Origin: Patescibacteria group bacterium UBA924
Lineage (GTDB): Bacteria; Patescibacteriota; Microgenomatia; UBA1400; PJMF01
Assembly (NCBI GenBank): GCA_002293725.1
Contig: DBDU01000026.1
Location: forward strand, 6,313 to 70,312
Length of the DNA stretch: 64,000 nt
Direction: 5' to 3'
In this document: positions 1-64,000 of the stretch, piece by piece
Layout: the number at the start of each line of letters is the position of its first letter
How positions within the stretch are numbered: position 1 is the first letter of the stretch
The notes under the pieces: model-generated
The model's input: the letters and a program-made list of their open reading frames with translations, nothing else
Told to the model about the DNA's origin: nothing
The model's database searches: none
Program-made: the position numbers and the translations under genes

Positions 1-993
1 TTAGAGCACCCGTATCTAGCCCTTACATCAAGTGGTACTGGAGGAATTCATGTTGCTCTCCTAGCTCTAGGGACTCAACACGGCGATGAGGTGATTACTA
101 CCAGCTATACCTTCTCCTCTTCCGTTAATATGATCTTGCAGACCGGAGCTCGTCCCGTATTCGTAGACATGACTTCTGACTTTCGAATGGATCTTTCTCA
201 ATTGGAAAAGGCAGTTTCTCCCCGAACCAAAGGAATATTGGTTACTGACCTCTTTGGCTTAGTAAATGACTACAACCGACTTCATCACTTTGCCCAGAAA
301 CACCGACTTTGGGTAGTAGTTGATGCTTGTCAGGCATTAGGTGGAAAAACTACGGATGGCAAGCTACCGATCTCCTACGCTGATATCGTGGTGAGTAGTT
401 TTTTTGAAACAAAACATATCTCCACGGGAGAAGGCGGCGTCATCCTAGCTAAAACTCCTGAGCTTCTTCAACGAGCTCATACCTATATTAGCCATGGCCA
501 ACCACGTGGCATTCAGTATCAATACGAAGTTGCCGGCATGAACTACCGACCCACTGACCTTCAAGCCGCTGTGCTTCTTCCCCAACTGACCAGCTGGGCA
601 AAAGAAAATAGCCTACGAGAGGAGCAATTTAAGTTGTATCAAGCGTTGCTCGCTCCTTTGCAACCTCAGCTCATCTTGCCGACAGTTACGCCTCACGACG
701 TGCCGGCTGTTTATCCTGTGCAAGTTCCTCAGCATCTCCATGCTCAAATACTTGCAGCCTTAACTGCTCAGCAGTTACCCTATAAACCACAGTATCCTAA
801 AGCACTCCACGAGTACCCTGTTTATGCTTCCCAGGCTGTCAAACCAACTTCTCTTTCTCGAAGTGAAGCTTTTGGTAAACGAACAGTTCTTTTGTTACTA
901 GGTCCGAGCATAGATACTCAAACAATACAAAGGATTGGTGATGTTTTTACACAAGTTACAGCACAAGCTTCAAACTCTCCAGAAACTTCGTAG
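1..993 (+). CDS. DegT/DnrJ/EryC1/StrS-family PLP-dependent aminotransferase; 5' end lies outside the window
   Basis: The reading frame is open from base 1 (LEHPYLALTSSGTGGIHVALLALGTQHGDEVITTSYTFSS...). The fold-type I sugar aminotransferase pattern is present (TSSGT...GDEVI, FETKHISTGEGG). Confidence 0.7.
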   Translation, partial: LEHPYLALTSSGTGGIHVALLALGTQHGDEVITTSYTFSSSVNMILQTGARPVFVDMTSDFRMDLSQLEKAVSPRTKGILVTDLFGLVNDYNRLHHFAQKHRLWVVVDACQALGGKTTDGKLPISYADIVVSSFFETKHISTGEGGVILAKTPELLQRAHTYISHGQPRGIQYQYEVAGMNYRPTDLQAAVLLPQLTSWAKENSLREEQFKLYQALLAPLQPQLILPTVTPHDVPAVYPVQVPQHLHAQILAALTAQQLPYKPQYPKALHEYPVYASQAVKPTSLSRSEAFGKRTVLLLLGPSIDTQTIQRIGDVFTQVTAQASNSPETS

Positions 994-1660
994 CTTACTA
1001 CACAACGTCGACGTCTTCGTCTGGGATCTAGATGGAACGCTCTACTTTAATATGGAGCTATTGGATCATCTTCGAAAACAGTGGCAAACCTACTACCAAC
1101 AGTTTCCGATCGCTCAATCACAGCTCTTCGACCAACTAGAAAAGACTGGTAAGGATTGGTTCGAGATTATTCAGCTGGGCTCTCCATATACGACCAAAGA
1201 GTTGATTTTAGAAATCGAGAGTATGATTGATAAAACCACCTTTATCACTCACTCAAAAGCACTTGCACACTTCTTTGGAAAGAAAAAGTTCCGCCACATT
1301 CTTTTTAGTAATGCTACTCACGACCAAGCTATACGCGTCCTGAAAAAACTGGGTATTGAGGCGCCCGAACAAACTTTTGAGTGCATCCTTGCATTAGAAG
1401 AGCTGCCCGATGCAAAACCACACCCATCAGCCTATACAGTCCTAACACAACAACTCGCAACTACACCTCCTCAACGTGTGGTATATGTGGGGGACTCTGT
1501 TCGTTCTGATATTCAGCCAGCTCAGCAACTAGGATTTAAAACAATTCACATCTGTAGATCAGTTACAGATACTCAAACTCAAGCAGATCTTTCTTTTACC
1601 AACGAAGCAGAGTTATTTGCTCTGCTCAATCACTTACACTTGCTTAGTTTCCTTCGGTAA
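935..1660 (+). CDS. HAD-superfamily hydrolase
   Basis: HAD motif I is present (VFVWDLDGTLY), with a later GDSVRSD motif. The start is ambiguous (TTG 935, GTG 938 or ATG 941) and overlaps the upstream gene. Confidence 0.6.
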   Translation: MVMFLHKLQHKLQTLQKLRSLLHNVDVFVWDLDGTLYFNMELLDHLRKQWQTYYQQFPIAQSQLFDQLEKTGKDWFEIIQLGSPYTTKELILEIESMIDKTTFITHSKALAHFFGKKKFRHILFSNATHDQAIRVLKKLGIEAPEQTFECILALEELPDAKPHPSAYTVLTQQLATTPPQRVVYVGDSVRSDIQPAQQLGFKTIHICRSVTDTQTQADLSFTNEAELFALLNHLHLLSFLR

Positions 1661-2236
1661 AGAAACTCCCAAGTCCTGCAAGAGTACTTCACTTGCTCCG
1701 TGTGCTTGTGCGTAGCGCATAAACTGCTCTTCCAACTCCGCAGATCGAGTAGGAAGATGTTGAAGAGCGCGAGCAGTCTCACACAGCTCCCCGGGAAAAA
1801 CAACCCAGCTCGCAGACTCAGCCATCCAAAAGTCTGGCTTGAAACGAGACTTTGGCTTCAGATATACCACTGCTGTCTTGACTGAAGCAGTATTAAACTT
1901 GGCCAGGTGTTCCATAACTAAGTGAAGTGAGTCTCCAGTATCACTAATTTCATCAAGTACTAGAACGTGCTTTCCTTGAATATCAACTGCAACTTCCTGA
2001 CTGATAAAGGGTTGCTTTGTTTGGTGTAAATCCTGATAAGAACTGACTACTAAAGTGGTAATAGGTACCTCCAATGCATCCGAAAGAATCTTGGAAAGTA
2101 CCGCACCACCTCGTTGAATAGAGAGAAGATAGTCTATTTTCTGTGGTCCATACGCTTGCTTAATCTTGACTGCGAGTTCAAGACAATGACGATAAAACTC
2201 TTCATAACTGAGGAAGAGAAAGTCTGGCATACACAC
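1634..2236 (-). CDS. Type I phosphoribosyltransferase (purine PRTase-like)
   Basis: A PRPP-binding motif is present (VLVLDEISDTGDSL). The protein is 200 aa. Confidence 0.6.
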   Translation of the reverse strand: MCMPDFLFLSYEEFYRHCLELAVKIKQAYGPQKIDYLLSIQRGGAVLSKILSDALEVPITTLVVSSYQDLHQTKQPFISQEVAVDIQGKHVLVLDEISDTGDSLHLVMEHLAKFNTASVKTAVVYLKPKSRFKPDFWMAESASWVVFPGELCETARALQHLPTRSAELEEQFMRYAQAHGASEVLLQDLGVSLPKETKQV

Positions 2237-2242
2237 TGTTCC

Positions 2243-3430
2243 TTATGGCTGTTCTAACTGTTGAAATAACTCTAACGCATTTTTGATCGCTTGATCCATA
2301 TTGAAATATTTATAGTTTGCTAAACGACCGACAAAGTAAATGCCTTGGTCTGCTAACTGTGTAGCTTGTTTTCGATACTCTTCATACAAGGATTGGTTGC
2401 GGGTAGTAGGAACAGGATAGTAGGGCTCTCCCACACTGGTACTGAACTCTTTCATTACTACTGTCTTGCCGCCAAATGTCGCGTCGGGATTTACGGCTTT
2501 TGTAAGATACTTATACTCGATCGTGCGAGTGTAGGGTGTCTTTAGGCTGGGATGATTTATGACCGCTGCTGGCTGGAAAAAAGAACGCTCATTCGTAAGC
2601 GTATGCCACTCCTCTTCAAACCTGAGTGAACGATACTCCAATGTTGCGCCGAGCTTCTGTTGAAACTCAAAGAACTGGTCAATGGGGCCCGTGTAAAAGA
2701 TTTTTTCAAACGGATGAAGAGAGAAAGGATGTTGTTTCTTCTTGAGCATCTCAAACTGAGACTTAACCATAAAGTAGTCAGTTTCTAGTAAAACTTTGAT
2801 ATTTGGGTGAGACAACATTTTCTCAAAAAAAGACGTATATCCTTTCTGAGGAAGATATTGATATTTATCAGTAAAGTAGCGGTCATCCTGATTCAAACGA
2901 AGAGGAATTCTGCCAATTACTGACGCATCTAGCTTACGAGGGTGTTGCTGCCATTGTTTCTGGGTATAAGGTAAGAAGAGCTTTTGATACAAACTTTTTC
3001 CAAAGCGGCTTAATCCCAGCTCTTCACTGGTCATCGGACTATGATGGTCTACACGTTGCTTGGCTAGCCACGCTTCCATCTCGGCTGATGTCTGCAGAGC
3101 AGTCCCAAACAGTGTATTTACCGTCTGAATATTAACTGGTAAAGGGACGTACTTTTTTCCTACTTTTGAAAGCACCCGATGTTCGTAAGGAATCCATTGA
3201 CTGAATCGATGAATATACTCATGAACTTCTTCATCGTTAGTATGAAAAAGATGTGCTCCATACTTGGAAATTCGTATTCCCGAAGAATCAAGATAGTCGT
3301 AGCAGTTCCCTCCAATGTGATTCCGCTTCTCCAGTACCAGTACCTTTTTTCCTTGAGCAGCGTAGCGTTCGGCAAGCACCGAGCCTGAAAGTCCCGCTCC
3401 TACTACCAATATGTCGAAGTTCTCCCACAT
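2243..3430 (-). CDS. glf: UDP-galactopyranose mutase
   Basis: The N-terminus has an FAD Rossmann motif (FDILVVGAGLSGSVLAERYA...KKVLVLEKRNHIGGNCYD). Length and overall pattern are typical of UGM. Confidence 0.85.
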   Translation of the reverse strand: MWENFDILVVGAGLSGSVLAERYAAQGKKVLVLEKRNHIGGNCYDYLDSSGIRISKYGAHLFHTNDEEVHEYIHRFSQWIPYEHRVLSKVGKKYVPLPVNIQTVNTLFGTALQTSAEMEAWLAKQRVDHHSPMTSEELGLSRFGKSLYQKLFLPYTQKQWQQHPRKLDASVIGRIPLRLNQDDRYFTDKYQYLPQKGYTSFFEKMLSHPNIKVLLETDYFMVKSQFEMLKKKQHPFSLHPFEKIFYTGPIDQFFEFQQKLGATLEYRSLRFEEEWHTLTNERSFFQPAAVINHPSLKTPYTRTIEYKYLTKAVNPDATFGGKTVVMKEFSTSVGEPYYPVPTTRNQSLYEEYRKQATQLADQGIYFVGRLANYKYFNMDQAIKNALELFQQLEQP

Positions 3431-3610
3431 GCTCTGGAGTGTACCATCACGCAGAGATTTTCTTGTAGCTTAAAAAATGAATCCAAATGGTGTTCAGCCT
3501 CCCTGAAAGTTTCGCCTTTTATTCCTTATTGATTTGTGTGCAGTACTTCCCCTACAGTTATAAGCAACCGAACTGGATCGGCTTATTGTGGTATTTGAGT
3601 TACAACGTTC

Positions 3611-4951
3611 ATGACTGAGACACCTGTACAACCATTAGGCAACACTTCAGCCCCGCCCGTTGTCCCTACCGAACCGGCAGTGTCTGTACCTTCTGCAAGT
3701 CCTACTCCTCCTGCAAACCCTTCTTCAGGAAACAAGAAAAAGTTTTCACCCCAAATAATGCTAGCTGCTTTAGGCTTGCTTATTCTGGTTATTGGAGCAG
3801 GAGTCGGCTTCTTTTTAATGAATCAATCTCAAGAAATTCGCCAGCAAGCGGCTGGATATGCCAGTTGTGCCGGCGGTGTTCCTCACAATGGCTTAGCTTG
3901 TTCAGGCTTCCGCCAACCTGTGCGGTGTGTGAACGGCTCATTTGAAACACTGACGGCCTGTACTTCTAGTCAGCGCTGTGACTCAGGTCTGTGTGTAAAT
4001 ACTGAGCGTGACTGTGCAGGTGGTGTTAAACATGGACAAACTGCTTGTTCTGGCCTACGTACTCAAGTAACCTGTAATGACGGTTCCTTTGTCAATGAAA
4101 CACCTTGTGCTAATAATGAAACTTGTCAAAGTGGTCGTTGTGGCGGTGGTCCAGCCGGAACATCTTCACCTACTCCACGCCCAAGTGTCTCTCCACAACC
4201 TTCAGCCTCTCCAGGAAACGGAACCTGTCGCGGTATTGGTGAGTCCTGTGATGATGGTGCCAACTCGTGTTGCGGCGGTGGGGTCTGCCAAGGCGTAGGG
4301 GGTAACCGTATTTGTCAGGTTCAGCAAGACACTTGTAACGATCCCAATAGTAATAACGATGGCGTTTGTGGCGGCAATCAAGGATGGTTGGGCTTCCGCT
4401 GTAACAATCTTAGTAACGGTCAGTGTTTAGAGAACCCTGAAACCTTTAATAACTATCGAGATGCCTATGACTATGCAAGTGCCAATGGATGTGGACAGGT
4501 TGATCAGGTATGTAATGGTGGTTGGAAAGACAGACAGCTGTGTGGTTCCTTCCAGATTATCGCTACTAACTGTGGCGGATCAGTTCCTACACCTCAACCT
4601 TCACCAAGACCGACCCCTCGTCCAACTCCAACACCTGGCGTTACCCCTTCACCAGAACCAAGCCCATCTCCAGGAGTTTCTCCATCCCCTGGCCCGATCT
4701 GTGCTTACGTAGCAATCAACAAACCAAACATTGTAGTTGGTGACCAGATCAACTTAACTTGTGGAATTATTCCTGGAGTTTCTCGATACGAGTTCCGTAT
4801 CAGCCTTCCAGATGGCAGTATCCAAGCTATTCAACCAGCTAGTGAGAACAGTAATATCTCAGCCAACTTTGCCATTACACAAACTGGCGCCCACAAAGCC
4901 CAGTGCCGTATCTGTACAGGCAATGCATGTCAGGAATGGGAAACGTTATAA
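3611..4951 (+). CDS. Membrane-anchored cysteine-rich surface protein (hypothetical)
   Basis: The N-terminus is low-complexity and followed by one TM helix (IMLAALGLLILVIGAGVGFFLM). A Cys-rich module occurs twice (GLACSGFRQPVRCVNGSF / GQTACSGLRTQVTCNDGSF), separated by Pro/Thr/Ser linkers. Confidence 0.55.
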   Translation: MTETPVQPLGNTSAPPVVPTEPAVSVPSASPTPPANPSSGNKKKFSPQIMLAALGLLILVIGAGVGFFLMNQSQEIRQQAAGYASCAGGVPHNGLACSGFRQPVRCVNGSFETLTACTSSQRCDSGLCVNTERDCAGGVKHGQTACSGLRTQVTCNDGSFVNETPCANNETCQSGRCGGGPAGTSSPTPRPSVSPQPSASPGNGTCRGIGESCDDGANSCCGGGVCQGVGGNRICQVQQDTCNDPNSNNDGVCGGNQGWLGFRCNNLSNGQCLENPETFNNYRDAYDYASANGCGQVDQVCNGGWKDRQLCGSFQIIATNCGGSVPTPQPSPRPTPRPTPTPGVTPSPEPSPSPGVSPSPGPICAYVAINKPNIVVGDQINLTCGIIPGVSRYEFRISLPDGSIQAIQPASENSNISANFAITQTGAHKAQCRICTGNACQEWETL

Positions 4952-4960
4952 GAAGGTAGT

Positions 4961-7243
4961 ATGACGAACACAACGCCAGGCAACACCAGCCCCGCCAACA
5001 CTCCTCCACCAGGAGAAGTGAAGGTGCCACCAGCCGTGCCATCTCCAATGGCAGTTCCATTTACGCCACCTGCTCCGGCTAGTATTCCTAGTGACGTCAA
5101 AGAAGAGAAAAAAGATGAACCAGTTGTTAAGCTAGACGCTCCTGACTCCAAGCCTGTTGAAGCAGAAAGCAAACCAGCAGAAGTAAAGATCGAGCCAACA
5201 CAGGCTGCAACCGAAGAGAAAGAAGAGAAAACAGAAGCACCTGTTGTTTTAAGTCCAGACACGCCAGAGAAAATGGATAACATGCCTGCCGTCTCACTTC
5301 CAGGTGGTCCAGGAGAAGCTCCCAAACCATTGGCAACACCTGCTGTTCCACCTTCAGCTGTTACGCCACCAATTGCCATGCCACCGTTGAGTGCGCCACC
5401 TTCTTCTATACCTTCACCAGTAGTTCCTTCTGCGGTAACTCCTCCACAGGAAAATAAGGTAGACGTCGTTCCTCCCGCTCCTCCATTAAAGGTTCCAGCT
5501 ACCCCTCCGGCGGACTTGGTTTCACCAGTAACCGGCAGTGTTCCTACCGTTTCTAAAGCGGGACCAGATGACAGCGATGGCGGATCCAGTAGCAAAGCGA
5601 AGAAAATCGGTGGCTCCAAAATGAAGTTTATTGCGCCACTATTACTCTTCTTCTTCTTGGTATTCGGTGGTGGAGTTGCTTTCTTCTTAAGTCAACGACA
5701 GCAAAACATTCAGAATCAGGCTTCTTCCCTCACGAGTCGCGGAAGTGTTGAAGCCTTAAGCTGTTCTCAAGTTACCGGATGGGTATGTGACTCTGCAAAC
5801 TTTGCCCAACCACTAAAAGTGGCACTCTATTACGACGAGTTTAAGGAAAGTAACCTCATTTTGGTTGCCGATGCCAACATCAATCGTGCTGATGCAGCTG
5901 AGCAGTGTGGCGGCACCACCAATCATGGTTTTGTTATCGATATTCCTAGCGATCGAGTACCAGCAGGATCTCATCGTTTGATTGTCAAAGGAATTCCAGT
6001 TGGTTCACGCAGTCAGCTCAACACGGCTGACATGTTCGACATTCAACTTGCTGCTGGAGTTAACCCGACCGTTTCCTGTGGTTCAATCTCTGAAACCTGT
6101 TCTGTAACCTTTAACGTTGGTCCTGCACCTGAAAATGCGATTGCTTGTATCAAGGATACCTTCCAAGACGAGCTAACTAACTCTGCGGGCCAATATGCGT
6201 ACACGAATGCCCAAAGCAGCTTTGAGCCAGGTGAAGTAGTAGTCTTTAGAGTCACCTTGCGCAACACTGGTCAGCAAGTTCAACAGCTCAGCATGACTGA
6301 TGCTTTGACTGAAGAAAACCTGGATCAACTTGATTTCATTGATACCAACTGTGGTACATACAATGAGAGTACTCGCACAATCACCTGGTCTCCTGATCCG
6401 ATTGCTGCCAATGATCAAATCGTTTGTGGCTTCCGAGCTCGCGTCAAGAGTACTGTGAATGAAGCGTTGATTATCACTAATACAGTGAACGTGACTTCAA
6501 ATGGCGGTTTAACAGCCAGCTGTAATGCTCCAATCACCATTAGTATTCCTAACGCTTCTCCATCTCCAAGTCCATCACCGAGTCCTTCGCCAACACCCAG
6601 TCCGTCACCAAGCCCAACCCCGGTGCCAACTCCATCTCCAACCCCAGGAGTAACACCTTCGCCAGGCCCATTGTTCTGTGGCAGCAGCTGTACCAACGTC
6701 TGTCCCGACAATCACTCTTGTGACAATGGTCGGTGCGTACTGAATGCTTGTATGACCGGCATCAGTTGTTCTGATGACATGTGTCGAGTTACTGCATGTG
6801 GCAGCAGCTGTAACACAAACACCGACTGTCCAACAGATCACACCTGTAGTAACAACCGCTGTGTCTTAACACCTTGCTTGAATGGGACAGCCTGTGACAG
6901 CAGCCAATGTACCGTGGTCGCACCAACCCCAGTAGTCGTGGTTCAAACCCCACCACCAGTTGTTGCTGAGCAACCACCAGCGGCAGTCAGTTGTAACCAA
7001 ATCTGTAACACCAACGCTGACTGTAGCGACAACAGTCACATCTGTGTAGACACCGCTTCTGGAAGACGCTGCCGCTTAGATAGCAATGTAGGTAGTGAGA
7101 CCTGTAGCCCAACTGGACAGGCCGTTGTGCCAACTCCAATTGCACAAAGCCTCCCGGTAGCTGGCAGCAACGATATCTTAAAAGCACTTGGAGTTGGAGC
7201 CATCGCCGTCATTCTCGGTATGGTTGGCTTAGTACTTCTCTAA
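4961..7243 (+). CDS. Large Pro-rich/Cys-rich cell-surface protein with a C-terminal sorting-signal-like tail
   Basis: The N-terminal ~220 aa are Pro-rich and followed by a TM helix. A long SPSPSP/TPSP linker precedes repeated 'CxxNxxCxNxRCV' Cys modules. The C-terminus is LPVAGS followed by a hydrophobic stretch (ILKALGVGAIAVILGMVGLVLL). Confidence 0.6.
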   Translation: MTNTTPGNTSPANTPPPGEVKVPPAVPSPMAVPFTPPAPASIPSDVKEEKKDEPVVKLDAPDSKPVEAESKPAEVKIEPTQAATEEKEEKTEAPVVLSPDTPEKMDNMPAVSLPGGPGEAPKPLATPAVPPSAVTPPIAMPPLSAPPSSIPSPVVPSAVTPPQENKVDVVPPAPPLKVPATPPADLVSPVTGSVPTVSKAGPDDSDGGSSSKAKKIGGSKMKFIAPLLLFFFLVFGGGVAFFLSQRQQNIQNQASSLTSRGSVEALSCSQVTGWVCDSANFAQPLKVALYYDEFKESNLILVADANINRADAAEQCGGTTNHGFVIDIPSDRVPAGSHRLIVKGIPVGSRSQLNTADMFDIQLAAGVNPTVSCGSISETCSVTFNVGPAPENAIACIKDTFQDELTNSAGQYAYTNAQSSFEPGEVVVFRVTLRNTGQQVQQLSMTDALTEENLDQLDFIDTNCGTYNESTRTITWSPDPIAANDQIVCGFRARVKSTVNEALIITNTVNVTSNGGLTASCNAPITISIPNASPSPSPSPSPSPTPSPSPSPTPVPTPSPTPGVTPSPGPLFCGSSCTNVCPDNHSCDNGRCVLNACMTGISCSDDMCRVTACGSSCNTNTDCPTDHTCSNNRCVLTPCLNGTACDSSQCTVVAPTPVVVVQTPPPVVAEQPPAAVSCNQICNTNADCSDNSHICVDTASGRRCRLDSNVGSETCSPTGQAVVPTPIAQSLPVAGSNDILKALGVGAIAVILGMVGLVLL
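6541..6665 (+). repeat. Low-complexity tandem repeat encoding (SP/TP)n linker
   Basis: The translation SPSPSPSPSPSPTPSPSPSPTPVPTPSPTPGVTPSPGP comes from reiterated tcNcca-type units. Confidence 0.6.
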
Positions 7244-7261
7244 TTCAACACAGTAGTTCAA

Positions 7262-7293
7262 AAAACGGCGTTCAGTTGGAGCGCCGTTTTTGG
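7262..7293 (+). terminator. Rho-independent terminator after the surface-protein gene
   Basis: A stem AACGGCG / CGCCGTT flanks the loop ttcagttggag and is followed by TTTTTGG. Confidence 0.5.
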
Positions 7294-7359
7294 TTTATCA
7301 GAATATTTACTTGAAGAGATATAATCTGGGATACGCTTTTATGTGATTGTGCATAAAGT

Positions 7360-7436
7360 GAGCCGATAGCTCAGTTGGTCAGAGCGGTAAGCTTATACCT
7401 TACTGGTCGCAGGTTCGAGTCCTGCTCGGCTCACCA
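7360..7436 (+). tRNA. tRNA-Ile (anticodon UAU), with encoded CCA
   Basis: A manual cloverleaf fits: acceptor GAGCCGA/TCGGCTC, D-arm GCTC-AGTTGGTCA-GAGC, anticodon stem GTAAG/CTTAC with loop CTTATAC (U33, anticodon TAT, A37), T-arm GCAGG-TTCGAGT-CCTGC, discriminator A, then CCA. Confidence 0.75.
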
Positions 7437-7506
7437 CACAGACAGGGCTACCCCACCACTATGGAGTAGCCCTTTGATCACTTTACATACCACGTATAAT
7501 CAAGGT

Positions 7507-7776
7507 ATGGGGAGTACTAAACCAAAGCACGACACTACCGAAAAGAAGCTCGATGACATGATCGCTGATCTCGAAGAGTTGGATCTCTGGGATGTAGCTG
7601 ACCCTGCCGATCAGACATTTTGGGAAGAGTTTTTTAAAGTCGAAGAAGCTCTCGAGATGAGTGATGAGTTTGATGCTCCCAGCTTCACCATCACTGTTCA
7701 AAACAACACAACTGGCGAAACAAACACATATCAAAATATTAAATTGAAGCCCTCGCGACGAAAAATTGACTGTTAA
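7507..7776 (+). CDS. Small acidic hypothetical protein
   Basis: An ATG at 7507 is preceded by AAGGT. The predicted protein is 89 aa and acidic. The earlier in-frame start at 7375 would overlap the tRNA and is rejected. Confidence 0.3.
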   Translation: MGSTKPKHDTTEKKLDDMIADLEELDLWDVADPADQTFWEEFFKVEEALEMSDEFDAPSFTITVQNNTTGETNTYQNIKLKPSRRKIDC

Positions 7777-7867
7777 GACGGTATAAACATACCTCACTCA
7801 AGGTTCTTTTTTTCTTCAAGTAACCGCCCTCTTTTTTCCTTTCGCGAATCGGGTTAGGATAGGCACT

Positions 7868-8920
7868 ATGAAGTCGTTCTCTCGACCTTTTATTTTTGTT
7901 GCCCAGTGGGTACGGAAACACTGGAAACTGTCACTTTTTCTCTTGGTAATCATTATTGGAGTAGGTTACTTTGGATACAAACGCAGCAATCCGCAACCAG
8001 AGCAACTAGAGTTTGTTTCCGTCAAACGAGGAACATTGACTAAGAAACTCAATGTTTCCGGAATTATTGATGCCAAACAAAAGGCCAGCATTCACTATGC
8101 TGCTGGAGGAAAAGTGGTCTACATTAGCGCCAAAGAAGGTGACATTGTCAGACAAGGACAGACATTAGCTAGAGTTGATACCCGTGATCTCCAAAAAAGA
8201 TTGGCTCAAGATTTAAACTTGTACTTCAATCAACGGATGACCTTTGAAACTAATGCAGCTGATCGCAGCATTATGGCTCCTACTGACGACCTCAATCGTG
8301 CGGCTCAACAGGATCAAAAAACACTGGAAAACTCTGTTCTCGCCGTTGAAATTCGTGATATTGCGATTCGTGACGCCTCACTAACTACTCCGATTGGAGG
8401 AATCTTAGTTGCCGCTCCTACTGGCGTAGCTGGCGTCGTTCTAAATCCAACTGACATTTTCGAAGTTGTTGATCCTTCAAGTTTGGTCTTTAAAGCAGCG
8501 GTTGCAGAAACTGAGATTGCCTTGGTAAAGAACGGCCAAATCGCCACGATTGAGTTAGACGCTTTCCCTGATGAACCCTTAACTGCTTCAGTAAGCTCAA
8601 TTGCCTATCGCAGCTCACAAAGTTCTAGCGGAACTGTCTTTGTGGTTGAGCTCCCCCTTCCTATAGAAAGCAGCCAATCAGCTGTTCAGCGCTATCGTTT
8701 GGGCATGAATGGTGATACTGACATTACGGTTGATGAGAAGGAAGATGTCCTCCAAATTCCGCTCGATGCGTTGATTGAACGTGATGACAAAACCTATGTT
8801 CGTAAACGAACAGGTGAGAACAGCGCAGAAGAAGTGGAAATTCAAGTTGGTCTTGAAACGGATGACATGGTTGAAGTCATCAGCGGTCTTCAAGAAAACG
8901 ATGAAGTGGTCTTACCATAG
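7868..8920 (+). CDS. HlyD/MacA-family periplasmic adaptor (membrane-fusion) subunit
   Basis: An N-terminal TM anchor is followed by a biotin-lipoyl-like hairpin (AKEGDIVRQGQTLARVD) and a beta-barrel region. A good RBS (AGGATAGG) is present. Confidence 0.7.
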   Translation: MKSFSRPFIFVAQWVRKHWKLSLFLLVIIIGVGYFGYKRSNPQPEQLEFVSVKRGTLTKKLNVSGIIDAKQKASIHYAAGGKVVYISAKEGDIVRQGQTLARVDTRDLQKRLAQDLNLYFNQRMTFETNAADRSIMAPTDDLNRAAQQDQKTLENSVLAVEIRDIAIRDASLTTPIGGILVAAPTGVAGVVLNPTDIFEVVDPSSLVFKAAVAETEIALVKNGQIATIELDAFPDEPLTASVSSIAYRSSQSSSGTVFVVELPLPIESSQSAVQRYRLGMNGDTDITVDEKEDVLQIPLDALIERDDKTYVRKRTGENSAEEVEIQVGLETDDMVEVISGLQENDEVVLP

Positions 8921-8938
8921 GTTTTAGCGAGAAGTACC

Positions 8939-9721
8939 ATGCTCTTGGCTCTAAAAAATGTCTCCAAAATTTACAAGATTGGTAGTGAAGAGATTCGCGC
9001 CATGAATGAAGTCTCTATTAATGTGGAAGAGGGTGAGTTCGTTGCCGTGATGGGTCCATCAGGTTCAGGAAAGTCCACGTTCTTACAAGTGGCCAGCTTG
9101 CTCAGTTCTGTCGAACAAGGTGAGATCCACCTCAAAGATAAAAATGTCACCAAGTATAGTGAAGTTGAACTGGCTCGGATGCGAAATAAAGAGATTGGCT
9201 TTATTTTTCAACAGTTTAACTTGTTAGCACGCACCAGTGCGCTCGATAACGTGGCTTTACCTTTAGTGTATGCAGGAGTGGATGCCCCAGAACGTAAAAA
9301 AAGAGCCACAGTCATGTTGGAAAAAGTTGGCCTTTCAGATCGCTTAAACAATACGCCTGCTCAGCTCTCAGGTGGACAGCAACAACGGGTTGCTATTGCC
9401 CGTGCTCTAGTAAACGAGCCAGCTATTATCTTTGCTGACGAGCCAACTGGAAACTTAGACTCCAAAAGTGGTGAAGATATTAAAAAACTTCTACAAGATC
9501 TTCATGACGAAGGTAAAACTATCGTGATGGTCACCCATGAAGCTGAGATTGCCCAAATTGCTAAACGGCTGATTCTCTTTCATGACGGTGAGCTAATCTA
9601 TGATGAAAAGTTCGGCTACAACAAAAGCTTGAAGAGCCAAAAAACCAAAGAGTATGTAGAGATGCTGAAGAAGAAGCGAAAAACACCGCGCCTCATCTTC
9701 GGCAAAGTCACAGGTAAGTAA
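8939..9721 (+). CDS. ABC transporter ATP-binding protein (MacB/LolD-like)
   Basis: Walker A (GPSGSGKST), ABC signature ([15 protein letters not shown]) and Walker B ([12 protein letters not shown]) are all present. Confidence 0.85.
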
Positions 9722-9723
9722 GC

Positions 9724-10926
9724 ATGAACCTAGCAAATACTTTTTCTATTGCCCTCAAAGCAATTCTGCTCAACAAGAAGCGGTCTTTTTTAACCATGCT
9801 TGGTGTGATCATTGGCGTGGGCTCAGTGGTGTTGTTAACCAGTTTGGGAACAGGCCTGCAGTCGTATGTTCAGGATCAGTTTGCCAGCCTTGGTTCTAAC
9901 ATCTTGTTCGTCACTCCTGGTGACCCATTTAGCGGTGGTCAGGAGACAAGCATTATCGAGAGCACCAAACCTACTTTGAAAGAACGTCAGTATAAGGAAA
10001 TCTTGCGAAAGCATCGCAATCTTTTTGTGGGTGGAACTACAACCGCAGTGAATACGTCTGAAGCTAAGTACGGCACCACAACCAAGAAAGCATTGCTCTA
10101 TGGTGTTACCCCAAGTTATGAAGAGATTCAAAACGCTCCTGCAGAAAAAGGAAAGTGGTTCGACAATATTGATGAAGAAAAAGGCAAACGAGTGGTCGTT
10201 TTAGGACCAGGAATTGCCAAAGAGCTTTTTGGTAACGTCGACCCAGTCAATAAACGGATTCTCTTGAATAGTCAGTCATATACTGTCTTAGGCGTCCTAG
10301 AAGAAAAAGGTGGTGGCTTTGGCGGACCCAGTTTTGACAACTACATCTACGTTCCTTTCACTACGTTAATGAATAACTTCAATACCCAGGTGATTGACTC
10401 TTTTATCTTTGAGGTTAAAGACCGAAGCCAAATTGAGCAGGCTAAAGCGGCTATTGAAGACGTACTGCTCGAAGATTTAAAAGAAGACGAGTTCACCGTT
10501 TTTGATCAGGCTGAACTACTTAAAACTATTAATGACGTGCTAGGTGTATTAACAGCTGGCTTAGGTGGTATCTCGGCTATCTCACTGGTAGTGGGAGGCA
10601 TTGGTATTTTAAATATCATGCTTGTGTCTGTCTCTGAACGCACTCGAGAAATTGGCCTGCGCAAAGCGCTGGGAGCCACTCCCAACGTCATCTTATTACA
10701 GTTCTTAATCGAAGCGGCACTGTTATCAGTCATTGGCGGCATGATTGGCGTCTTTATTGCCTTCCTAGGTACCATGGCCGTACAGAGCTTCTTCCCAGCT
10801 CGCATCTTGCCCGAATCTATCCTGATTGCATTTGGTGTTTCTACCGCCATCGGTATTATTTTCGGCGCTGCTCCAGCGCGAAATGCTGCCAAACTATCTC
10901 CTATCGAGGCACTCCGTTCGGAGTGA
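9724..10926 (+). CDS. ABC transporter permease, FtsX/MacB family
   Basis: An N-terminal TM is followed by a large extracytoplasmic domain and a C-terminal FtsX-type three-helix bundle. The gene directly follows the ATPase gene. Confidence 0.8.
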   Translation: MNLANTFSIALKAILLNKKRSFLTMLGVIIGVGSVVLLTSLGTGLQSYVQDQFASLGSNILFVTPGDPFSGGQETSIIESTKPTLKERQYKEILRKHRNLFVGGTTTAVNTSEAKYGTTTKKALLYGVTPSYEEIQNAPAEKGKWFDNIDEEKGKRVVVLGPGIAKELFGNVDPVNKRILLNSQSYTVLGVLEEKGGGFGGPSFDNYIYVPFTTLMNNFNTQVIDSFIFEVKDRSQIEQAKAAIEDVLLEDLKEDEFTVFDQAELLKTINDVLGVLTAGLGGISAISLVVGGIGILNIMLVSVSERTREIGLRKALGATPNVILLQFLIEAALLSVIGGMIGVFIAFLGTMAVQSFFPARILPESILIAFGVSTAIGIIFGAAPARNAAKLSPIEALRSE

Positions 10927-10938
10927 TATCCTATTCAT

Positions 10939-11313
10939 ATGGGATTGATCAAAAAACTGTTAATGCTTATCTTGCTTCTGGTTGTGATCGGGGCGGGAGC
11001 GGTATGGGGAGCCAAGTACATTCCTGAGGGACAGCTCAGTGGTGTTAAACATGCTGCTAATCAAGTGCAACCATTTATCTCTGCCAATATCCAACACGCA
11101 AACCTGGGAAATGTTGGCCAACTGACGAGACAACTGAGTTCAAACGTCCAGTCCGTAACAGGCAAAGTACTTGGAGTGCAAACATCAAACTCAGAAACTC
11201 AAACTGCTTCAGACTCTTCTCACAACACTGCCTCCCTGCCTCAAAAAACGTTTGAGCTTGCACGGTATAGCTACTGCAAAGAGGTTGTGAAAGAGTATGA
11301 GTCTCGACAGTAA
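10939..11313 (+). CDS. Small membrane-anchored hypothetical protein
   Basis: There is an N-terminal TM helix (LLMLILLLVVIGAGAVWG) and a Ser/Thr/Gln-rich tail. Confidence 0.4.
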   Translation: MGLIKKLLMLILLLVVIGAGAVWGAKYIPEGQLSGVKHAANQVQPFISANIQHANLGNVGQLTRQLSSNVQSVTGKVLGVQTSNSETQTASDSSHNTASLPQKTFELARYSYCKEVVKEYESRQ

Positions 11314-12355
11314 AGCTGACCGTCATCTTCGCTTCAAGCATTTGTCCCGTTATTGGTTACTTCGCCTGTTTTTTGTTGCTTTTTCAGCGGGACTGTCACT
11401 TTTTGTCTTGGAGTATGGAGCGCGTTACCTGACTGAGAAAGAAATGCTGCAGTATTACAAGCCGCTCCAAAGTCAGATCGATCCAAAAACGGAAGACTGG
11501 CGCTGGACACACACCTTTAATGATGAAAACTTTGAACCTGATCCTGTGCTTTTCTGGACCCCCAGGTTGAACCACTTCCCGTTTGATAAGGATGGAACCG
11601 CACTCTCCGAGCAGTTTGTCTGTTATCAAACCGACAACGACCAACCGAAGATTCTTATCTATGGTGATTCAAATACCCAAGGACTAGCGACTAACTCTTG
11701 GGCTAATGAGCTTCAACTCTTACTCCTCAAATCCAAGAACTCAACCCATGTTTTGAACCGTGGTGTCGTTGGTTACTCTAGTTTCCAAGGTGTTGAACGC
11801 TTAAAACAAGACTTAAAAAAGTACAAGCCTAAAGTAATTGTCTTTGCTTTTGGATGGAATGACGTTGCTCCTTCCGTCAATGCAGCAGATCCTTTTTTCA
11901 AACCATATCCGGTGGTTGGGGGCAGTATCTTGGCTCGTTCCCGTGCGTACGCAGTAGGAGTCTACTACTCTAGTCTAATTTCCCAGCGCACGCAGAGAGC
12001 TCAAAAAGCGTCGTTGCCTCAATCACGCATGACTATAGATATGTATCTCAAAAAACTTAAAGAGATGTACGTTATTGCCAAACAACACGGTGCCGAACCT
12101 ATCATCATCAGTAGACCGTATAACGATGCTGACGGTACTTTTGCGGGATCCGGAAACTGGCGCGAGCAAGTTCCTTATTACAACTCCCAACTCCGCGCAC
12201 TGATGCAGAATGACGCTGCCCATTTTGTTGATTTTGAAAGTTACTTCAAGGATAAAACAGCCATGTTTATTGATGAGAGCCACTTTGATCCAAGGGGACA
12301 TCGATTGGCGGGAATGCTACTTTTTGAGCACTTGTTACAGTACGAACAACTGTAG
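11297..12355 (+). CDS. SGNH/GDSL-family hydrolase with an N-terminal membrane anchor
   Basis: A GDS block (ILIYGDSNTQG) and a later GWND..HF.P.GH-type block are present. Confidence 0.6.
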   Translation: MSLDSKADRHLRFKHLSRYWLLRLFFVAFSAGLSLFVLEYGARYLTEKEMLQYYKPLQSQIDPKTEDWRWTHTFNDENFEPDPVLFWTPRLNHFPFDKDGTALSEQFVCYQTDNDQPKILIYGDSNTQGLATNSWANELQLLLLKSKNSTHVLNRGVVGYSSFQGVERLKQDLKKYKPKVIVFAFGWNDVAPSVNAADPFFKPYPVVGGSILARSRAYAVGVYYSSLISQRTQRAQKASLPQSRMTIDMYLKKLKEMYVIAKQHGAEPIIISRPYNDADGTFAGSGNWREQVPYYNSQLRALMQNDAAHFVDFESYFKDKTAMFIDESHFDPRGHRLAGMLLFEHLLQYEQL

Positions 12356-12356
12356 T

Positions 12357-14693
12357 TTATAGCTTAGCCCGAACCTTCATCTCAGCTTCGATCTCATCTC
12401 TGTCACGTCCATACTTCAAACGAGAAAGTTGTTTAATCATCTCGGCCAGTCGAGGATTCATCCGTGCTTTTACTGCATCCATGTCTTTCAAGAGTGACAT
12501 GCTAAATGGTGGCACCGGCTCGTTTTTGACGATAGTCTTAATGTAGACGTGGAACTTCTCAACATTGGCTAAGTCATGATCATTAAAGATTGGCGAAAAC
12601 TCGTGCTGGAGGAAGCTGGCATCAGGAACACCGACGCGGAAAGTAACAATCGTACCAACGTTACCAAAGACTGCGTTCTTGACGTCTTCATCGATCTGAC
12701 TAATGAACTGGTTTGCCACGATTAAGTTCAGACGATACTTACGAGCCTCAGACAAGATAACGGCAAAGTCTTCTGTAGCATAGTTCTGGAACTCATCCAC
12801 GTAGAGATAAAAGTCTTTACGCTTATCCATGGCCATGTTCTGTCTACTCATCGCAGCCGTCAAAACTTTTGGCACCAAGATGAGACCTAAGAACTTAGCA
12901 TCCTCTTCTCCCAAGATGCCTTTTGAAAGATTCGCTAAGAAAATCTTTTGATCATCCATGATCTGACGCATGTTAAAGGCACTTTCAGACTGGCCGATGA
13001 TGTTACGCATCGTCTTGTTGGTAATAAACTTACCAAACTTAGAGACGATGTAGTCCAGCACTTCAGATTTATGGAAGTCTGCAGTTTGAGCGATTTGGTC
13101 CGTCCAGTATCGACGAACGATCGGATCTTTAACATACGGCAACATTTCTTCTACGTACTTAGGATCAGTCAGGATCCGCACCAGCTCAATGAACGTTGAG
13201 CCCTTTTTCTGCATGATCGTTAACATAGCGTTCCGAATAGCATGCTCAAAGCGTGGTCCGATAATACCCGTTTTGTGAGGGTCGTAGAGCTTGTACATCA
13301 AACTAATAATTGAGTTCACCACAAAGTGCTGCTGCTCTTCGTTATCCACTTCCATCATGTTCATACCCATCGGTCGTTCCAGATCTGAAGGATTAAAGTA
13401 GACCACGTCTTCAGCGCGTTCAGGTGGCATTAATTGGAGGAGGTCTTCCACGAACTCTCCATGCGGATCGATTGCACAAACACCTCGACCTGCTTCAATG
13501 TCCTGCAAGATCATCTCTTTCAAGAACTCTGATTTTCCAGTACCCGTCTTTCCAATAATGTACATGTGACGACGTCTATCATCTTGTGACATAAAGATCT
13601 GTCGTTCTTGACCTCGATAGACTGACTTGCCCAACATCAGTCCCTCATTAGGAATTTCTGAAGGTGCTGGCGCCGTTTTGGCGTTCAACCAACGGATATG
13701 ATGTGTCTCCACAGTCTTATTGGGGAAGTGAAAGATCGTCGCCAACTCTTCTGAGTTTAAGATCATCGTTCCCCGATGAAAAATAGGTAAGTAGCGATAA
13801 ATAAAGTCGATCATGAACAGGTGCTTAAAGAAAATAGTCATGCGCTGGAAGTTATTTACCGATGAACTAAACTGGGCAAAAGCACCAACGATGTTATTCA
13901 AGTGAGACTGTGCCGAGTACTCTTGTGGAGATGAAACAACAATCCGCAAACTGACTTTGAAGCCTGGTTTACTAATCTTGCTATCGATACTCTCCATCTT
14001 TTTAGGATCGTGTTGATAGGTCGCTTTATCAGGATCTGCTTCGCGTTTCTTTTCCGACTGCATGTACGAGTAGCCTTGATTCTGCCACTGCCTGCTCTCG
14101 GGCTGCATTAGGAGTTGGATAATGGCACCCTCACCATCGCCCATCTTAGACATTGCTGACGTAATCAATGAAAGGCCGTCAGTGGGAAGGTCTTTATAAG
14201 TCTTAATTGGAAAGTAACTGGCTTTTTCTAGGTTAACAGTGGCAAAAGCAACTCGTCCTTTTTCAGAGAAGATGTTCACTTCATCTTGCTCTTGAATGTC
14301 TGCTCCAGGATACGCACCGTGTATCTGCTTTTCTACTAAGTCACGAATTTTTTTCGGACAGCTGACATAAAAAGAGATGTCTTCTTTCATCGCTACAATT
14401 TCAAAAGAGAACATGTCCTCTACTTCTAAGAAACTAAAGAAGCCTGTTTTTTTGAGTGAGTAGAGCGAAGCAAACATCTGTTCAGCAGCATCTATCTTGA
14501 TCTCATTTTCTTTGGGCAACCTTACCAATAACGTCACGAAATCCAGGGCATATTTTTCTCTATTTCGATAGCGAAACCACTGAAACAGCATGTACAGAAA
14601 AATACCGACAAAAACCAGACAGATAATGGCGATTACCAAGCCGGTGAAGAAAGCTGCCAACTGAGCCAGAAAGATATCAAATTGTTCGTACAT
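12357..14693 (-). CDS. VirD4/TraG/TraD-like (FtsK-HerA superfamily) membrane-anchored coupling-type ATPase
   Basis: There is an N-terminal TM segment, a Walker A (IIGKTGTGKSEF), a Walker B-like block (FYLYVDEFQNY) and the motif ARKYRLNLIVANQFISQI that is typical of T4SS coupling/VirB4-class ATPases. Confidence 0.6.
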   Translation of the reverse strand: MYEQFDIFLAQLAAFFTGLVIAIICLVFVGIFLYMLFQWFRYRNREKYALDFVTLLVRLPKENEIKIDAAEQMFASLYSLKKTGFFSFLEVEDMFSFEIVAMKEDISFYVSCPKKIRDLVEKQIHGAYPGADIQEQDEVNIFSEKGRVAFATVNLEKASYFPIKTYKDLPTDGLSLITSAMSKMGDGEGAIIQLLMQPESRQWQNQGYSYMQSEKKREADPDKATYQHDPKKMESIDSKISKPGFKVSLRIVVSSPQEYSAQSHLNNIVGAFAQFSSSVNNFQRMTIFFKHLFMIDFIYRYLPIFHRGTMILNSEELATIFHFPNKTVETHHIRWLNAKTAPAPSEIPNEGLMLGKSVYRGQERQIFMSQDDRRRHMYIIGKTGTGKSEFLKEMILQDIEAGRGVCAIDPHGEFVEDLLQLMPPERAEDVVYFNPSDLERPMGMNMMEVDNEEQQHFVVNSIISLMYKLYDPHKTGIIGPRFEHAIRNAMLTIMQKKGSTFIELVRILTDPKYVEEMLPYVKDPIVRRYWTDQIAQTADFHKSEVLDYIVSKFGKFITNKTMRNIIGQSESAFNMRQIMDDQKIFLANLSKGILGEEDAKFLGLILVPKVLTAAMSRQNMAMDKRKDFYLYVDEFQNYATEDFAVILSEARKYRLNLIVANQFISQIDEDVKNAVFGNVGTIVTFRVGVPDASFLQHEFSPIFNDHDLANVEKFHVYIKTIVKNEPVPPFSMSLLKDMDAVKARMNPRLAEMIKQLSRLKYGRDRDEIEAEMKVRAKL

Positions 14694-14721
14694 ACATTTT
14701 TAAGATCATTACTATTCTAGT

Positions 14722-15465
14722 CTATTGAGCAGGCTCATCCCTATATACTACCTTGCCCGAAAAAGACTTCATCATCTTCCAACTCCACTCAATCAACCAC
14801 CTAATACTATAGGTGGTGGGCTTATTTTTCCCTTCATCTTCCACTTGGGGTGTAATGGGTAGAACCACAACAGGTTGCGCCATTACTCTAGGCAAAACTT
14901 GTCCTGATTGAGGATCAGAGATGACGATTTCTTGAGGAATTTGATCTACATTATCTTCAACATTTTTTAAGAACCCCTCAACTTCGGGCGGAAGCTCATG
15001 ACTTTTTTCGGTCTCTACATACTGAACGCCCCCAGCTTGATCCACAGCGGGATGTTCTACAGTAACACTCAAGAGCGGCGCTTCTTTCGCTATGCCACCA
15101 CCTACGGCGTTGGGCGGATTGAGGGTATCCGTCATTGAGTCTACTGCTGTTGGAACCGCTGCGGCTACCACTTCAGGGACATCAGGTGTAACTGGCTCCT
15201 CTACGACGGGCAACGTTTCTTCTGTAGGCTGAGGAATTTGCGTATCAGCATGCATTTCTTCGGCAAGCTGATCAAGCTCAATTGGTTCTCCTTCAGGGAC
15301 TACGGGAGCTATGGGCTCTTCGGTGGGAGGAACCACTGGCTCTGGAGGGACAGCCGTAGGGCTCATCGCATTAGCTGTAGAGGCAGATAAGTTGCCTTTA
15401 AGACGTTGCAGTAACGTTGACCGTGGAGGTGTTCCAACCGCCTGGGCGGATGACTGAGCAGACAT
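14722..15465 (-). CDS. Proline-rich hypothetical protein
   Basis: The ORF is low-complexity and rich in Pro, Glu and Val, with a hydrophobic/aromatic C-terminus (YSIRWLIEWSWKMM). Confidence 0.4.
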   Translation of the reverse strand: MSAQSSAQAVGTPPRSTLLQRLKGNLSASTANAMSPTAVPPEPVVPPTEEPIAPVVPEGEPIELDQLAEEMHADTQIPQPTEETLPVVEEPVTPDVPEVVAAAVPTAVDSMTDTLNPPNAVGGGIAKEAPLLSVTVEHPAVDQAGGVQYVETEKSHELPPEVEGFLKNVEDNVDQIPQEIVISDPQSGQVLPRVMAQPVVVLPITPQVEDEGKNKPTTYSIRWLIEWSWKMMKSFSGKVVYRDEPAQ

Positions 15466-15485
15466 CCTCTCATGTTACCACTAAA

Positions 15486-16889
15486 CTAGGGTAGCTCCAA
15501 GGCATCTCCAACCTGTAACTGCCACTTTTTAGCACTCCCAGCGGGAACCTCTAAAACCCAATCTACTTCTGTGGGTGACGAGTATCTGGGTAGGTTACGT
15601 TCATTACTATCTTGAGGGTGAGGAATATCGGTGGTTATTCCGACAACCTTGCCCTGTTTTAGCCAAATCATATCCAGATCAAAATGCATTCTTAGCATCC
15701 AAAACACGCGCGTGCCTGCTTCAGGAAAAACGAACAGCATGCCGTCACTCCCAATCTCTGATCGATCACTTAATCCTTGTTGAATGCTTTGAGGAGTATT
15801 AACTACTTCCAGATTCAGTATCAATGGCTCGGTAGTAGCACTTCTTCTGACGAGTGCTGAGTGGGTACTATGGTCAGCTACCTGAAGGAGTTTGTGGGCA
15901 TTACTGAGTGGATTCGGAGTTGCGTAAGGATCCTCAGGTTTAGATAGCTGGCAACCACTTACACTTACCACTCCTAAACAAAACATCGCTAATAAGCCTA
16001 GTACTTTGGGGGTGGGTGTCGAAGATAGCTTCTGTTTGAGAAGCGCTAAGAACAAGCTCGCAACAGCTACCCCCCCAATGGCAAACAAAATGACCTGATT
16101 CAATCCCAAAGAACTTTCCCACCAGTTGGCTTTCTCCAATCGCAAAAACTCTAAGCCGCCACGAAATAGTCCATAAAAAGCCAAGTAACTTAGTGTGAAG
16201 TACCCTTGTCCAATCTTCCACACCCGTTGTTGGCGCAACCACCACAGGCAGCCAGCAAAAATAAGCATTCCAACTGCCTCATAGGCAAACAACGGATGAA
16301 AGTACCCATGCTGTTCATAGCCCGCAATTCGATGCTCAGGCTCGATATAAATTCCCCATGGTAAATCTGTGGGAGGACCGTACAACTCTTGGTTCACATA
16401 GTTGCCTACCCGTCCGATCGCTTGGGAAATGGGCACGCACAGTGCGGCAATGTCACTAAAAATAAAAAGTTTTTTTTCTAGCTTATCTCCAGAAGGTTGA
16501 ACTTTTTTTTGTGTTTCAAAGGCTAAAGTAAAACAGAGTGCTATAGCACCACCCAGTAGAGCTCCTAAGATAGAAAGTCCCCCATTCCAAATGAAAAGCA
16601 CCTGTTCCAAGTTGTATTGATATAAAGGCCAATCAGTCCAAACATGGTAGATGCGGGCACCGACAAAGCCACCCACCAGTGTGACGAGAAGCAGACGCCA
16701 AAAAAGAGCTTCTTCTTGCTGCTCGCTTTTGATTAACCACTCGGCAAGTAGTACTCCCACTACCATAGCCAGACCAAGAATAAAGCCATAGGCATGAAGC
16801 TGAAGACCAAAAAGCTGAGTGCTCATGTCATCCTTAGATAACAACCAAAAGAGAAAGAACGATAAAAAATACGGTCCATCCCACGACAA
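15486..16889 (-). CDS. lgt: Prolipoprotein diacylglyceryl transferase fused to a lipobox-containing segment and a DUF192 domain
   Basis: The Lgt core is recognisable (LHAYGFILGLAMVVG...GARIYHV...NGGLSILGALLGG...YPTDLPWG). It is followed by KVLGLLAMFCLGVVSVSGCQ (lipobox-like) and a DUF192 pattern (DGMLFVFPEAGTRVFWMLRMHFDLDMIWL). The true start is probably the ATG at 16826 (MSTQLFGL). Confidence 0.7.
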   Translation of the reverse strand: MSWDGPYFLSFFLFWLLSKDDMSTQLFGLQLHAYGFILGLAMVVGVLLAEWLIKSEQQEEALFWRLLLVTLVGGFVGARIYHVWTDWPLYQYNLEQVLFIWNGGLSILGALLGGAIALCFTLAFETQKKVQPSGDKLEKKLFIFSDIAALCVPISQAIGRVGNYVNQELYGPPTDLPWGIYIEPEHRIAGYEQHGYFHPLFAYEAVGMLIFAGCLWWLRQQRVWKIGQGYFTLSYLAFYGLFRGGLEFLRLEKANWWESSLGLNQVILFAIGGVAVASLFLALLKQKLSSTPTPKVLGLLAMFCLGVVSVSGCQLSKPEDPYATPNPLSNAHKLLQVADHSTHSALVRRSATTEPLILNLEVVNTPQSIQQGLSDRSEIGSDGMLFVFPEAGTRVFWMLRMHFDLDMIWLKQGKVVGITTDIPHPQDSNERNLPRYSSPTEVDWVLEVPAGSAKKWQLQVGDALELP

Positions 16890-17361
16890 AAGCTCGGATT
16901 TCTCGGGCTGTAAAACTTCGCTTTACTTGCCAAAAGTACTGCTTTGTAAAACGTTCCGTGTCACGACTGTATCTCCAAAAATCGTAGGTGTAGTGCAGAC
17001 CAAGCCCCAGCATCATTCCAATACCAAAGACGCTTCCAGTTGAAGTGAGCACGAACAGTGTTAAGAGAACGTAGACAATCAAGAAAAGCGCCGAACGCGT
17101 GAGCAGTTTTTCTTGTAAACTTTCCGCTTGAGTAAGAGCCTTGATAGCACCAAGGTAATTCCCCTTTTGCCAATATGCCCGCACCAGTTGATTAAACTCA
17201 GTATCTGGATAGAGATAAAATGCGTGGATAAAACGATCTAAAAATAAAAGTTGAAAACCAAATACTACGCCAATCACAAAAAAAACAAACTGTAACAGTG
17301 AAGGAAAACTAAAAAAGAAGATGGCACTGTATACAAATGGCAGAAAGATATGCCCAATCAT
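16834..17361 (-). CDS. Polytopic membrane protein (hypothetical)
   Basis: The 175-aa product has several hydrophobic helices. It lies 7 bp upstream of the likely lgt start, suggesting an operon. Confidence 0.45.
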   Translation of the reverse strand: MIGHIFLPFVYSAIFFFSFPSLLQFVFFVIGVVFGFQLLFLDRFIHAFYLYPDTEFNQLVRAYWQKGNYLGAIKALTQAESLQEKLLTRSALFLIVYVLLTLFVLTSTGSVFGIGMMLGLGLHYTYDFWRYSRDTERFTKQYFWQVKRSFTAREIRAFVVGWTVFFIVLSLLVVI

Positions 17362-17393
17362 ATCTTGATTATACCCGCCTAGGAGATTGACGA

Positions 17394-18686
17394 CTATATG
17401 CCAGACAGCTCAAACCAGTGGTTATACTTGGCTTGCCAAACTGTTTGTAAGGCTTGATCTACCTTCTGTTTAAAAAGTGGATTGCGTTGATAACGATCGG
17501 CAAGTTCGGTGACTAAGTTATCAGTCGTTTCGGGAGGAACAGTTCGTCCTAAAACAACTACGTTATGACCAGCCTCGATGGCTTGTACCGCCAAGGTTGG
17601 TAAGCTCTGCGGCGAAACTGTTGCTGAAGAGGAGGCCTGCCCTTGCGCACCAGCCATTTCTAAGCCATCAGTGAAAATCAAGTGTGGTGCTTGGAGTTGG
17701 AGTAAGTTGACACACTCTGCCGAGATAGTGCAAGGAGCAGTAGGCTCACCTTCTGCGTCTTCCAAGATGACATGAGTGGTCATAACTCCAGCACTAGGAT
17801 ACGTATTAAGCAAACCACTAAAGATTCTTAGTTCAGATGTGTTTAAAGGGATAACTTGGGTTCTGAGATGGAGATCGACCGTGGTCTGGCCAATTCCTGG
17901 ATAGTGTTTTAAGACTGGAATAACTCCCTGAGCTGCCATCGAGTTCAACCAGTACTCTCCATACGTTTTAACAACCGCAGGATCATCACTACAAAGACGT
18001 GACTTCAAAATTGGATGATCAACACCTAGATCAACCACAGGAGCAAAGACAATATCTACACCAACGCCACGCAGCTCTTTACCTAAGCGATCTAACAAAG
18101 ACTTGAGTGAGTTGCGATCCAACCCACACTGTTCTTCAGCTGAAGGGAGCGTGGTTAACCCTTCACCCCGCAGACGTTGAACAGTACCACCCTCATGATC
18201 AACAGCAATCATTGACTGTAGAAGTTTTTTCTCTTGATCATTCAAGTTAGGTAGCAACTCAGTCATCCGCGGCTGCATCGGTAACTGCTTAATGGTGGTG
18301 GTTAACCTATCGGCTTCAAGAGCTGAGATGTTCGTGCCAAATAGTGTTACAAATCCCGGAATCTCGTTCTGAATTAATCCAGCAGTACTAGCTACTTTCT
18401 CCAACTCTTCATCGTTGGTGGCAACTACTGGAACAGCCAGGAGCTGAGCAACTTTTTGACGAGGTGTTAAATCTTGCAGGAGTTGAGCAGAGACAGTTGC
18501 AATTGATCCGGCCGCTACTGGCTCTGGGCTAGGAGCCGGTTGAAGCTGACCAATAGTATTGGTACTTTGTTCTGCTATTTTTAATAACTGTGGAAAGTAG
18601 GTAGGAATCACAAAGTAGCGAAGCGTCCCCACCCCTACAGCCATTAAGGCAAGCAACAGAATGAAAACGAGTGTTCTAGGCTTCAT
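17394..18686 (-). CDS. Glycoside hydrolase family 3 (NagZ-like beta-N-acetylhexosaminidase) with an N-terminal anchor
   Basis: The GH3 N-domain pattern includes KHYPGIGQTTVDLH, matching the KHFPGHG block of the family. Confidence 0.6.
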   Translation of the reverse strand: MKPRTLVFILLLALMAVGVGTLRYFVIPTYFPQLLKIAEQSTNTIGQLQPAPSPEPVAAGSIATVSAQLLQDLTPRQKVAQLLAVPVVATNDEELEKVASTAGLIQNEIPGFVTLFGTNISALEADRLTTTIKQLPMQPRMTELLPNLNDQEKKLLQSMIAVDHEGGTVQRLRGEGLTTLPSAEEQCGLDRNSLKSLLDRLGKELRGVGVDIVFAPVVDLGVDHPILKSRLCSDDPAVVKTYGEYWLNSMAAQGVIPVLKHYPGIGQTTVDLHLRTQVIPLNTSELRIFSGLLNTYPSAGVMTTHVILEDAEGEPTAPCTISAECVNLLQLQAPHLIFTDGLEMAGAQGQASSSATVSPQSLPTLAVQAIEAGHNVVVLGRTVPPETTDNLVTELADRYQRNPLFKQKVDQALQTVWQAKYNHWFELSGI

Positions 18687-19036
18687 TTTGATGTTTCCTC
18701 TTTACGAAGCTGTTGCAGCTTCCACATAAACAACTTCGCTTTACTCTTAGCTGTTGCTGCATCAGCCACAAACGAAAGCGCTCTTTCTAGAATGGCGCGG
18801 TTCTCTTTCTTGGCAAGCCTCATGTAAAGGCTCTTGTGCTTCATGTCATCCAGTTCAAGCGCAAGGCGATATCCGAAGTCTTGAAACTCTTGCGTAATAT
18901 AGCCACCTTTATCATCAAGTTGATAGTCTTGAAAAAGGTTTTGCATCGAAGTAAATGCCGCTTTTTTGGGACGTGCACTCTTCGACTGAGTCGTAGCATC
19001 ATTTTTCATCGTAGTCGCTGTTGTAGTAGTGTACAC
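18683..19036 (-). CDS. Hypothetical basic protein
   Basis: The 117-aa ORF overlaps pth by 30 bp. The start may instead be the internal Met at about 19009. Confidence 0.3.
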   Translation of the reverse strand: MYTTTTATTMKNDATTQSKSARPKKAAFTSMQNLFQDYQLDDKGGYITQEFQDFGYRLALELDDMKHKSLYMRLAKKENRAILERALSFVADAATAKSKAKLFMWKLQQLRKEETSK

Positions 19037-19590
19037 GCAGCATCAATAGCTGTTCCTACCTGGGACACTTCCTCCCCTAAAAAAGGAGTTAGGACGTAAT
19101 CACGACCAGCTAAGGTACGGACGCCATTGCGTCCATCAACTCCAATTCGAACGTGTAAAAAAAGGTCACTCCCCAGGTGTTGTCTGATCGAGTTTACTCC
19201 ATTGTGCACCTTGGGACCTTTCCCAAACTGTACCTTTAACTGCCCCACAGGGATATCTAAATCGTCATAGATTACTATCAATGCAGGTTGATCAGCAGTA
19301 CCAGCAGGTTTTCCAGCTTTCAACGCAGCAACTAAATCTTTATCAAAGTAATCAAGTACTCCCAAAACAGCCTTTCCTGAATCATTCATGTAAGTCGTTG
19401 ATTCGGCTAAAAAGATCTCGCCAGTCCGATAGAACAGCGAGTGTGTTTTATGATGTTCTTTAGCTACTTGAGGGAAAATTTGACCAGTAAGGAGAGTGGT
19501 CAGCGCATTAATAACCTGATACCCCACGTTATGCCGGGTACGTTGGTACTCTTCGCCTGGATTACCGAGTCCAAAAACAAACTGCTTCAT
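19006..19590 (-). CDS. pth: Peptidyl-tRNA hydrolase
   Basis: The Pth N-terminal signature is clear (FVFGLGNPGEEYQRTRHNVGYQVIN). Confidence 0.85.
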   Translation of the reverse strand: MKQFVFGLGNPGEEYQRTRHNVGYQVINALTTLLTGQIFPQVAKEHHKTHSLFYRTGEIFLAESTTYMNDSGKAVLGVLDYFDKDLVAALKAGKPAGTADQPALIVIYDDLDIPVGQLKVQFGKGPKVHNGVNSIRQHLGSDLFLHVRIGVDGRNGVRTLAGRDYVLTPFLGEEVSQVGTAIDAACTLLQQRLR

Positions 19591-19613
19591 ACAGGCATTA
19601 TAATGGCTGATCA

Positions 19614-20498
19614 GTGCTCAAGACAGTCAAGTCTCAGACATCACCATTTTTTTCAATTGTTATTCCCACTTTAAATGAGGAAAAGTTTTTGCCTAAACTT
19701 CTTGCTGATCTGGAAAAGCAGACGTTCAAGAACTTTGAGGTTATTCATGTGGATGGTAAATCTGACGACTCAACATGTGTGAAAGCAGCCGAGTTTAGTC
19801 AGAAAATTGCTCTTCAAACAGTAATTAGCCCCAAACGGAACGTCAGCCATCAACGGAACACAGGTGGAAAATTTGCTCGAGGTCAATGGGTCGTATTCAT
19901 GGATGCTGACAACCGACTTAAACGAAGCTTCTTGAGCCAGTTGGCTATCAAATTAGAGACAAACTCTGACACGGAAATCTTCACTTGTTTGATAGATAAC
20001 AAGCACACTTCTGTGGTAATGAAGAACTTGCTCGATCTCTCTAATCTGATTATGGTAGCTACCGCCAAAGTTCGTCCATTTGCAGCTGGAGCATTAATCG
20101 GAATTAAACGAGAGAAGTTGAAACACATTCAGTTTGACTGTGATGCCAAGATGTCTGAAGATCATTTGTTCGTAGAAGAAGCCGTCAAAAATGGCTGCAA
20201 GTACCGGGTATTTACTCAGCCTAGATACTCATTTTCGATGCGGAGATTTGAAAAAGAAGGCTCAGTTAAAGTAATCGTAGCGTATGTCAGAAGTGGGGCT
20301 ATTCTTCTTGCAGGTCCAAGATTTGAACGCTTCCTGCCGGAGTACCCAATGATGGGTGGAAGTGATTATAATGAAGATAAAGCCTTGCGTGGATTTTTAC
20401 CTAGCATGCGCGATATTATTAGCTCGACGACGAAAAGACAACAAAAACAAATGAGAGTGATCATTTCGCGTCTTCAACAACTGATCAATGACATCTAA
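19614..20498 (+). CDS. Family 2 glycosyltransferase
   Basis: A GT-A pattern is present (FSIVIPTLNEEKFLPKLLADL...VIHVDGKSDDST) with a later DxD-type block (VFMDADN). The start is a GTG. Confidence 0.75.
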   Translation: MLKTVKSQTSPFFSIVIPTLNEEKFLPKLLADLEKQTFKNFEVIHVDGKSDDSTCVKAAEFSQKIALQTVISPKRNVSHQRNTGGKFARGQWVVFMDADNRLKRSFLSQLAIKLETNSDTEIFTCLIDNKHTSVVMKNLLDLSNLIMVATAKVRPFAAGALIGIKREKLKHIQFDCDAKMSEDHLFVEEAVKNGCKYRVFTQPRYSFSMRRFEKEGSVKVIVAYVRSGAILLAGPRFERFLPEYPMMGGSDYNEDKALRGFLPSMRDIISSTTKRQQKQMRVIISRLQQLINDI

Positions 20499-20928
20499 AA
20501 AGTACTTCTCTCTTCTCCGCTGGGTTCTTCGTTTAGGCTTTATTTTCATGATTTGTGAAGCTATCTATCACGCCTCGGGTGTGCGAATGGCTGGAGTAGA
20601 AGCTGTCTGGCCAGAAGAGGCAGTTGTCTTTAGTTACTTCTTTATGATGTTGTGGTCCTCTGTTTCAGTCTTCGTGGCAGTTGTCTTGTACTATCTCCAA
20701 CAACACTTGGAAGAGTCTAAACAGTTGCTCGTCTACTTAACTATCCCGTCTTTTCTTCACGCGGTCATGCTTATCTGTCTCTCTTTTACCCCGTACACGG
20801 AGATCTTTTCTCTGCCTAGCCTTCACGTTTGGGTGCCTTTTTATGAGTTCGTGATTCGGACAGAAGCAGCACTGTTACTGACATATGTTATCTACATTCT
20901 CTACGGCAAAACGAGAAAGTTCCTCTAA
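20488..20928 (+). CDS. Four-TM membrane protein (hypothetical)
   Basis: The hydrophobic ORF sits between two glycosyltransferase genes and its start overlaps the GT2 stop. Confidence 0.45.
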   Translation: MTSKKYFSLLRWVLRLGFIFMICEAIYHASGVRMAGVEAVWPEEAVVFSYFFMMLWSSVSVFVAVVLYYLQQHLEESKQLLVYLTIPSFLHAVMLICLSFTPYTEIFSLPSLHVWVPFYEFVIRTEAALLLTYVIYILYGKTRKFL

Positions 20929-20929
20929 C

Positions 20930-22051
20930 ATGGCAGCCCCTCGCGCCTTACTCTTTACTACCATTCAAGGTCATGCCAGTATTGCTGACTCCATTTCCAA
21001 ACAGTTAACCAAGCGTGGTTGGCACACTTTAACCGCTGCGTTTGAAGACCCGGCTTTAGCTTTTTACCGTTTAGTTTATCGGAATGCCCCCTGGGCATGT
21101 GGGATTTACTACCGTTCACTTTTTCTGCCTTTTATTAGAAAGCAGATTGCTGCCTATACCAAGAAATCACATAGACAGGTATTTGAAAAAGCGATCAAAG
21201 ATTTTCCTACCGATATCATCATCGGGACGTCATATGGTTTTGACTCATTAATCCTGGAGCTCCAAGAAACACTCCGGGAAAAGAAGCTCCTTCCGCCAAA
21301 GTTTATTAATATTGTGGTGGATCCGCGTACATTTTTTGCTACTAACTTAGTTAAAACTGCCGATCTGAACTGTGTGTTTGATGAAGAGATTGCTCGACGT
21401 TGCAAAGAGTTAGAGCCGAATGCAAACGTAGTGGCTACAGGTTGGTTTGTCCGCCCAGAGTTTGAAAGTACGACACCCAAAGCAAAGATGCGTGAGGCTT
21501 TAGGACTTGATCCACATCGGCTCACTTTTCTTTTTGTTGCTGGCTCGGAAGGTGAAAATAAAAGTGCCCATTTGATCCCCAAACTATTAGAGCATAAAAC
21601 ACCTCTGCAGATTGTTTTGGCATGTGGCAGTAACCAAAAGTTGCGCGATAGATTTCAGCCATTAGTTGATCAGTATGCTGACCATTCAGAAAAAACATTC
21701 TTAACACTGCCATTTACGAAAGAACTACATCGATATGTTCGCGCCGCTGACTTACTTGTTGGCAAAGCGGGACCGAACAGTATCTTTGAAGCCGCTGCCT
21801 GCGGAACCCCTTTCTTTGCTACTACTCATATCTCGGGACAAGAAGATGGTAATCTGGAAATCATTTCCGAGTATAAGATTGGTTACGTAGAAGAAAATCT
21901 GGGGAAAGCTGCCCAAATGCTAGATAATATTCTGGAACACCCAGAACAACTCAAAACATTTGATAGCCATCTACAGAAACTGGCTAAGTATAACGACCAA
22001 GCAGTAGATAGATTAGTGGCCGCAATTGCAGCCGTTTCCTCACAACAGTAA
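20930..22051 (+). CDS. GT28-family glycosyltransferase (MGDG synthase / UgtP-like)
   Basis: A C-terminal GT28 block is present (AAACGTPFFATTHISGQEDGN). The ATG at 20930 lies 1 bp after the upstream stop. Confidence 0.65.
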   Translation: MAAPRALLFTTIQGHASIADSISKQLTKRGWHTLTAAFEDPALAFYRLVYRNAPWACGIYYRSLFLPFIRKQIAAYTKKSHRQVFEKAIKDFPTDIIIGTSYGFDSLILELQETLREKKLLPPKFINIVVDPRTFFATNLVKTADLNCVFDEEIARRCKELEPNANVVATGWFVRPEFESTTPKAKMREALGLDPHRLTFLFVAGSEGENKSAHLIPKLLEHKTPLQIVLACGSNQKLRDRFQPLVDQYADHSEKTFLTLPFTKELHRYVRAADLLVGKAGPNSIFEAAACGTPFFATTHISGQEDGNLEIISEYKIGYVEENLGKAAQMLDNILEHPEQLKTFDSHLQKLAKYNDQAVDRLVAAIAAVSSQQ

Positions 22052-23854
22052 CTACTTAGAAATTTCAATTGATTTCAGCTCTTCTAATGTCGTGGCTTGA
22101 TCCCATCTTTTATCGTCGCGAAACTTGATAAAGCGAGGAAAACGCAGTGCCTGCCCAGCGGTGTGAATTGGCGAAGTGGTTAACTCATCGGCGGCCACTT
22201 CCACAACCAACTCTGGCGCACACCATTTATCGGGAATAAGAGCTTTATTGACAACGTAGGAAGGTGGCTGCTCGCTGACGATGAGAGCATCACAACGGCG
22301 CTTCACTTCGCCAAGCGTTTCTTCAGTCAAGCCAGTCCCAATTTTCGCTAAGCTCAGCACTTGTTGTTGCTGTTGATCGTATACACCGACCAGGAAAGCA
22401 CCAATTCCAAACTCAGCCCTCTTTCCCCGCCCTAGATAATAGCCCATGACAATGACGTCAAGCGTATCGCTGAGCTTCCCTTTTCGTCCCTCGGCCTCTT
22501 TCATCTTGACCCAACTCCAACCTTTGCGACCACTTTGATAGCCTGAGCTCATCTGTTTCATGACAACACCCTCCAGCCCCTCAGCCAGTGCTTGTTCGTG
22601 ATACTGACGGAGCTGTTCGGGATCGGATGTCACTTTGCCTTCTGTATGAACGAGCACATCATCATCGGTAAAGACTTCTTCCAATAGTGCTCGTCGCTCT
22701 TTGAGCGGTTTGTCGATGAGATTTTCACCATTCAAGTACAAGAGATCAAAGATATAGAAACGAACTGGAATCTCGGCAGCTTTCTCCGCTACTCCATGTT
22801 TGCGTTTCCGTTGAATTGTTTGTTGGAAGGAGATCAGCTGATTAGTCTGCGGATCATAGCCAATGGCCTCACCATCTAAGACACAGTTTTGGCATTTCAG
22901 CTTCTCCACTACTTTATCCAGCTCTGGGAACATGGCTGAACTTTCTTCTAGATTACGAGTGAATGTGCGTAGCAAAGTGGGTTTGCCATCTCGGGCTTTT
23001 TCAACATGAATCTGTACTCGCAGGCCATCGTACTTGGGCTCCGCAATTACTTCATGCATTTTTTCTATAACTTCGGTGGCACTGTTTAACCGCTGGCACA
23101 GTGCAGGCACTACTGGAACGCCGAGTTGAATCGTGTACTGCTCTGACAACAATTTGTGACGTGCGTCTGCATCATCTACTCTGAGATACTCTGCCGCCAA
23201 CTGACCAATATCAGCCCGCCGCTGATACGCAGCTTCCAACATCTCTCGTTCTGACTTATCTCCGCACATAGCCCACGAGAGCGCGTCCATGATCGTCATG
23301 TCGGAAAAACCCAACCGTAGACGACCCAACAGTATCCGGACTACAAACTTGGCTGAGAGAGGATCAAGCTTTTCAAAAAGCAGGACTGCTTTATCTTGTT
23401 TACGTTGCTGTGACTGTGCTCCAGAGTCTTTGGCAATATCCAGTAGAAGCTCATAGAGCTCTGCCACGGAGAGTGGAGTTGAAGTCTCACTACTCTGCTC
23501 GAAATATTGAGTAAGAGTCTCCTCAGCTACCTTACCTAAGTCACCAACTTCTTTATAACGACGCTCTACTTCTTTTTCAGCTTGAGTACTATCACTTTCC
23601 TCAAACAACCCAACTGTCCCCATTGACTGCATTGGCTTTAATCGTGCCAGGACCTTTATTACCGTTTTAACTGCAATCTGGAACTCTAGACCATAGTACT
23701 GGGGCAGCAGCTGTCCCTGTAAGAGATAACAGGCTGGTCGAACTTCAGCTGGCTCAAGTTTTTTAAGAAGATCTGACAGAATAGCAGTGATCTCTAATCG
23801 AGAAGAAGTGGTTTCTAGCTTATTTAAGTACTGGGAAAGTTGATCAATAGTCAT
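22052..23854 (-). CDS. ATP-dependent DNA ligase (three-domain, Lig I-like)
   Basis: The adenylation motif I (EPKYDGLRVQIHV) is followed by OB-fold-type motifs. The 600-aa product includes an N-terminal DNA-binding domain. Confidence 0.8.
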   Translation of the reverse strand: MTIDQLSQYLNKLETTSSRLEITAILSDLLKKLEPAEVRPACYLLQGQLLPQYYGLEFQIAVKTVIKVLARLKPMQSMGTVGLFEESDSTQAEKEVERRYKEVGDLGKVAEETLTQYFEQSSETSTPLSVAELYELLLDIAKDSGAQSQQRKQDKAVLLFEKLDPLSAKFVVRILLGRLRLGFSDMTIMDALSWAMCGDKSEREMLEAAYQRRADIGQLAAEYLRVDDADARHKLLSEQYTIQLGVPVVPALCQRLNSATEVIEKMHEVIAEPKYDGLRVQIHVEKARDGKPTLLRTFTRNLEESSAMFPELDKVVEKLKCQNCVLDGEAIGYDPQTNQLISFQQTIQRKRKHGVAEKAAEIPVRFYIFDLLYLNGENLIDKPLKERRALLEEVFTDDDVLVHTEGKVTSDPEQLRQYHEQALAEGLEGVVMKQMSSGYQSGRKGWSWVKMKEAEGRKGKLSDTLDVIVMGYYLGRGKRAEFGIGAFLVGVYDQQQQQVLSLAKIGTGLTEETLGEVKRRCDALIVSEQPPSYVVNKALIPDKWCAPELVVEVAADELTTSPIHTAGQALRFPRFIKFRDDKRWDQATTLEELKSIEISK

Positions 23855-23907
23855 ACGGCTATTCTACTGAGCGGAGTCCGCGAATGTCAGTCTGGAACAT
23901 AAGCTGA

Positions 23908-25008
23908 CTATCGACGAAGCTTATACGTTACACCTTTGGTCACGCCACGCTTCTCAATCACACCTTTCGCCAGTAAGTCTTTAATGTCACGTAAAATTGT
24001 GTCCACAGAGATATTAGGCAGAACTTCCTGAGCATCAGCTGAGGTGACTTCATCTCTACTTTGGAAGAGTTCTAGTAAGACAATCTGTCGTTCAGATAAA
24101 GCAACCTGTTGGCCACCAAGCTCTTGTTTTAACTTGGTGTCTTTAGACAACTTCAACACTTGTTGTTTAATCTTGTCTATCTCAACGGCTAAGCCATAAC
24201 AGAAGTACTCCACCCAATAGGTCATCTCATTTTGCTGCTGAACAGATAACAACGCCTGATAGTACTGCTCGACATCATCATCAAAGTATTTTTCTAAAGA
24301 AAAGAAACGTTTGAAGTCATACCCTGATGAGTACAAAACCAAGGTAGCCAAAGCACGAGCGGTTCGTCCATTCCCTTCAATAAATGGATGCACATATACT
24401 ACTTGGTAGTGGGTAATAGCCGCACGGAAGATTGGGTGAAGCTGTTGTGTTGCGGGCGAGTTTAGCCAAGCAAAAAACTCTTCGATTAAGTATGGAATCT
24501 CCACAAAAACAGGTGGTCGAAAGACTACGGAACTATCGCTGGCACTGCGGACAACAACTTGTTTATCGCGATATTGACCAATGTATTGCGGGTCAATTAA
24601 GCGCTGCATGGTAAGTTTGTGCAACTGTTTTAAGATGCCTTCGTTGAGTGCCTTGGGATCTGAGATGTAGTCCTGCCAGTTATTAATCCACTCAATGACT
24701 TGGCGATAGTTAATCACCTCTTGCACATCACGCTCGCGGGCAATAATGCCAGCTCGCTCCGCGGCTACTTTTCCATCTTGGTATGCGTCAGCTCCCTCGA
24801 GGTTAACTAACTGCCCAGCTTGCTCTTGGGTCAAGTCATTTCCCTCAATCTTGGTACCGTAGTGAATCGTTCGCCGTAAAGCATCGTCACGAAACTTCGC
24901 TTCCCAAGCAGGTACTAACGCCGCGTTATCAATTAAGGCTTTGGCTGCTTCAATTCTAGAAACATACGTCAGCAAGTTATTGGTAATCGTAAAGTTGGGT
25001 TTGAACAT
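23908..25008 (-). CDS. Fic-family protein (Fic_N + FIC core + C-terminal wHTH)
   Basis: The canonical FIC motif is complete (HPFIEGNGRTARALATL). An N-terminal TKIEGNDLT block and a C-terminal helix-turn-helix-like tail are also present. Confidence 0.85.
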   Translation of the reverse strand: MFKPNFTITNNLLTYVSRIEAAKALIDNAALVPAWEAKFRDDALRRTIHYGTKIEGNDLTQEQAGQLVNLEGADAYQDGKVAAERAGIIARERDVQEVINYRQVIEWINNWQDYISDPKALNEGILKQLHKLTMQRLIDPQYIGQYRDKQVVVRSASDSSVVFRPPVFVEIPYLIEEFFAWLNSPATQQLHPIFRAAITHYQVVYVHPFIEGNGRTARALATLVLYSSGYDFKRFFSLEKYFDDDVEQYYQALLSVQQQNEMTYWVEYFCYGLAVEIDKIKQQVLKLSKDTKLKQELGGQQVALSERQIVLLELFQSRDEVTSADAQEVLPNISVDTILRDIKDLLAKGVIEKRGVTKGVTYKLRR

Positions 25009-25083
25009 GCAAGGCTTCGATGTAGTTTGACGTAAATAGTCACTTCATCGTTAGCCCTATTTTTGCATAAATTGCAATAAAAG

Positions 25084-25959
25084 CTAGCTGGGATTCTCAG
25101 ATGCCTTACCGGTTCGCAACTGCCACAATGCTTCAGGGACAGCGGTAATTAACATTGAGGCATTAAAAAATGATCCATACTTTTCGGCTAGTACTTCCCC
25201 TGCTCGTTTATTCACGATCGAGCCCACGACGCTTGCTGTCAGCAGGTCATTTGTACACGCCAGTGCCGCTACTAAACCTGCTAACACGTCTCCAGTTCCG
25301 CCTTTGGTCATCCCTGGGTCTCCACCTTCAATGGAAATAACTTGATCGACTGTACAGACTCGATCAACTTTTCCTTTGAGCAACAAAGTGATGCCGTTCA
25401 ACTTTTGACACCATGCTTGGAAGTCAGCATCACTGGCAGTGAGGAGTTTTTCTTGCACGGAAGCTTCCTCTTGTCCTTCGATCTTAGCCAATAACATAAC
25501 CAACTCACGAAGGTGTGGTGTGATGATCATGTTTTTGTTCAACAGCTGAGGAGAGATCATCTGGAGTGCGCCGGCATCGATAACCCATTTTTTATCCGAG
25601 AATTTTGCGACCAGTTGCTCAGTTACCTGAGTAGTATCTTCACTTCTCGTCATACCAGGACCAATCAGGATACAGTCTGCTTCCTTAGCGTACTCTTCAA
25701 CCTCTTCCCGTTTGACCACAATTCCGTTCCAAAACTGCCCTTTGGCTTCCTGAATAAGGTCGTTGTTGGAAGGCACTGAGGAGTAGAAGACCATGTCTAC
25801 GAAACAGGATGCTACGTCCAAGCTCCAGCGCGAGGCCGCATGAAAAAGTTCTGAGCCTCCAACAATTAAGAGTTTTCCGTTCTGTCCTTTATGCGAATCA
25901 GACTGCGGAATACGAAGCTGTTGAAAGAAAGAGTGAAGGTGCAGAGGAAGCGTACGCAT
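25084..25959 (-). CDS. ADP-dependent NAD(P)H-hydrate dehydratase (YjeF C-terminal domain family)
   Basis: The family's C-terminal signature is present (GGTGDVLAGLVAALAC). Confidence 0.7.
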   Translation of the reverse strand: MRTLPLHLHSFFQQLRIPQSDSHKGQNGKLLIVGGSELFHAASRWSLDVASCFVDMVFYSSVPSNNDLIQEAKGQFWNGIVVKREEVEEYAKEADCILIGPGMTRSEDTTQVTEQLVAKFSDKKWVIDAGALQMISPQLLNKNMIITPHLRELVMLLAKIEGQEEASVQEKLLTASDADFQAWCQKLNGITLLLKGKVDRVCTVDQVISIEGGDPGMTKGGTGDVLAGLVAALACTNDLLTASVVGSIVNKRAGEVLAEKYGSFFNASMLITAVPEALWQLRTGKASENPS

Positions 25960-25973
25960 ATACTGATCGTGAC

Positions 25974-27047
25974 TTAGAGCTGGATGAGTTGCAAGTTGGG
26001 AATTCGTTGACGGAGGTCTTCAGCAACACTGTCTTCCGTGGTAGTCACAACGGCCTGTCTTTCATTCAGCAGCTCTTCAACTTGTTTACGGTGCTCACGA
26101 TCTAGCTCGGACAAAATATCATCTAACAACAGTAACGGACGCAGCCCCATGTGTTGTTCTACATACTGCAGCTCACTTAGTTTTAACCATAAAACCGCAA
26201 GCCGTTGCTGACCACGAGAACCAAACTGCGAGACGTCAATCCAGTCATCATTTGCTGTTGATAAAAAATTAACCAAAAAATCATCTTTATGCGAACCAAT
26301 CAATGTATGTCCTGCTGCAATTTCTTTTTCCGCATACTGCAAGAATCGCTCTTCGCTGACCACAGAAGGTACATACTCCACCCGAAATTGAAGCGGAAAT
26401 TCCGCAGTTGAAAACTGGCTAAAAAACTGCCGACGGTGCTCTTGAATCAGCTGTCCATGCTTGAGTAATAACTGTGTCCAGTAGTTAAGAACTGTCTTGG
26501 GCATGTTGCCATCACGGACTTGGTCGATCAGCTTGTTTCGCCGCTTCAGTGCGTTCTCATATGTAGTCAAAGATGTTCCATAGTGAGGGTGAACAACGGC
26601 CAAAATAGTATCAATGAACTGCCGCCTCCGAGTCGGAGAGCCTTCAATCAAGCGCATATCTTCAGGTCGGAAAACTACAGTCGTAAAGTGTCCCAAAAAG
26701 TCTTTTTTGCGGCGCCTCGTGCCATTCACAAAGTAATGTTTGCGCTGCACGGCTTTTCCCTGAAGTACCCCGCGGGTTAAAACTACTTCTAGCTCATCTT
26801 CCCCTACCTTGGTTTTTACCCGAGCTAGTTCTTGCCCGAAGGCAATCATGTCTTCATCCCGTTCGGCACGAAAGCTCTCACCAGTCGAAAGTAGAGACAA
26901 CGCCTCAATTACCGATGTCTTCCCGACGGCATTATTTCCCACAACGACAGTTACTTGTGCAGCTGCCTCAAAAGCTGAGGCACCAAACTTCAAGTTCAGT
27001 TGCTTGTGGCACCGGAAATGCTGAAGAACAAGACCATGGACAGACAT
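25974..27047 (-). CDS. recF: DNA replication and repair protein RecF
   Basis: The Walker A and N-terminal RecF pattern (VVGNNAVGKTSVIEALSLLSTGESFR) is present, with an SMC-like signature near the C-terminus (LLLLDDILSELD). Confidence 0.85.
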   Translation of the reverse strand: MSVHGLVLQHFRCHKQLNLKFGASAFEAAAQVTVVVGNNAVGKTSVIEALSLLSTGESFRAERDEDMIAFGQELARVKTKVGEDELEVVLTRGVLQGKAVQRKHYFVNGTRRRKKDFLGHFTTVVFRPEDMRLIEGSPTRRRQFIDTILAVVHPHYGTSLTTYENALKRRNKLIDQVRDGNMPKTVLNYWTQLLLKHGQLIQEHRRQFFSQFSTAEFPLQFRVEYVPSVVSEERFLQYAEKEIAAGHTLIGSHKDDFLVNFLSTANDDWIDVSQFGSRGQQRLAVLWLKLSELQYVEQHMGLRPLLLLDDILSELDREHRKQVEELLNERQAVVTTTEDSVAEDLRQRIPNLQLIQL

Positions 27048-27091
27048 GTCAGTGCAACACTACCATACAGTTTGTCGAACTACGATCAGCT

Positions 27092-28819
27092 TTATGGTTT
27101 GTGTTCAATATTAAAGAAAGCAAAGCCAGATTGCGGGATAGCGCGATAGCCTGAGGCACGAATGTTAAAGGCTGTCTTAAACTCTGTTCCGGATAAAGTG
27201 ATCTCTCCCTTATCCGTTTGGAAGACAACTTGGTTAGTACTTCCATTACCTTGAACTACTCTGACACTCGTAACCCGAGACGGACCATCTGACTTTGCTC
27301 TTAACTCTTCACGGGTATAAGGATTCCCACCCCAACACGAAGTGGTTAATGGGGTAACTCGATCATCTCGATAGCGAGCTGCGTTAATGATGTCAGCCAA
27401 GTCTTCACCTGTCAGCCAAGGGTTGGACTGGCCACACTTATCAGAGGAAGCACTATATCCTTTGGTGTACCAGGCTTTATATAACCAAGGTGAGCCACCA
27501 ATCTTGTCATAGGACTTATCAACAAAGTCACCACCACCTGAGCCATCGGTAGTATCCCACCCAATCGGCGTGGCATACCCACCATGAGTAGAAGCGTAGA
27601 AGGTCACTACATCTTCTAGAACCATACCCTTGGTGTCTTCAACTGCTTTCTTCCAAGACTCTGGAGGATTGTCTGACTTTGACTTATTGAAAACCTGACA
27701 CGCTTCAGTAGTACAGATCTCTCTTCCCTGCTCTTTATAACGATAGGCATATGTTCTAGCAGCCACAGCTTGAGCCTTGAGCGCTTCACTGTTCCAGCTA
27801 GCTGGCATTTCGGCAATACCGTACAGGTACTTTGACTCAAAGTCCATTGAACCGTGTCCAGCTACCTGAATACTGCCGCCAGTATCCTTAGAAACTGGCT
27901 CTTTTCCATAATATGCCTTGAGAATCTGCTTGTAATCTTGGCCAGACTGCGCTCTCCCTCGCGCCCCATACTGACTCATCCCTTTGCGGTGAGTGTGCGC
28001 GCCGAACGAAAAGACGGCGAAGCTGCCCGAGGGGGCTGCTTCACGGAAGCCTTTAATTGAAGCGTTATAGTCGTCTGCCAACTCACTATTACCGATAGAA
28101 GCAGTAAAGCCTCCTGACCGGGCATTTAAGATCTCCTGTTGTTTGGCGCTTAAGGCCGCAATTTGACTGGATAACTGTGACTGGTACGCTTTGGCACCTT
28201 GAATTTCTTTACGGAAAAAGTCGGCTTGGGCGTCTAGCTCTTTTTGTAAAGATGCCAACTTCACTTGCGTTTCTTCTAAAGTTTTCTTTTGGGCTTCGAG
28301 GTCACGAATTTCATTTCCAAACTGACGAATGATCCGATTGTCTTGCTCTTCTACAGACTGCCGGTAGGTAAGATCTCTCGTTAAGAGAGAAGCATCAGTA
28401 TTGTTGAGAAAGATTAAAAATGGAGACTCAAATGCGGTTCGTTTGTATCGAGTAGCCACCCGTTGAGTAAAAATTTGGTACTGCGTAGCCAAACGCAGCT
28501 CTCGCTCTTGGATAGAAGTCGCCACATCTTCGGCTTGTTTCTTGGCAGCGGTAATTCCACTGAGCGCTTTCTTAATTCGACTATCTAGGGATTGAACTTC
28601 TTTCTCTAAAGGCGTGGTAGCGTCTGCTGAAAGTTGAAGAAGTTTAGACAACTCATTTTTTTCTTTCTCTAACTCTTCGATCGGGTCCATCGCATGCACT
28701 TGGTAGTGAGAAACGTATATACCACCCACTAGACCAGAGAAAATGATACATAACGTTAAGCAAAGAGAGATTTTTGCCGTCACCGAAAGACGCCGCAGGA
28801 GTTTGGGCAGTACAACCAT
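27092..28819 (-). CDS. SpoIID/LytB-domain protein with an N-terminal TM and a long coiled-coil
   Basis: The C-terminal SpoIID pattern is present (HTHRKGMSQYGARGRA). The N-terminal ~250 aa have heptad-rich coiled-coil character. Confidence 0.65.
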   Translation of the reverse strand: MVVLPKLLRRLSVTAKISLCLTLCIIFSGLVGGIYVSHYQVHAMDPIEELEKEKNELSKLLQLSADATTPLEKEVQSLDSRIKKALSGITAAKKQAEDVATSIQERELRLATQYQIFTQRVATRYKRTAFESPFLIFLNNTDASLLTRDLTYRQSVEEQDNRIIRQFGNEIRDLEAQKKTLEETQVKLASLQKELDAQADFFRKEIQGAKAYQSQLSSQIAALSAKQQEILNARSGGFTASIGNSELADDYNASIKGFREAAPSGSFAVFSFGAHTHRKGMSQYGARGRAQSGQDYKQILKAYYGKEPVSKDTGGSIQVAGHGSMDFESKYLYGIAEMPASWNSEALKAQAVAARTYAYRYKEQGREICTTEACQVFNKSKSDNPPESWKKAVEDTKGMVLEDVVTFYASTHGGYATPIGWDTTDGSGGGDFVDKSYDKIGGSPWLYKAWYTKGYSASSDKCGQSNPWLTGEDLADIINAARYRDDRVTPLTTSCWGGNPYTREELRAKSDGPSRVTSVRVVQGNGSTNQVVFQTDKGEITLSGTEFKTAFNIRASGYRAIPQSGFAFFNIEHKP

Positions 28820-28924
28820 GGGTCGAGACTATCGGCTAATCAAGAAAAAGTAAAGTAGAACATAGGTTGGATTTTAAAAAAAGACCTAGTGATTAGTTCT
28901 TTTCCCTTCACTCGTTATCTCACA

Positions 28925-28953
28925 AAACGCCAGGTGAACCCTGGCGTTTTTTT
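28925..28953. terminator. Strong GC-rich hairpin flanked by A/T tracts on both sides (orphan, potentially bidirectional terminator)
   Basis: The motif reads aaaACGCCAGG-tgaac-CCTGGCGTttttttt. It lies in a divergent intergenic region. Confidence 0.35.
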
Positions 28954-29009
28954 GTTTCTTACGGTTTCTATCTATTTAAAACTCTTCTATTTTTATACCG
29001 AGACCCCAG

Positions 29010-29018
29010 TGATATAAT
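29010..29018 (+). promoter_or_regulatory. Extended -10 promoter element (TGaTATAAT) upstream of the 29047 gene
   Basis: The element gtgatataat lies about 28 bp upstream of the ATG. Confidence 0.4.
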
Positions 29019-29046
29019 CAATATAGTTTTAGACATCTTCGAATCA

Positions 29047-30570
29047 ATGAAAAAGTTACTGGTCGCTCTCCTCACAAGCGCCGTTTTCTTCCTTGTGGCT
29101 ACGAAAAGCGCGGAAGCGATTGGGTGTACCCCAGTTATTTTCGAAGGCGCTGAAGGTTCATCTCTTCTCCGACCAGTCAATGGTCAGATACTACCCGCAG
29201 GCTCTGCTACTAACCCCTACGTTGCCTACCCAATTACTCCTCAAGAAGCTAGTGGTGCAAATGCACTGCGAAGTCCAGGTATCCACTGGTGTTGGAGGAA
29301 TACACAAGGAACGGGATTGGGCAGCGGTGCTTGTCAAAGTAATGCTCTTTCCAGCACATATCTAAACGATGTTCGAATTTACACTGACTCCACAGGACAA
29401 CAGTATATCGCTGCACCATTCACTCCTTATTCAGGGAGCACCGCAGATATTCAGTGGGAAGTTGCTCCTTGGGCAGGTGATGGATGGGGTGAGCGTCTTT
29501 GTGTTCAAGAAGGAACTGCCATCATTCGCACCGGTGAGGTTGGCCAATTCAGTTGTAATAATCCAGGCACTTCCGCCTCTTATACCAATCAAAATGTCCA
29601 CGTCGGTGTCAGCGTTTCTGACAGGAACATGGATCGTAGTCGTTCCTATATAGCGATGATTAAAGGCCAAGGTGCCTTTGACCTCGGTGGTGGCTGGGCA
29701 ATACCTTTACAGTATGATGCCGCCCAGAACCAGTACGAGGGTGGGTCTACTTATGGGGCTAATTTTGGTGATGGCACCTATACAGTGGTGATCTCTGATG
29801 CGAGTAACTTAGGCTGCAGGACTATTACTGACAACTTTGACATTCGTAACTGTGCTGTTTTCCCCCAATGTATTAGCTCGCTGCAAGTAGATCGAACTGA
29901 TCCTGACAATCAAGTTGACTATGAAGATCGAGACCAAGTTCTAGACGATGCTTCGGAGCGACAAGGCCTTGCCCCTAACGATAGCATCACTCCATTTAGT
30001 CTGTGTCGTCAAATTCCAGTCATGGCTCAACCCGATATCGAAGCACAAGTAGCCCAAATTCAAGATCCACAAGCCGCCGCTGCCATGCGGGCAGATTTAA
30101 TGCGACGTGCACAAAGTCAACGGAGTGAAAAAGCCAAGTGTTGTCTATGTACGTATGGCACAAATGCTGTTGATCCCGCCACTGGTGCTTGCCAAGGAGA
30201 GATCGGCACACCAGGACAAACAAATCCCAGTCTTTATTACTTCCGTCGTAACTTCAAACCAGGAATTTATACTGCGGTTGGTTGTATTGGAGCTGATAGT
30301 GAAAGTATCATCACCCGTTTAGTGAGAATCGGTTTGGGAATTGCGGGTGGCTTGGCTTTGTTAATGATCTTAGCTGGAGCATTCATGTTCTCCACTTCCC
30401 AAGGGGAACCTAAACGAGCCAGTGAAGCCAAAGAGCTGATTACCTCTGCGGTTTTAGGTTTAATCTTTATCATCTTCTCTGTAACTTTGCTACAATTCAT
30501 TGGTGTCACTATCCTGCAACTTCCTGGGTTTGGGCAAACACCACAAGCTCAAGAATCTACAGGTAACTAA
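29047..30570 (+). CDS. Secreted protein with a C-terminal VirB2/TrbC-like two-helix pilin module
   Basis: A signal peptide (MKKLLVALLTSAVFFLVATKSAEA) precedes a ~400-aa Cys-containing ectodomain. The C-terminal ~100 aa (GLGIAGGLALLMILAGAFMFSTSQGEPKRASEAKELITSAVLGLIFIIFSV) align with the pilin-like paralog family at 36.7-39.8 kb. Confidence 0.55.
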   Translation: MKKLLVALLTSAVFFLVATKSAEAIGCTPVIFEGAEGSSLLRPVNGQILPAGSATNPYVAYPITPQEASGANALRSPGIHWCWRNTQGTGLGSGACQSNALSSTYLNDVRIYTDSTGQQYIAAPFTPYSGSTADIQWEVAPWAGDGWGERLCVQEGTAIIRTGEVGQFSCNNPGTSASYTNQNVHVGVSVSDRNMDRSRSYIAMIKGQGAFDLGGGWAIPLQYDAAQNQYEGGSTYGANFGDGTYTVVISDASNLGCRTITDNFDIRNCAVFPQCISSLQVDRTDPDNQVDYEDRDQVLDDASERQGLAPNDSITPFSLCRQIPVMAQPDIEAQVAQIQDPQAAAAMRADLMRRAQSQRSEKAKCCLCTYGTNAVDPATGACQGEIGTPGQTNPSLYYFRRNFKPGIYTAVGCIGADSESIITRLVRIGLGIAGGLALLMILAGAFMFSTSQGEPKRASEAKELITSAVLGLIFIIFSVTLLQFIGVTILQLPGFGQTPQAQESTGN

Positions 30571-30579
30571 GGACTCCTT

Positions 30580-30888
30580 ATGCTACTCGCTCAAAACTTT
30601 GATGAGTTCAACCCACTGGTGATGGAGTCAACGAAAGCAACTCAGTTGAGTACCCCAGGTGGAATTATTACTGAGTTACTCCGTTATATCTTCCCCGCTG
30701 CTGGTTTAATTTTGTTTGTGATGATTGTTTGGGGTGGATTCGAGATGATGACTAGTAGCGTCGCTGGTAAAAAAGATGCTGGCCGCCAACGTGTAACTAC
30801 TGCCGTCATTGGCTTCTTACTTCTCTTCGCAACATACTGGATTGCGCAGTTGGTAGAGGCAGTCTTTGGCGTTAGCTTTTTAGGATAG
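30580..30888 (+). CDS. VirB2/TrbC-like pilin-family small membrane protein (paralog 8)
   Basis: The family pattern is present (two hydrophobic helices separated by ...SSVAGKKDAGRQRVTTAVIGFLLLF...). An AAGGA RBS lies upstream. Confidence 0.55.
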   Translation: MLLAQNFDEFNPLVMESTKATQLSTPGGIITELLRYIFPAAGLILFVMIVWGGFEMMTSSVAGKKDAGRQRVTTAVIGFLLLFATYWIAQLVEAVFGVSFLG

Positions 30889-30922
30889 TTTTTCTACAGT
30901 TTAGTAGTACTACTTACCGACC

Positions 30923-31633
30923 TTACTTCCCAAAGTTGCGGGTGCGACGTTCAAACTCGGCAAGAGCTTTGTCTAGTTCATCAGCTGTAAAGTCGGGCAT
31001 TAATATGTCGGTAAAGTACAGCTCGGCGTACACGCCTTGCCAAGGTAGATACCCAGAAAGTCGGAACTCGCCACCAGGGCGAATAATCAGGTCCGGGTCA
31101 GGCATATCAGTTGTATCTAAGTACTTTGAAAACTCTTCCGGGGACAACTTAGTCGCTCTCAACTGTTCACTACTATAATCTTGAGCCATTTTTTGAATGG
31201 CTCGCAAGATCTCGTCGCGGCCACCATAGTTCAGGGCAAAGGTAATAGTTAGTCGAGTGTTCTTGGCAGTTTCTTGCTGCCAGTGATCAACTCCGTCTTG
31301 GATGTCTTTAGGAAAAGATGACATGTCACCAATGACCCGCAGTCGAATACCTAACTTATGAAGTCGCTCTCCATTCTTAACTAAGCCAGTGCGAAAAATC
31401 TGCATCAATCCTTCAACTTCGTTCTTCTCTCTGTTCCAGTTTTCTGTACTGAATGCCCACAACGTCAGATACTTTACACCACGTTCGATGCATCGTTCCG
31501 CTAGCGGCTCAATCATCTTATTAGAAACATACTCATGACCCTGTAAAGCTGCTAGCTTGTTCTTGCGCGCCCAACGACGATTTCCATCCATAATTAAGGC
31601 AATGTGTTGAGGAACGTGTGATTGTTCAGTCAT
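30923..31633 (-). CDS. uppS: Undecaprenyl-diphosphate (cis-isoprenyl) synthase
   Basis: The UppS N-terminal signature is present (HIALIMDGNRRWARKN). Confidence 0.85.
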   Translation of the reverse strand: MTEQSHVPQHIALIMDGNRRWARKNKLAALQGHEYVSNKMIEPLAERCIERGVKYLTLWAFSTENWNREKNEVEGLMQIFRTGLVKNGERLHKLGIRLRVIGDMSSFPKDIQDGVDHWQQETAKNTRLTITFALNYGGRDEILRAIQKMAQDYSSEQLRATKLSPEEFSKYLDTTDMPDPDLIIRPGGEFRLSGYLPWQGVYAELYFTDILMPDFTADELDKALAEFERRTRNFGK

Positions 31634-31644
31634 AGATATCTTTC

Positions 31645-32652
31645 TTAAAAAAGATGGTCTTCTACTATTCGTGGCGCGGAACCAGCTGTAGCGTGTAACA
31701 CCTGTTGCACAAGTGGAAGCTGTCGCAGTCTCTCTTCTACAACTTCTTTGTACTGAGGTAACGTCAAGACATGGACGTTAAAACCAGTATTGATCGTAAA
31801 GTATGCCTCAATTTTTTCCGCTCTCATTTGGCGAACTGCATGCATCACTTCAATGGTTCCTGGATACCACGCAATTAATGAAGGAGTACTGGTCAACAGA
31901 ATTGCATGAAACTCCAGAGCTTCAGCTTCTACTAAGTTTCCTAAAGCTGTAAAGTTTTTCTCTTTTAAAGCTGTTTTCACATCACTCATTTTTTGAGCCA
32001 TGTGCTGTAACCGAGCCGCATAAAAAGGACTTGATTGCGCCGATTGATGTCCCTCAGTAGACGAGATTTTTTTCTTTCCTTGATCAACAACGGCAATCAC
32101 GTCACAGATATCCCAATACTCAGGTGGATATATACTCTCTGAATACGACTCATCCGAAGTCTGTCCATCTTTCCACTCTACAAAACCAGAACACATACAC
32201 CGACAGGCCGTGCCGGAACCCTGTCGAGCGAGAATGCTTCGTTCTTTTTCCGATAGTTCCAACCCTAACGCTGCCAGTGCCGCCAAAGTCAGGGCAGCAA
32301 ACCCTGAGCCAGAACTAGAAAGTCCTGTCCCTTTAGGAAAAGTGTTACGAGAGACAACCTTAACGTTCAACTGCTCAGCTTGCTGAACAGAAATGACAGC
32401 TTTCTTGATTGCTAAAGCTTTGATACGTTGAAGGTGTTTGAGTGCTCGCTGAGCCTCTTCTTCATCAAGCTGTCCATCAATCTCAACAGTATTATGATGA
32501 TCTGGAGAAAAATCTACGGTGGTAATAGTATCCAAACCTTGCAACAACATGGAAAGACTACCATTCTCAGGTAGTCGTAATACTTCATCTTTCTTTCCCC
32601 AATACTTCACAAGTGCTACATCAGAAGACGCTTGGGCGGTGGCTTTCTGCAT
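31645..32652 (-). CDS. mvaD: Diphosphomevalonate decarboxylase
   Basis: The MvaD signature is present (VALVKYWGKKD), with a GHMP-type block (GLSSSGSGFAAL). Confidence 0.85.
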   Translation of the reverse strand: MQKATAQASSDVALVKYWGKKDEVLRLPENGSLSMLLQGLDTITTVDFSPDHHNTVEIDGQLDEEEAQRALKHLQRIKALAIKKAVISVQQAEQLNVKVVSRNTFPKGTGLSSSGSGFAALTLAALAALGLELSEKERSILARQGSGTACRCMCSGFVEWKDGQTSDESYSESIYPPEYWDICDVIAVVDQGKKKISSTEGHQSAQSSPFYAARLQHMAQKMSDVKTALKEKNFTALGNLVEAEALEFHAILLTSTPSLIAWYPGTIEVMHAVRQMRAEKIEAYFTINTGFNVHVLTLPQYKEVVEERLRQLPLVQQVLHATAGSAPRIVEDHLF

Positions 32653-32656
32653 GATC

Positions 32657-33667
32657 TTAGCTTTCTATCCGAACTCCTTCTGCGTGAAGTTTAACATGCA
32701 TCACTTGGCCACCAGCAGCCTCGAGCGCGGACTCGATCTTTTGTCGGTCAGGTTCGGCAACGGCAATCATACAATCTCCGCCACCCGCGCCTGAGAGCTT
32801 TGCTCCATAAGAGCCACTATCTACACTCGCTTGGATGAGCTCATCCAACTGCACTCCACTAACGTTTAACTGCTGTAAAAGTTCTTGATTTTTGGTCATT
32901 AACTGACCAACTTTTTGCCAATCCTGAGCCACGATAGCTTGTTGAGCATCATCAACAATTTGATGAATATCTGCAAAGATACTCCCTACGCGTTCTGGTT
33001 CTGCTTGATACTGCGTCTCTACCATCCGCACTAAAGTAGGTGTGTCGGCTTTAATACCCGTGTATCCAACTGCTAAAGGCAGTTCAAATCGCTCGCCGCC
33101 CAGTGGATTTACCGTCTTAGCCGGAGCAACGTAATACAGTGTTCCGCCCCAAATTGCGGCTGCAATATCGAACCCTGAACCAATTCCTTGGACATCGATT
33201 ACGGCCTGGTAACAGAGAGTGAAGAGCTCGTGATTTGTCAGCTCCACACCATAGAGTGTAGTTAATGCTTTAGCGAAAGCCACCGTCACAGCACTGCTAG
33301 AACCAAATCCAAATTGCGAAGAGAAGTCACTACGTGTTGTCACAACAATTCCCTCTTGCTGAGGATGTTTCTCCAAAAAACGCTTATACAAGTGCTCGAT
33401 AAAACAGACTGCTTTTGGAGTTCCTTTTTTCCCCAAGTCTGCCAAAGTGCGAGAGTAAGCACTTAACCCCATATCAGGAGCATCGAGGTGAAAAATATCA
33501 ACACCATTCTTTCTGACTGTGGCAGTAATTCTTTGATCTACCGCTGTGACGATACAAGGATGGCCATACACTACGGCATGATCACCAAAGAGCATTAACT
33601 TTCCAGGGGCTGAGGCAGTGACTTCTTTCACAGTTTCCTTATCTATAGACTTTCCATTGTTTTTCAA
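32657..33667 (-). CDS. Phosphomevalonate kinase (GHMP family)
   Basis: A GHMP ATP-binding block (FGFGSSSAVTVAFAKAL) and a C-terminal block (KLSGAGGGDCMIAV) resemble Gram-positive PMK (KSSGAGGGDCGIAL). Confidence 0.65.
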   Translation of the reverse strand: MKNNGKSIDKETVKEVTASAPGKLMLFGDHAVVYGHPCIVTAVDQRITATVRKNGVDIFHLDAPDMGLSAYSRTLADLGKKGTPKAVCFIEHLYKRFLEKHPQQEGIVVTTRSDFSSQFGFGSSSAVTVAFAKALTTLYGVELTNHELFTLCYQAVIDVQGIGSGFDIAAAIWGGTLYYVAPAKTVNPLGGERFELPLAVGYTGIKADTPTLVRMVETQYQAEPERVGSIFADIHQIVDDAQQAIVAQDWQKVGQLMTKNQELLQQLNVSGVQLDELIQASVDSGSYGAKLSGAGGGDCMIAVAEPDRQKIESALEAAGGQVMHVKLHAEGVRIES

Positions 33668-34520
33668 TTGCTAAGTTTGTGATGACTTCAGGTTGTGAAT
33701 GATACACCAAGAGTATTCCGGATCCAGATGTACAACCACCCGCACCGGTTATCTTGGCAAATCCGCCCGCCGCTTCAATGCTATGAATCATCTGTTTGGC
33801 TTGCTCACCTACGACACCCAACTCTTCCAATAATCGCTCGTTTTCTGTCAGCCTTTGGGGCACAAATACGCCTCGCTTTACTTCATCAATTACAGTTTGG
33901 GTAAGCTCGCCCATACGTTGCAAAACACTGTCCACTGTGTCTGACGCACTTTGATTCGTTTCGCGTACCAGCGTCACCATATCTTTGGTTGTTTCTGTCG
34001 GACTTCCACTCTGTATAAGTAAGAAGGGAGTCTCTTTTAAGACTGAGTTTGTAATAACTTCGTGCGTGTACTGTCCTGTCTGCATATCTTTTCTGAAAAC
34101 TACAGTTGCATCGAGTGAAATAGTAGTTGCATCTACTCCACTGGGATTCCCATGTGCGACTTTTTCACTTTCTTGGACCAAGTTAATAAGCTCGCTATCC
34201 GAAAGGTGTATTTTATGAAACTTTGCTAGCGCTCTGAAAGAGGCACATGCTAAGGCTGCTGACGAACCCAAACCACAGCCGATAGGAATAGTCGACGTGA
34301 TCTGTTGCAGGTATGCTTGATGAGGAATATCTGCATAGTGACGGTAAAAAATCTTCCAAACTTCAGCCATCAGTGAGTTTTGTTCATACTCTGTTGGCTT
34401 ATCGGTGACGATAACTTCTGTTTTTAGATCAGCAACCATCGCCAAAGCGGGGTATCCATAGACGACGCTATGCTCCCCTGAAAGGATCATCTTGGCAGAA
34501 GCCTCACCTACAAACTGCAT
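33639..34520 (-). CDS. Mevalonate kinase (GHMP family)
   Basis: The N-terminal block (MILSGEHSVVYGYPALA), the GHMP block (GCGLGSSAALACASF) and the C-terminal block (KITGAGGCTSGSGILL) all resemble mevalonate kinase. Confidence 0.65.
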   Translation of the reverse strand: MQFVGEASAKMILSGEHSVVYGYPALAMVADLKTEVIVTDKPTEYEQNSLMAEVWKIFYRHYADIPHQAYLQQITSTIPIGCGLGSSAALACASFRALAKFHKIHLSDSELINLVQESEKVAHGNPSGVDATTISLDATVVFRKDMQTGQYTHEVITNSVLKETPFLLIQSGSPTETTKDMVTLVRETNQSASDTVDSVLQRMGELTQTVIDEVKRGVFVPQRLTENERLLEELGVVGEQAKQMIHSIEAAGGFAKITGAGGCTSGSGILLVYHSQPEVITNLAIEKQWKVYR

Positions 34521-34527
34521 ACTTCAC

Positions 34528-34722
34528 TTACTCAGCTATATCCTCAGTTTCATTAAGTGCATCTAAAGCCATGTTCAGTGCCGCTGAATCAAACATAACG
34601 CTTCCTGTTACTGACGACTCAACCATCCTGGTTAAGGTAGTCAGCTCTCCCGCTTCTACCTTCGCTCTTACATCATCGACAGTGACCGTGTAAGGTACTC
34701 CATACGCTGATTTCTCTACCAT
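34528..34722 (-). CDS. Small hypothetical protein between idi and mvk
   Basis: The 64-aa ORF is tightly packed in the operon, with gaps of 23 bp and 7 bp. Confidence 0.35.
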   Translation of the reverse strand: MVEKSAYGVPYTVTVDDVRAKVEAGELTTLTRMVESSVTGSVMFDSAALNMALDALNETEDIAE

Positions 34723-34745
34723 AAAATCCTTTCCCGACCAACTTT

Positions 34746-35402
34746 CTATATATGTTTGTTTTTCTTCTCTGTCAGAAGTTCAAGTACTGGCCGTTGTTCA
34801 ATTAAAAGAGGTAACCAAGGAGCATACGTTCGATGAGTAAGTGCGTTCTGTTGATCAGCATTAACTTCAACTAACAGTGTAGATACATCTTTCCAAGCTA
34901 CTGCAGAAACTTCTTCTGGATTGGGATGAACTTCTTCATCGTAGTCACCCACAAAAATGGTATCTATCTCCCACTCGCTAAACTCGTCATTGCACTTCGT
35001 GTGGTACTCAAACTTGTGTAGCTCTCGTAAAGTTACGTTCTTAATTCCCAACTCTTCGAGTAGACGTCGATAGGCACAATCCTGGTATGACTCACCTGGT
35101 CGAACATTTCCGCAGCAGGTATTCACCCACTGTCCGGCGCCCACAATTTTTTGTTGACTGCGTTGTTGAATGAGTAACTCTCCTTTTGCGTTGAACAAGA
35201 AGACAGAAATAGCACGATGTCGCTGCGCATCGCCGCGATGTGCTTCAACTTTATCCATTTTGCCGATGGGCTGGTCGTTTTGGTCAACCAAGATAACTTG
35301 GTCAAGCGGCATGTCTGTTGTCATCTTCATCTCTTTCATTACCATCACTACTCTGATCTTGCTTTTCATCTGACTGAGACTGCGAGTTGTCATGAGCTTC
35401 AA
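34746..35402 (-). CDS. idi: Isopentenyl-diphosphate delta-isomerase, type 1 (Nudix)
   Basis: The active-site pattern is present (WVNTCCGNVRPGESYQDCAYRRLLEELGI; compare E. coli WTNSVCGHPQLGES..RR...ELG). The true start is probably an internal Met at about 35324/35312. Confidence 0.8.
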   Translation of the reverse strand: MKLMTTRSLSQMKSKIRVVMVMKEMKMTTDMPLDQVILVDQNDQPIGKMDKVEAHRGDAQRHRAISVFLFNAKGELLIQQRSQQKIVGAGQWVNTCCGNVRPGESYQDCAYRRLLEELGIKNVTLRELHKFEYHTKCNDEFSEWEIDTIFVGDYDEEVHPNPEEVSAVAWKDVSTLLVEVNADQQNALTHRTYAPWLPLLIEQRPVLELLTEKKNKHI

Positions 35403-35600
35403 TTGAGTGATAACAAGGTCTATCAGTAAAACTCACCTTGCCACAGATCCCACAGCGTGACCCTGAGAAACGTAAGAGTTGATCTTTATTTCGCCACGCT
35501 GATAAGTTCAGTAATCTTTCACCCATCTGTGAGTACTAGTCGCAAATCTGCACTAAAATCACGCACTTTTGAGGTAAAAAAAAGAGAAAACTTGAGTAAA

Positions 35601-36014
35601 CTACTTGCGAAAGGCTAGCAGGAAGCGAATAGTCAGGTAGCCCACCAGTATCTGCCAATATAAACAGAAAAAACTAATCCAGGTCGCGAGAATATTAATA
35701 GACCGACAAATCAAAGGATAGTACGGATAACAATCAAACCAAACCTCTAGGTTCGGTAGAATCCACCATCTCCATGAGAGCATTAGAAGAAATAAGATCC
35801 CTGAAGGTAGAACTGTCAGCCAAAGAAAAATCTTTTCTTGCACTACCGACTGCAAGGTTTGATAAGGATGCACAATCATTCCCGCCGTAATTCGTAGCAC
35901 GGCATACACGGCAGAAAAAAACCAAGAGTGACTACGGAGTGAGATACTCATATTTGATGAACTAAAACCATAATAATGGTGGTAACTGTCGAAAGTAGTA
36001 CCAGTGTCTGCCAA
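35601..36014 (-). CDS. Polytopic membrane protein (hypothetical)
   Basis: The 137-aa ORF is hydrophobic. It overlaps the 35948..36148 ORF in a different frame, so one of the two may be mis-called. Confidence 0.3.
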   Translation of the reverse strand: MADTGTTFDSYHHYYGFSSSNMSISLRSHSWFFSAVYAVLRITAGMIVHPYQTLQSVVQEKIFLWLTVLPSGILFLLMLSWRWWILPNLEVWFDCYPYYPLICRSINILATWISFFCLYWQILVGYLTIRFLLAFRK

Positions 36015-36148
36015 GGATGATTACCAATAAAGGTAGTTAACCAATCGGCATGTTTAGGTAAGAAGCGAGTCGTACTTAAATGCGCTTGCAGCGCTGCTTG
36101 CTCTTGAAGCTGTTTGAGGAACTGACTCTCAGAAGTGTCACGTGACAT
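35948..36148 (-). CDS. Small single-TM protein; candidate anti-sigma factor
   Basis: The 66-aa ORF sits 14 bp downstream of the ECF sigma gene and has a C-terminal TM helix. The call rests on position only. Confidence 0.3.
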   Translation of the reverse strand: MSRDTSESQFLKQLQEQAALQAHLSTTRFLPKHADWLTTFIGNHPWQTLVLLSTVTTIIMVLVHQI

Positions 36149-36162
36149 ACTAGTGCAGTAAG

Positions 36163-36702
36163 TTACTCTCCCTCTAAGGCATATAGCTCTCGAAACTCAA
36201 GCCGAGCTCTAAAGAGTAATGACTCAATTGACTTATCAGATTTCCCTAGCTCCTGTGAGATAAACTTGATCTTTTGTTTATCAATATACTTTCGTTGTAA
36301 AAGCTCTCGAGAAGTAGCTGACATCTTGCGTAGCACCGACTTTACTTTTTGGGAGATTTCATAGGAGTTTTCTAGTTCAGGAAGTTCCTGATTCTCACTG
36401 ACAGGTAGCGTTTGAATAACTTTTTTAGCGTAAAGGCGGCGATAGTAATCTGCTACTTCATGTCGAGCTACGTTTAACATCCACGTCCAAATACTTGATT
36501 CACCCCGAAAAAGTGGCAGATGCTTCATACACTCCATGAAAGTATCTTGCACAATCTCATCAGCATCGTGGTCACTCTGCACTTTTCGCTGAATATATGT
36601 CCGTAAAGGAGCAGCATACTCCTGGTACCAAGCTTGTACGGCTTCAGGCCGACCGTACTTGAGGTCAATGAGGAGTTGCTTATCGGGTAAAAAACGTTTC
36701 AT
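36163..36702 (-). CDS. ECF-type sigma-70 family RNA polymerase sigma factor
   Basis: A region-2 pattern (DEIVQDTFMECMKHLPLFRGESSIWTWMLNVARHEVADYYRR) and a region-4 HTH near the C-terminus are present. Confidence 0.8.
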   Translation of the reverse strand: MKRFLPDKQLLIDLKYGRPEAVQAWYQEYAAPLRTYIQRKVQSDHDADEIVQDTFMECMKHLPLFRGESSIWTWMLNVARHEVADYYRRLYAKKVIQTLPVSENQELPELENSYEISQKVKSVLRKMSATSRELLQRKYIDKQKIKFISQELGKSDKSIESLLFRARLEFRELYALEGE

Positions 36703-36717
36703 GTTCTTGGAGCAATC

Positions 36718-37056
36718 TTGACGTATAATATCATTATGCCATGTGACATTACCCGACCAAACCTGGATCTTGGCGAGTGCTACGCACTTAATGAAACGCA
36801 GACTGTGCGTGATGTTTACACTGACCCAGCTTTCTTGGTGAACTTAATTGTACGAAATGTATTCGTCGTCGCCGGAATTATTCTCTTTCTTTTAGTGGTT
36901 TACGCTGGTTACTTATTTATTACAGGTGGTACCAAAGGGATTGAGAAAGCTAAAGAAGTGCTTCAAGGTGCATTGATTGGTTTTTTTGTAATGTTTGCGG
37001 CATACTGGATCGTACAGATTATTAAGGTGGTGACAGGGGCTGATATTCCGATCTAA
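36718..37056 (+). CDS. VirB2/TrbC-like pilin-family protein, paralog 1
   Basis: Two hydrophobic helices flank the loop ITGGTKGIEKAKEVLQGALIGFFVMF. An alternative start is the ATG at 36736. Confidence 0.55.
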   Translation: MTYNIIMPCDITRPNLDLGECYALNETQTVRDVYTDPAFLVNLIVRNVFVVAGIILFLLVVYAGYLFITGGTKGIEKAKEVLQGALIGFFVMFAAYWIVQIIKVVTGADIPI

Positions 37057-37121
37057 AAGCGGAACTCTCTCCTAGATTGCAAGTTTTAGGAACCGAAGTA
37101 AAATATCTATCTAGTCATTAC

Positions 37122-37559
37122 ATGAATATACGAAAACGCGTTTCGCTAGCACTTCTCCTCTTAGTGACCTTTTTTGTTGCCACGCCTACTGTCGCTTTAG
37201 CCCAAGTCTTTGGTGAAGTTGAGGCTCCTCCAGGAGTTGCTGAGTACAATGCCCCTCTGGGTGAGGACGGTATCGGTATTATTGTGTTCATGTCCACTCT
37301 CATTCGCATCGCAACTATCGTTGCGGGCATCATTGTCTTCGTCAACTTCATTTTGGCTGGGTATAAGTACATTAGTTCTGATGGCAATGCCAAAGTAAAT
37401 GAAGAAGTGAGAAATCAACTGACATACAGTGTCATTGGTTTGTTAATTATTGTGGCCTCGTACACTATCATCGCCATTATCAGTCTCTTACTCTTTGGAA
37501 AAGCTGACTTTATTCTTAACCCAACAATTACAGGACCAAGTACACCTCAAGTTATATGA
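37122..37559 (+). CDS. VirB2/TrbC-like pilin-family protein, paralog 2
   Basis: A signal peptide (MNIRKRVSLALLLLVTFFVATPTVALA) is followed by helix, loop (ISSDGNAKVNEEVRNQLTYSVIGLLIIV) and helix. The ORF-track start at 37077 is probably too early. Confidence 0.55.
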   Translation: MNIRKRVSLALLLLVTFFVATPTVALAQVFGEVEAPPGVAEYNAPLGEDGIGIIVFMSTLIRIATIVAGIIVFVNFILAGYKYISSDGNAKVNEEVRNQLTYSVIGLLIIVASYTIIAIISLLLFGKADFILNPTITGPSTPQVI

Positions 37560-37951
37560 TGTTGCCAACCCTTCTCGCACAAGCAAATCTCGGCGGCGGC
37601 TTTACTCCACCAGGCGGAGAGAACACTACCTTTGTTCCCTCTAATCTTGATTCTGCTGAAGGAGTTTTCACTACTGGCTCAAACTTGATTTCGTATATCT
37701 TTACCTTCTTAACTGTTTTTGCTGGCATCATGTTCCTCTACCAATTCATCCGTGGAGCACTTGCCTGGATCTCTGCTGGTGGTGATCAAAAGAAGATTTC
37801 TGAAGCACGAGACATGATTACTCAGGGAGTAATTGGCTTAGTGATTGTCATTGCTGCCTACTCTATTATTGGTTTGATCAGTACCGTCCTCGGGCTCGAT
37901 CTCTTGAACCCAGGTCAACAACTCTTAGAACTGGTTCCACAACCAATCTAA
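37556..37951 (+). CDS. VirB2/TrbC-like pilin-family protein, paralog 3
   Basis: The start overlaps the paralog 2 stop (ATGA). The loop reads ISAGGDQKKISEARDMITQGVIGLVIVI. Confidence 0.55.
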   Translation: MMLPTLLAQANLGGGFTPPGGENTTFVPSNLDSAEGVFTTGSNLISYIFTFLTVFAGIMFLYQFIRGALAWISAGGDQKKISEARDMITQGVIGLVIVIAAYSIIGLISTVLGLDLLNPGQQLLELVPQPI

Positions 37952-37957
37952 ATACTT

Positions 37958-38404
37958 ATGAAGAAATACGTCGCACTCATCACCGCCTTCATCCTCCTCT
38001 TTACGGGAGTATTTTTGGCAACTGCATTACCTGTTTCTGCTCAGGTACCTCCTCTTCAAAACGAAGCTATTCCAGACAATCTTTCTAACTACGGTGAAGC
38101 TCGCACTGGTGCCAGTGCGGCTTTCTACTTAGTTTTCATCTGGCGAGCCTTGATTTTTGTCGGTGGCTTAATGGTAATCATCTACTTCATCTTGGCTGCC
38201 TTTGAGTGGATTACGGCCAATGGTGAAGCCAGTAAAATCAGCTCTGCCAGAAATAAAATGACTGGTGCGATTGCTGGATTTATCGTCTTGTCTGCACTTT
38301 TTGTCCTGCTTGAGTTCTTAGGTGGTTTATTTGGCTTTGATGTCTTATCACCGACAATTCCTACGCCTACACAAGCACCAGTAAATCCAGGTACATTTAT
38401 ATGA
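37958..38404 (+). CDS. VirB2/TrbC-like pilin-family protein, paralog 4
   Basis: A signal peptide (MKKYVALITAFILLFTGVFLATALPVSA) is present. The loop reads ITANGEASKISSARNKMTGAIAGFIVL. Confidence 0.55.
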   Translation: MKKYVALITAFILLFTGVFLATALPVSAQVPPLQNEAIPDNLSNYGEARTGASAAFYLVFIWRALIFVGGLMVIIYFILAAFEWITANGEASKISSARNKMTGAIAGFIVLSALFVLLEFLGGLFGFDVLSPTIPTPTQAPVNPGTFI

Positions 38405-38802
38405 TGATGCTTCCTTCTTTCCTTCAAGTTACACTCGATCTTCGTGGTGAAGCAGTTGAACAACAGCTTCCTTTTGTTAGCGCGGGTGAAGGTGGTTTTG
38501 AGCGATTTTTAAGTAGCATTTTGACCGCACTGATGGCTCTCGCTGCACTTGCAGTACTCATCTTCCTGCTCTGGGGTGCGTTCGACTGGATTAACTCTGG
38601 TGGTGAAAAAGGCAAGGTTGAATCTGCACGTAACAAGATGACCGGAGCCGTTATGGGTTTGGTTATGCTCGCTGTGGTTTTAGCCATTTTCATGTTTATT
38701 CAACAGATTTTGGGTATTCGCATTTTGAACTTCGTTGGTCAGCCAAGTTCTACTCCTGCACCTCGAGTAGTACCAGGAAGATTCCAGCCTACTCAGTTTT
38801 AA
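38401..38802 (+). CDS. VirB2/TrbC-like pilin-family protein, paralog 5
   Basis: The start overlaps the paralog 4 stop. The loop reads INSGGEKGKVESARNKMTGAVMGLVML. Confidence 0.55.
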   Translation: MMMLPSFLQVTLDLRGEAVEQQLPFVSAGEGGFERFLSSILTALMALAALAVLIFLLWGAFDWINSGGEKGKVESARNKMTGAVMGLVMLAVVLAIFMFIQQILGIRILNFVGQPSSTPAPRVVPGRFQPTQF

Positions 38803-38857
38803 GCTGGAGATAGCGGAATAAACCGTGAGTGTGCTAAAGTAAAAAAGAGAAGAATCC

Positions 38858-38886
38858 TTGACGGGATCTCGAAGAAAACATATAAT
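38858..38886 (+). promoter_or_regulatory. Sigma-70-type promoter for paralog 6
   Basis: A -35 TTGACG and a -10 TATAAT are separated by 17 bp. An AAAGGAG RBS sits 6 bp before the ATG at 38932. Confidence 0.5.
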
Positions 38887-38931
38887 TTAAACAGTATCTC
38901 AACGATACTAAACAGTAACAAAAGGAGTCAC

Positions 38932-39333
38932 ATGAAAAAACACCTGAAAGCACTCGCCGCTACAGGAAGCGCTGTGGGTATGTATCTTTCTACCGCAGTT
39001 GTCTCAACTGTAAAGGCTCAATACGATGTAGCCGTTCCAACTGGTTATGCTACCAATATTGGTAACTTAATTAGTTTCGTGCTTCGTGTAGTTTTAGCAG
39101 TTGGTGCTTTACTCGTCTTCGGTTTCTTAGTGCTGGGTGGTATCGAGTACATTACCTCAGGCGGTGAAAAAGGTAAAACTGAAGCTGCACGTAACAAAAT
39201 TACGGCTGCTATCGTTGGTTTAATTATCTTAGCCGCATCTTGGGCTATCCTAAACTTGGCCTTAGGATTCTTAGGCTTGAGTGGTTTAGAAGGTGCTTTA
39301 CAAGAAGTGGGTGATATTAACGAAACCCGCTAA
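38932..39333 (+). CDS. VirB2/TrbC-like pilin-family protein, paralog 6
   Basis: The loop reads ITSGGEKGKTEAARNKITAAIVGLIIL. Nucleotide-level similarity to paralog 5 is visible across this block. Confidence 0.55.
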   Translation: MKKHLKALAATGSAVGMYLSTAVVSTVKAQYDVAVPTGYATNIGNLISFVLRVVLAVGALLVFGFLVLGGIEYITSGGEKGKTEAARNKITAAIVGLIILAASWAILNLALGFLGLSGLEGALQEVGDINETR

Positions 39334-39357
39334 AGCATTTTTAGTAAATGAAAACAG

Positions 39358-39382
39358 AACCCCCGCTAATGCGGGGGTTTTT
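39358..39382 (+). terminator. Rho-independent terminator after paralog 6
   Basis: A 9-bp GC-rich stem (AACCCCCGC / GCGGGGGTT) with loop TAAT is followed by TTTTT. Confidence 0.7.
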
Positions 39383-39384
39383 GA

Positions 39385-39390
39385 TATAAT
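39385..39390 (+). promoter_or_regulatory. -10 box (TATAAT) 10 bp upstream of the paralog 7 ATG; short or leaderless transcript
   Basis: The element tataat is followed by ttgactgtc and then the ATG at 39400. Confidence 0.35.
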
Positions 39391-39399
39391 TTGACTGTC

Positions 39400-39831
39400 A
39401 TGAAATCTCGACCCCTCTCAATACTCACTTTCCTGCTCTCTTTCACAACCGCTGCACTCATCTTTGCCCAACCCGTTGCTGCGCAAACTAGCCCTTGGGG
39501 TGGAGTGTGTACAGATGATCGCACTGCTACAGGTGTAGCTACGATCCAAGGTTTTCAATGTTTGATTGGTAATGTTCTACAAGTTGGGGTAGCTGGAGTT
39601 GGCTTGGCAGGTTTTGTGATGATGATTATTGGAGCCTTTAAGTACTTGCTCTCTGGTGGCAATGCTAAAGGGATCGATGAGGGTCAAAAAACAATGACTT
39701 ATGCTATTGGCGGACTTATTCTGGCGCTCAGTGCCTTCTTTATTTTGAACATCATTTCTGACTTCACCGGCGTGCAAAGTATTATGAACTTTAGAATTCC
39801 GGCACCCGGAATTAATGCCGATATTCCTTAG
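39400..39831 (+). CDS. VirB2/TrbC-like pilin-family protein, paralog 7
   Basis: A signal peptide (MKSRPLSILTFLLSFTTAALIFAQPVAA) is present. The loop reads LSGGNAKGIDEGQKTMTYAIGGLILAL. Confidence 0.55.
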   Translation: MKSRPLSILTFLLSFTTAALIFAQPVAAQTSPWGGVCTDDRTATGVATIQGFQCLIGNVLQVGVAGVGLAGFVMMIIGAFKYLLSGGNAKGIDEGQKTMTYAIGGLILALSAFFILNIISDFTGVQSIMNFRIPAPGINADIP

Positions 39832-39876
39832 CCAGCTGAGCAGTGATTTCGGCAGAGTTGCGTTATAATTTCAACC

Positions 39877-42800
39877 ATGGCCTCAACCCGGAAAAGATCT
39901 CTAGTTCCGATTCTCTTGTTCTGTGTCTTACTGACCTTAGTGGTGGCGAAGGTGATCAACTTTTTATTACCAAAGCCTTTAGCCATCCAGCCTCCGACCA
40001 TTCCAATTGCCGCTCCTATCGCTGCCAATAGAAACGTCGATCCAAATAGTATCCGTGTTGTCGCGCAACTTGCTCAAGGCACGATTCCTCAGCAACCAAC
40101 CTCTACTCCTGTTTATGCCAGTTGTGCGGAGATTCCAGAACCTCCATCTGAAGAGGGCATCTTCCCCAACTGTAGTGTTTCTAATATCGCCGACTTTGTT
40201 GCTCCAGATTGTGGTGGCGTAGGTTCAAGTTGTGGAGTTGTTAATGGTAGCTCCATAACCTTAAGCGACTCGTATATCGGAAATGTGACCAATGAAGTTG
40301 AAGTTATCAAAAAAGACTCGACAGGCACATACATTAAGCAAAAATCAAATGATATTCACTTCATCTACCGCCGAAATCCTGATGGCAGCGTGAGTTTAGT
40401 ACAAGATACTATCTGGGGCGGTGGTCCGGCAGGTGGTTTCTTCACTTGTGACGGAACAACTCAAGAAGCGTTCTATCGTGTATACGACGCAAATGGCAAT
40501 CTAGGTAACAGTCAGTACGCCAGCTCTGCAACTTGTGGCGGCCCAGAACACCAGAACGTCAGTGTTTTAGGCACCTTCAAAAAAGTTAGTGATAGTGGCA
40601 TCAATATCAACGACCCTGGCACAGACCCACTCATTTCTGATGGCTCTTTAACTTCTTGTAACGTTAGCGGCCAAACTGGCATTCCAGTTGGAAATAAAAA
40701 TCGCCTAATTTATCACGGAAATGCTGTCTGTAACGGGGTTCCTTTTGAGATGATTGCGATGCAGAATACCGAGGGCGCAGGTGCTGGTGAAGTTAACATG
40801 TACTGCAAAGGAAAAGGTATCTGTGCGTTTTACCAGTTACTGGACCTGACAGTCGAAGAAAACAAACCCATTAACTGGGATGGCAAAGATCTTTGTAACT
40901 TACAAGCTGGTGGCAGCCGTGAAAATCTGACGACCTACTTTGAGTACAACCTTCAACGTCAGTGTAAAGAAACTCCCACCAAGGTTTTAAACAACTTTCT
41001 GGATGAGTACTCCGTGAGCTGTGTGCCTGAGGCTGACTATATCTTGAGTTTCCTCGACCGAGAGCTGTGCGCTCTCACAGATAAAGGCTGCTACAACTGG
41101 AACACTACTGGTGACTTGCGCTTTGCTGCTAGCGGTTCACTCTTTGGTCTCTTCCGAAATCAAAATGCAGTTGAAGCTCGATATAACACCATGAACGGAC
41201 TAAAAGATAAAGATCGTCAGGAATCCATTGAGGCATACCTAACCGCCAAAGTTGATGAGCTGCCGTTGTCTGCACAAAGTTCTAATATCCAGTTCAATGG
41301 TCTGAACCCAGCCAACGCCGAAAACTTAACAATGTATCAATCTCCGCTGTATAAGCTCAGTACTCTCGAGCAGCAGTGTCAACTTGTGTATGACAAGCTA
41401 ACTGCCGTGGAAGAGCTCTGTTTGCCTTTTAATCGAATTGAGGGCACCGAGAACGAGCCTTGTGCAATCAACCAATTTTTGCCCAATACCAGCTTGCGAT
41501 ATACCGACATGTTAACCAAGATGCGTGCGCCGAATGGTGAGTCGAAGTGTGAGTCACTCATGAACCCAAGTGCTAATAATACTGAGGCGACTGCACTGCG
41601 TGATCAAATTTTAAGTATTGATCCCGCTATGGAAGTTGCTTACCGGCCAGCATTTATCGTCGTAGCTAGTTTTGTAGGTAAAGATCCTGGTGAAATCTTA
41701 AATCCAGAGTTCTTGTCTCAGGGAAACGACAAATCAAAGTTCTGGCAAGTTGACTATATGGAAGTCAAAGTTCCCACTTTTGGTTCTGACTTCATGCATA
41801 AAGACAATATGGCAAATGCCAGTAATCCGACTCGTCCCGGTTCATCTTACCGAGATCCACTCCGTTTCTTGGCCGACGTCCTGACCACACCGGAAATTCA
41901 AGAAATGTACCGCCAAGAAGAAGAAAATGATCGCAATGCTATTCGTAGCAAAGTAATTGTTCCTCCTGATCGTGGCGCGGTGCAGCCTGGTGACATCATT
42001 GGTATGGGTGGGTACCCAATTAAGTGTCGTTTCCAAAAAGGTACCTATACTGAAGACGCATGTGATTACATGGCTCGAGCACTGATCGCATTTATCAATG
42101 CAAGTAATGTTGTACCTGTAACACCAGGTGAAGGCGAAGGTGGTGCTAGCGTCACTCGTCAATTTAGTCCTGCCCGTTCCTGGCTCCCTGCCTCCAAATG
42201 TGATACCAGTGGTTCTCAGGGAGCGTTGTACGAAAAAAATCTCTATGGGAATTCAGTCCTCACTGAAGATCCCGTTGATCCGAAGTATCGTGTCGCAGAA
42301 GAAGCTCAAACAATAGGCTCAAAGCTCGAAGCAGTTAACCAAGGTTTTTACGAAAAGAAACTCGAGGGCTTTGCCGAGGTAGAAGCTAACGTCACTGACA
42401 TGAATCCCCCCCCGGGAGCTCAAGGCCTAAAAGGTGGTGATTTCGGGCATACACAAGTCTTCTTCGTGTCTCCACATAACTACACTCTTTTATATGCCCA
42501 AAACGCAATGTTGTCGTTGTTAACCGAAGAACAACAAGAGATCTTCCTGAAGAACGAGAACTTCAACTCAGTTATGAAAACCACCGGATTAGACAACTTC
42601 TCTAGCTCGATTGCGATTAGTTACTATGATGATGCCACACCAGGAACCACTCCGCCGCCAGTCATTCCTGGCGAAACTGCGCCTCCATTAAACCGCAAAC
42701 CAGTCACTGCAGAGCTACAACGTAAGAAAGATGATGAACCACCGAATCAGGGTAAGACTCTGGATAGCCCATTGATGTGGCAAGTTGCTGGAAGCATTGC

Positions 42801-43593
42801 GAACATTCCAACTCGTCTTTACACTTTGGTTTCCACTACCTTGGATAACCCAACTCGCCTCTTTACTTTAGGCTGTACAGGGTCATATGCAACTGAGCAG
42901 TGGCTACTCGGTCGTTGTACTCCAGTCAAACCAGAAGACGCTGCAACTAACCCAGGAAATGTACCTCCCTCTAATAACGCCAGCAATCAATGTGTGGCAG
43001 TTTATATGGATGCGGCTGAGGCACAGACAGCAGCGGCTGAGATCCGCGCCAATTTACCAGGTCAACAACTGCAAAGTCCAAGCTTTGCGGGATGGGCAAG
43101 ATACTACAGTGTGGGTGATCGACCTGAGATTCAACATCTCTTCCAAAACCACTGTAATAATGGTCAGCCTTGTATCGACTACATCTTGGATCAAGTGCTC
43201 AACACCTCAATCAATGGTAAGACACTTAATCCATATCTCGTAATGTCAATTGCGATGAATGAGACAGGTGGCTTAATCAGCTCTAAGCCTGGCTATGTTG
43301 GTCCTCACTTTGGTTGTGGTATAGGTGGAAGTGGCCAGGGCGGTCAGATCATTTCCGACGGCAGCATCGAAAGTAAGCTGCAATGTTTGACGGGCTTTTT
43401 CCAAAATTATGCCGCACGTACTAGACCAGAAGAGCAATCCGATGACGCAGCACTTACTCTGTATGGCTACCGCAATGGTTCCCGCAACAACAACTTGGTT
43501 AAAATTATGGGTATCTTGAGCAATGGTAAGTATCCGTTGGAAAGTTGTAATGGCTCTGGAACAACACCTGCTCCAAGCCCCACCCAAAATTAA
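39877..43593 (+). CDS. Large (1238 aa) secreted or membrane-anchored protein of unknown function, with a possible C-terminal lysozyme/transglycosylase-like region
   Basis: An N-terminal signal-anchor (LVPILLFCVLLTLVVAKVINFLL) is followed by a Cys-containing ectodomain. The C-terminal block PYLVMSIAMNETGGLISSKPGYVGPHFGCGIGG resembles an SLT 'A.a..ES/TG' catalytic region. Confidence 0.55.
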   Translation: MASTRKRSLVPILLFCVLLTLVVAKVINFLLPKPLAIQPPTIPIAAPIAANRNVDPNSIRVVAQLAQGTIPQQPTSTPVYASCAEIPEPPSEEGIFPNCSVSNIADFVAPDCGGVGSSCGVVNGSSITLSDSYIGNVTNEVEVIKKDSTGTYIKQKSNDIHFIYRRNPDGSVSLVQDTIWGGGPAGGFFTCDGTTQEAFYRVYDANGNLGNSQYASSATCGGPEHQNVSVLGTFKKVSDSGININDPGTDPLISDGSLTSCNVSGQTGIPVGNKNRLIYHGNAVCNGVPFEMIAMQNTEGAGAGEVNMYCKGKGICAFYQLLDLTVEENKPINWDGKDLCNLQAGGSRENLTTYFEYNLQRQCKETPTKVLNNFLDEYSVSCVPEADYILSFLDRELCALTDKGCYNWNTTGDLRFAASGSLFGLFRNQNAVEARYNTMNGLKDKDRQESIEAYLTAKVDELPLSAQSSNIQFNGLNPANAENLTMYQSPLYKLSTLEQQCQLVYDKLTAVEELCLPFNRIEGTENEPCAINQFLPNTSLRYTDMLTKMRAPNGESKCESLMNPSANNTEATALRDQILSIDPAMEVAYRPAFIVVASFVGKDPGEILNPEFLSQGNDKSKFWQVDYMEVKVPTFGSDFMHKDNMANASNPTRPGSSYRDPLRFLADVLTTPEIQEMYRQEEENDRNAIRSKVIVPPDRGAVQPGDIIGMGGYPIKCRFQKGTYTEDACDYMARALIAFINASNVVPVTPGEGEGGASVTRQFSPARSWLPASKCDTSGSQGALYEKNLYGNSVLTEDPVDPKYRVAEEAQTIGSKLEAVNQGFYEKKLEGFAEVEANVTDMNPPPGAQGLKGGDFGHTQVFFVSPHNYTLLYAQNAMLSLLTEEQQEIFLKNENFNSVMKTTGLDNFSSSIAISYYDDATPGTTPPPVIPGETAPPLNRKPVTAELQRKKDDEPPNQGKTLDSPLMWQVAGSIANIPTRLYTLVSTTLDNPTRLFTLGCTGSYATEQWLLGRCTPVKPEDAATNPGNVPPSNNASNQCVAVYMDAAEAQTAAAEIRANLPGQQLQSPSFAGWARYYSVGDRPEIQHLFQNHCNNGQPCIDYILDQVLNTSINGKTLNPYLVMSIAMNETGGLISSKPGYVGPHFGCGIGGSGQGGQIISDGSIESKLQCLTGFFQNYAARTRPEEQSDDAALTLYGYRNGSRNNNLVKIMGILSNGKYPLESCNGSGTTPAPSPTQN

Positions 43594-43601
43594 TTTTTTA
43601 C

Positions 43602-44609
43602 TTACACTAGGCGAACACCTGGATTACGCGGAACTTGGTCAGGTTTGTGTTTCACTTTAGTTTTTTCAGTGATTGGTGCTTCTTTAGGCGTTACTGGAAT
43701 GAACTTCTTGGTCATCCCATCTTGGGAAGAAGCTTGCCTAGGCGCATGTTCTTCTTGAATACGAACGCGGCGCGCACCCATCACTAATAACTTCCCGGCG
43801 ATCTCAAAGGTTTGGGCCGTCACAGCGAGTGACTTAAATGTTTGCGTCGCTGACTCAATCGCCGCCAGTAACGTTGTAGAGACCTCTTCGCCAAGCTCTA
43901 CTCCCAGTTCTTGTAACAGATAGGCCACAACCTCCGCATAGGATGCGGCTCCCGAAGTATTGACTTTGACCGTGCCAAAAGGTGTATCGAAGGTGTGAAC
44001 ACTAACAATGCTGGTCTGTTCAAACAACTGTTCGTAACCGATGTACAGTTGGTCTAGATCCTCCAAGCGATCAACGCCAAAGGTAAAGATCAGATCAGCG
44101 TCTGCTCCGCTTAAGGTATAGGTCACTAAAGAGGAATCGAGTGGCTTAGCACCTCGACGAGGCTGAACCACTAAGTGAAAAGTTTTTGTTTCCTCATCAA
44201 TGTGATAACTGACTTTGTCCACTTGCTCTTCGCTATAAGGAAAAGACACATCAAGGTTTTTATTTCCAAGTTCTTTACTGACTTCACCTACTCCTGAAAA
44301 CTGCTGCAGTCTCTCTGCAACTGGACCTGGACTGGAAACCGTAACATTCTTTCCTAATGCTTGTAAGCCTTTGCCAAAACTGACCGCACTCAAAATAGTA
44401 TCGGCACTGGCCTTTGCAGGAAAAAAGATACAAACTGTCTGAGCGCTCGACAGTAAGGTAGAAATGGTAGACAGAGATTCCGCTGTCATCATATGTCCGC
44501 TTCTTTCTCTTAGTGATAACAGACGGGCAGGTATTTGATCAGGTATAACAGAGAATGAACGGGTCACGCAAGTGGCGTTTAATATGTAGCTACAGCCTTT
44601 TTTTCTCAA
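43602..44609 (-). CDS. DHH-family (NrnA-like) phosphoesterase homolog, apparently lacking the DHH motif
   Basis: The N-terminal pattern (TVCIFFPAKASADTILSAVSFGKGLQALGKNVTV) and a DHHA1-like block (GAASYAEVVAYLLQELGVELGEEVSTTLLAAIESATQTF) are present. No DHH tripeptide is seen. The start is likely MMTAE at about 44490. Confidence 0.4.
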   Translation of the reverse strand: MRKKGCSYILNATCVTRSFSVIPDQIPARLLSLRERSGHMMTAESLSTISTLLSSAQTVCIFFPAKASADTILSAVSFGKGLQALGKNVTVSSPGPVAERLQQFSGVGEVSKELGNKNLDVSFPYSEEQVDKVSYHIDEETKTFHLVVQPRRGAKPLDSSLVTYTLSGADADLIFTFGVDRLEDLDQLYIGYEQLFEQTSIVSVHTFDTPFGTVKVNTSGAASYAEVVAYLLQELGVELGEEVSTTLLAAIESATQTFKSLAVTAQTFEIAGKLLVMGARRVRIQEEHAPRQASSQDGMTKKFIPVTPKEAPITEKTKVKHKPDQVPRNPGVRLV

Positions 44610-44619
44610 GAACTTCTAT

Positions 44620-44648
44620 TTGCGGGATCTCTTGAGGTGGGATACAAT
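44620..44648 (+). promoter_or_regulatory. Candidate promoter (-35 TTGCGG, 17-bp spacer, -10 TACAAT) for the VirB6-like gene
   Basis: The -10 element ends 7 bp before the ATG at 44656, consistent with a leaderless or very short-leader transcript. Confidence 0.3.
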
Positions 44649-44655
44649 AGCGGTT

Positions 44656-46341
44656 ATGAAGAAACTGGCTGCTTTTTTCTTGGCATTTTTCCTCTTTGCA
44701 GTCTCTGTCCAACCAGCTTTAGCTCAAGACCGCGGTCTTACTGCTACTCAGCAACAAACCCAAGTTAATGAAAACTACAAAAGCGGAAATACGAGTATCG
44801 GTGGTGTCACCAACGAAATCGTCAAAGTTGCAGCCACAGTTCTCGGTCCTTGTCAGTTAACTGATGACGATTGTGGAGACTCATCTGGTGGACCATCCGC
44901 AAGCCGATCAATTATCAACGCTTTTACATATCTCTATACTCCTCCAGCAGATACTCAAACCTACATTGCTGATGTAATGAACTCTGCAGGTTTGAACATT
45001 GCTCAGCCAGCATATGCTCAAGGGCTAGGCTTCTCTTCTTTGGACCCAGTTCTTGATACCTGGAAAGCTTTTCGTAACGTCGCCTACTTGTTCTACGTAA
45101 TCATGTTCTTAGTCATCGGTTTCATGATTATGTTCCGACAGAAGATTAGCAGCCAGGCTGTGGTAAGCGCCCAACAAGCTTTACCAAAAATTATTGTTTC
45201 ACTGATTGCGGTCACTTTTTCCTACGCGATTGCTGGATTATTGATCGATGCCATGTACATCGTTATGTACTTAATCGTCGGTCTCTTCCCTGCTGCAACC
45301 TTTGGTAACCCTGGAAGTGAACAAAGTTTGAAAGACATTGCGATGGACCGCAACATCTTCCAGATTGGAACATACTTGTTGACCAGTGCCGGAACCCTTC
45401 AAAACGCCCAAGAATCGGTCCGTGCCATGATCCGTTCAGCCTTTGACACCCAACTTTCAGGCGTGGGTGATGCTTTAGGTTTAATTGGTGGACTTACCTT
45501 TGCGGTTGTCTTTGCCTTAGCCACCTTGTTTGGTATCTTCCGTTTGTTCTTTGAACTCTTGAAGACCTATATCAGTATTATTATTAGCATCGTCCTTTCT
45601 CCACTGGCATTAATGCTGGGAGCACTTCCTGGGAACAACGCTTTCCAGGCCTGGATTAAAACCTTGGTGGCTAACTTAGCAGTCTTCCCAGGAATCTTAT
45701 TAATCTTGGTCTTAGCCTTCATGTTAATTGGTGGCCAGTACGGTGGGAGACCAACTGCTCAACAGGTTGTTCCTCAAGTACAAGCGCAAGATACGTTCTT
45801 CCAAGGCTCATACAATGGTGGCTTCTTACCGCCATATATTCCTGGTGCAGGTAGTGGTAACGCTATCTCAATTATGTTGGGTCTAGGTGTAATCTTAATC
45901 ATGCCAGATCTGGCTGCTTCAATTAAGAAAACACTCGGTGGTTCCGGTGGAATCTTTGAACAGTTTGCCAATAACTTCACTACCAACTTAGAAAAAGGTT
46001 GGAAAGGTGGCGAGTTAGTTCCCGGACTGGGCTTTACCAATACCAACAACTATGGCGTATCTGGCCGTAACATCGCCTCTAAGCTATGGCGTGGCACTAA
46101 AGAAAGCCGTGAACGAGCTGAGAAGGGTCAACCAAATGTTATTGGGCGTGGCATAGTGGGTGAAAGTGCCGAGCTATATAAACGTGTTCGTCGTCAGCAG
46201 ATGGAAGAATATATGCGTAACAAAGTTCCTCGCGTGAAGCTAGGTAAGACCGAAAGCGAAGCCAAAGACCGACAGGTTCGTATGGGTGGACCTCCAAAGA
46301 CTCAAGTACCTCCATCTTCAGGGAGAATTGATGGGGAATAA
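44656..46341 (+). CDS. VirB6/TrbL-like polytopic membrane protein
   Basis: A signal peptide (MKKLAAFFLAFFLFAVSVQPALA) is followed by at least six TM helices (FYVIMFLVIGFMIMF; IVSLIAVTFSYAIAGLLIDAMYIVMYLIVGLF; LIGGLTFAVVFALATLFGIF; ISIIISIVLSPLALMLGALPG; LVANLAVFPGILLILVLAFMLIGG). The C-terminal tail is basic and hydrophilic. Confidence 0.5.
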   Translation: MKKLAAFFLAFFLFAVSVQPALAQDRGLTATQQQTQVNENYKSGNTSIGGVTNEIVKVAATVLGPCQLTDDDCGDSSGGPSASRSIINAFTYLYTPPADTQTYIADVMNSAGLNIAQPAYAQGLGFSSLDPVLDTWKAFRNVAYLFYVIMFLVIGFMIMFRQKISSQAVVSAQQALPKIIVSLIAVTFSYAIAGLLIDAMYIVMYLIVGLFPAATFGNPGSEQSLKDIAMDRNIFQIGTYLLTSAGTLQNAQESVRAMIRSAFDTQLSGVGDALGLIGGLTFAVVFALATLFGIFRLFFELLKTYISIIISIVLSPLALMLGALPGNNAFQAWIKTLVANLAVFPGILLILVLAFMLIGGQYGGRPTAQQVVPQVQAQDTFFQGSYNGGFLPPYIPGAGSGNAISIMLGLGVILIMPDLAASIKKTLGGSGGIFEQFANNFTTNLEKGWKGGELVPGLGFTNTNNYGVSGRNIASKLWRGTKESRERAEKGQPNVIGRGIVGESAELYKRVRRQQMEEYMRNKVPRVKLGKTESEAKDRQVRMGGPPKTQVPPSSGRIDGE

Positions 46342-46343
46342 CA

Positions 46344-46559
46344 ATGAATAAGACTTCTATTCTTGACTGGCTAAAGCATGTTAAAGATACCTATCGTAAA
46401 AACGATCAAGAGAACGAGCCTACCAATGCTAGTTCTTCACCACTAGTGATTGATCTTAAGTATCGAAACCCCTTTACGGCTGAAGACTATGGTCTCAGCA
46501 CTCAACGAGGTCGAATCGCTGTCTATCGTCAGGGCGGCGGAACAATTACAGGTGAATAA
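46344..46559 (+). CDS. Small hypothetical protein
   Basis: The 71-aa ORF starts 2 bp after the VirB6-like stop. Confidence 0.35.
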   Translation: MNKTSILDWLKHVKDTYRKNDQENEPTNASSSPLVIDLKYRNPFTAEDYGLSTQRGRIAVYRQGGGTITGE

Positions 46560-46644
46560 ACTCATTTTTCAGAGTTAAAAATATTTAAAGACTCAAAAAA
46601 GCAAGTGTTTTTTTTGAGATTGCGGGCTGATCGCCCAAGAACTA

Positions 46645-49600
46645 TTAATGTCCGTTCTTCTTATCACCTTCAGCTACTTCACCAATTTTCTTCCAGTCAT
46701 GCTCATAGTAGTGAGTATCAACCACAAACTGCTCAACCGTACCTACTAAACCACGGTCTCTCATCATCTGTTCTACAGCGTCTCTAGCATATGCACGAAC
46801 AATTTTTTTACTAAGGTTCTTTTGCTCTTCCATGTCTCCACCAAAGTCTGGTCCTAAGAAAGACTCCAAAGCCATATCACACATTTCTAAAAACAACTCT
46901 CGGTGAGCAAAGTCCATCGGCTTAGCTCCAGAGATCGTCTCAATCTCATGACGAACTGTCTCTAACATTCCCGTCATGTAGTGGACAGAGTGACCACCTT
47001 CTACAGACTTGTACCGATACTGATCAAGGTATAAACCAACCGCAATTAACCATGCCTCTACCACGAATTGGCTTTGACCAGCAGCATGCAACGGCTTTCC
47101 TTCATCATCTACACTGCCAATTAAGTCAGCGGCAATTCTGACACCCTCAGGGACAGCTTTGGTTTTTGCCGCGCGTAAATCTTTAGAGTCGGGATATCTG
47201 TTCCGAAGTTCTCGGATAGTCCCTTCAACCTCTCCATGACCATGAGGATCTTCAACCATTCCTCTAAATGGCTTGCGGAAAACATTCAGCAAAAGCTCGC
47301 TGACTGGAAGCACATCTTCGCCAGGTAAACGAGGCCCCGCACCAGTGCTGATTTTGTCAGAATAGTAACGAGCACCGGCTTGCGTAATCTTAGAGAATCC
47401 CATTCCGCCTTCTTTTTTCGACAGGTCGTCAATGGTCATGTGGGTAATAACCACTTTTTTGCGGAAAACTTCATCAATATGCACGGCTTCTGCAGCGAGA
47501 CTCTCTGGAGAAGATCTCAATGTACGGAACTTTCTCCATAAATCTTTAATATCTTCAGGAAAGTCACTTTTAACCGTTCGTTTATGGATGTTGTTCTTTG
47601 CTAAGTGAGTTTCGTGAATCGGTGGAAAGACTGCTTTGGTGTCTCTGGTAGAAAGAAACTCCATCCAAACTTTTCCATCACTCGCTGCTCCTGCCCAAAA
47701 CCGACCGTGCTGTGCAGTCATCGTGTCGAAACGGACATACTGTGGATCTACCATGGAGTCGACAATCTGTCTGTCTGACAAAGCAATCATATGTGCCCTA
47801 TCAGGATTTCTTTTCTTGATTGCCTGTCTGCGTGCATGTTTAAGATAGTTACGTGGCACCCGAATAAACATCATCTCTGAGATGTCTTTCGGATTCGCTG
47901 GATCATACATTGCAGCATGTTCCGGTTTAACCCGGATAATTTTGTAACGACTATTCACGGCCATGTTTTGAGCGATTTTCTTAAGCTCATCCAAAACCAT
48001 CTCGTCAATCTCACTCTTCTTCGCTTTCGGATGTGCTGTTTCTAAGCTACTACGAATTAGCGGCTGTTCCGCTTCTAAAGTATCTACAAGATCCGTCAAA
48101 CGATCAATTTCCTCTTGATCGATATTTGTTTTCTTAGACTTTAACGATTCCAAAGCCGCTATTCTTCTCTTGATATCCTGAATCTGTTCCAATGAACTTA
48201 AGTCTTCGTACTCACCTACAGCAAACTGACGGGACTCAATGATGAACTTCGTAATCTGGGTAATTCTTCTTTCCAACGTCTGTCTCTTTGGATCCCCCAC
48301 TTTGAGCGCTTTGGCTTTGGTTCGCATGTCATTACGCTCTTCAATAACCTGTTCAAGCGTATAACTCTCATATTTATCGGGAGAGAGCTCCACGTACATA
48401 TGAATAAAGTCACTTCGTGTAGGCCAGATACGACTGACTTGATCTAAACCAGTGTCTCTCCACTCATAATCCGTATTCATTCTGGTATGTGCTACTTTGG
48501 TAGCATACTCACCAGTGTTAATGTACCAAGCCAACTTAGAGTCAAGACCGTCATCGTCATAATCAAAGTTACGCAAAGTAAATACACTGGTCCAGGTAGC
48601 GATCTTCCAAGCTAAATCGACCACACTTCCATCTCTAAACTCACCAGGTTTCTTAGGATCTTTTACACGAATTCCTGCCGGAATCTCCTCAATCAGCTTG
48701 TCACGAACTTGTTGAATTTCAGTAGATTTATCACGACGAGAAAGGAAAACAAGGTCAGGGATTTCCCGTTCTATGCCACCAATAAAGTGATTGACGTAAT
48801 CTGGAATACGCCAGTACGTTTCTCGGCCGCCATCCTTTTCAAAAAGTTTGTGCAGCTCTGTTTCCACTTCACCATCAGCACCTTTTCGATGTACCTGTTT
48901 GTAAAATGGACCCAAGTCCCAGTTATAGTAACCTCCAGTATCCTGTTTTTCATCACCAACCAACTTCACAATCGCCATTGGGTTATCGCCGCTCTGCCAG
49001 TTCCCAGTTTCACGCATGGCATTGACGTAGTTATGCATTGCTTCAATATGCAAAATCCGGTACTTCCACATCGTTACCCATTCAAGGATTGTTTCGTGAG
49101 AAGCCCCCGACATAATCTCTGCCCATGGAAAATCTGTAATTAACGTGTCCACTGTTTTATTTACATCCATCTCACGACTGGGAATGTTGAACTTTAGTTG
49201 CCATAGTTTGAGATCATCCGCCGGTAGTGCAAAAACTTGTTGACCAGAAGCAACGGAAGCTGAAAAGACTTCGCTTCCCAGATAGTTAGTAAGACCCAAT
49301 ATAAACTCCGTCATGAATGCATTAAGTCCGTGTTTTTTGACGTATTCCGACATCTCCAAAAAGTCGGGCATGTATGGATTTCGCTCTTTCAGTTTGGTAT
49401 AGATTAGCCGTGTAACCTCTTGTTTCGCTAACTCACTCTCGTCTTTCGCAGACTCAGCTTTGGAACGACCTGCCTTTTGATCTTGTCGTTCAATTAACTC
49501 TTGGACGCGTGCAATTTCTGTCTCAAGATACTTTATCTTGGCTGATTGAAGGTTCTTATTAAACTGAGAGTCAGGATCGGAAACTGGGTACTCAACTACC

Positions 49601-50757
49601 GAAACAATATTCTGTTGGTTACGTAAAAAGGCAAGCACTCTTCTTAAAGCAGGTGTTTCGACGGCATCATCAATAGGCGAGTTGGTATCTAATTTTTTCT
49701 TAAAGTCTTGAAGGAACTGCTTGTAAGGACGCTCAGGCTCTCCATCAATGTATATCGTGTATTCTTGAATGACATCTGCCTGCCAACGTGTAAACTGCGG
49801 AATGAGTTCTGGGTAAGAAACAAGATCAATGATGAACAGTATTTCTCGAACTCGATCTTCCTTTAAGTTGTAGTCATCTAGTGGCTTATTTTCATTGATT
49901 GATGGAGCTATTTTCTTTTCTTTTACTAACCTGGCTTTTTCTTCTAATAATGCTCTCAATGACTCTTGAAGTTTCAGTGCTCCTTCCGGAACAGCAGCAT
50001 CCCCAGGTTCATTTCCCTCATACGACTGGGTTAGCTTTAAGAGGTTTGCAAGAGCGTCTGGATTATCAACTATCCACTTCGTCATTCGATCAATAAGAGT
50101 AGGATCTGCACCCTTGCCCAGCTTATCGATAATAAGAGATCCTAACTCGTCAGTCTCATCTTTAGTTAAAGTTGCTACATCCTGATAGAGAGATTTATTG
50201 TCTATAACGCCCGGGTACTCAGTAGCCAGATCAGCTAGCTTTTGCTGCGCTTGCTCTATAAAGAAGCCGGTAGGATGAATCTTAAGTCCTCTGAACTCTT
50301 CCCGATGTGCAGCAAAGTCTGTAGAGCCCCCTTCTTTTTCTTGATACAAAGTAGCTTGAAGTTCCAAAAATTGAGAGAAAAAGGTAGAAATCTGCAAAGC
50401 ATCTAGCACAATCGCATCGCTGACAACGTTATACTCTACTCTGAGCTTCTGGACTCTTTCCAAAGACTTGTATAAACGACGAGTAACGTATCGGCGGAAA
50501 GTTACAACTTCGTCATCTGTTGCTTTATATTTATTTTTCAACAGACGAACAATTACATCATGGGAATCATCGGTGAGTACGTCAATATATCCATATAACA
50601 ACTTAAAATCTGCTTCTGTGATTTTTTCATTTTTGGCCACCAAACGATTCTCGAGGTCTTCAACAATAAGATTGATTTCCTCAAGTGTATTCTTTGTTCT
50701 TTGATACTCGGCCGAAGCAACACGCTGAACTTCAGCTTCCTTTAAGAATTCTGCCAT
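46645..50757 (-). CDS. Giant (1370 aa) soluble protein of unknown function
   Basis: The ORF is uninterrupted. I found no TM helix, Walker motif or recognisable catalytic motif. It contains coiled-coil-rich stretches. Confidence 0.6.
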   Translation of the reverse strand: MAEFLKEAEVQRVASAEYQRTKNTLEEINLIVEDLENRLVAKNEKITEADFKLLYGYIDVLTDDSHDVIVRLLKNKYKATDDEVVTFRRYVTRRLYKSLERVQKLRVEYNVVSDAIVLDALQISTFFSQFLELQATLYQEKEGGSTDFAAHREEFRGLKIHPTGFFIEQAQQKLADLATEYPGVIDNKSLYQDVATLTKDETDELGSLIIDKLGKGADPTLIDRMTKWIVDNPDALANLLKLTQSYEGNEPGDAAVPEGALKLQESLRALLEEKARLVKEKKIAPSINENKPLDDYNLKEDRVREILFIIDLVSYPELIPQFTRWQADVIQEYTIYIDGEPERPYKQFLQDFKKKLDTNSPIDDAVETPALRRVLAFLRNQQNIVSVVEYPVSDPDSQFNKNLQSAKIKYLETEIARVQELIERQDQKAGRSKAESAKDESELAKQEVTRLIYTKLKERNPYMPDFLEMSEYVKKHGLNAFMTEFILGLTNYLGSEVFSASVASGQQVFALPADDLKLWQLKFNIPSREMDVNKTVDTLITDFPWAEIMSGASHETILEWVTMWKYRILHIEAMHNYVNAMRETGNWQSGDNPMAIVKLVGDEKQDTGGYYNWDLGPFYKQVHRKGADGEVETELHKLFEKDGGRETYWRIPDYVNHFIGGIEREIPDLVFLSRRDKSTEIQQVRDKLIEEIPAGIRVKDPKKPGEFRDGSVVDLAWKIATWTSVFTLRNFDYDDDGLDSKLAWYINTGEYATKVAHTRMNTDYEWRDTGLDQVSRIWPTRSDFIHMYVELSPDKYESYTLEQVIEERNDMRTKAKALKVGDPKRQTLERRITQITKFIIESRQFAVGEYEDLSSLEQIQDIKRRIAALESLKSKKTNIDQEEIDRLTDLVDTLEAEQPLIRSSLETAHPKAKKSEIDEMVLDELKKIAQNMAVNSRYKIIRVKPEHAAMYDPANPKDISEMMFIRVPRNYLKHARRQAIKKRNPDRAHMIALSDRQIVDSMVDPQYVRFDTMTAQHGRFWAGAASDGKVWMEFLSTRDTKAVFPPIHETHLAKNNIHKRTVKSDFPEDIKDLWRKFRTLRSSPESLAAEAVHIDEVFRKKVVITHMTIDDLSKKEGGMGFSKITQAGARYYSDKISTGAGPRLPGEDVLPVSELLLNVFRKPFRGMVEDPHGHGEVEGTIRELRNRYPDSKDLRAAKTKAVPEGVRIAADLIGSVDDEGKPLHAAGQSQFVVEAWLIAVGLYLDQYRYKSVEGGHSVHYMTGMLETVRHEIETISGAKPMDFAHRELFLEMCDMALESFLGPDFGGDMEEQKNLSKKIVRAYARDAVEQMMRDRGLVGTVEQFVVDTHYYEHDWKKIGEVAEGDKKNGH

Positions 50758-50775
50758 GTTTCTTTTTTTCTACGC

Positions 50776-52356
50776 TTAAGCTGCAATTTTTTGCAACAGT
50801 GCCGTAATGTCTTCTTTTTTCTGAGCTGGAGGAGGTTTTATCCCGTCATAAAGTTTTGGCACTTCTGATGCAACTAAGAGCAGAGCCATCTGTTCAACAG
50901 CCGTTGCATCATTAGGGTTGAAACCTTCTACTTCATCTTTACTTGCAGTTCCACTTAATAAGTTATTAAACCGATTAAATGCAACCCCTAATACTCTCGC
51001 ACGAGACTGTTCCGCTGTTGCAAGCATGTTCATCTTGGCATCTTCGTCAAGAGATTCTGGAACGAGTGTTCTAGCTTCTTCATATACTGCTTTCAGTTTT
51101 TTCTTTACGTCACCCTCACCAGATTCTGGTGCCTTTGGCGGTTCGGGCGCTGATTCTACTTTTTCGTCACTCGCTTCATCAGTAGCTACGTCCTCTGGGC
51201 TGACACCTGGCTCTGGTGCAGGTTCCGTAGCTGGTTCTTCTGTCCCAATCACCTCCGTTAAAGCAAAGATACGAGCTTTGTTTTTCTCCACCCAAATCTT
51301 GAGGTTAGCGAGGGCCTTCTTTCTACCATCTTCATCTTCTTCGTTAAATTCTTTCTCAAGATCTTGAGCTTTGCGTTTGAATGCAGTCTCATTAGCCATA
51401 GCTTGGGCAGTCCCTGTTAACTCAAAAGAAATGACTCCCAAACCTTTGACATAAGCCAAAAATGGAATCAGAGCATCTTCTCGTTCACGAGCCAAGTCTG
51501 TATCTGTAGGAGGAGTAGACTCATCAATCATCTCCACGAGCTCATTAAAAGAGATCTTCAAGGCGTCTTTTACGGGTCTGTGAATGCTAGATCGCATCTT
51601 TCTTTCTAATCGTTGAGTGCGGCTCATGTTAATCATTTGCAAGCCCTTCTCAACCCATCGGCCTACCTTCTCTTTAATACCTGTTTCAGCATCGTCTTCT
51701 TGGTCACTATCTTCCTCAGGAGTAGGTGTGGTATCGACTGGAGAAACTGGTTCTACGTTTGCTGGGGGTACATCTGGAGTCTCAGGTGTGCCAGCAGCTG
51801 GACGAGCCTTCACCAGATCAAGCACATCTCGCATTTTTTGAATTAAGGTCAGCATGTGCTCTGGGGTAACCGTACCCGCTTCCTCAACAGAAACAACTAA
51901 CTCATCCAGGTCACCTTCGATACTATCGGCTAAGTTTTCCAGAGGGAGAGTCCCTTCCGCACGTTGGTAAACAACATCTAACTCACCCATTAATTCTTGC
52001 AAGCGAATAGCGAGGGGTTTGTCTTCAAATGAAGCTGTCGTGTAATCGATGTCCGGATCTGATTCATCTAAATTATCAAGTAAAAGTACTAAGTTTGCTC
52101 TCTCCTCTTTAATGACTTTCCCTTTTGCGCTACGAGCTTCTTTTTGTAAGGCTCCCACTTTTCGACGTAACTCCACAAGCTCGTCACGAACTTCTAATAC
52201 TCTCTCTTTAGAAGGTTTACGGGATTTCTTTAACTCTGCAACTGTGCCACGGGCTGCATTAACTTCATCTTCTAAAGGTTTGTATGAATCTACAATTTCT
52301 TGGGTGCTTCGAAGTGTTTCGCTTCCTGTTTCAGGACTTAAAGGGGCGGTTGTCAT
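50776..52356 (-). CDS. Acidic coiled-coil protein (526 aa), unknown function
   Basis: The product is rich in Glu, Asp and Lys with a Pro/Glu linker. It sits 18 bp upstream of the giant protein gene. Confidence 0.5.
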   Translation of the reverse strand: MTTAPLSPETGSETLRSTQEIVDSYKPLEDEVNAARGTVAELKKSRKPSKERVLEVRDELVELRRKVGALQKEARSAKGKVIKEERANLVLLLDNLDESDPDIDYTTASFEDKPLAIRLQELMGELDVVYQRAEGTLPLENLADSIEGDLDELVVSVEEAGTVTPEHMLTLIQKMRDVLDLVKARPAAGTPETPDVPPANVEPVSPVDTTPTPEEDSDQEDDAETGIKEKVGRWVEKGLQMINMSRTQRLERKMRSSIHRPVKDALKISFNELVEMIDESTPPTDTDLAREREDALIPFLAYVKGLGVISFELTGTAQAMANETAFKRKAQDLEKEFNEEDEDGRKKALANLKIWVEKNKARIFALTEVIGTEEPATEPAPEPGVSPEDVATDEASDEKVESAPEPPKAPESGEGDVKKKLKAVYEEARTLVPESLDEDAKMNMLATAEQSRARVLGVAFNRFNNLLSGTASKDEVEGFNPNDATAVEQMALLLVASEVPKLYDGIKPPPAQKKEDITALLQKIAA

Positions 52357-52502
52357 AGTTCCTCACTTACATTCTTTACAATTACAACTTGATCCAGATG
52401 ACGAGGAAATTATAGCACCAGGAAAGAGGTCTGTGGCAAGGAAAGAACTGCCGTTTCTTCAATTGACAAACCTATAAAAAGTAGGTCAAAGTAAGCTCAG
52501 AT

Positions 52503-54023
52503 ATGAATGAGAATGAGTACGAGCGACCACCAGAAGAAACCCCTGCTCCTGAACCAGTTGAAGCTCCCGCGGATATTCCTTCTGTAAACCCACCTACCCC
52601 AGAGACAACTCCTCCTGTTGCCACACCACCTGTAGAAGCTGGTGATAGCCCCATATCAAGGCTCACTACTCCCGAAGACGCCTCTGTCGATATTCCCATT
52701 GAGGGAAGCGCTGAAGAAAATGCCGAGGGCCAACCAGACACTCCAGAAGGAGAAGAAGCTGCTACTCCTCAACCAGAAAAAAGCTTATCGGAAAAGGAAA
52801 AAGAGTTGGCCGAGAATAAAGCGCGCGAAAAAGTCTACTTTTTATTGAAAACGCGCTTTGAGATGAGCGATGAAGATATTCAAAAAGAGCTAGGGAATTT
52901 GAGCTTGGAAGAGCTGTTTGATTTTTACACCGACCTCTATCCCGATTTTGTGAATGATCTTAATACTTTAGAAGAGGCCATTCACACCGTCGTTTTGCAA
53001 GAAGCTACTGCCCATGCGGAAGCCCAGGCAGCTGAAAAAGAACAAGATGATACTAGAGAAGGCGACGATGCTGATGAAGAAGTTCCTGTTGAGGAATCAG
53101 CTCCCGAAGCCATCTCCCAAGAGGGCGAAGATGACGCTACTGAAGCCAAAGATGCCGTCACAGAAGAAAGCGAGACTCCTGAACAAAAGAGCATGCGTCA
53201 GGCAAAAGAGCTCGTTCAACGACAAGCGGCCTGGGATATCTATCGTAAGAATCACCTAGAGACATTTATCAAAGAAAACTTAGTAGACGAAACCAAGTAC
53301 CCACCCGATAAGTTCCCTAATGGACCTCAGTACGAAGATCTCGATGATGAGGATAAGGCTAAAGTTGAGGCTGCATTTAAGGAGTTCTGGACTCAAGACT
53401 ACCTCCCTGAAAATGCAGATACCGAGTTTGCCGATCAAGATCAAGACTCTTTACGCCAAGCACTTAAGAAACTAGGGAAAGAAATTTGGGTCAAAGGCGC
53501 ATCGACGACCGATGCCTCAACGTTGCTGAGAACCTTGTTCCTGCAAGGTGCATATCACTCGGGTGGTCACTCCAGCGAAGCATTCGCTCAGGATGAAAAT
53601 GACCGCGGTACAGCTATTGACGTTGCTCGCTTCCGAGAGATGTGCGGTTGGAAAGATGGTGAAGGGAGTGAAGATAACAAGAAAAAGTGGATGCAGCTCT
53701 GTGCCATCATCTATAACCAACTGCAGAAGGCAGATAATAATGAAGGTGAAGTTGTTGCAGTAAGCGAGTGGACAGATGGCGAAGCACTTGAACCAAACGA
53801 GATGAAAGAGCACATGGAAGAGCTCTATGAAGCTTGTGTAACCTCAGGAAAAGAAAAAGTGAATCGCGCGTTAGTAGAAGCTTTCGATACAACTAAGAAC
53901 GGTGGAATTGCCCTCACTAAACCAGGTGTTCTGGGTGGAGAAGTTCATGCCTCACAAGAGCTGATCGTTCACTTCCAGATGATGGCCAATCACAGCGACT
54001 ATCTACAGAACTTCTTTTCATAA
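52503..54023 (+). CDS. Acidic protein (506 aa), unknown function
   Basis: A Pro/Thr/Glu-rich N-terminus is followed by an acidic helical region. It is transcribed divergently from the 50776..52356 gene. Confidence 0.5.
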   Translation: MNENEYERPPEETPAPEPVEAPADIPSVNPPTPETTPPVATPPVEAGDSPISRLTTPEDASVDIPIEGSAEENAEGQPDTPEGEEAATPQPEKSLSEKEKELAENKAREKVYFLLKTRFEMSDEDIQKELGNLSLEELFDFYTDLYPDFVNDLNTLEEAIHTVVLQEATAHAEAQAAEKEQDDTREGDDADEEVPVEESAPEAISQEGEDDATEAKDAVTEESETPEQKSMRQAKELVQRQAAWDIYRKNHLETFIKENLVDETKYPPDKFPNGPQYEDLDDEDKAKVEAAFKEFWTQDYLPENADTEFADQDQDSLRQALKKLGKEIWVKGASTTDASTLLRTLFLQGAYHSGGHSSEAFAQDENDRGTAIDVARFREMCGWKDGEGSEDNKKKWMQLCAIIYNQLQKADNNEGEVVAVSEWTDGEALEPNEMKEHMEELYEACVTSGKEKVNRALVEAFDTTKNGGIALTKPGVLGGEVHASQELIVHFQMMANHSDYLQNFFS

Positions 54024-54069
54024 GCCACGATTACATATTCCCTCCGCCTTTTTTTTGTGGTAGAAAAAG

Positions 54070-54200
54070 CCCACTCATTTTCGGAATCGGGTGAAAGTCC
54101 CGAACTGTGCCGCAACGGTAACTTTTTCGCTAAGTCGTAAAAGAAGTCCGATCGGAAAGTGAGTGCTAAAGGACGAGCATCCATATGCACATACACTGCG
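54070..54200 (+). promoter_or_regulatory. Cobalamin (AdoCbl) riboswitch-like element
   Basis: The core CGGAATCGGGTGAAAGTCCCGAACTGTGCCGCAACGGTAA closely matches the conserved cobalamin-riboswitch core (GGGAAUCCGGUGAAAAUCCGGAACUGUCCCGCAACUGUAA). The downstream block AAGTCCGATCGGAAAGTG partially matches the B12-box start (AGYCMG...). Confidence 0.45.
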
Positions 54201-54236
54201 TGTTTGTCGGCTCTGCTCCTCTTCTGAGGAGCTTTT

Positions 54237-56075
54237 ATGTCTAAGGAGCAACTTGCTACTTCGCGATGGGACTGGAGTGAGTTGAGCTTTGGTCTGTTGG
54301 GAATGGTGGAACATAGCCGCGAGCGCCTACATAAAGTGCGTTCAAACCTTGAAGGTAGACGCGTAGTAGAGTCGGCTCACAAAAATTGGGACAATACCAA
54401 CTACTGTCGTAGCTTGAGCCAGGACGCGCCACATCAATATACCTACCAACAGCTGTTAGACGTTTTCCCAGCTAACTTCCGCGCTTTCACCGACGAGTAC
54501 TGCCTTGGCACACTAGTTCAAGAGTACCCCTTGGTTGTAGATAAACGCGGTATGTTGGGGCTTGATGATACCTATAAAGAACCATTGACCGATCAAGCTC
54601 CCCGCTTTCAAGAAAAACTATCTCGAACTGGAAAACGACAGCAACGTGGAACGATCGAAACATTTAATAGCCAGCGTTTGGACACCTGGCTTTCCACAGT
54701 TTGTCACAATGAGCAGTACCCATTCGGAACTAAACTTGTTTGGTGCAGCCCTCCTGGATTTAAGGTGGAGGGATATCACGGTACCAGCAGTAAACACCAC
54801 AGCTTCATTTGGGTGTATGAAAAAGAACTCGGCCCTGAGGGGCAACCTCGAATGAGTATGACTCAGTTCCGCTGTTGGCCAAACCTTTCACAGATGGAAA
54901 GAATTCAACACGCCTTGCGATTGAAGGCTCAACCAACCGACGTCTTAGAAGATGCTGTTGTTCCGACCAACAAACTTTCTCGAAGGAACAGTGTTATTGC
55001 CGAGTTTATTGAGCTTCCTGCTGCAATATCGATGGATGAGATCGAAGACACGATCTATGAAACAGAAGACAGTTGGCAGGTACAACGTGAGGACATGCCC
55101 CTTCTTTCAGAAGAGCGACTCTATGCTTTCGCACAGTATCGAGATGACGTTCTTCATCAGTTTTTAATTCCGACATACCAAGCGCTGCTCGCTCCCATGT
55201 CTCAACTACTGGAACCCTACTCTTCTCCTTTTTGGAGATCTCCCGAGTATATTCAGCTTATTCAACAACTGGACCTTGCCTTTGCTATCGCTTGGCAACA
55301 TTTAATGAAGTATGTTGAGGCTGTCGATCAACGGCCAACTGCTCAAGCGCTTCCGGCACTTCCACTGGCAGAGCTGCAGCGAGTGGATCACTTGCGAGAA
55401 ATCTTTGCATTGAAAGTGAAGTCAGATAATGGCGATGCAACTAAAGAGGATCGCAAACGATTTAATGATTTAGCTCCTCAACTTCTTTCTGTAGGTTCAA
55501 CGGCACTAAGTGTCGGCCAATGCGGCATTGGAACGTTGATTCCTGTTCAGCTTTTTAAAGGACTTGAAGGATTTGAGTCACTACAAGGCTTTAGCTCACT
55601 TTCAAAATTAAGCAAGTTCGATATTGCCAAGCTCTCTGCCGCAGAGCAACTTGCTTTTAAAAGCCAAGTCTTGAGCCAATATAAACCACTTACTTTAATT
55701 GGAAAATTTGGTCAAAAAGAAACATTTTGGGTACAAAATGAATATTATCAACAGTATCTGCAGGGTTCGCGTGTCACCAGCTCAGGAGAGTTTATCGGTC
55801 CTTGTGATATTCCACTCACAACTGGTGCAGACAACTTGGTACTCACCAATGCTAAGTATCAAGAACTTTTCCAGGCTGCCACACAGCCCGCACTGCCAGA
55901 CCTTGCTCAGCTCGATCTTGATGAAAAAAACTCACTTTCCCAAGCTCGAACTGAGGATGAACGTGCTCAAATTCGACAAGCTTTCTCAAGCAAACGAAGT
56001 CAGCTAAAGCACAGAGTTTCTGTTACGCAATTGATTAACAATGATCTCTTTCGGCCAACCTTTGCCAGGGTATAA
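54237..56075 (+). CDS. Hypothetical soluble protein (612 aa)
   Basis: The ORF is uninterrupted with no recognised motifs. It is the first gene after the riboswitch-like element. Confidence 0.5.
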   Translation: MSKEQLATSRWDWSELSFGLLGMVEHSRERLHKVRSNLEGRRVVESAHKNWDNTNYCRSLSQDAPHQYTYQQLLDVFPANFRAFTDEYCLGTLVQEYPLVVDKRGMLGLDDTYKEPLTDQAPRFQEKLSRTGKRQQRGTIETFNSQRLDTWLSTVCHNEQYPFGTKLVWCSPPGFKVEGYHGTSSKHHSFIWVYEKELGPEGQPRMSMTQFRCWPNLSQMERIQHALRLKAQPTDVLEDAVVPTNKLSRRNSVIAEFIELPAAISMDEIEDTIYETEDSWQVQREDMPLLSEERLYAFAQYRDDVLHQFLIPTYQALLAPMSQLLEPYSSPFWRSPEYIQLIQQLDLAFAIAWQHLMKYVEAVDQRPTAQALPALPLAELQRVDHLREIFALKVKSDNGDATKEDRKRFNDLAPQLLSVGSTALSVGQCGIGTLIPVQLFKGLEGFESLQGFSSLSKLSKFDIAKLSAAEQLAFKSQVLSQYKPLTLIGKFGQKETFWVQNEYYQQYLQGSRVTSSGEFIGPCDIPLTTGADNLVLTNAKYQELFQAATQPALPDLAQLDLDEKNSLSQARTEDERAQIRQAFSSKRSQLKHRVSVTQLINNDLFRPTFARV

Positions 56076-56083
56076 TTCGACGT

Positions 56084-59000
56084 ATGGTTGATTCCCTTGC
56101 GCCAGCTGCAGAGCAGTTGAAGAAGTGCGCTGTTCATCACTCCATCTCTCAAAAAGACCTTGAACGACTTTTAGGTGTCATTATTGAGTCGCTTCAAGTT
56201 GGAGAGAGTGTTCGCGATCCAGAGACTCAACTTCCGGCTATCTATCCCGAGTGGTTAGACATCGAGTATGTTCGTGAACACTCACCCAACAACACAACTC
56301 CAGCTGGTTTTTACGTTAACCCCCGCTTGCAAAGGCGCAACGAAGAGACACCTGCTAATATTTTGGCGCTGAAAGATGTTTGTGACATTTTCAAAAGCAT
56401 CGCTGGTTTGGGAGAAGATGGTGACAACTTCATTGATGAAAAGATTCGGAGCGGTGAGTATGGTGGCTATGATCTTCTCGATGAAGAACAAGCTAACCTG
56501 ATCAACCGCATTAAAAATGATTACAATGGCGAACTACTCCCTCCGGACCTGAACTACCTTCGTGGTGACTCCCGTGTCTTACTATCTATCATCGCCACGC
56601 TCCATGCTGGATCGGCAGCAGAAGGTGAAGAAGTTGAAACGGTACTAACCCTTCCTGACGAGTTCAAAGCATTACTAGAGGGTGACCTTAACTTAGGCGT
56701 TTCTTGGGAGTGGGTAAAACCGCTCATTGAAGACGTTCTCCCCACGAAGCTCAATGCGCCTACAGTAGTTTTCCGTTACAACGATCAGAAACGTGCTGTC
56801 GCTGTCACCGAAATTCGTTTTTTCCTTAATAATTGGTTGCGAAAGTTCTACGAGGAGTACCAGCAACGGTTCCGTGAAGTTGGATTAGAGCTTCCTGAAA
56901 CAAAGCTGTTCGATGCAACGAACAAACTCGTTGCTTACTTTGACCTTCCTTATTGGGTTGAGCTGGATCAAGACATTATCACCTTTATCTCTAAAGAGCT
57001 CTCCCCACTGATTGAGCAGTATCTGAAACGTGGTCAGCCCACAGGGGTAGGCCTTGGATACCAAAAAGAAAATACCGAAGACGAAGAGAAAAAAGAGAAA
57101 CTTACTGAGAACATCAAGAATGTTGAAGAAGCTGACGATCTGCTTGAGCGTTTCTCACAAGCGGGAAAGTCTTACTCCCAAGAATCTGAACGTTTAACTA
57201 CCATTCTGTTACCTCAGTTGTTTAACATGCATGGCATCAGCCGTGATCTCACACAGCTGGGCCAGATTGATGATAACAGTCTCTTCCTGGTGGAGCGAGA
57301 GTTTAGACAAGAACTAGAAAACGTTCTACGTACTCTGACACCACAAGAGTTTGCGCTTCTTTCTGAACGTGGTGGTTCTCTGGAATTTCGTTTAATCGTT
57401 CTCAGAAAGTTGTATGGCAAGCTTTCTACAAACCCTCGTTTTATTGCTTCAATTCAAGAGTTCAAAGAAAACTATGTTTCTTACTTAGAAGAACGGGCTG
57501 CTGATGGTGACCAGGCCGCCCAACGAGAACTCAACAAACTAGAGCGTCAAATCAATCTTCCAGATCAGCGGTTTGATGAGGAGCTCGCTAAGAGCGAAAA
57601 AGTTCCGCCAGAAGAATGGACAAAGGAATTGAGTAAAGGTGGAAAAGGTGTTGGTGAAGTAACACTCCAAGAGTTTGCAGACCTTCACAAGATTTCCCAA
57701 GAGGATTTTCGTTTCCTCGCAACAAGACTTGTTGGAAATGATATCGACTTCCCAACACTCCTACGAAACTTAGACGTCATCATCGCTGAGCGGTGGTCGC
57801 CAGAGCAAATTCGTGGACTTGATCCCGGTGGTTCTACAGCTATCTTTGGTCTCGTTCTTCCAGATTATCTCACTCAAGATGGTCACCGTTTCCAACTCTT
57901 CCTCAACTTGTGTGCAGAGTACCTTTATGCCCGTCGCCAACATCTTGCTGACCACTATCAGCTGGATGCAATTAGTCGCCAGACTGGGAGCGGGTCAACA
58001 GACCTTGCCAGCCTCCAAGCCGCTCAAGAAATGGCTGAGCGGTACAAAGAGTATGGTGGTGGTGAAGCTCTGGTGGTCGGACGCGCCAGTGATAGTAAGC
58101 GTGTAGAAGAGTATCAACACGGAAACAAATTTGGCGTGGGAATTTCCGGAGTTCACAGTGAAACCAAAGAGCAACGAAAAGGACAGTTAGAAACTCATAA
58201 AAATACTACTCGTGCGCGTTTCCACGAGATGAGCATTGATGACAAACGGAAACAGCTTCAAAGTTTAGGTCTTTTAACTCCAGATAATGAACAGTTCATT
58301 GGCGATGACGAGCTGCGAATGGCTCAGCTTTTAGATACTGGACTTAATGAAGACTATGACGACGGTGTTCGTGGCTTGGATGACTTTTCGTACTACGAAG
58401 ACCAAGATAACGGATACGTCCAAGAGCAGCTTGGAACTGGACAACGAAGTATCCCTCAACGCTATGGAAGACCGGGTGGTCGCTCTCTGCTAAAAGGGGC
58501 TCTTAACTTAAAAAATCGATTCCAGAAAGCACAAAAAAGAATCAAGCAAGCCAAGAAGATTGCCAAAGCAGCCAAAAAACTGGCTGACAAAGGTTTAGAG
58601 AAAGTTGAAGCTGCTGCTGCATCGGTGGTGATGGGTCCGTTAGCACAGAATAAAACGCTTCGTCGTGGCATTCTTGGAGTATTAACAGCCCTCGTTCTTG
58701 ATACTCTAAACATGATCCAACAAGGCTTCTTTGCCAAAGTTGGAGCTTTTTTGGGTGGAGCTTTAGGTGGAATTGCTGGTGGAGCAGCCGGTGGTGTTTT
58801 TGTTATTCCTGGCGCAATTGTGGGCACCTTTGGTGGCGCTCGACTAGGTCATGGAATTGATCAGTGGTTTGCCAATACTTTTGGTGGTGCCCCCGAGGTT
58901 CGAGTCTCAAGCCCCGGTTTGAGCTTACCACTAGCTAAACAATCAGCCGATACTTTAACTGGTAGCGCCAAAGTTAGTGGCGGCGAGTTTGCCAAGACAA

Positions 59001-60151
59001 GTACTAATGCTTGGCCTGCAATCGCAACATCTGGTGGCTTCATGGCCACGGTAGGACTAGCTGGCGCAGTTATTACGGCTTCCATTCAACCCCCACCACT
59101 CGGAACTATTGGCGCTAGTGGACTGGAGTCTGAGTATGTGATCGTCGAAAAGGTCATTACTGACCCGGCTAACTTTACAGGAGATGTTGTTCCCTCATCT
59201 ATTACCTACACCATTAGTGTTGAAACAAAAGGTAACTACCAAATTGAGATCGTCAACTTCCAGGATCAAATTCAGTTAACCCCAAATACTGAGGTGCGTG
59301 GCTCAGAAGCACCCCCGGCGGCCCTTTCCTGTCCTGATTTTACATTTGCCAACCTTGCCACTCGGGTGATTGGTCCTAATGACGGAAAAGTTCAGATCGG
59401 AACGTGTACTATCACCCTTGATCAGAGTTACCACGATACTGGGATCTTTAATAAGTTCACCATGCAGTTTAAGGTTTCAGAAAATGGCCAAGCTGTCACC
59501 AACTCTAGCCCTGATTTCAACTGTGGTGAAACGAGCGATACTTTCTGTGCAATTTCTGGTGTTCAAGCCTGTCTAGGAGACTGTCCACTTCAACAAGAGG
59601 GCTGTTGGCCAACATCGGGAAGGTTAACTCAAGGTCCTGGAGGTGAGGGTTCTCATAGAAACACTGCTGCTATTGATATTGGTGCGAGGCTTGGTACGAA
59701 TGTCTATGCCACATTTGACGGCACTGCCTATGCCTTTGACACTTACGCCGCAGAGCCATCTAACCAAGGTTTGATTGATCGCACAGGAAAGAGTGGTGTC
59801 TACTCCAAGTCTTATGGAAAGCATGTTGTTCTCATTACCAATCAAGGCTTTGCACTTCTTTTTGCTCACTTAAATAGTCACTCTTCTACCCTGCGCTTAG
59901 GTACTCCAGTTCCAGTTACAGCAGGTACTATTCTTGGATATGTGGGAAATAGCGGAAGTACCACTGGCTTACAAATGGGAATGCACCTTCACTACGAGTA
60001 TCGCGTTCCAACGGGTAATAGTTGGCAAACGATACGATCTACCAATGGTGCTCAAATTATTGGGGTTCTTCCTAATGAAACCGGAGAAGCGTTTGTCTTT
60101 AATGGCACACGACAAGTTACAAGTTGTTATGATGCAAGTACTCCACAATAA
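56084..60151 (+). CDS. Giant (1355 aa) protein with a ~900-aa N-terminal soluble region, a glycine-zipper membrane segment and a C-terminal M23 (LytM-type) metallopeptidase domain
   Basis: The glycine-zipper segment reads FAKVGAFLGGALGGIAGGAAGGVFVIPGAIVGTFGGARLG. The M23 blocks are HRNTAAIDIGARLGTNVYATFDGTAYAF and GYVGNSGSTTGLQMGMHLHYEY. Confidence 0.7.
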   Translation: MVDSLAPAAEQLKKCAVHHSISQKDLERLLGVIIESLQVGESVRDPETQLPAIYPEWLDIEYVREHSPNNTTPAGFYVNPRLQRRNEETPANILALKDVCDIFKSIAGLGEDGDNFIDEKIRSGEYGGYDLLDEEQANLINRIKNDYNGELLPPDLNYLRGDSRVLLSIIATLHAGSAAEGEEVETVLTLPDEFKALLEGDLNLGVSWEWVKPLIEDVLPTKLNAPTVVFRYNDQKRAVAVTEIRFFLNNWLRKFYEEYQQRFREVGLELPETKLFDATNKLVAYFDLPYWVELDQDIITFISKELSPLIEQYLKRGQPTGVGLGYQKENTEDEEKKEKLTENIKNVEEADDLLERFSQAGKSYSQESERLTTILLPQLFNMHGISRDLTQLGQIDDNSLFLVEREFRQELENVLRTLTPQEFALLSERGGSLEFRLIVLRKLYGKLSTNPRFIASIQEFKENYVSYLEERAADGDQAAQRELNKLERQINLPDQRFDEELAKSEKVPPEEWTKELSKGGKGVGEVTLQEFADLHKISQEDFRFLATRLVGNDIDFPTLLRNLDVIIAERWSPEQIRGLDPGGSTAIFGLVLPDYLTQDGHRFQLFLNLCAEYLYARRQHLADHYQLDAISRQTGSGSTDLASLQAAQEMAERYKEYGGGEALVVGRASDSKRVEEYQHGNKFGVGISGVHSETKEQRKGQLETHKNTTRARFHEMSIDDKRKQLQSLGLLTPDNEQFIGDDELRMAQLLDTGLNEDYDDGVRGLDDFSYYEDQDNGYVQEQLGTGQRSIPQRYGRPGGRSLLKGALNLKNRFQKAQKRIKQAKKIAKAAKKLADKGLEKVEAAAASVVMGPLAQNKTLRRGILGVLTALVLDTLNMIQQGFFAKVGAFLGGALGGIAGGAAGGVFVIPGAIVGTFGGARLGHGIDQWFANTFGGAPEVRVSSPGLSLPLAKQSADTLTGSAKVSGGEFAKTSTNAWPAIATSGGFMATVGLAGAVITASIQPPPLGTIGASGLESEYVIVEKVITDPANFTGDVVPSSITYTISVETKGNYQIEIVNFQDQIQLTPNTEVRGSEAPPAALSCPDFTFANLATRVIGPNDGKVQIGTCTITLDQSYHDTGIFNKFTMQFKVSENGQAVTNSSPDFNCGETSDTFCAISGVQACLGDCPLQQEGCWPTSGRLTQGPGGEGSHRNTAAIDIGARLGTNVYATFDGTAYAFDTYAAEPSNQGLIDRTGKSGVYSKSYGKHVVLITNQGFALLFAHLNSHSSTLRLGTPVPVTAGTILGYVGNSGSTTGLQMGMHLHYEYRVPTGNSWQTIRSTNGAQIIGVLPNETGEAFVFNGTRQVTSCYDASTPQ

Positions 60152-60174
60152 AGTGTCAGGAGAGTAACTAAAAA

Positions 60175-61227
60175 ATGACAGAGCTGCCCTCAAATCAACC
60201 TCAGTATGAAGAGCTTCAAGATATTCGCTCTTCACTTGAACAACCAAGAAAGAAACCGTCTCGGTTGTGGATCGGACTTGGAATAGTTGCTGTAGTTTTA
60301 TTAGTTGTCGCTGCTATCATCCAAACCTTCACTCCACGAACTGTTCGTATTCCCGAAACTCCTTTTGTCGTTACAAACTCGAATAACACACTTCCAAACC
60401 TAACAGAGGTTTCTTACTCCGGACCAACGCCAGACTTCCCCACTCAGTTTTCTGTATACGCCGTCACTCAGACACTCCCCGAACAAGTTGTTGTCGGTGA
60501 CATGCTAGCGAAGTACGGACTAATGAAACCCAGAAACGATGCCAACTACTGGATCAATGGTCCAATTTCATTAATCCAAGACACCTCTCCGCCAATGTAC
60601 ACACTAGTGCTCAAGGATCCTGAGAATGAAGCACTTCCTATTATTAACATCGAACAAGCTCGCTTAGTTGCCTCTCGTTTCATGCAAGATACTTTCCCTG
60701 AGTTTCAGTTTAGTTTCATCCCAGGATCTGAAGGTTACTTTATTCTCAGCACAGAGCCAGGTGGGCCCGTTCCCCCTGAACAAGCTACTGGCGTAACTCT
60801 TTCTTTCACTCCTACATTAGAAACTGAGAACTTGCCAATCTTTTATGACAAATCCTTTGAACCACCATTTATCGTTACGGTAGATGGAAACAACACTATT
60901 CGGACACTTCGTTTCTCACCCCTTTTTAAACAATATACTAAAGTTGATACCCAAAACGTCCTTTCACTCGATGAATCATTAACCCAAATAGAGAGCGGCG
61001 TGGCTTCAATTATTAGTGCCACTATTGAAGACATGAATAGAGTTTCGATGTCCGAGCTCACTGCTGCTAACTTTAGCTCTGTGGGGTTAGAGTATCGCCA
61101 AGATCCCAACTTTGACGTGCTCTATCCTTTCTTCCACTTCTATGGAACAGGAACCAGTAGTAATGGGGTGACTGCCGAAATTGAAGTGATCACTCCAGCA
61201 GTAAAGTTAACTGGCTTTCAACGATAG
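60175..61227 (+). CDS. Bitopic membrane protein (350 aa); VirB8/TcpC-like by topology and position only
   Basis: A short cytoplasmic N-terminus is followed by one TM (LWIGLGIVAVVLLVVAAIIQTF) and a ~290-aa extracytoplasmic region. Confidence 0.45.
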   Translation: MTELPSNQPQYEELQDIRSSLEQPRKKPSRLWIGLGIVAVVLLVVAAIIQTFTPRTVRIPETPFVVTNSNNTLPNLTEVSYSGPTPDFPTQFSVYAVTQTLPEQVVVGDMLAKYGLMKPRNDANYWINGPISLIQDTSPPMYTLVLKDPENEALPIINIEQARLVASRFMQDTFPEFQFSFIPGSEGYFILSTEPGGPVPPEQATGVTLSFTPTLETENLPIFYDKSFEPPFIVTVDGNNTIRTLRFSPLFKQYTKVDTQNVLSLDESLTQIESGVASIISATIEDMNRVSMSELTAANFSSVGLEYRQDPNFDVLYPFFHFYGTGTSSNGVTAEIEVITPAVKLTGFQR

Positions 61228-61305
61228 CTATTTAGTAGTCAAAAAAATCCGATCTCAATCTAAAAAACAGAGTCGAAAACTGGTATAGTTCAGAACTACC
61301 TGTCT

Positions 61306-63276
61306 ATGAGAGAACACGCCTTACCGCAGGACGTTACTGGCTATAAATTCCACATCATCGGCAACATGACGCTAAAGCAATTTGGCGAGGTGGCAGCCGG
61401 TTGTATTGTGGGTTTTTTGTTATACCAAACCAACCTCTACCCGATGATCAAGATTCCCTTGATTATCTTAGCGGCTGGTTCAGGGGCACTTATTGCCTTT
61501 GTCCCAATTGAAGAGCGACCACTTGACCAATGGATCACTGCTTTTTTCCGCGCTTTGTATAGACCAACTCAGTACTACTGGAAAAGAATGGTTAAAATTC
61601 CTGAGCCCTTCTTATATGAACCTCGGGTTGAACTCAAAACAGTAGTTGCTGATGTTGACCTTACCCCAGCCCGTCGACAGCGAGTAAAGGACTACCTTCG
61701 TTCTATTGACGAGAAACAAGCACCCCTCGATCAACTTGAAACATATACTGAGCAGCGTCTTAATGAGGTCATGGGTGTCTTTGGTCAACCGCTTCAAACT
61801 CCCCAACTTGAGACAACCACCACACCAGAGCAAACAGAGAGTCCTGACACCACGGACATCTTGAATGCCAGTCCAGAAAACGTAAGCGATACCGTTGATA
61901 GTCTTTCCTTTACCGGTCGTGCAATGACAGAGGAACCCGTCATTGAACAAGGTCCCTCAGCTGAAGAAGTAGAAATGAGCAACAACGTCTTACGTTTATT
62001 CGATACTAACGAAACGGTTGCCCCAGAGCCAGAAGTTATCCCTCCCCCCCCTCAATTTGAACCACCAGCAGAAGTGCTTCCAGAACCAGCACCGGAAGTT
62101 GAGTTGCCCAAACTTGATAGCATTCCCGATAAGGTTGACGTTTCTATCCCAGAACAAGTTCCTGTTGAAGCTCCTGAGCCTACTCCACCGCTTGAACCAG
62201 TTCCCGAGCCAGAGCCCCCACCAGAACCGTTTCCAGAGCCAAAACCACTTCCGCAGCCTGAACCTGTAACCGAGCTGAAACCACCAAAACCAACCGTCTT
62301 GCCTGAAGTTAGTTTGGAACAAAAACAAGAGAACTCAGTTCAACTTCCTGAAAAAGCAGAAGCTGTTCCTGAAGATTTGACGAGTATTCCTGAAGTGGCT
62401 CTCGAACCAGACGAAACAAATACAGAAGAGCCGGCTCCTGAAACAGAGCTTCCTCAAATTTCTACCGTATTTGACGGTGGAGGTGGCTCAGCCTCTGCAG
62501 AAAGCTTGCCTTCCGTTTCTGTAGATACCTCAACGAAGTACAGCCTTAGCGCCCATGGTTCACCCAATGCAGACAGCAGCGAGGTCGCACAAATTGCCGA
62601 TGTCATTGCCAAAAATGCTGGAAACCCTGTCGGGACAGCGGGAAAGTTCCGTTCTCGTGGCAAGAACAGCGTTCAGTTTAAAACACGCCGCAACGACCCA
62701 TCATCAGAAGCAGTTCTGCCTCACATCTTAGATATGACTGGCTCTTCAGATTCAGTCATTATGAAGCCTAAAGAAACACCGCCGCCGCCAAAAGAAACTC
62801 CTCAATCAAAAGAAGTTCTTGTTCCTGAGCTCGAAGAAATTCGGGTTGAACGCACTGTGGAAGCTGCTGAGAATACCCAGGATAAATCCGATGACAAAAA
62901 AGAAATGTCGACCGCTGTTGACCCATCTCTCCTACAGATGCCTGAAAAGGAAAGTCCTGTGCAAGGCTCAGTAGCTGTCACCTTTAATGCAAACTTGCCA
63001 TTTCCAGAGAAACCTACCGTTGCTAACAAAGTGGTGGGCATGGTCATTGATCAAGCTGGAAACTCGCTCCCCAACACCATTGTGGAGATTCTCACACCTC
63101 AAGGGGTTCCGGCTCGCGCCGTCAAAACAAACCCACTCGGTCAGTTCTTCATCGCTACTCCGCTTAATCCCGGCGATTATCTGATCACCGCCGAAAAAGA
63201 AGGTCTTACCTTTGACACACATCAGTTGTCTGTCACAAATAAAATTATCGATCCTATTGAAATAAGAGCCAATTAG
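61306..63276 (+). CDS. PrgI/VirB3-like N-terminal membrane domain fused to a long Pro/Glu-rich linker and a C-terminal carboxypeptidase-regulatory-like (transthyretin-fold) domain
   Basis: The N-terminus (LPQDVTGYKFHIIGNMTLKQFGEVAAGCIVGFLLY...PLIILAAGSGALIAFVPIEERPLDQWITAFFRALYRPTQYYW) fits the PrgI-family pattern (v..dl..yk.k..g.lTlrQ...two TM...rPld.w...f). The C-terminus (VVGMVIDQAGNSLPNTIVEIL...GQFFIATPLNPGDYLITAEKEGLTF) resembles a CarbopepD_reg-like domain. Confidence 0.5.
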   Translation: MREHALPQDVTGYKFHIIGNMTLKQFGEVAAGCIVGFLLYQTNLYPMIKIPLIILAAGSGALIAFVPIEERPLDQWITAFFRALYRPTQYYWKRMVKIPEPFLYEPRVELKTVVADVDLTPARRQRVKDYLRSIDEKQAPLDQLETYTEQRLNEVMGVFGQPLQTPQLETTTTPEQTESPDTTDILNASPENVSDTVDSLSFTGRAMTEEPVIEQGPSAEEVEMSNNVLRLFDTNETVAPEPEVIPPPPQFEPPAEVLPEPAPEVELPKLDSIPDKVDVSIPEQVPVEAPEPTPPLEPVPEPEPPPEPFPEPKPLPQPEPVTELKPPKPTVLPEVSLEQKQENSVQLPEKAEAVPEDLTSIPEVALEPDETNTEEPAPETELPQISTVFDGGGGSASAESLPSVSVDTSTKYSLSAHGSPNADSSEVAQIADVIAKNAGNPVGTAGKFRSRGKNSVQFKTRRNDPSSEAVLPHILDMTGSSDSVIMKPKETPPPPKETPQSKEVLVPELEEIRVERTVEAAENTQDKSDDKKEMSTAVDPSLLQMPEKESPVQGSVAVTFNANLPFPEKPTVANKVVGMVIDQAGNSLPNTIVEILTPQGVPARAVKTNPLGQFFIATPLNPGDYLITAEKEGLTFDTHQLSVTNKIIDPIEIRAN

Positions 63277-63303
63277 TCTGGATGTTTGTTATACTTACTT
63301 CGC

Positions 63304-64000
63304 ATGCCCTCTTCACAAGCAATTACTTCTACTACCCAAGAGTTTCTCGATATCCACGACATCACGGATAATTTATTGCTGCTCAAAAGTGGTGGGGCAG
63401 CTCTAATCGTCCAAGTTACGGCGATGAACTTCGGCTTATTGGCCGAAGAAGAGCAAGATGCCATCATTTATGGTTACGCTGGCTTGCTCAACTCACTCAA
63501 CTACTCTATTCAAATTGTAATTCGCTCCCAAACAAAAGACGTTACCAGCTATCTCAACTTGTTGCGCCAAAAGGAAGAAGAAGCACTCAGCTCTGCCCGC
63601 AAAGAACAAATCCGACAGTATCGTGAGTTTGTTGCTGATCTTGTTCAAGAACGGAATGTCTTGGATAAAAAGTTTTACGTAGTTATTCCAGCTAGTGGCA
63701 TTGAACTCGGCATTGTTCAAGCTCAAAGTATTTTGCCTGGTGTTAAGAACCCTGATATTTCGAGTTTTGATCGCAGCATTATTATCGAGCGCGCCAACAA
63801 CCTGCTTGAGCCCAAGCGGGATCACATCATGGCCCAGTTTGCTCGAATTGGTATGTTTTCTCGACAACTTATGACTCAGGAAATTATTCAGCTTTTCTAT
63901 ACTGCGTACAATCCAGAAGCTTCTGATGGTCAAAAAATGACCGATAGTCGTCAGTACACGTCCACTGCTGTAGAAGGCAACCTGGAAGAAAAGATCTTTG
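63304..64000 (+). CDS. VirB4/TrbE/PrgJ-like conjugal-transfer ATPase, N-terminal part; 3' end lies outside the window
   Basis: The frame is open to the window end. The N-terminal pattern (LLLLKSGGAALIVQVTAMNFGLLAEEEQDAIIYGYAGLLNSL...IQIVIRSQTKDVTSYLN...KKFYVVIPAS) resembles the VirB4 N-domain (kDGS...f.v.g.d....e.e.........ln.l...i..h.v.r......yl....). The gene follows a VirB3-like gene. Confidence 0.45.
   Translation, partial: MPSSQAITSTTQEFLDIHDITDNLLLLKSGGAALIVQVTAMNFGLLAEEEQDAIIYGYAGLLNSLNYSIQIVIRSQTKDVTSYLNLLRQKEEEALSSARKEQIRQYREFVADLVQERNVLDKKFYVVIPASGIELGIVQAQSILPGVKNPDISSFDRSIIIERANNLLEPKRDHIMAQFARIGMFSRQLMTQEIIQLFYTAYNPEASDGQKMTDSRQYTSTAVEGNLEEKIF

Follow-up and report, generated by a model that had tools for sequence, protein, structure and literature searches.

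A VirB3/PrgI subunit with a predicted beta-sandwich tail and its bitopic neighbour in a chromosomal type IV secretion locus of Patescibacteria

Two adjacent genes of the ultrasmall Patescibacteria group bacterium UBA924, one coding for a bitopic protein and the other for a PrgI-like protein that runs on into a long tail, raise the question of whether they belong to a type IV secretion system (T4SS) and which of its parts they represent. The window analysed here is the whole stretch of 64,000 nucleotides that carries them. The ORF list gives both reading frames exactly as a previous, sequence-only reading of the window had them (60175-61227, 350 aa, and 61306-63276, 656 aa, both on the plus strand). 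The main features of the locus are as follows.

36718..39831, plus strand: array of seven VirB2-like T4SS pilin paralogues in the same locus (PF18895 matches)
56084..60151, plus strand: 1355-aa membrane protein with a C-terminal M23 peptidase (PF01551, 42.1 bits), directly upstream of the 350-aa gene
60175..61227, plus strand: 350-aa bitopic (predicted N-in/C-out) protein of a conserved unnamed family, whose gene immediately precedes the PrgI fusion (ORF, family search, AF2)
61306..63276, plus strand: 656-aa PrgI/VirB3 fusion protein (PF12666 and PF13620 matches, alignment of homologues)
63304..64000, plus strand: 5' part (232 of 295 codons) of a TrsD/TraC-like gene that precedes VirB4 (99% identity to L001:13131-14018)

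Taken as a whole, the locus is best explained if the two genes are, as seems probable, components of a chromosomal, dnaA-adjacent T4SS of Microgenomates-type Patescibacteria. The gene set of the Patescibacteria-clade T4SS (VirB4, TrsD, PrgI/VirB3 and a VirB2-like pilin array, chromosomal and near dnaA; Quinonero-Coronel et al. 2025) is present, and the locus agrees with the descriptions of chromosomal Patescibacteria T4SSs already published in 2023–2025 (PMC12102498, PMC10633639). Besides the pilin array and the M23 protein, the window contains a T4CP-like gene (12357-14693). Homologues of the 295-aa TrsD-like protein (start ATG 63304) are matched by PF26593 (TraC-like), and the VirB4 gene follows beyond the window end; in a near-identical genome, VirB4 (CagE_TrbE_VirB, 28.6 bits, cut-off 21) is succeeded by dnaA-dnaN-rpmH-rnpA-yidC. 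A mobile-element or plasmid origin was rejected, as dnaA adjoins the locus and the contig that carries both is a chromosomal one of 659 kb. No relaxase family matched the subset of window ORFs that was scanned, and a promoter and terminator scan between the genes gave nothing exceeding the shuffled background. The 1355-aa M23 protein, whose gene occupies the same slot in L003-L005 and in 40 of 73 loci, is a candidate wall hydrolase of the system. The earlier proposal of a Gram-positive-type T4SS module is supported. Its proposed gene order (VirB8-like, VirB3-like, VirB4) holds for the place of the 350-aa gene upstream of the VirB3-like gene but not for VirB4, which is not adjacent, since the TrsD-like gene intervenes.

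The 656-aa protein was divided into four parts.

61324..61569, plus strand: PrgI/VirB3 domain, aa 7-88, with a two-TM hairpin at about aa 26-67 (PF12666, hydropathy)
61591..61800, plus strand: conserved post-hairpin segment, aa 96-165 (KIPEPFLYE ... VDLxPARRQRVKEYLxSI ... VMxxF; kept in 28 of 28 aligned homologues)
61801..62985, plus strand: aa 166-560, a variable linker rich in Pro and Glu that has expanded in this clade and contains clade-specific conserved islands (composition, alignment)
62986..63273, plus strand: C-terminal carboxypeptidase-regulatory-like (transthyretin-type) domain, with the Pfam match (PF13620) at aa 576-639

The Pfam PrgI model (PF12666) matches aa 7-88 over profile positions 3-87 of 91 (E 1.9e-8; 35.1 bits, above the cut-off of 27), which bears out the PrgI-family N-terminus that had been read from the sequence, and it also matches 28/28 aligned homologues, among which the TLKQ, RPLDQW and YYW motifs are almost invariant. 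The two TM helices claimed for this domain were recovered as a hairpin of two hydrophobic helices spanning 42 residues (family mean 15-aa hydropathy: 2.15 and 2.50). In each of 77 loci the PrgI fusion is immediately followed by the TrsD-like gene, and in 66 of 69 a VirB4 gene is present no more than 4 kb downstream of the fusion. Based on the PrgI domain, the two-TM hairpin and this strict synteny with the TrsD-like gene and VirB4, the 656-aa protein is the VirB3/PrgI subunit of a T4SS. It shares with PrgI of pCF10 and the VirB3 family the N-terminal domain, the hairpin, an amphipathic C-terminal helix, the charge distribution and a gene position shortly upstream of the VirB4 ATPase genes. However, PrgI of pCF10 is a stand-alone protein of 117 aa, whereas the window protein has about 560 more residues (conserved segment, linker and beta-sandwich), and its locus has the TrsD-like gene between the PrgI fusion and virB4. 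The stand-alone size of VirB3/PrgI proteins (about 100–120 aa) is thus violated, not only here (656 aa) but throughout the family (median 386 aa; shortest complete member 284 aa).

At the other end of the protein, the CarboxypepD_reg model (PF13620) matches aa 576-639 with E 2.9e-6 and 28.0 bits, under the Pfam cut-off of 32.3, and it matches 28 of 28 aligned homologues at E <= 1e-3 (best E 1.3e-9), in line with the CarbopepD_reg type assigned to this domain before. The fusion-family profile also weakly matches the C-terminal domain of carboxypeptidase M (1uwy; E 0.011). No complete homologue that was checked lacked this C-terminal domain. When a genome collection was scanned from the PrgI-fusion alignment, relatives turned up in 340 species-level genomes, with both domains in all complete copies examined. 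The homologue check called for in the sequence-only reading found both domains in each of the 28 aligned proteins. The PrgI-beta-sandwich fusion is a fixed, standard architecture in at least 340 species-level genomes and is not unique to the window. What lies between the two domains is less uniform than the low-complexity linker of about 350 aa first described. The Pro/Glu-rich stretch stands (20% Pro and 16% Glu in residues 171–420), but conserved islands occur inside it, and aa 96-165 are a conserved segment rather than linker. The linker is no fixed spacer, because its length runs from about 8 aa (in the 284-aa proteins) to about 400 aa (in the window protein). A DNA tandem-repeat origin of the linker was ruled out, as no such repeats were found in it.

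The beta-sandwich had been presumed to be extracellular. The membrane topology argues otherwise, and we predict that the linker and the beta-sandwich tail probably stay in the cytoplasm. A third hydrophobic segment was found in none of 85 fusion homologues, and with an even number of TM helices both termini come to lie on one side of the membrane. Family K+R counts (N-tail 2.8, hairpin 1.3, the 35 aa past TM2 6.2) favour N-in/C-in by the positive-inside rule; both helices of the hairpin are hydrophobic, and pCF10 PrgI has the same charge pattern as the fusion family. VirB3 offers a precedent, since its termini are cytoplasmic (review, PMC12857230) and natural VirB3-VirB4 fusions in some Gram-negative conjugative plasmids (cited in PMC12102498) continue into a cytoplasmic polypeptide, which indicates that the VirB3 C-terminal end faces the cytoplasm. 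These natural fusions resemble the 656-aa protein in that the VirB3 C-terminus runs on into further cytoplasmic polypeptide; they differ in that their partner is an ATPase, in place of a small beta-sandwich on a disordered tether.

Alternatively, the Pro/Glu linker could cross the cell wall and show the beta-sandwich on the surface, in the manner in which TonB spans the periplasm, so that VirB3 would be an envelope-spanning adhesin or wall-binding subunit. CarboxypepD_reg (PF13620-type) domains and TonB-like Pro/Glu linkers are mostly extracytoplasmic, and a cytoplasmic site for the beta-sandwich would therefore be unusual; the linker's composition and its PEPxP runs fit a wall-spanning role, and among solved structures the nearest relative by sequence is a C-terminal domain from a carboxypeptidase that is secreted or membrane-bound. 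Against this, the even TM count, the N-in/C-in charge bias and the VirB3 precedent all favour the inside, and homologues of 284 aa do almost without a linker, showing that a wall-spanning length is not conserved. We consider surface display possible but doubtful. TonB itself serves as an analogy only: it likewise combines a membrane anchor, an extended Pro/Glu-rich linker and a small C-terminal binding domain, whereas it has a single N-in/C-out TM helix and a periplasmic linker, the fusion hairpin predicts the opposite side, and the sequences are unrelated.

The 350-aa protein encoded upstream was analysed in two parts.

60262..60330, plus strand: signal-anchor TM helix, aa 30-52 (hydropathy; DSSP helix 30-52 in the model)
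60346..61224, plus strand: aa 58-350, predicted to be an extracellular ectodomain built from three alpha+beta modules (about 78-145, 159-261 and 265-341; AF2 models)

It belongs to a family of 492 representative relatives, nearly all of 305–368 aa, and neither the protein nor the family gave a significant match to Pfam, NCBIfam or PDB sequences. Family K+R counts (2.37 ahead of the TM helix, 0.82 behind it) show an N-in/C-out bias. The AF2 model of the window protein is confident (pLDDT 93.4), and in the two models at pLDDT 93 each module consists of a single helix and a sheet, the last module (265-341) being the most conserved of the three; an internal duplication among the modules was not detected. 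In 57 of 82 loci the PrgI fusion gene is immediately preceded by a gene of this family, and in the others a shorter bitopic protein takes the slot. The TM helix and juxtamembrane part are the only region common to the family and these shorter same-slot proteins, related genomes carry a different ectodomain in the slot (e.g., Big_5), and a Saccharimonadia cluster has no such gene between the 998-aa protein and PrgI. The protein may accordingly be accessory rather than core, given that its ectodomain differs in related genomes and its gene is absent from the Saccharimonadia cluster. Synteny is what suggests a role for it in the T4SS.

In the sequence-only reading, this protein was TcpC/VirB8-like. 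Its size, bitopic topology and upstream position are indeed shared with TcpC (pCW3, 359 aa), PrgL/PrgD (pCF10) and TraM (pIP501), which are likewise N-in/C-out and encoded upstream of small membrane proteins and VirB4. The fold did not follow. Those proteins are VirB8-like NTF2 proteins, whereas no NTF2-like fold and no sequence or profile similarity to them was detected here. Structure prediction, the check proposed for an NTF2 fold in the ectodomain, spoke against it: Foldseek comparison of both confident models with PDB and BFVD (solved and viral structures) returned no match at E <= 1e-3, and no VirB8-like structure was among the top 50 hits. This is the outcome that the sequence-only reading had itself set as refuting, and its NTF2 proposal fails on that condition. 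The VirB8/TcpC Pfam families were matched by 0 of 142 members of the 350-aa family. According to these models, the ectodomain is not NTF2-like, and the 350-aa protein is a positional analogue rather than a demonstrated homologue of VirB8/TcpC. Comparisons of the family with single TcpC, PrgL and PrgD sequences by hhalign (probability < 1%) are uninformative, because the positive control (PrgI-fusion profile vs pCF10 PrgI) also failed in the same set-up. A further difference is the cytoplasmic N-terminal tail, which is short and unconserved in the family (median 12.5 aa, conservation 0.10); in R388, a conserved cytoplasmic VirB8 N-terminal tail reportedly contacts VirB4.

Two other explanations were weighed for the 350-aa protein. 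The first places it outside the T4SS: it would act with, or regulate, the giant M23 peptidase encoded upstream, the two forming a pair for cell-wall remodelling that has no more than the operon in common with the system. Its gene always stands behind the giant M23 gene (gap 9–40 nt), three family members weakly match DUF4901 and the family profile weakly matches the PepSY-like structure 3due, PepSY-type domains being known peptidase regulators. However, these matches are far from significant (E 0.0016–0.07), and the M23 protein is itself within a T4SS locus, where hydrolases such as PrgK are bona fide components; for this reason, the distinction between an M23 partner and a T4SS subunit may be semantic. 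We regard this explanation as unlikely. The second, a true VirB8/TcpC homologue diverged past Foldseek and profile detection and acting as an oligomeric scaffold joining the translocon to the wall, is decidedly improbable: a place upstream of VirB3-like and VirB4 genes as in tcpC-tcpD-tcpE-tcpF of pCW3, the status of VirB8 as the 'missing' component in most Patescibacteria (PMC12102498) and the uninformative hhalign negatives leave room for it, but the Foldseek and Pfam results, modules of one helix and a sheet instead of a multi-helix NTF2 cone, the short, unconserved cytoplasmic tail and the swapping of unrelated ectodomains between sister genomes stand against it.

Returning to a cytoplasmic tail on VirB3 and a positional analogue of VirB8, we propose the following arrangement. 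The hairpin would sit in the membrane and, on the VirB3 precedent, bind the VirB4/TrsD ATPase assembly via its highly conserved N-tail and the post-hairpin helix. In this lineage, the cytoplasmic C-terminus would be lengthened by the conserved basic segment, by a disordered linker whose length is under no constraint and by the small transthyretin-type beta-sandwich. At the channel entrance, this tail may form a tethered module for binding, which captures a partner or substrate or, conjecturally, docks onto VirB4/TrsD. The idea that it substitutes for an absent coupling protein was weakened by the T4CP-like gene in the same window. The 350-aa protein would be a signal-anchored surface protein with a rigid three-module ectodomain, its gene occupying the slot between the M23 wall hydrolase and VirB3, and could serve the machine outside the cytoplasm, as an accessory or a scaffold in the wall zone.

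More speculatively, and with a good deal of doubt, Microgenomates-type Patescibacteria may have rebuilt two T4SS parts: VirB3 as a tethered adaptor, and a new-fold, signal-anchored protein that replaces the 'missing' VirB8 as a wall-zone scaffold. As an adaptor, VirB3 would use the beta-sandwich on its fly-casting linker, on the cytoplasmic side, to recruit cargo or partners to the VirB4/TrsD entrance; otherwise the beta-sandwich would be threaded or exposed outside, a topology seen in no other VirB3. If either rebuilt part is true, it would be a new architectural principle for a secretion system essential to the epibiotic lifestyle. Among T4SSs, that of Patescibacteria was the first found to be indispensable for its bearer's growth (Wang et al. 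2023), and a 2025 survey (PMC12102498) almost never found VirB8 in it, allowed that 'a completely different protein' might do that job, and leaves VirB3 fusions unmentioned. Our verdict is that the fusion and the 350-aa family are undescribed variants of known T4SS parts, neither of which was found described in the searchable literature. The locus thereby provides two widely conserved candidates, a VirB3 with a tethered beta-sandwich (340 species-level genomes) and, in the VirB8 slot, a bitopic family with confident models; complex modelling, cryo-ET and genetics can take either one as a defined target. A cytoplasmic tail, if that is where it lies, may be relevant to substrate selection in systems that encode their coupling protein at a distance or can do without it.

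An extended Patescibacteria VirB3 is found in Ca. Southlakia epibionticum, where the 300-aa SEML1_0010, matched by PF12666 at 5-90, is named a 'PrgI family protein' and is essential (Wang et al. 2023) and the gene order is likewise PrgI, a protein of about 293 aa and VirB4. In contrast to the window protein, its extension is annotated as helical and not as a CarboxypepD_reg beta-sandwich, and no bitopic gene of about 350 aa is listed between the PrgI gene and the upstream 998-aa gene. As a minor observation on the PrgI fusion, a word-index homologue search with its N-terminal 170 aa returned 17 mostly fragmentary matches.

The PrgI fusion (a 656-aa VirB3/PrgI protein with a C-terminal CarboxypepD_reg domain) and the 350-aa bitopic protein directly upstream are both real open reading frames, as the sequence-only reading had proposed. 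These and the other type IV secretion system (T4SS) features of the window are as follows.

12357–14693 (-): T4CP/VirD4-like ATPase, 778 aa (TrwB_AAD_bind 36 bits, cut-off 20.5; DUF87)
36718–39831 (+): seven tandem VirB2-like T4SS_pilin paralogues, 112–160 aa (PF18895 matches)
39877–43593, 46645–50757 (-), 50776–52356 (-), 52503–54023 and 54237–56075: five large proteins inside the T4SS locus
44620–46341 (+): 573-aa protein, about six hydrophobic segments (six-TM), weak TrbC/VirB2 match (E 5e-4)
56084–60151 (+): giant 1355-aa protein; ~880-aa N-terminal part without family match, Gly-rich TM block, C-terminal M23 peptidase
60175–61227 (+): 350-aa bitopic protein, single strongly hydrophobic segment
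61306–63276 (+): PrgI fusion, 656 aa
63304–64000 (+): 5' part of a TrsD/TraC-like gene (ATG 63304), matching residues 1–232 of the GCA_019454505.1 protein at 99% identity

The 656-aa protein contains a PrgI domain (PF12666 at aa 7–88, E 1.9e-8; 35.1 bits, above the curated cut-off of 27), and the motifs MTLKQF, EERPLDQW and YYWKR, which include the blocks singled out earlier, are near-invariant in an alignment of 28 homologues. Its CarboxypepD_reg domain (PF13620, aa 576–639, E 2.9e-6) scores 28.0 bits, below the cut-off of 32.3, but the proposed fusion holds in the relatives: all 28 aligned homologues carry both PF12666 and PF13620 (best CarboxypepD_reg E 1.3e-9). The conserved regions in this alignment are aa 1–105 (PrgI), aa 115–165 (VDLxPARRQRVKEYLxSI...), and the last ~95 aa. 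The linker (Pro 20% and Glu 16% over aa 171–420), which has no DNA tandem repeat beneath it, ranges from ~8 aa in 284-aa homologues to ~400 aa in the window's clade, where it includes conserved islands.

A first homologue search returned 98 proteins of 363–694 aa, nearly all with both domains. With one genome taken per species, 340 genomes encode a relative, most of them under the titles Pacebacteria, Woesebacteria, or 'Patescibacteria group'. In 14 of 85 loci the C-terminal domain escaped a simple motif search; eight of these were checked through profile coverage or by reading the C-terminal sequence, and all eight retain it, and in two others the protein is truncated by the end of the sequence available for the locus. 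Judged from sequence, the PrgI–CarboxypepD_reg fusion is a fixed architecture. Some patescibacterial homologues are named 'PrgI family protein' or 'carboxypeptidase-like regulatory domain-containing protein'; no mention of PrgI paired with a CarboxypepD_reg domain was found in the literature searched, and the fusion is absent from the 2025 survey by Quinonero-Coronel et al. (PMC12102498). The Saccharimonadia PrgI orthologue SEML1_0010, which is essential (Wang et al. 2023, PMC10633639), is likewise extended (300 aa), whereas its tail is helical rather than a beta-sandwich. Extension of VirB3 is therefore phylum-wide, and the beta-sandwich is specific to the lineage. What is new is the recognition that the VirB3 of a whole lineage bears, probably on the side facing the cytoplasm, a tethered carboxypeptidase-regulatory-like domain.

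Beta-sandwich domains of the CarboxypepD_reg kind and Pro/Glu linkers are usually extracytoplasmic, which speaks for the extracellular tail presumed by the sequence-only reading. Several features argue against this placement, which appears somewhat unlikely. In the PrgI domain, two hydrophobic helices (mean 15-aa hydropathy 2.15 and 2.50) form a hairpin of 42 residues, and no further hydrophobic segment follows in any of 85 homologues (maximum downstream 19-aa hydropathy 1.48). The N-tail of these proteins has a Lys+Arg count of 2.8, against 1.3 for the hairpin and 6.2 for the 35-residue stretch that follows TM2; pCF10 PrgI shows the same pattern. VirB3 proteins have two TM domains with short cytoplasmic N- and C-termini and pair 1:1 with VirB4 (2025 FEMS review, PMC12857230), and VirB3–VirB4 fusions occur naturally (PMC12102498). 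Conservation is highest in the N-tail and the post-hairpin helix, which fits a cytoplasmic interface with VirB4 and the always-adjacent TrsD-like protein. Taken together, these features favor, with moderate confidence, a cytoplasmic tail, which would act as a tethered binding module at the machine's cytoplasmic mouth. Because the window encodes a T4CP-like protein, the tail need not stand in for a coupling protein; this gene lies ~46 kb from the PrgI-fusion gene, in line with the report that t4cp is often distant from virB4 in Patescibacteria.

The 350-aa protein has no Pfam or NCBIfam match. A word-index search found only four relatives; profile searching across 1.84 billion representatives gave 492 at E <= 1e-3, of which 113 reach E <= 1e-30, almost all of them 305–368 aa long and aligned end to end. 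None of the 142 aligned members matched VirB8, TcpC, or another informative Pfam family, and no PDB sequence matched the profile significantly. The family shows an N-in/C-out charge bias and a short (median 12.5 aa), unconserved cytoplasmic tail. AlphaFold2 with the family alignment (pLDDT 93.4, pTM 0.86) predicts a TM helix (30–52) followed by three alpha+beta modules: two strands, one helix, and three strands (78–145); one helix and six strands (159–261); and one helix and four long strands (265–341). The last is the most conserved, and no internal repeat was detectable among them. A second model of aa 150–350 (pLDDT 93.2) has identical elements. Searched with Foldseek against 350,542 PDB chains, neither model gave a match at E <= 1e-3 (best TM 0.22) or a VirB8-like entry in the top 50, and a search against BFVD returned nothing. 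The weak top matches (hot-dog, UTRA, Bet v 1, and GFP-like folds) have no more than a curved antiparallel sheet in common. By the refuting condition set in the sequence-only reading, a non-NTF2 fold, the NTF2-like ectodomain suggested earlier is not supported, as firmly as Foldseek, the sole structure comparison, allows. Also new, then, is a conserved, confidently predicted bitopic family without a recognisable fold, in the slot of Gram-positive VirB8-like proteins. VirB8 was not found in most Patescibacteria by the 2025 survey (PMC12102498).

Of 82 loci whose sequence extends far enough upstream of the PrgI fusion, 57 have a family member directly upstream on the same strand. In the others (about a third; L039:6252–6956 and ~25 more, e.g., L008, L010, and L044), the slot is taken by a shorter bitopic protein (135–242 aa), except in L017, where a 242-aa ORF has no TM at the threshold used. 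One of these has a Big_5 Ig-like ectodomain. Similarity between the shorter proteins and the 350-aa family is confined to the TM and juxtamembrane region (hhalign 95.8%, E 7.7e-9), implying that anchor and gene slot are conserved and the ectodomain is exchangeable. This pattern suits an accessory or scaffold exposed at the surface more than a deeply conserved VirB8 core. Because the gene mirrors the position of tcpC in tcpC-tcpD-tcpE-tcpF of pCW3 (TcpC, 359 aa), its product is, by analogy, a positional and topological counterpart of VirB8-like proteins. Three distant genomes (L003–L005) have the order giant M23 protein, ~320–357-aa protein without family match, PrgI fusion, and TraC-like protein, and a giant M23 protein is found at that position in 40 of 73 loci. 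An alternative role of the 350-aa protein, as partner of this hydrolase, is unlikely. The M23 protein itself is likely a VirB1-type wall hydrolase, which HMM surveys based on SLT/CHAP profiles may overlook.

For the region past the window end we used GCA_019454505.1 ('Patescibacteria group bacterium', 659-kb contig), which is 98–99% identical to the window. Here, the PrgI fusion is followed by a 295-aa TraC/TrsD-like protein, a 741-aa VirB4 (CagE_TrbE_VirB 28.6 bits, cut-off 21; also P-loop_TraG, AAA_10, and DUF87), and dnaA, dnaN, rpmH, rnpA, yidD, and yidC. VirB4 does lie downstream, but the proposed order VirB8-like, VirB3-like, VirB4 is interrupted by the TrsD-like gene, here and in 77 of 77 loci. 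VirB4 function is divided between these two genes (L001:13131–16247).

Wang et al. (PMC10633639) described, and Quinonero-Coronel et al. (PMC12102498) surveyed, a T4SS of Patescibacteria that comprises VirB4, TrsD, PrgI/VirB3, and VirB2-like pilin arrays, often beside dnaA and as a rule with no relaxase close by. The locus is this system, and thus of a known kind; the original observation is correct and lies inside it. The array at 36718–39831 is the typical pilin array, with only 38932–39333 above the Pfam cut-off. The 573-aa protein could be a polytopic, VirB6-like channel subunit; such components are reported to be scarce in Microgenomatia. The five large proteins (506–1370 aa) have no Pfam match, and some are very acidic; the 1238-aa one may be secreted, based on its N-terminal hydrophobic segment. 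Located 6 kb from the pilin array, a 507-aa protein (29047–30570, +) carries T4SS_pilin at its extreme C-terminus (aa 421–485; 27.7 bits, cut-off 26.6) after ~420 aa without family match, which makes it a pilin fusion. Genes unrelated to these findings encode an ATP-dependent DNA ligase (22052–23854, -), a Fic-domain protein (23908–25008, -), and tRNA-Ile (anticodon TAT; 7360–7436, +).
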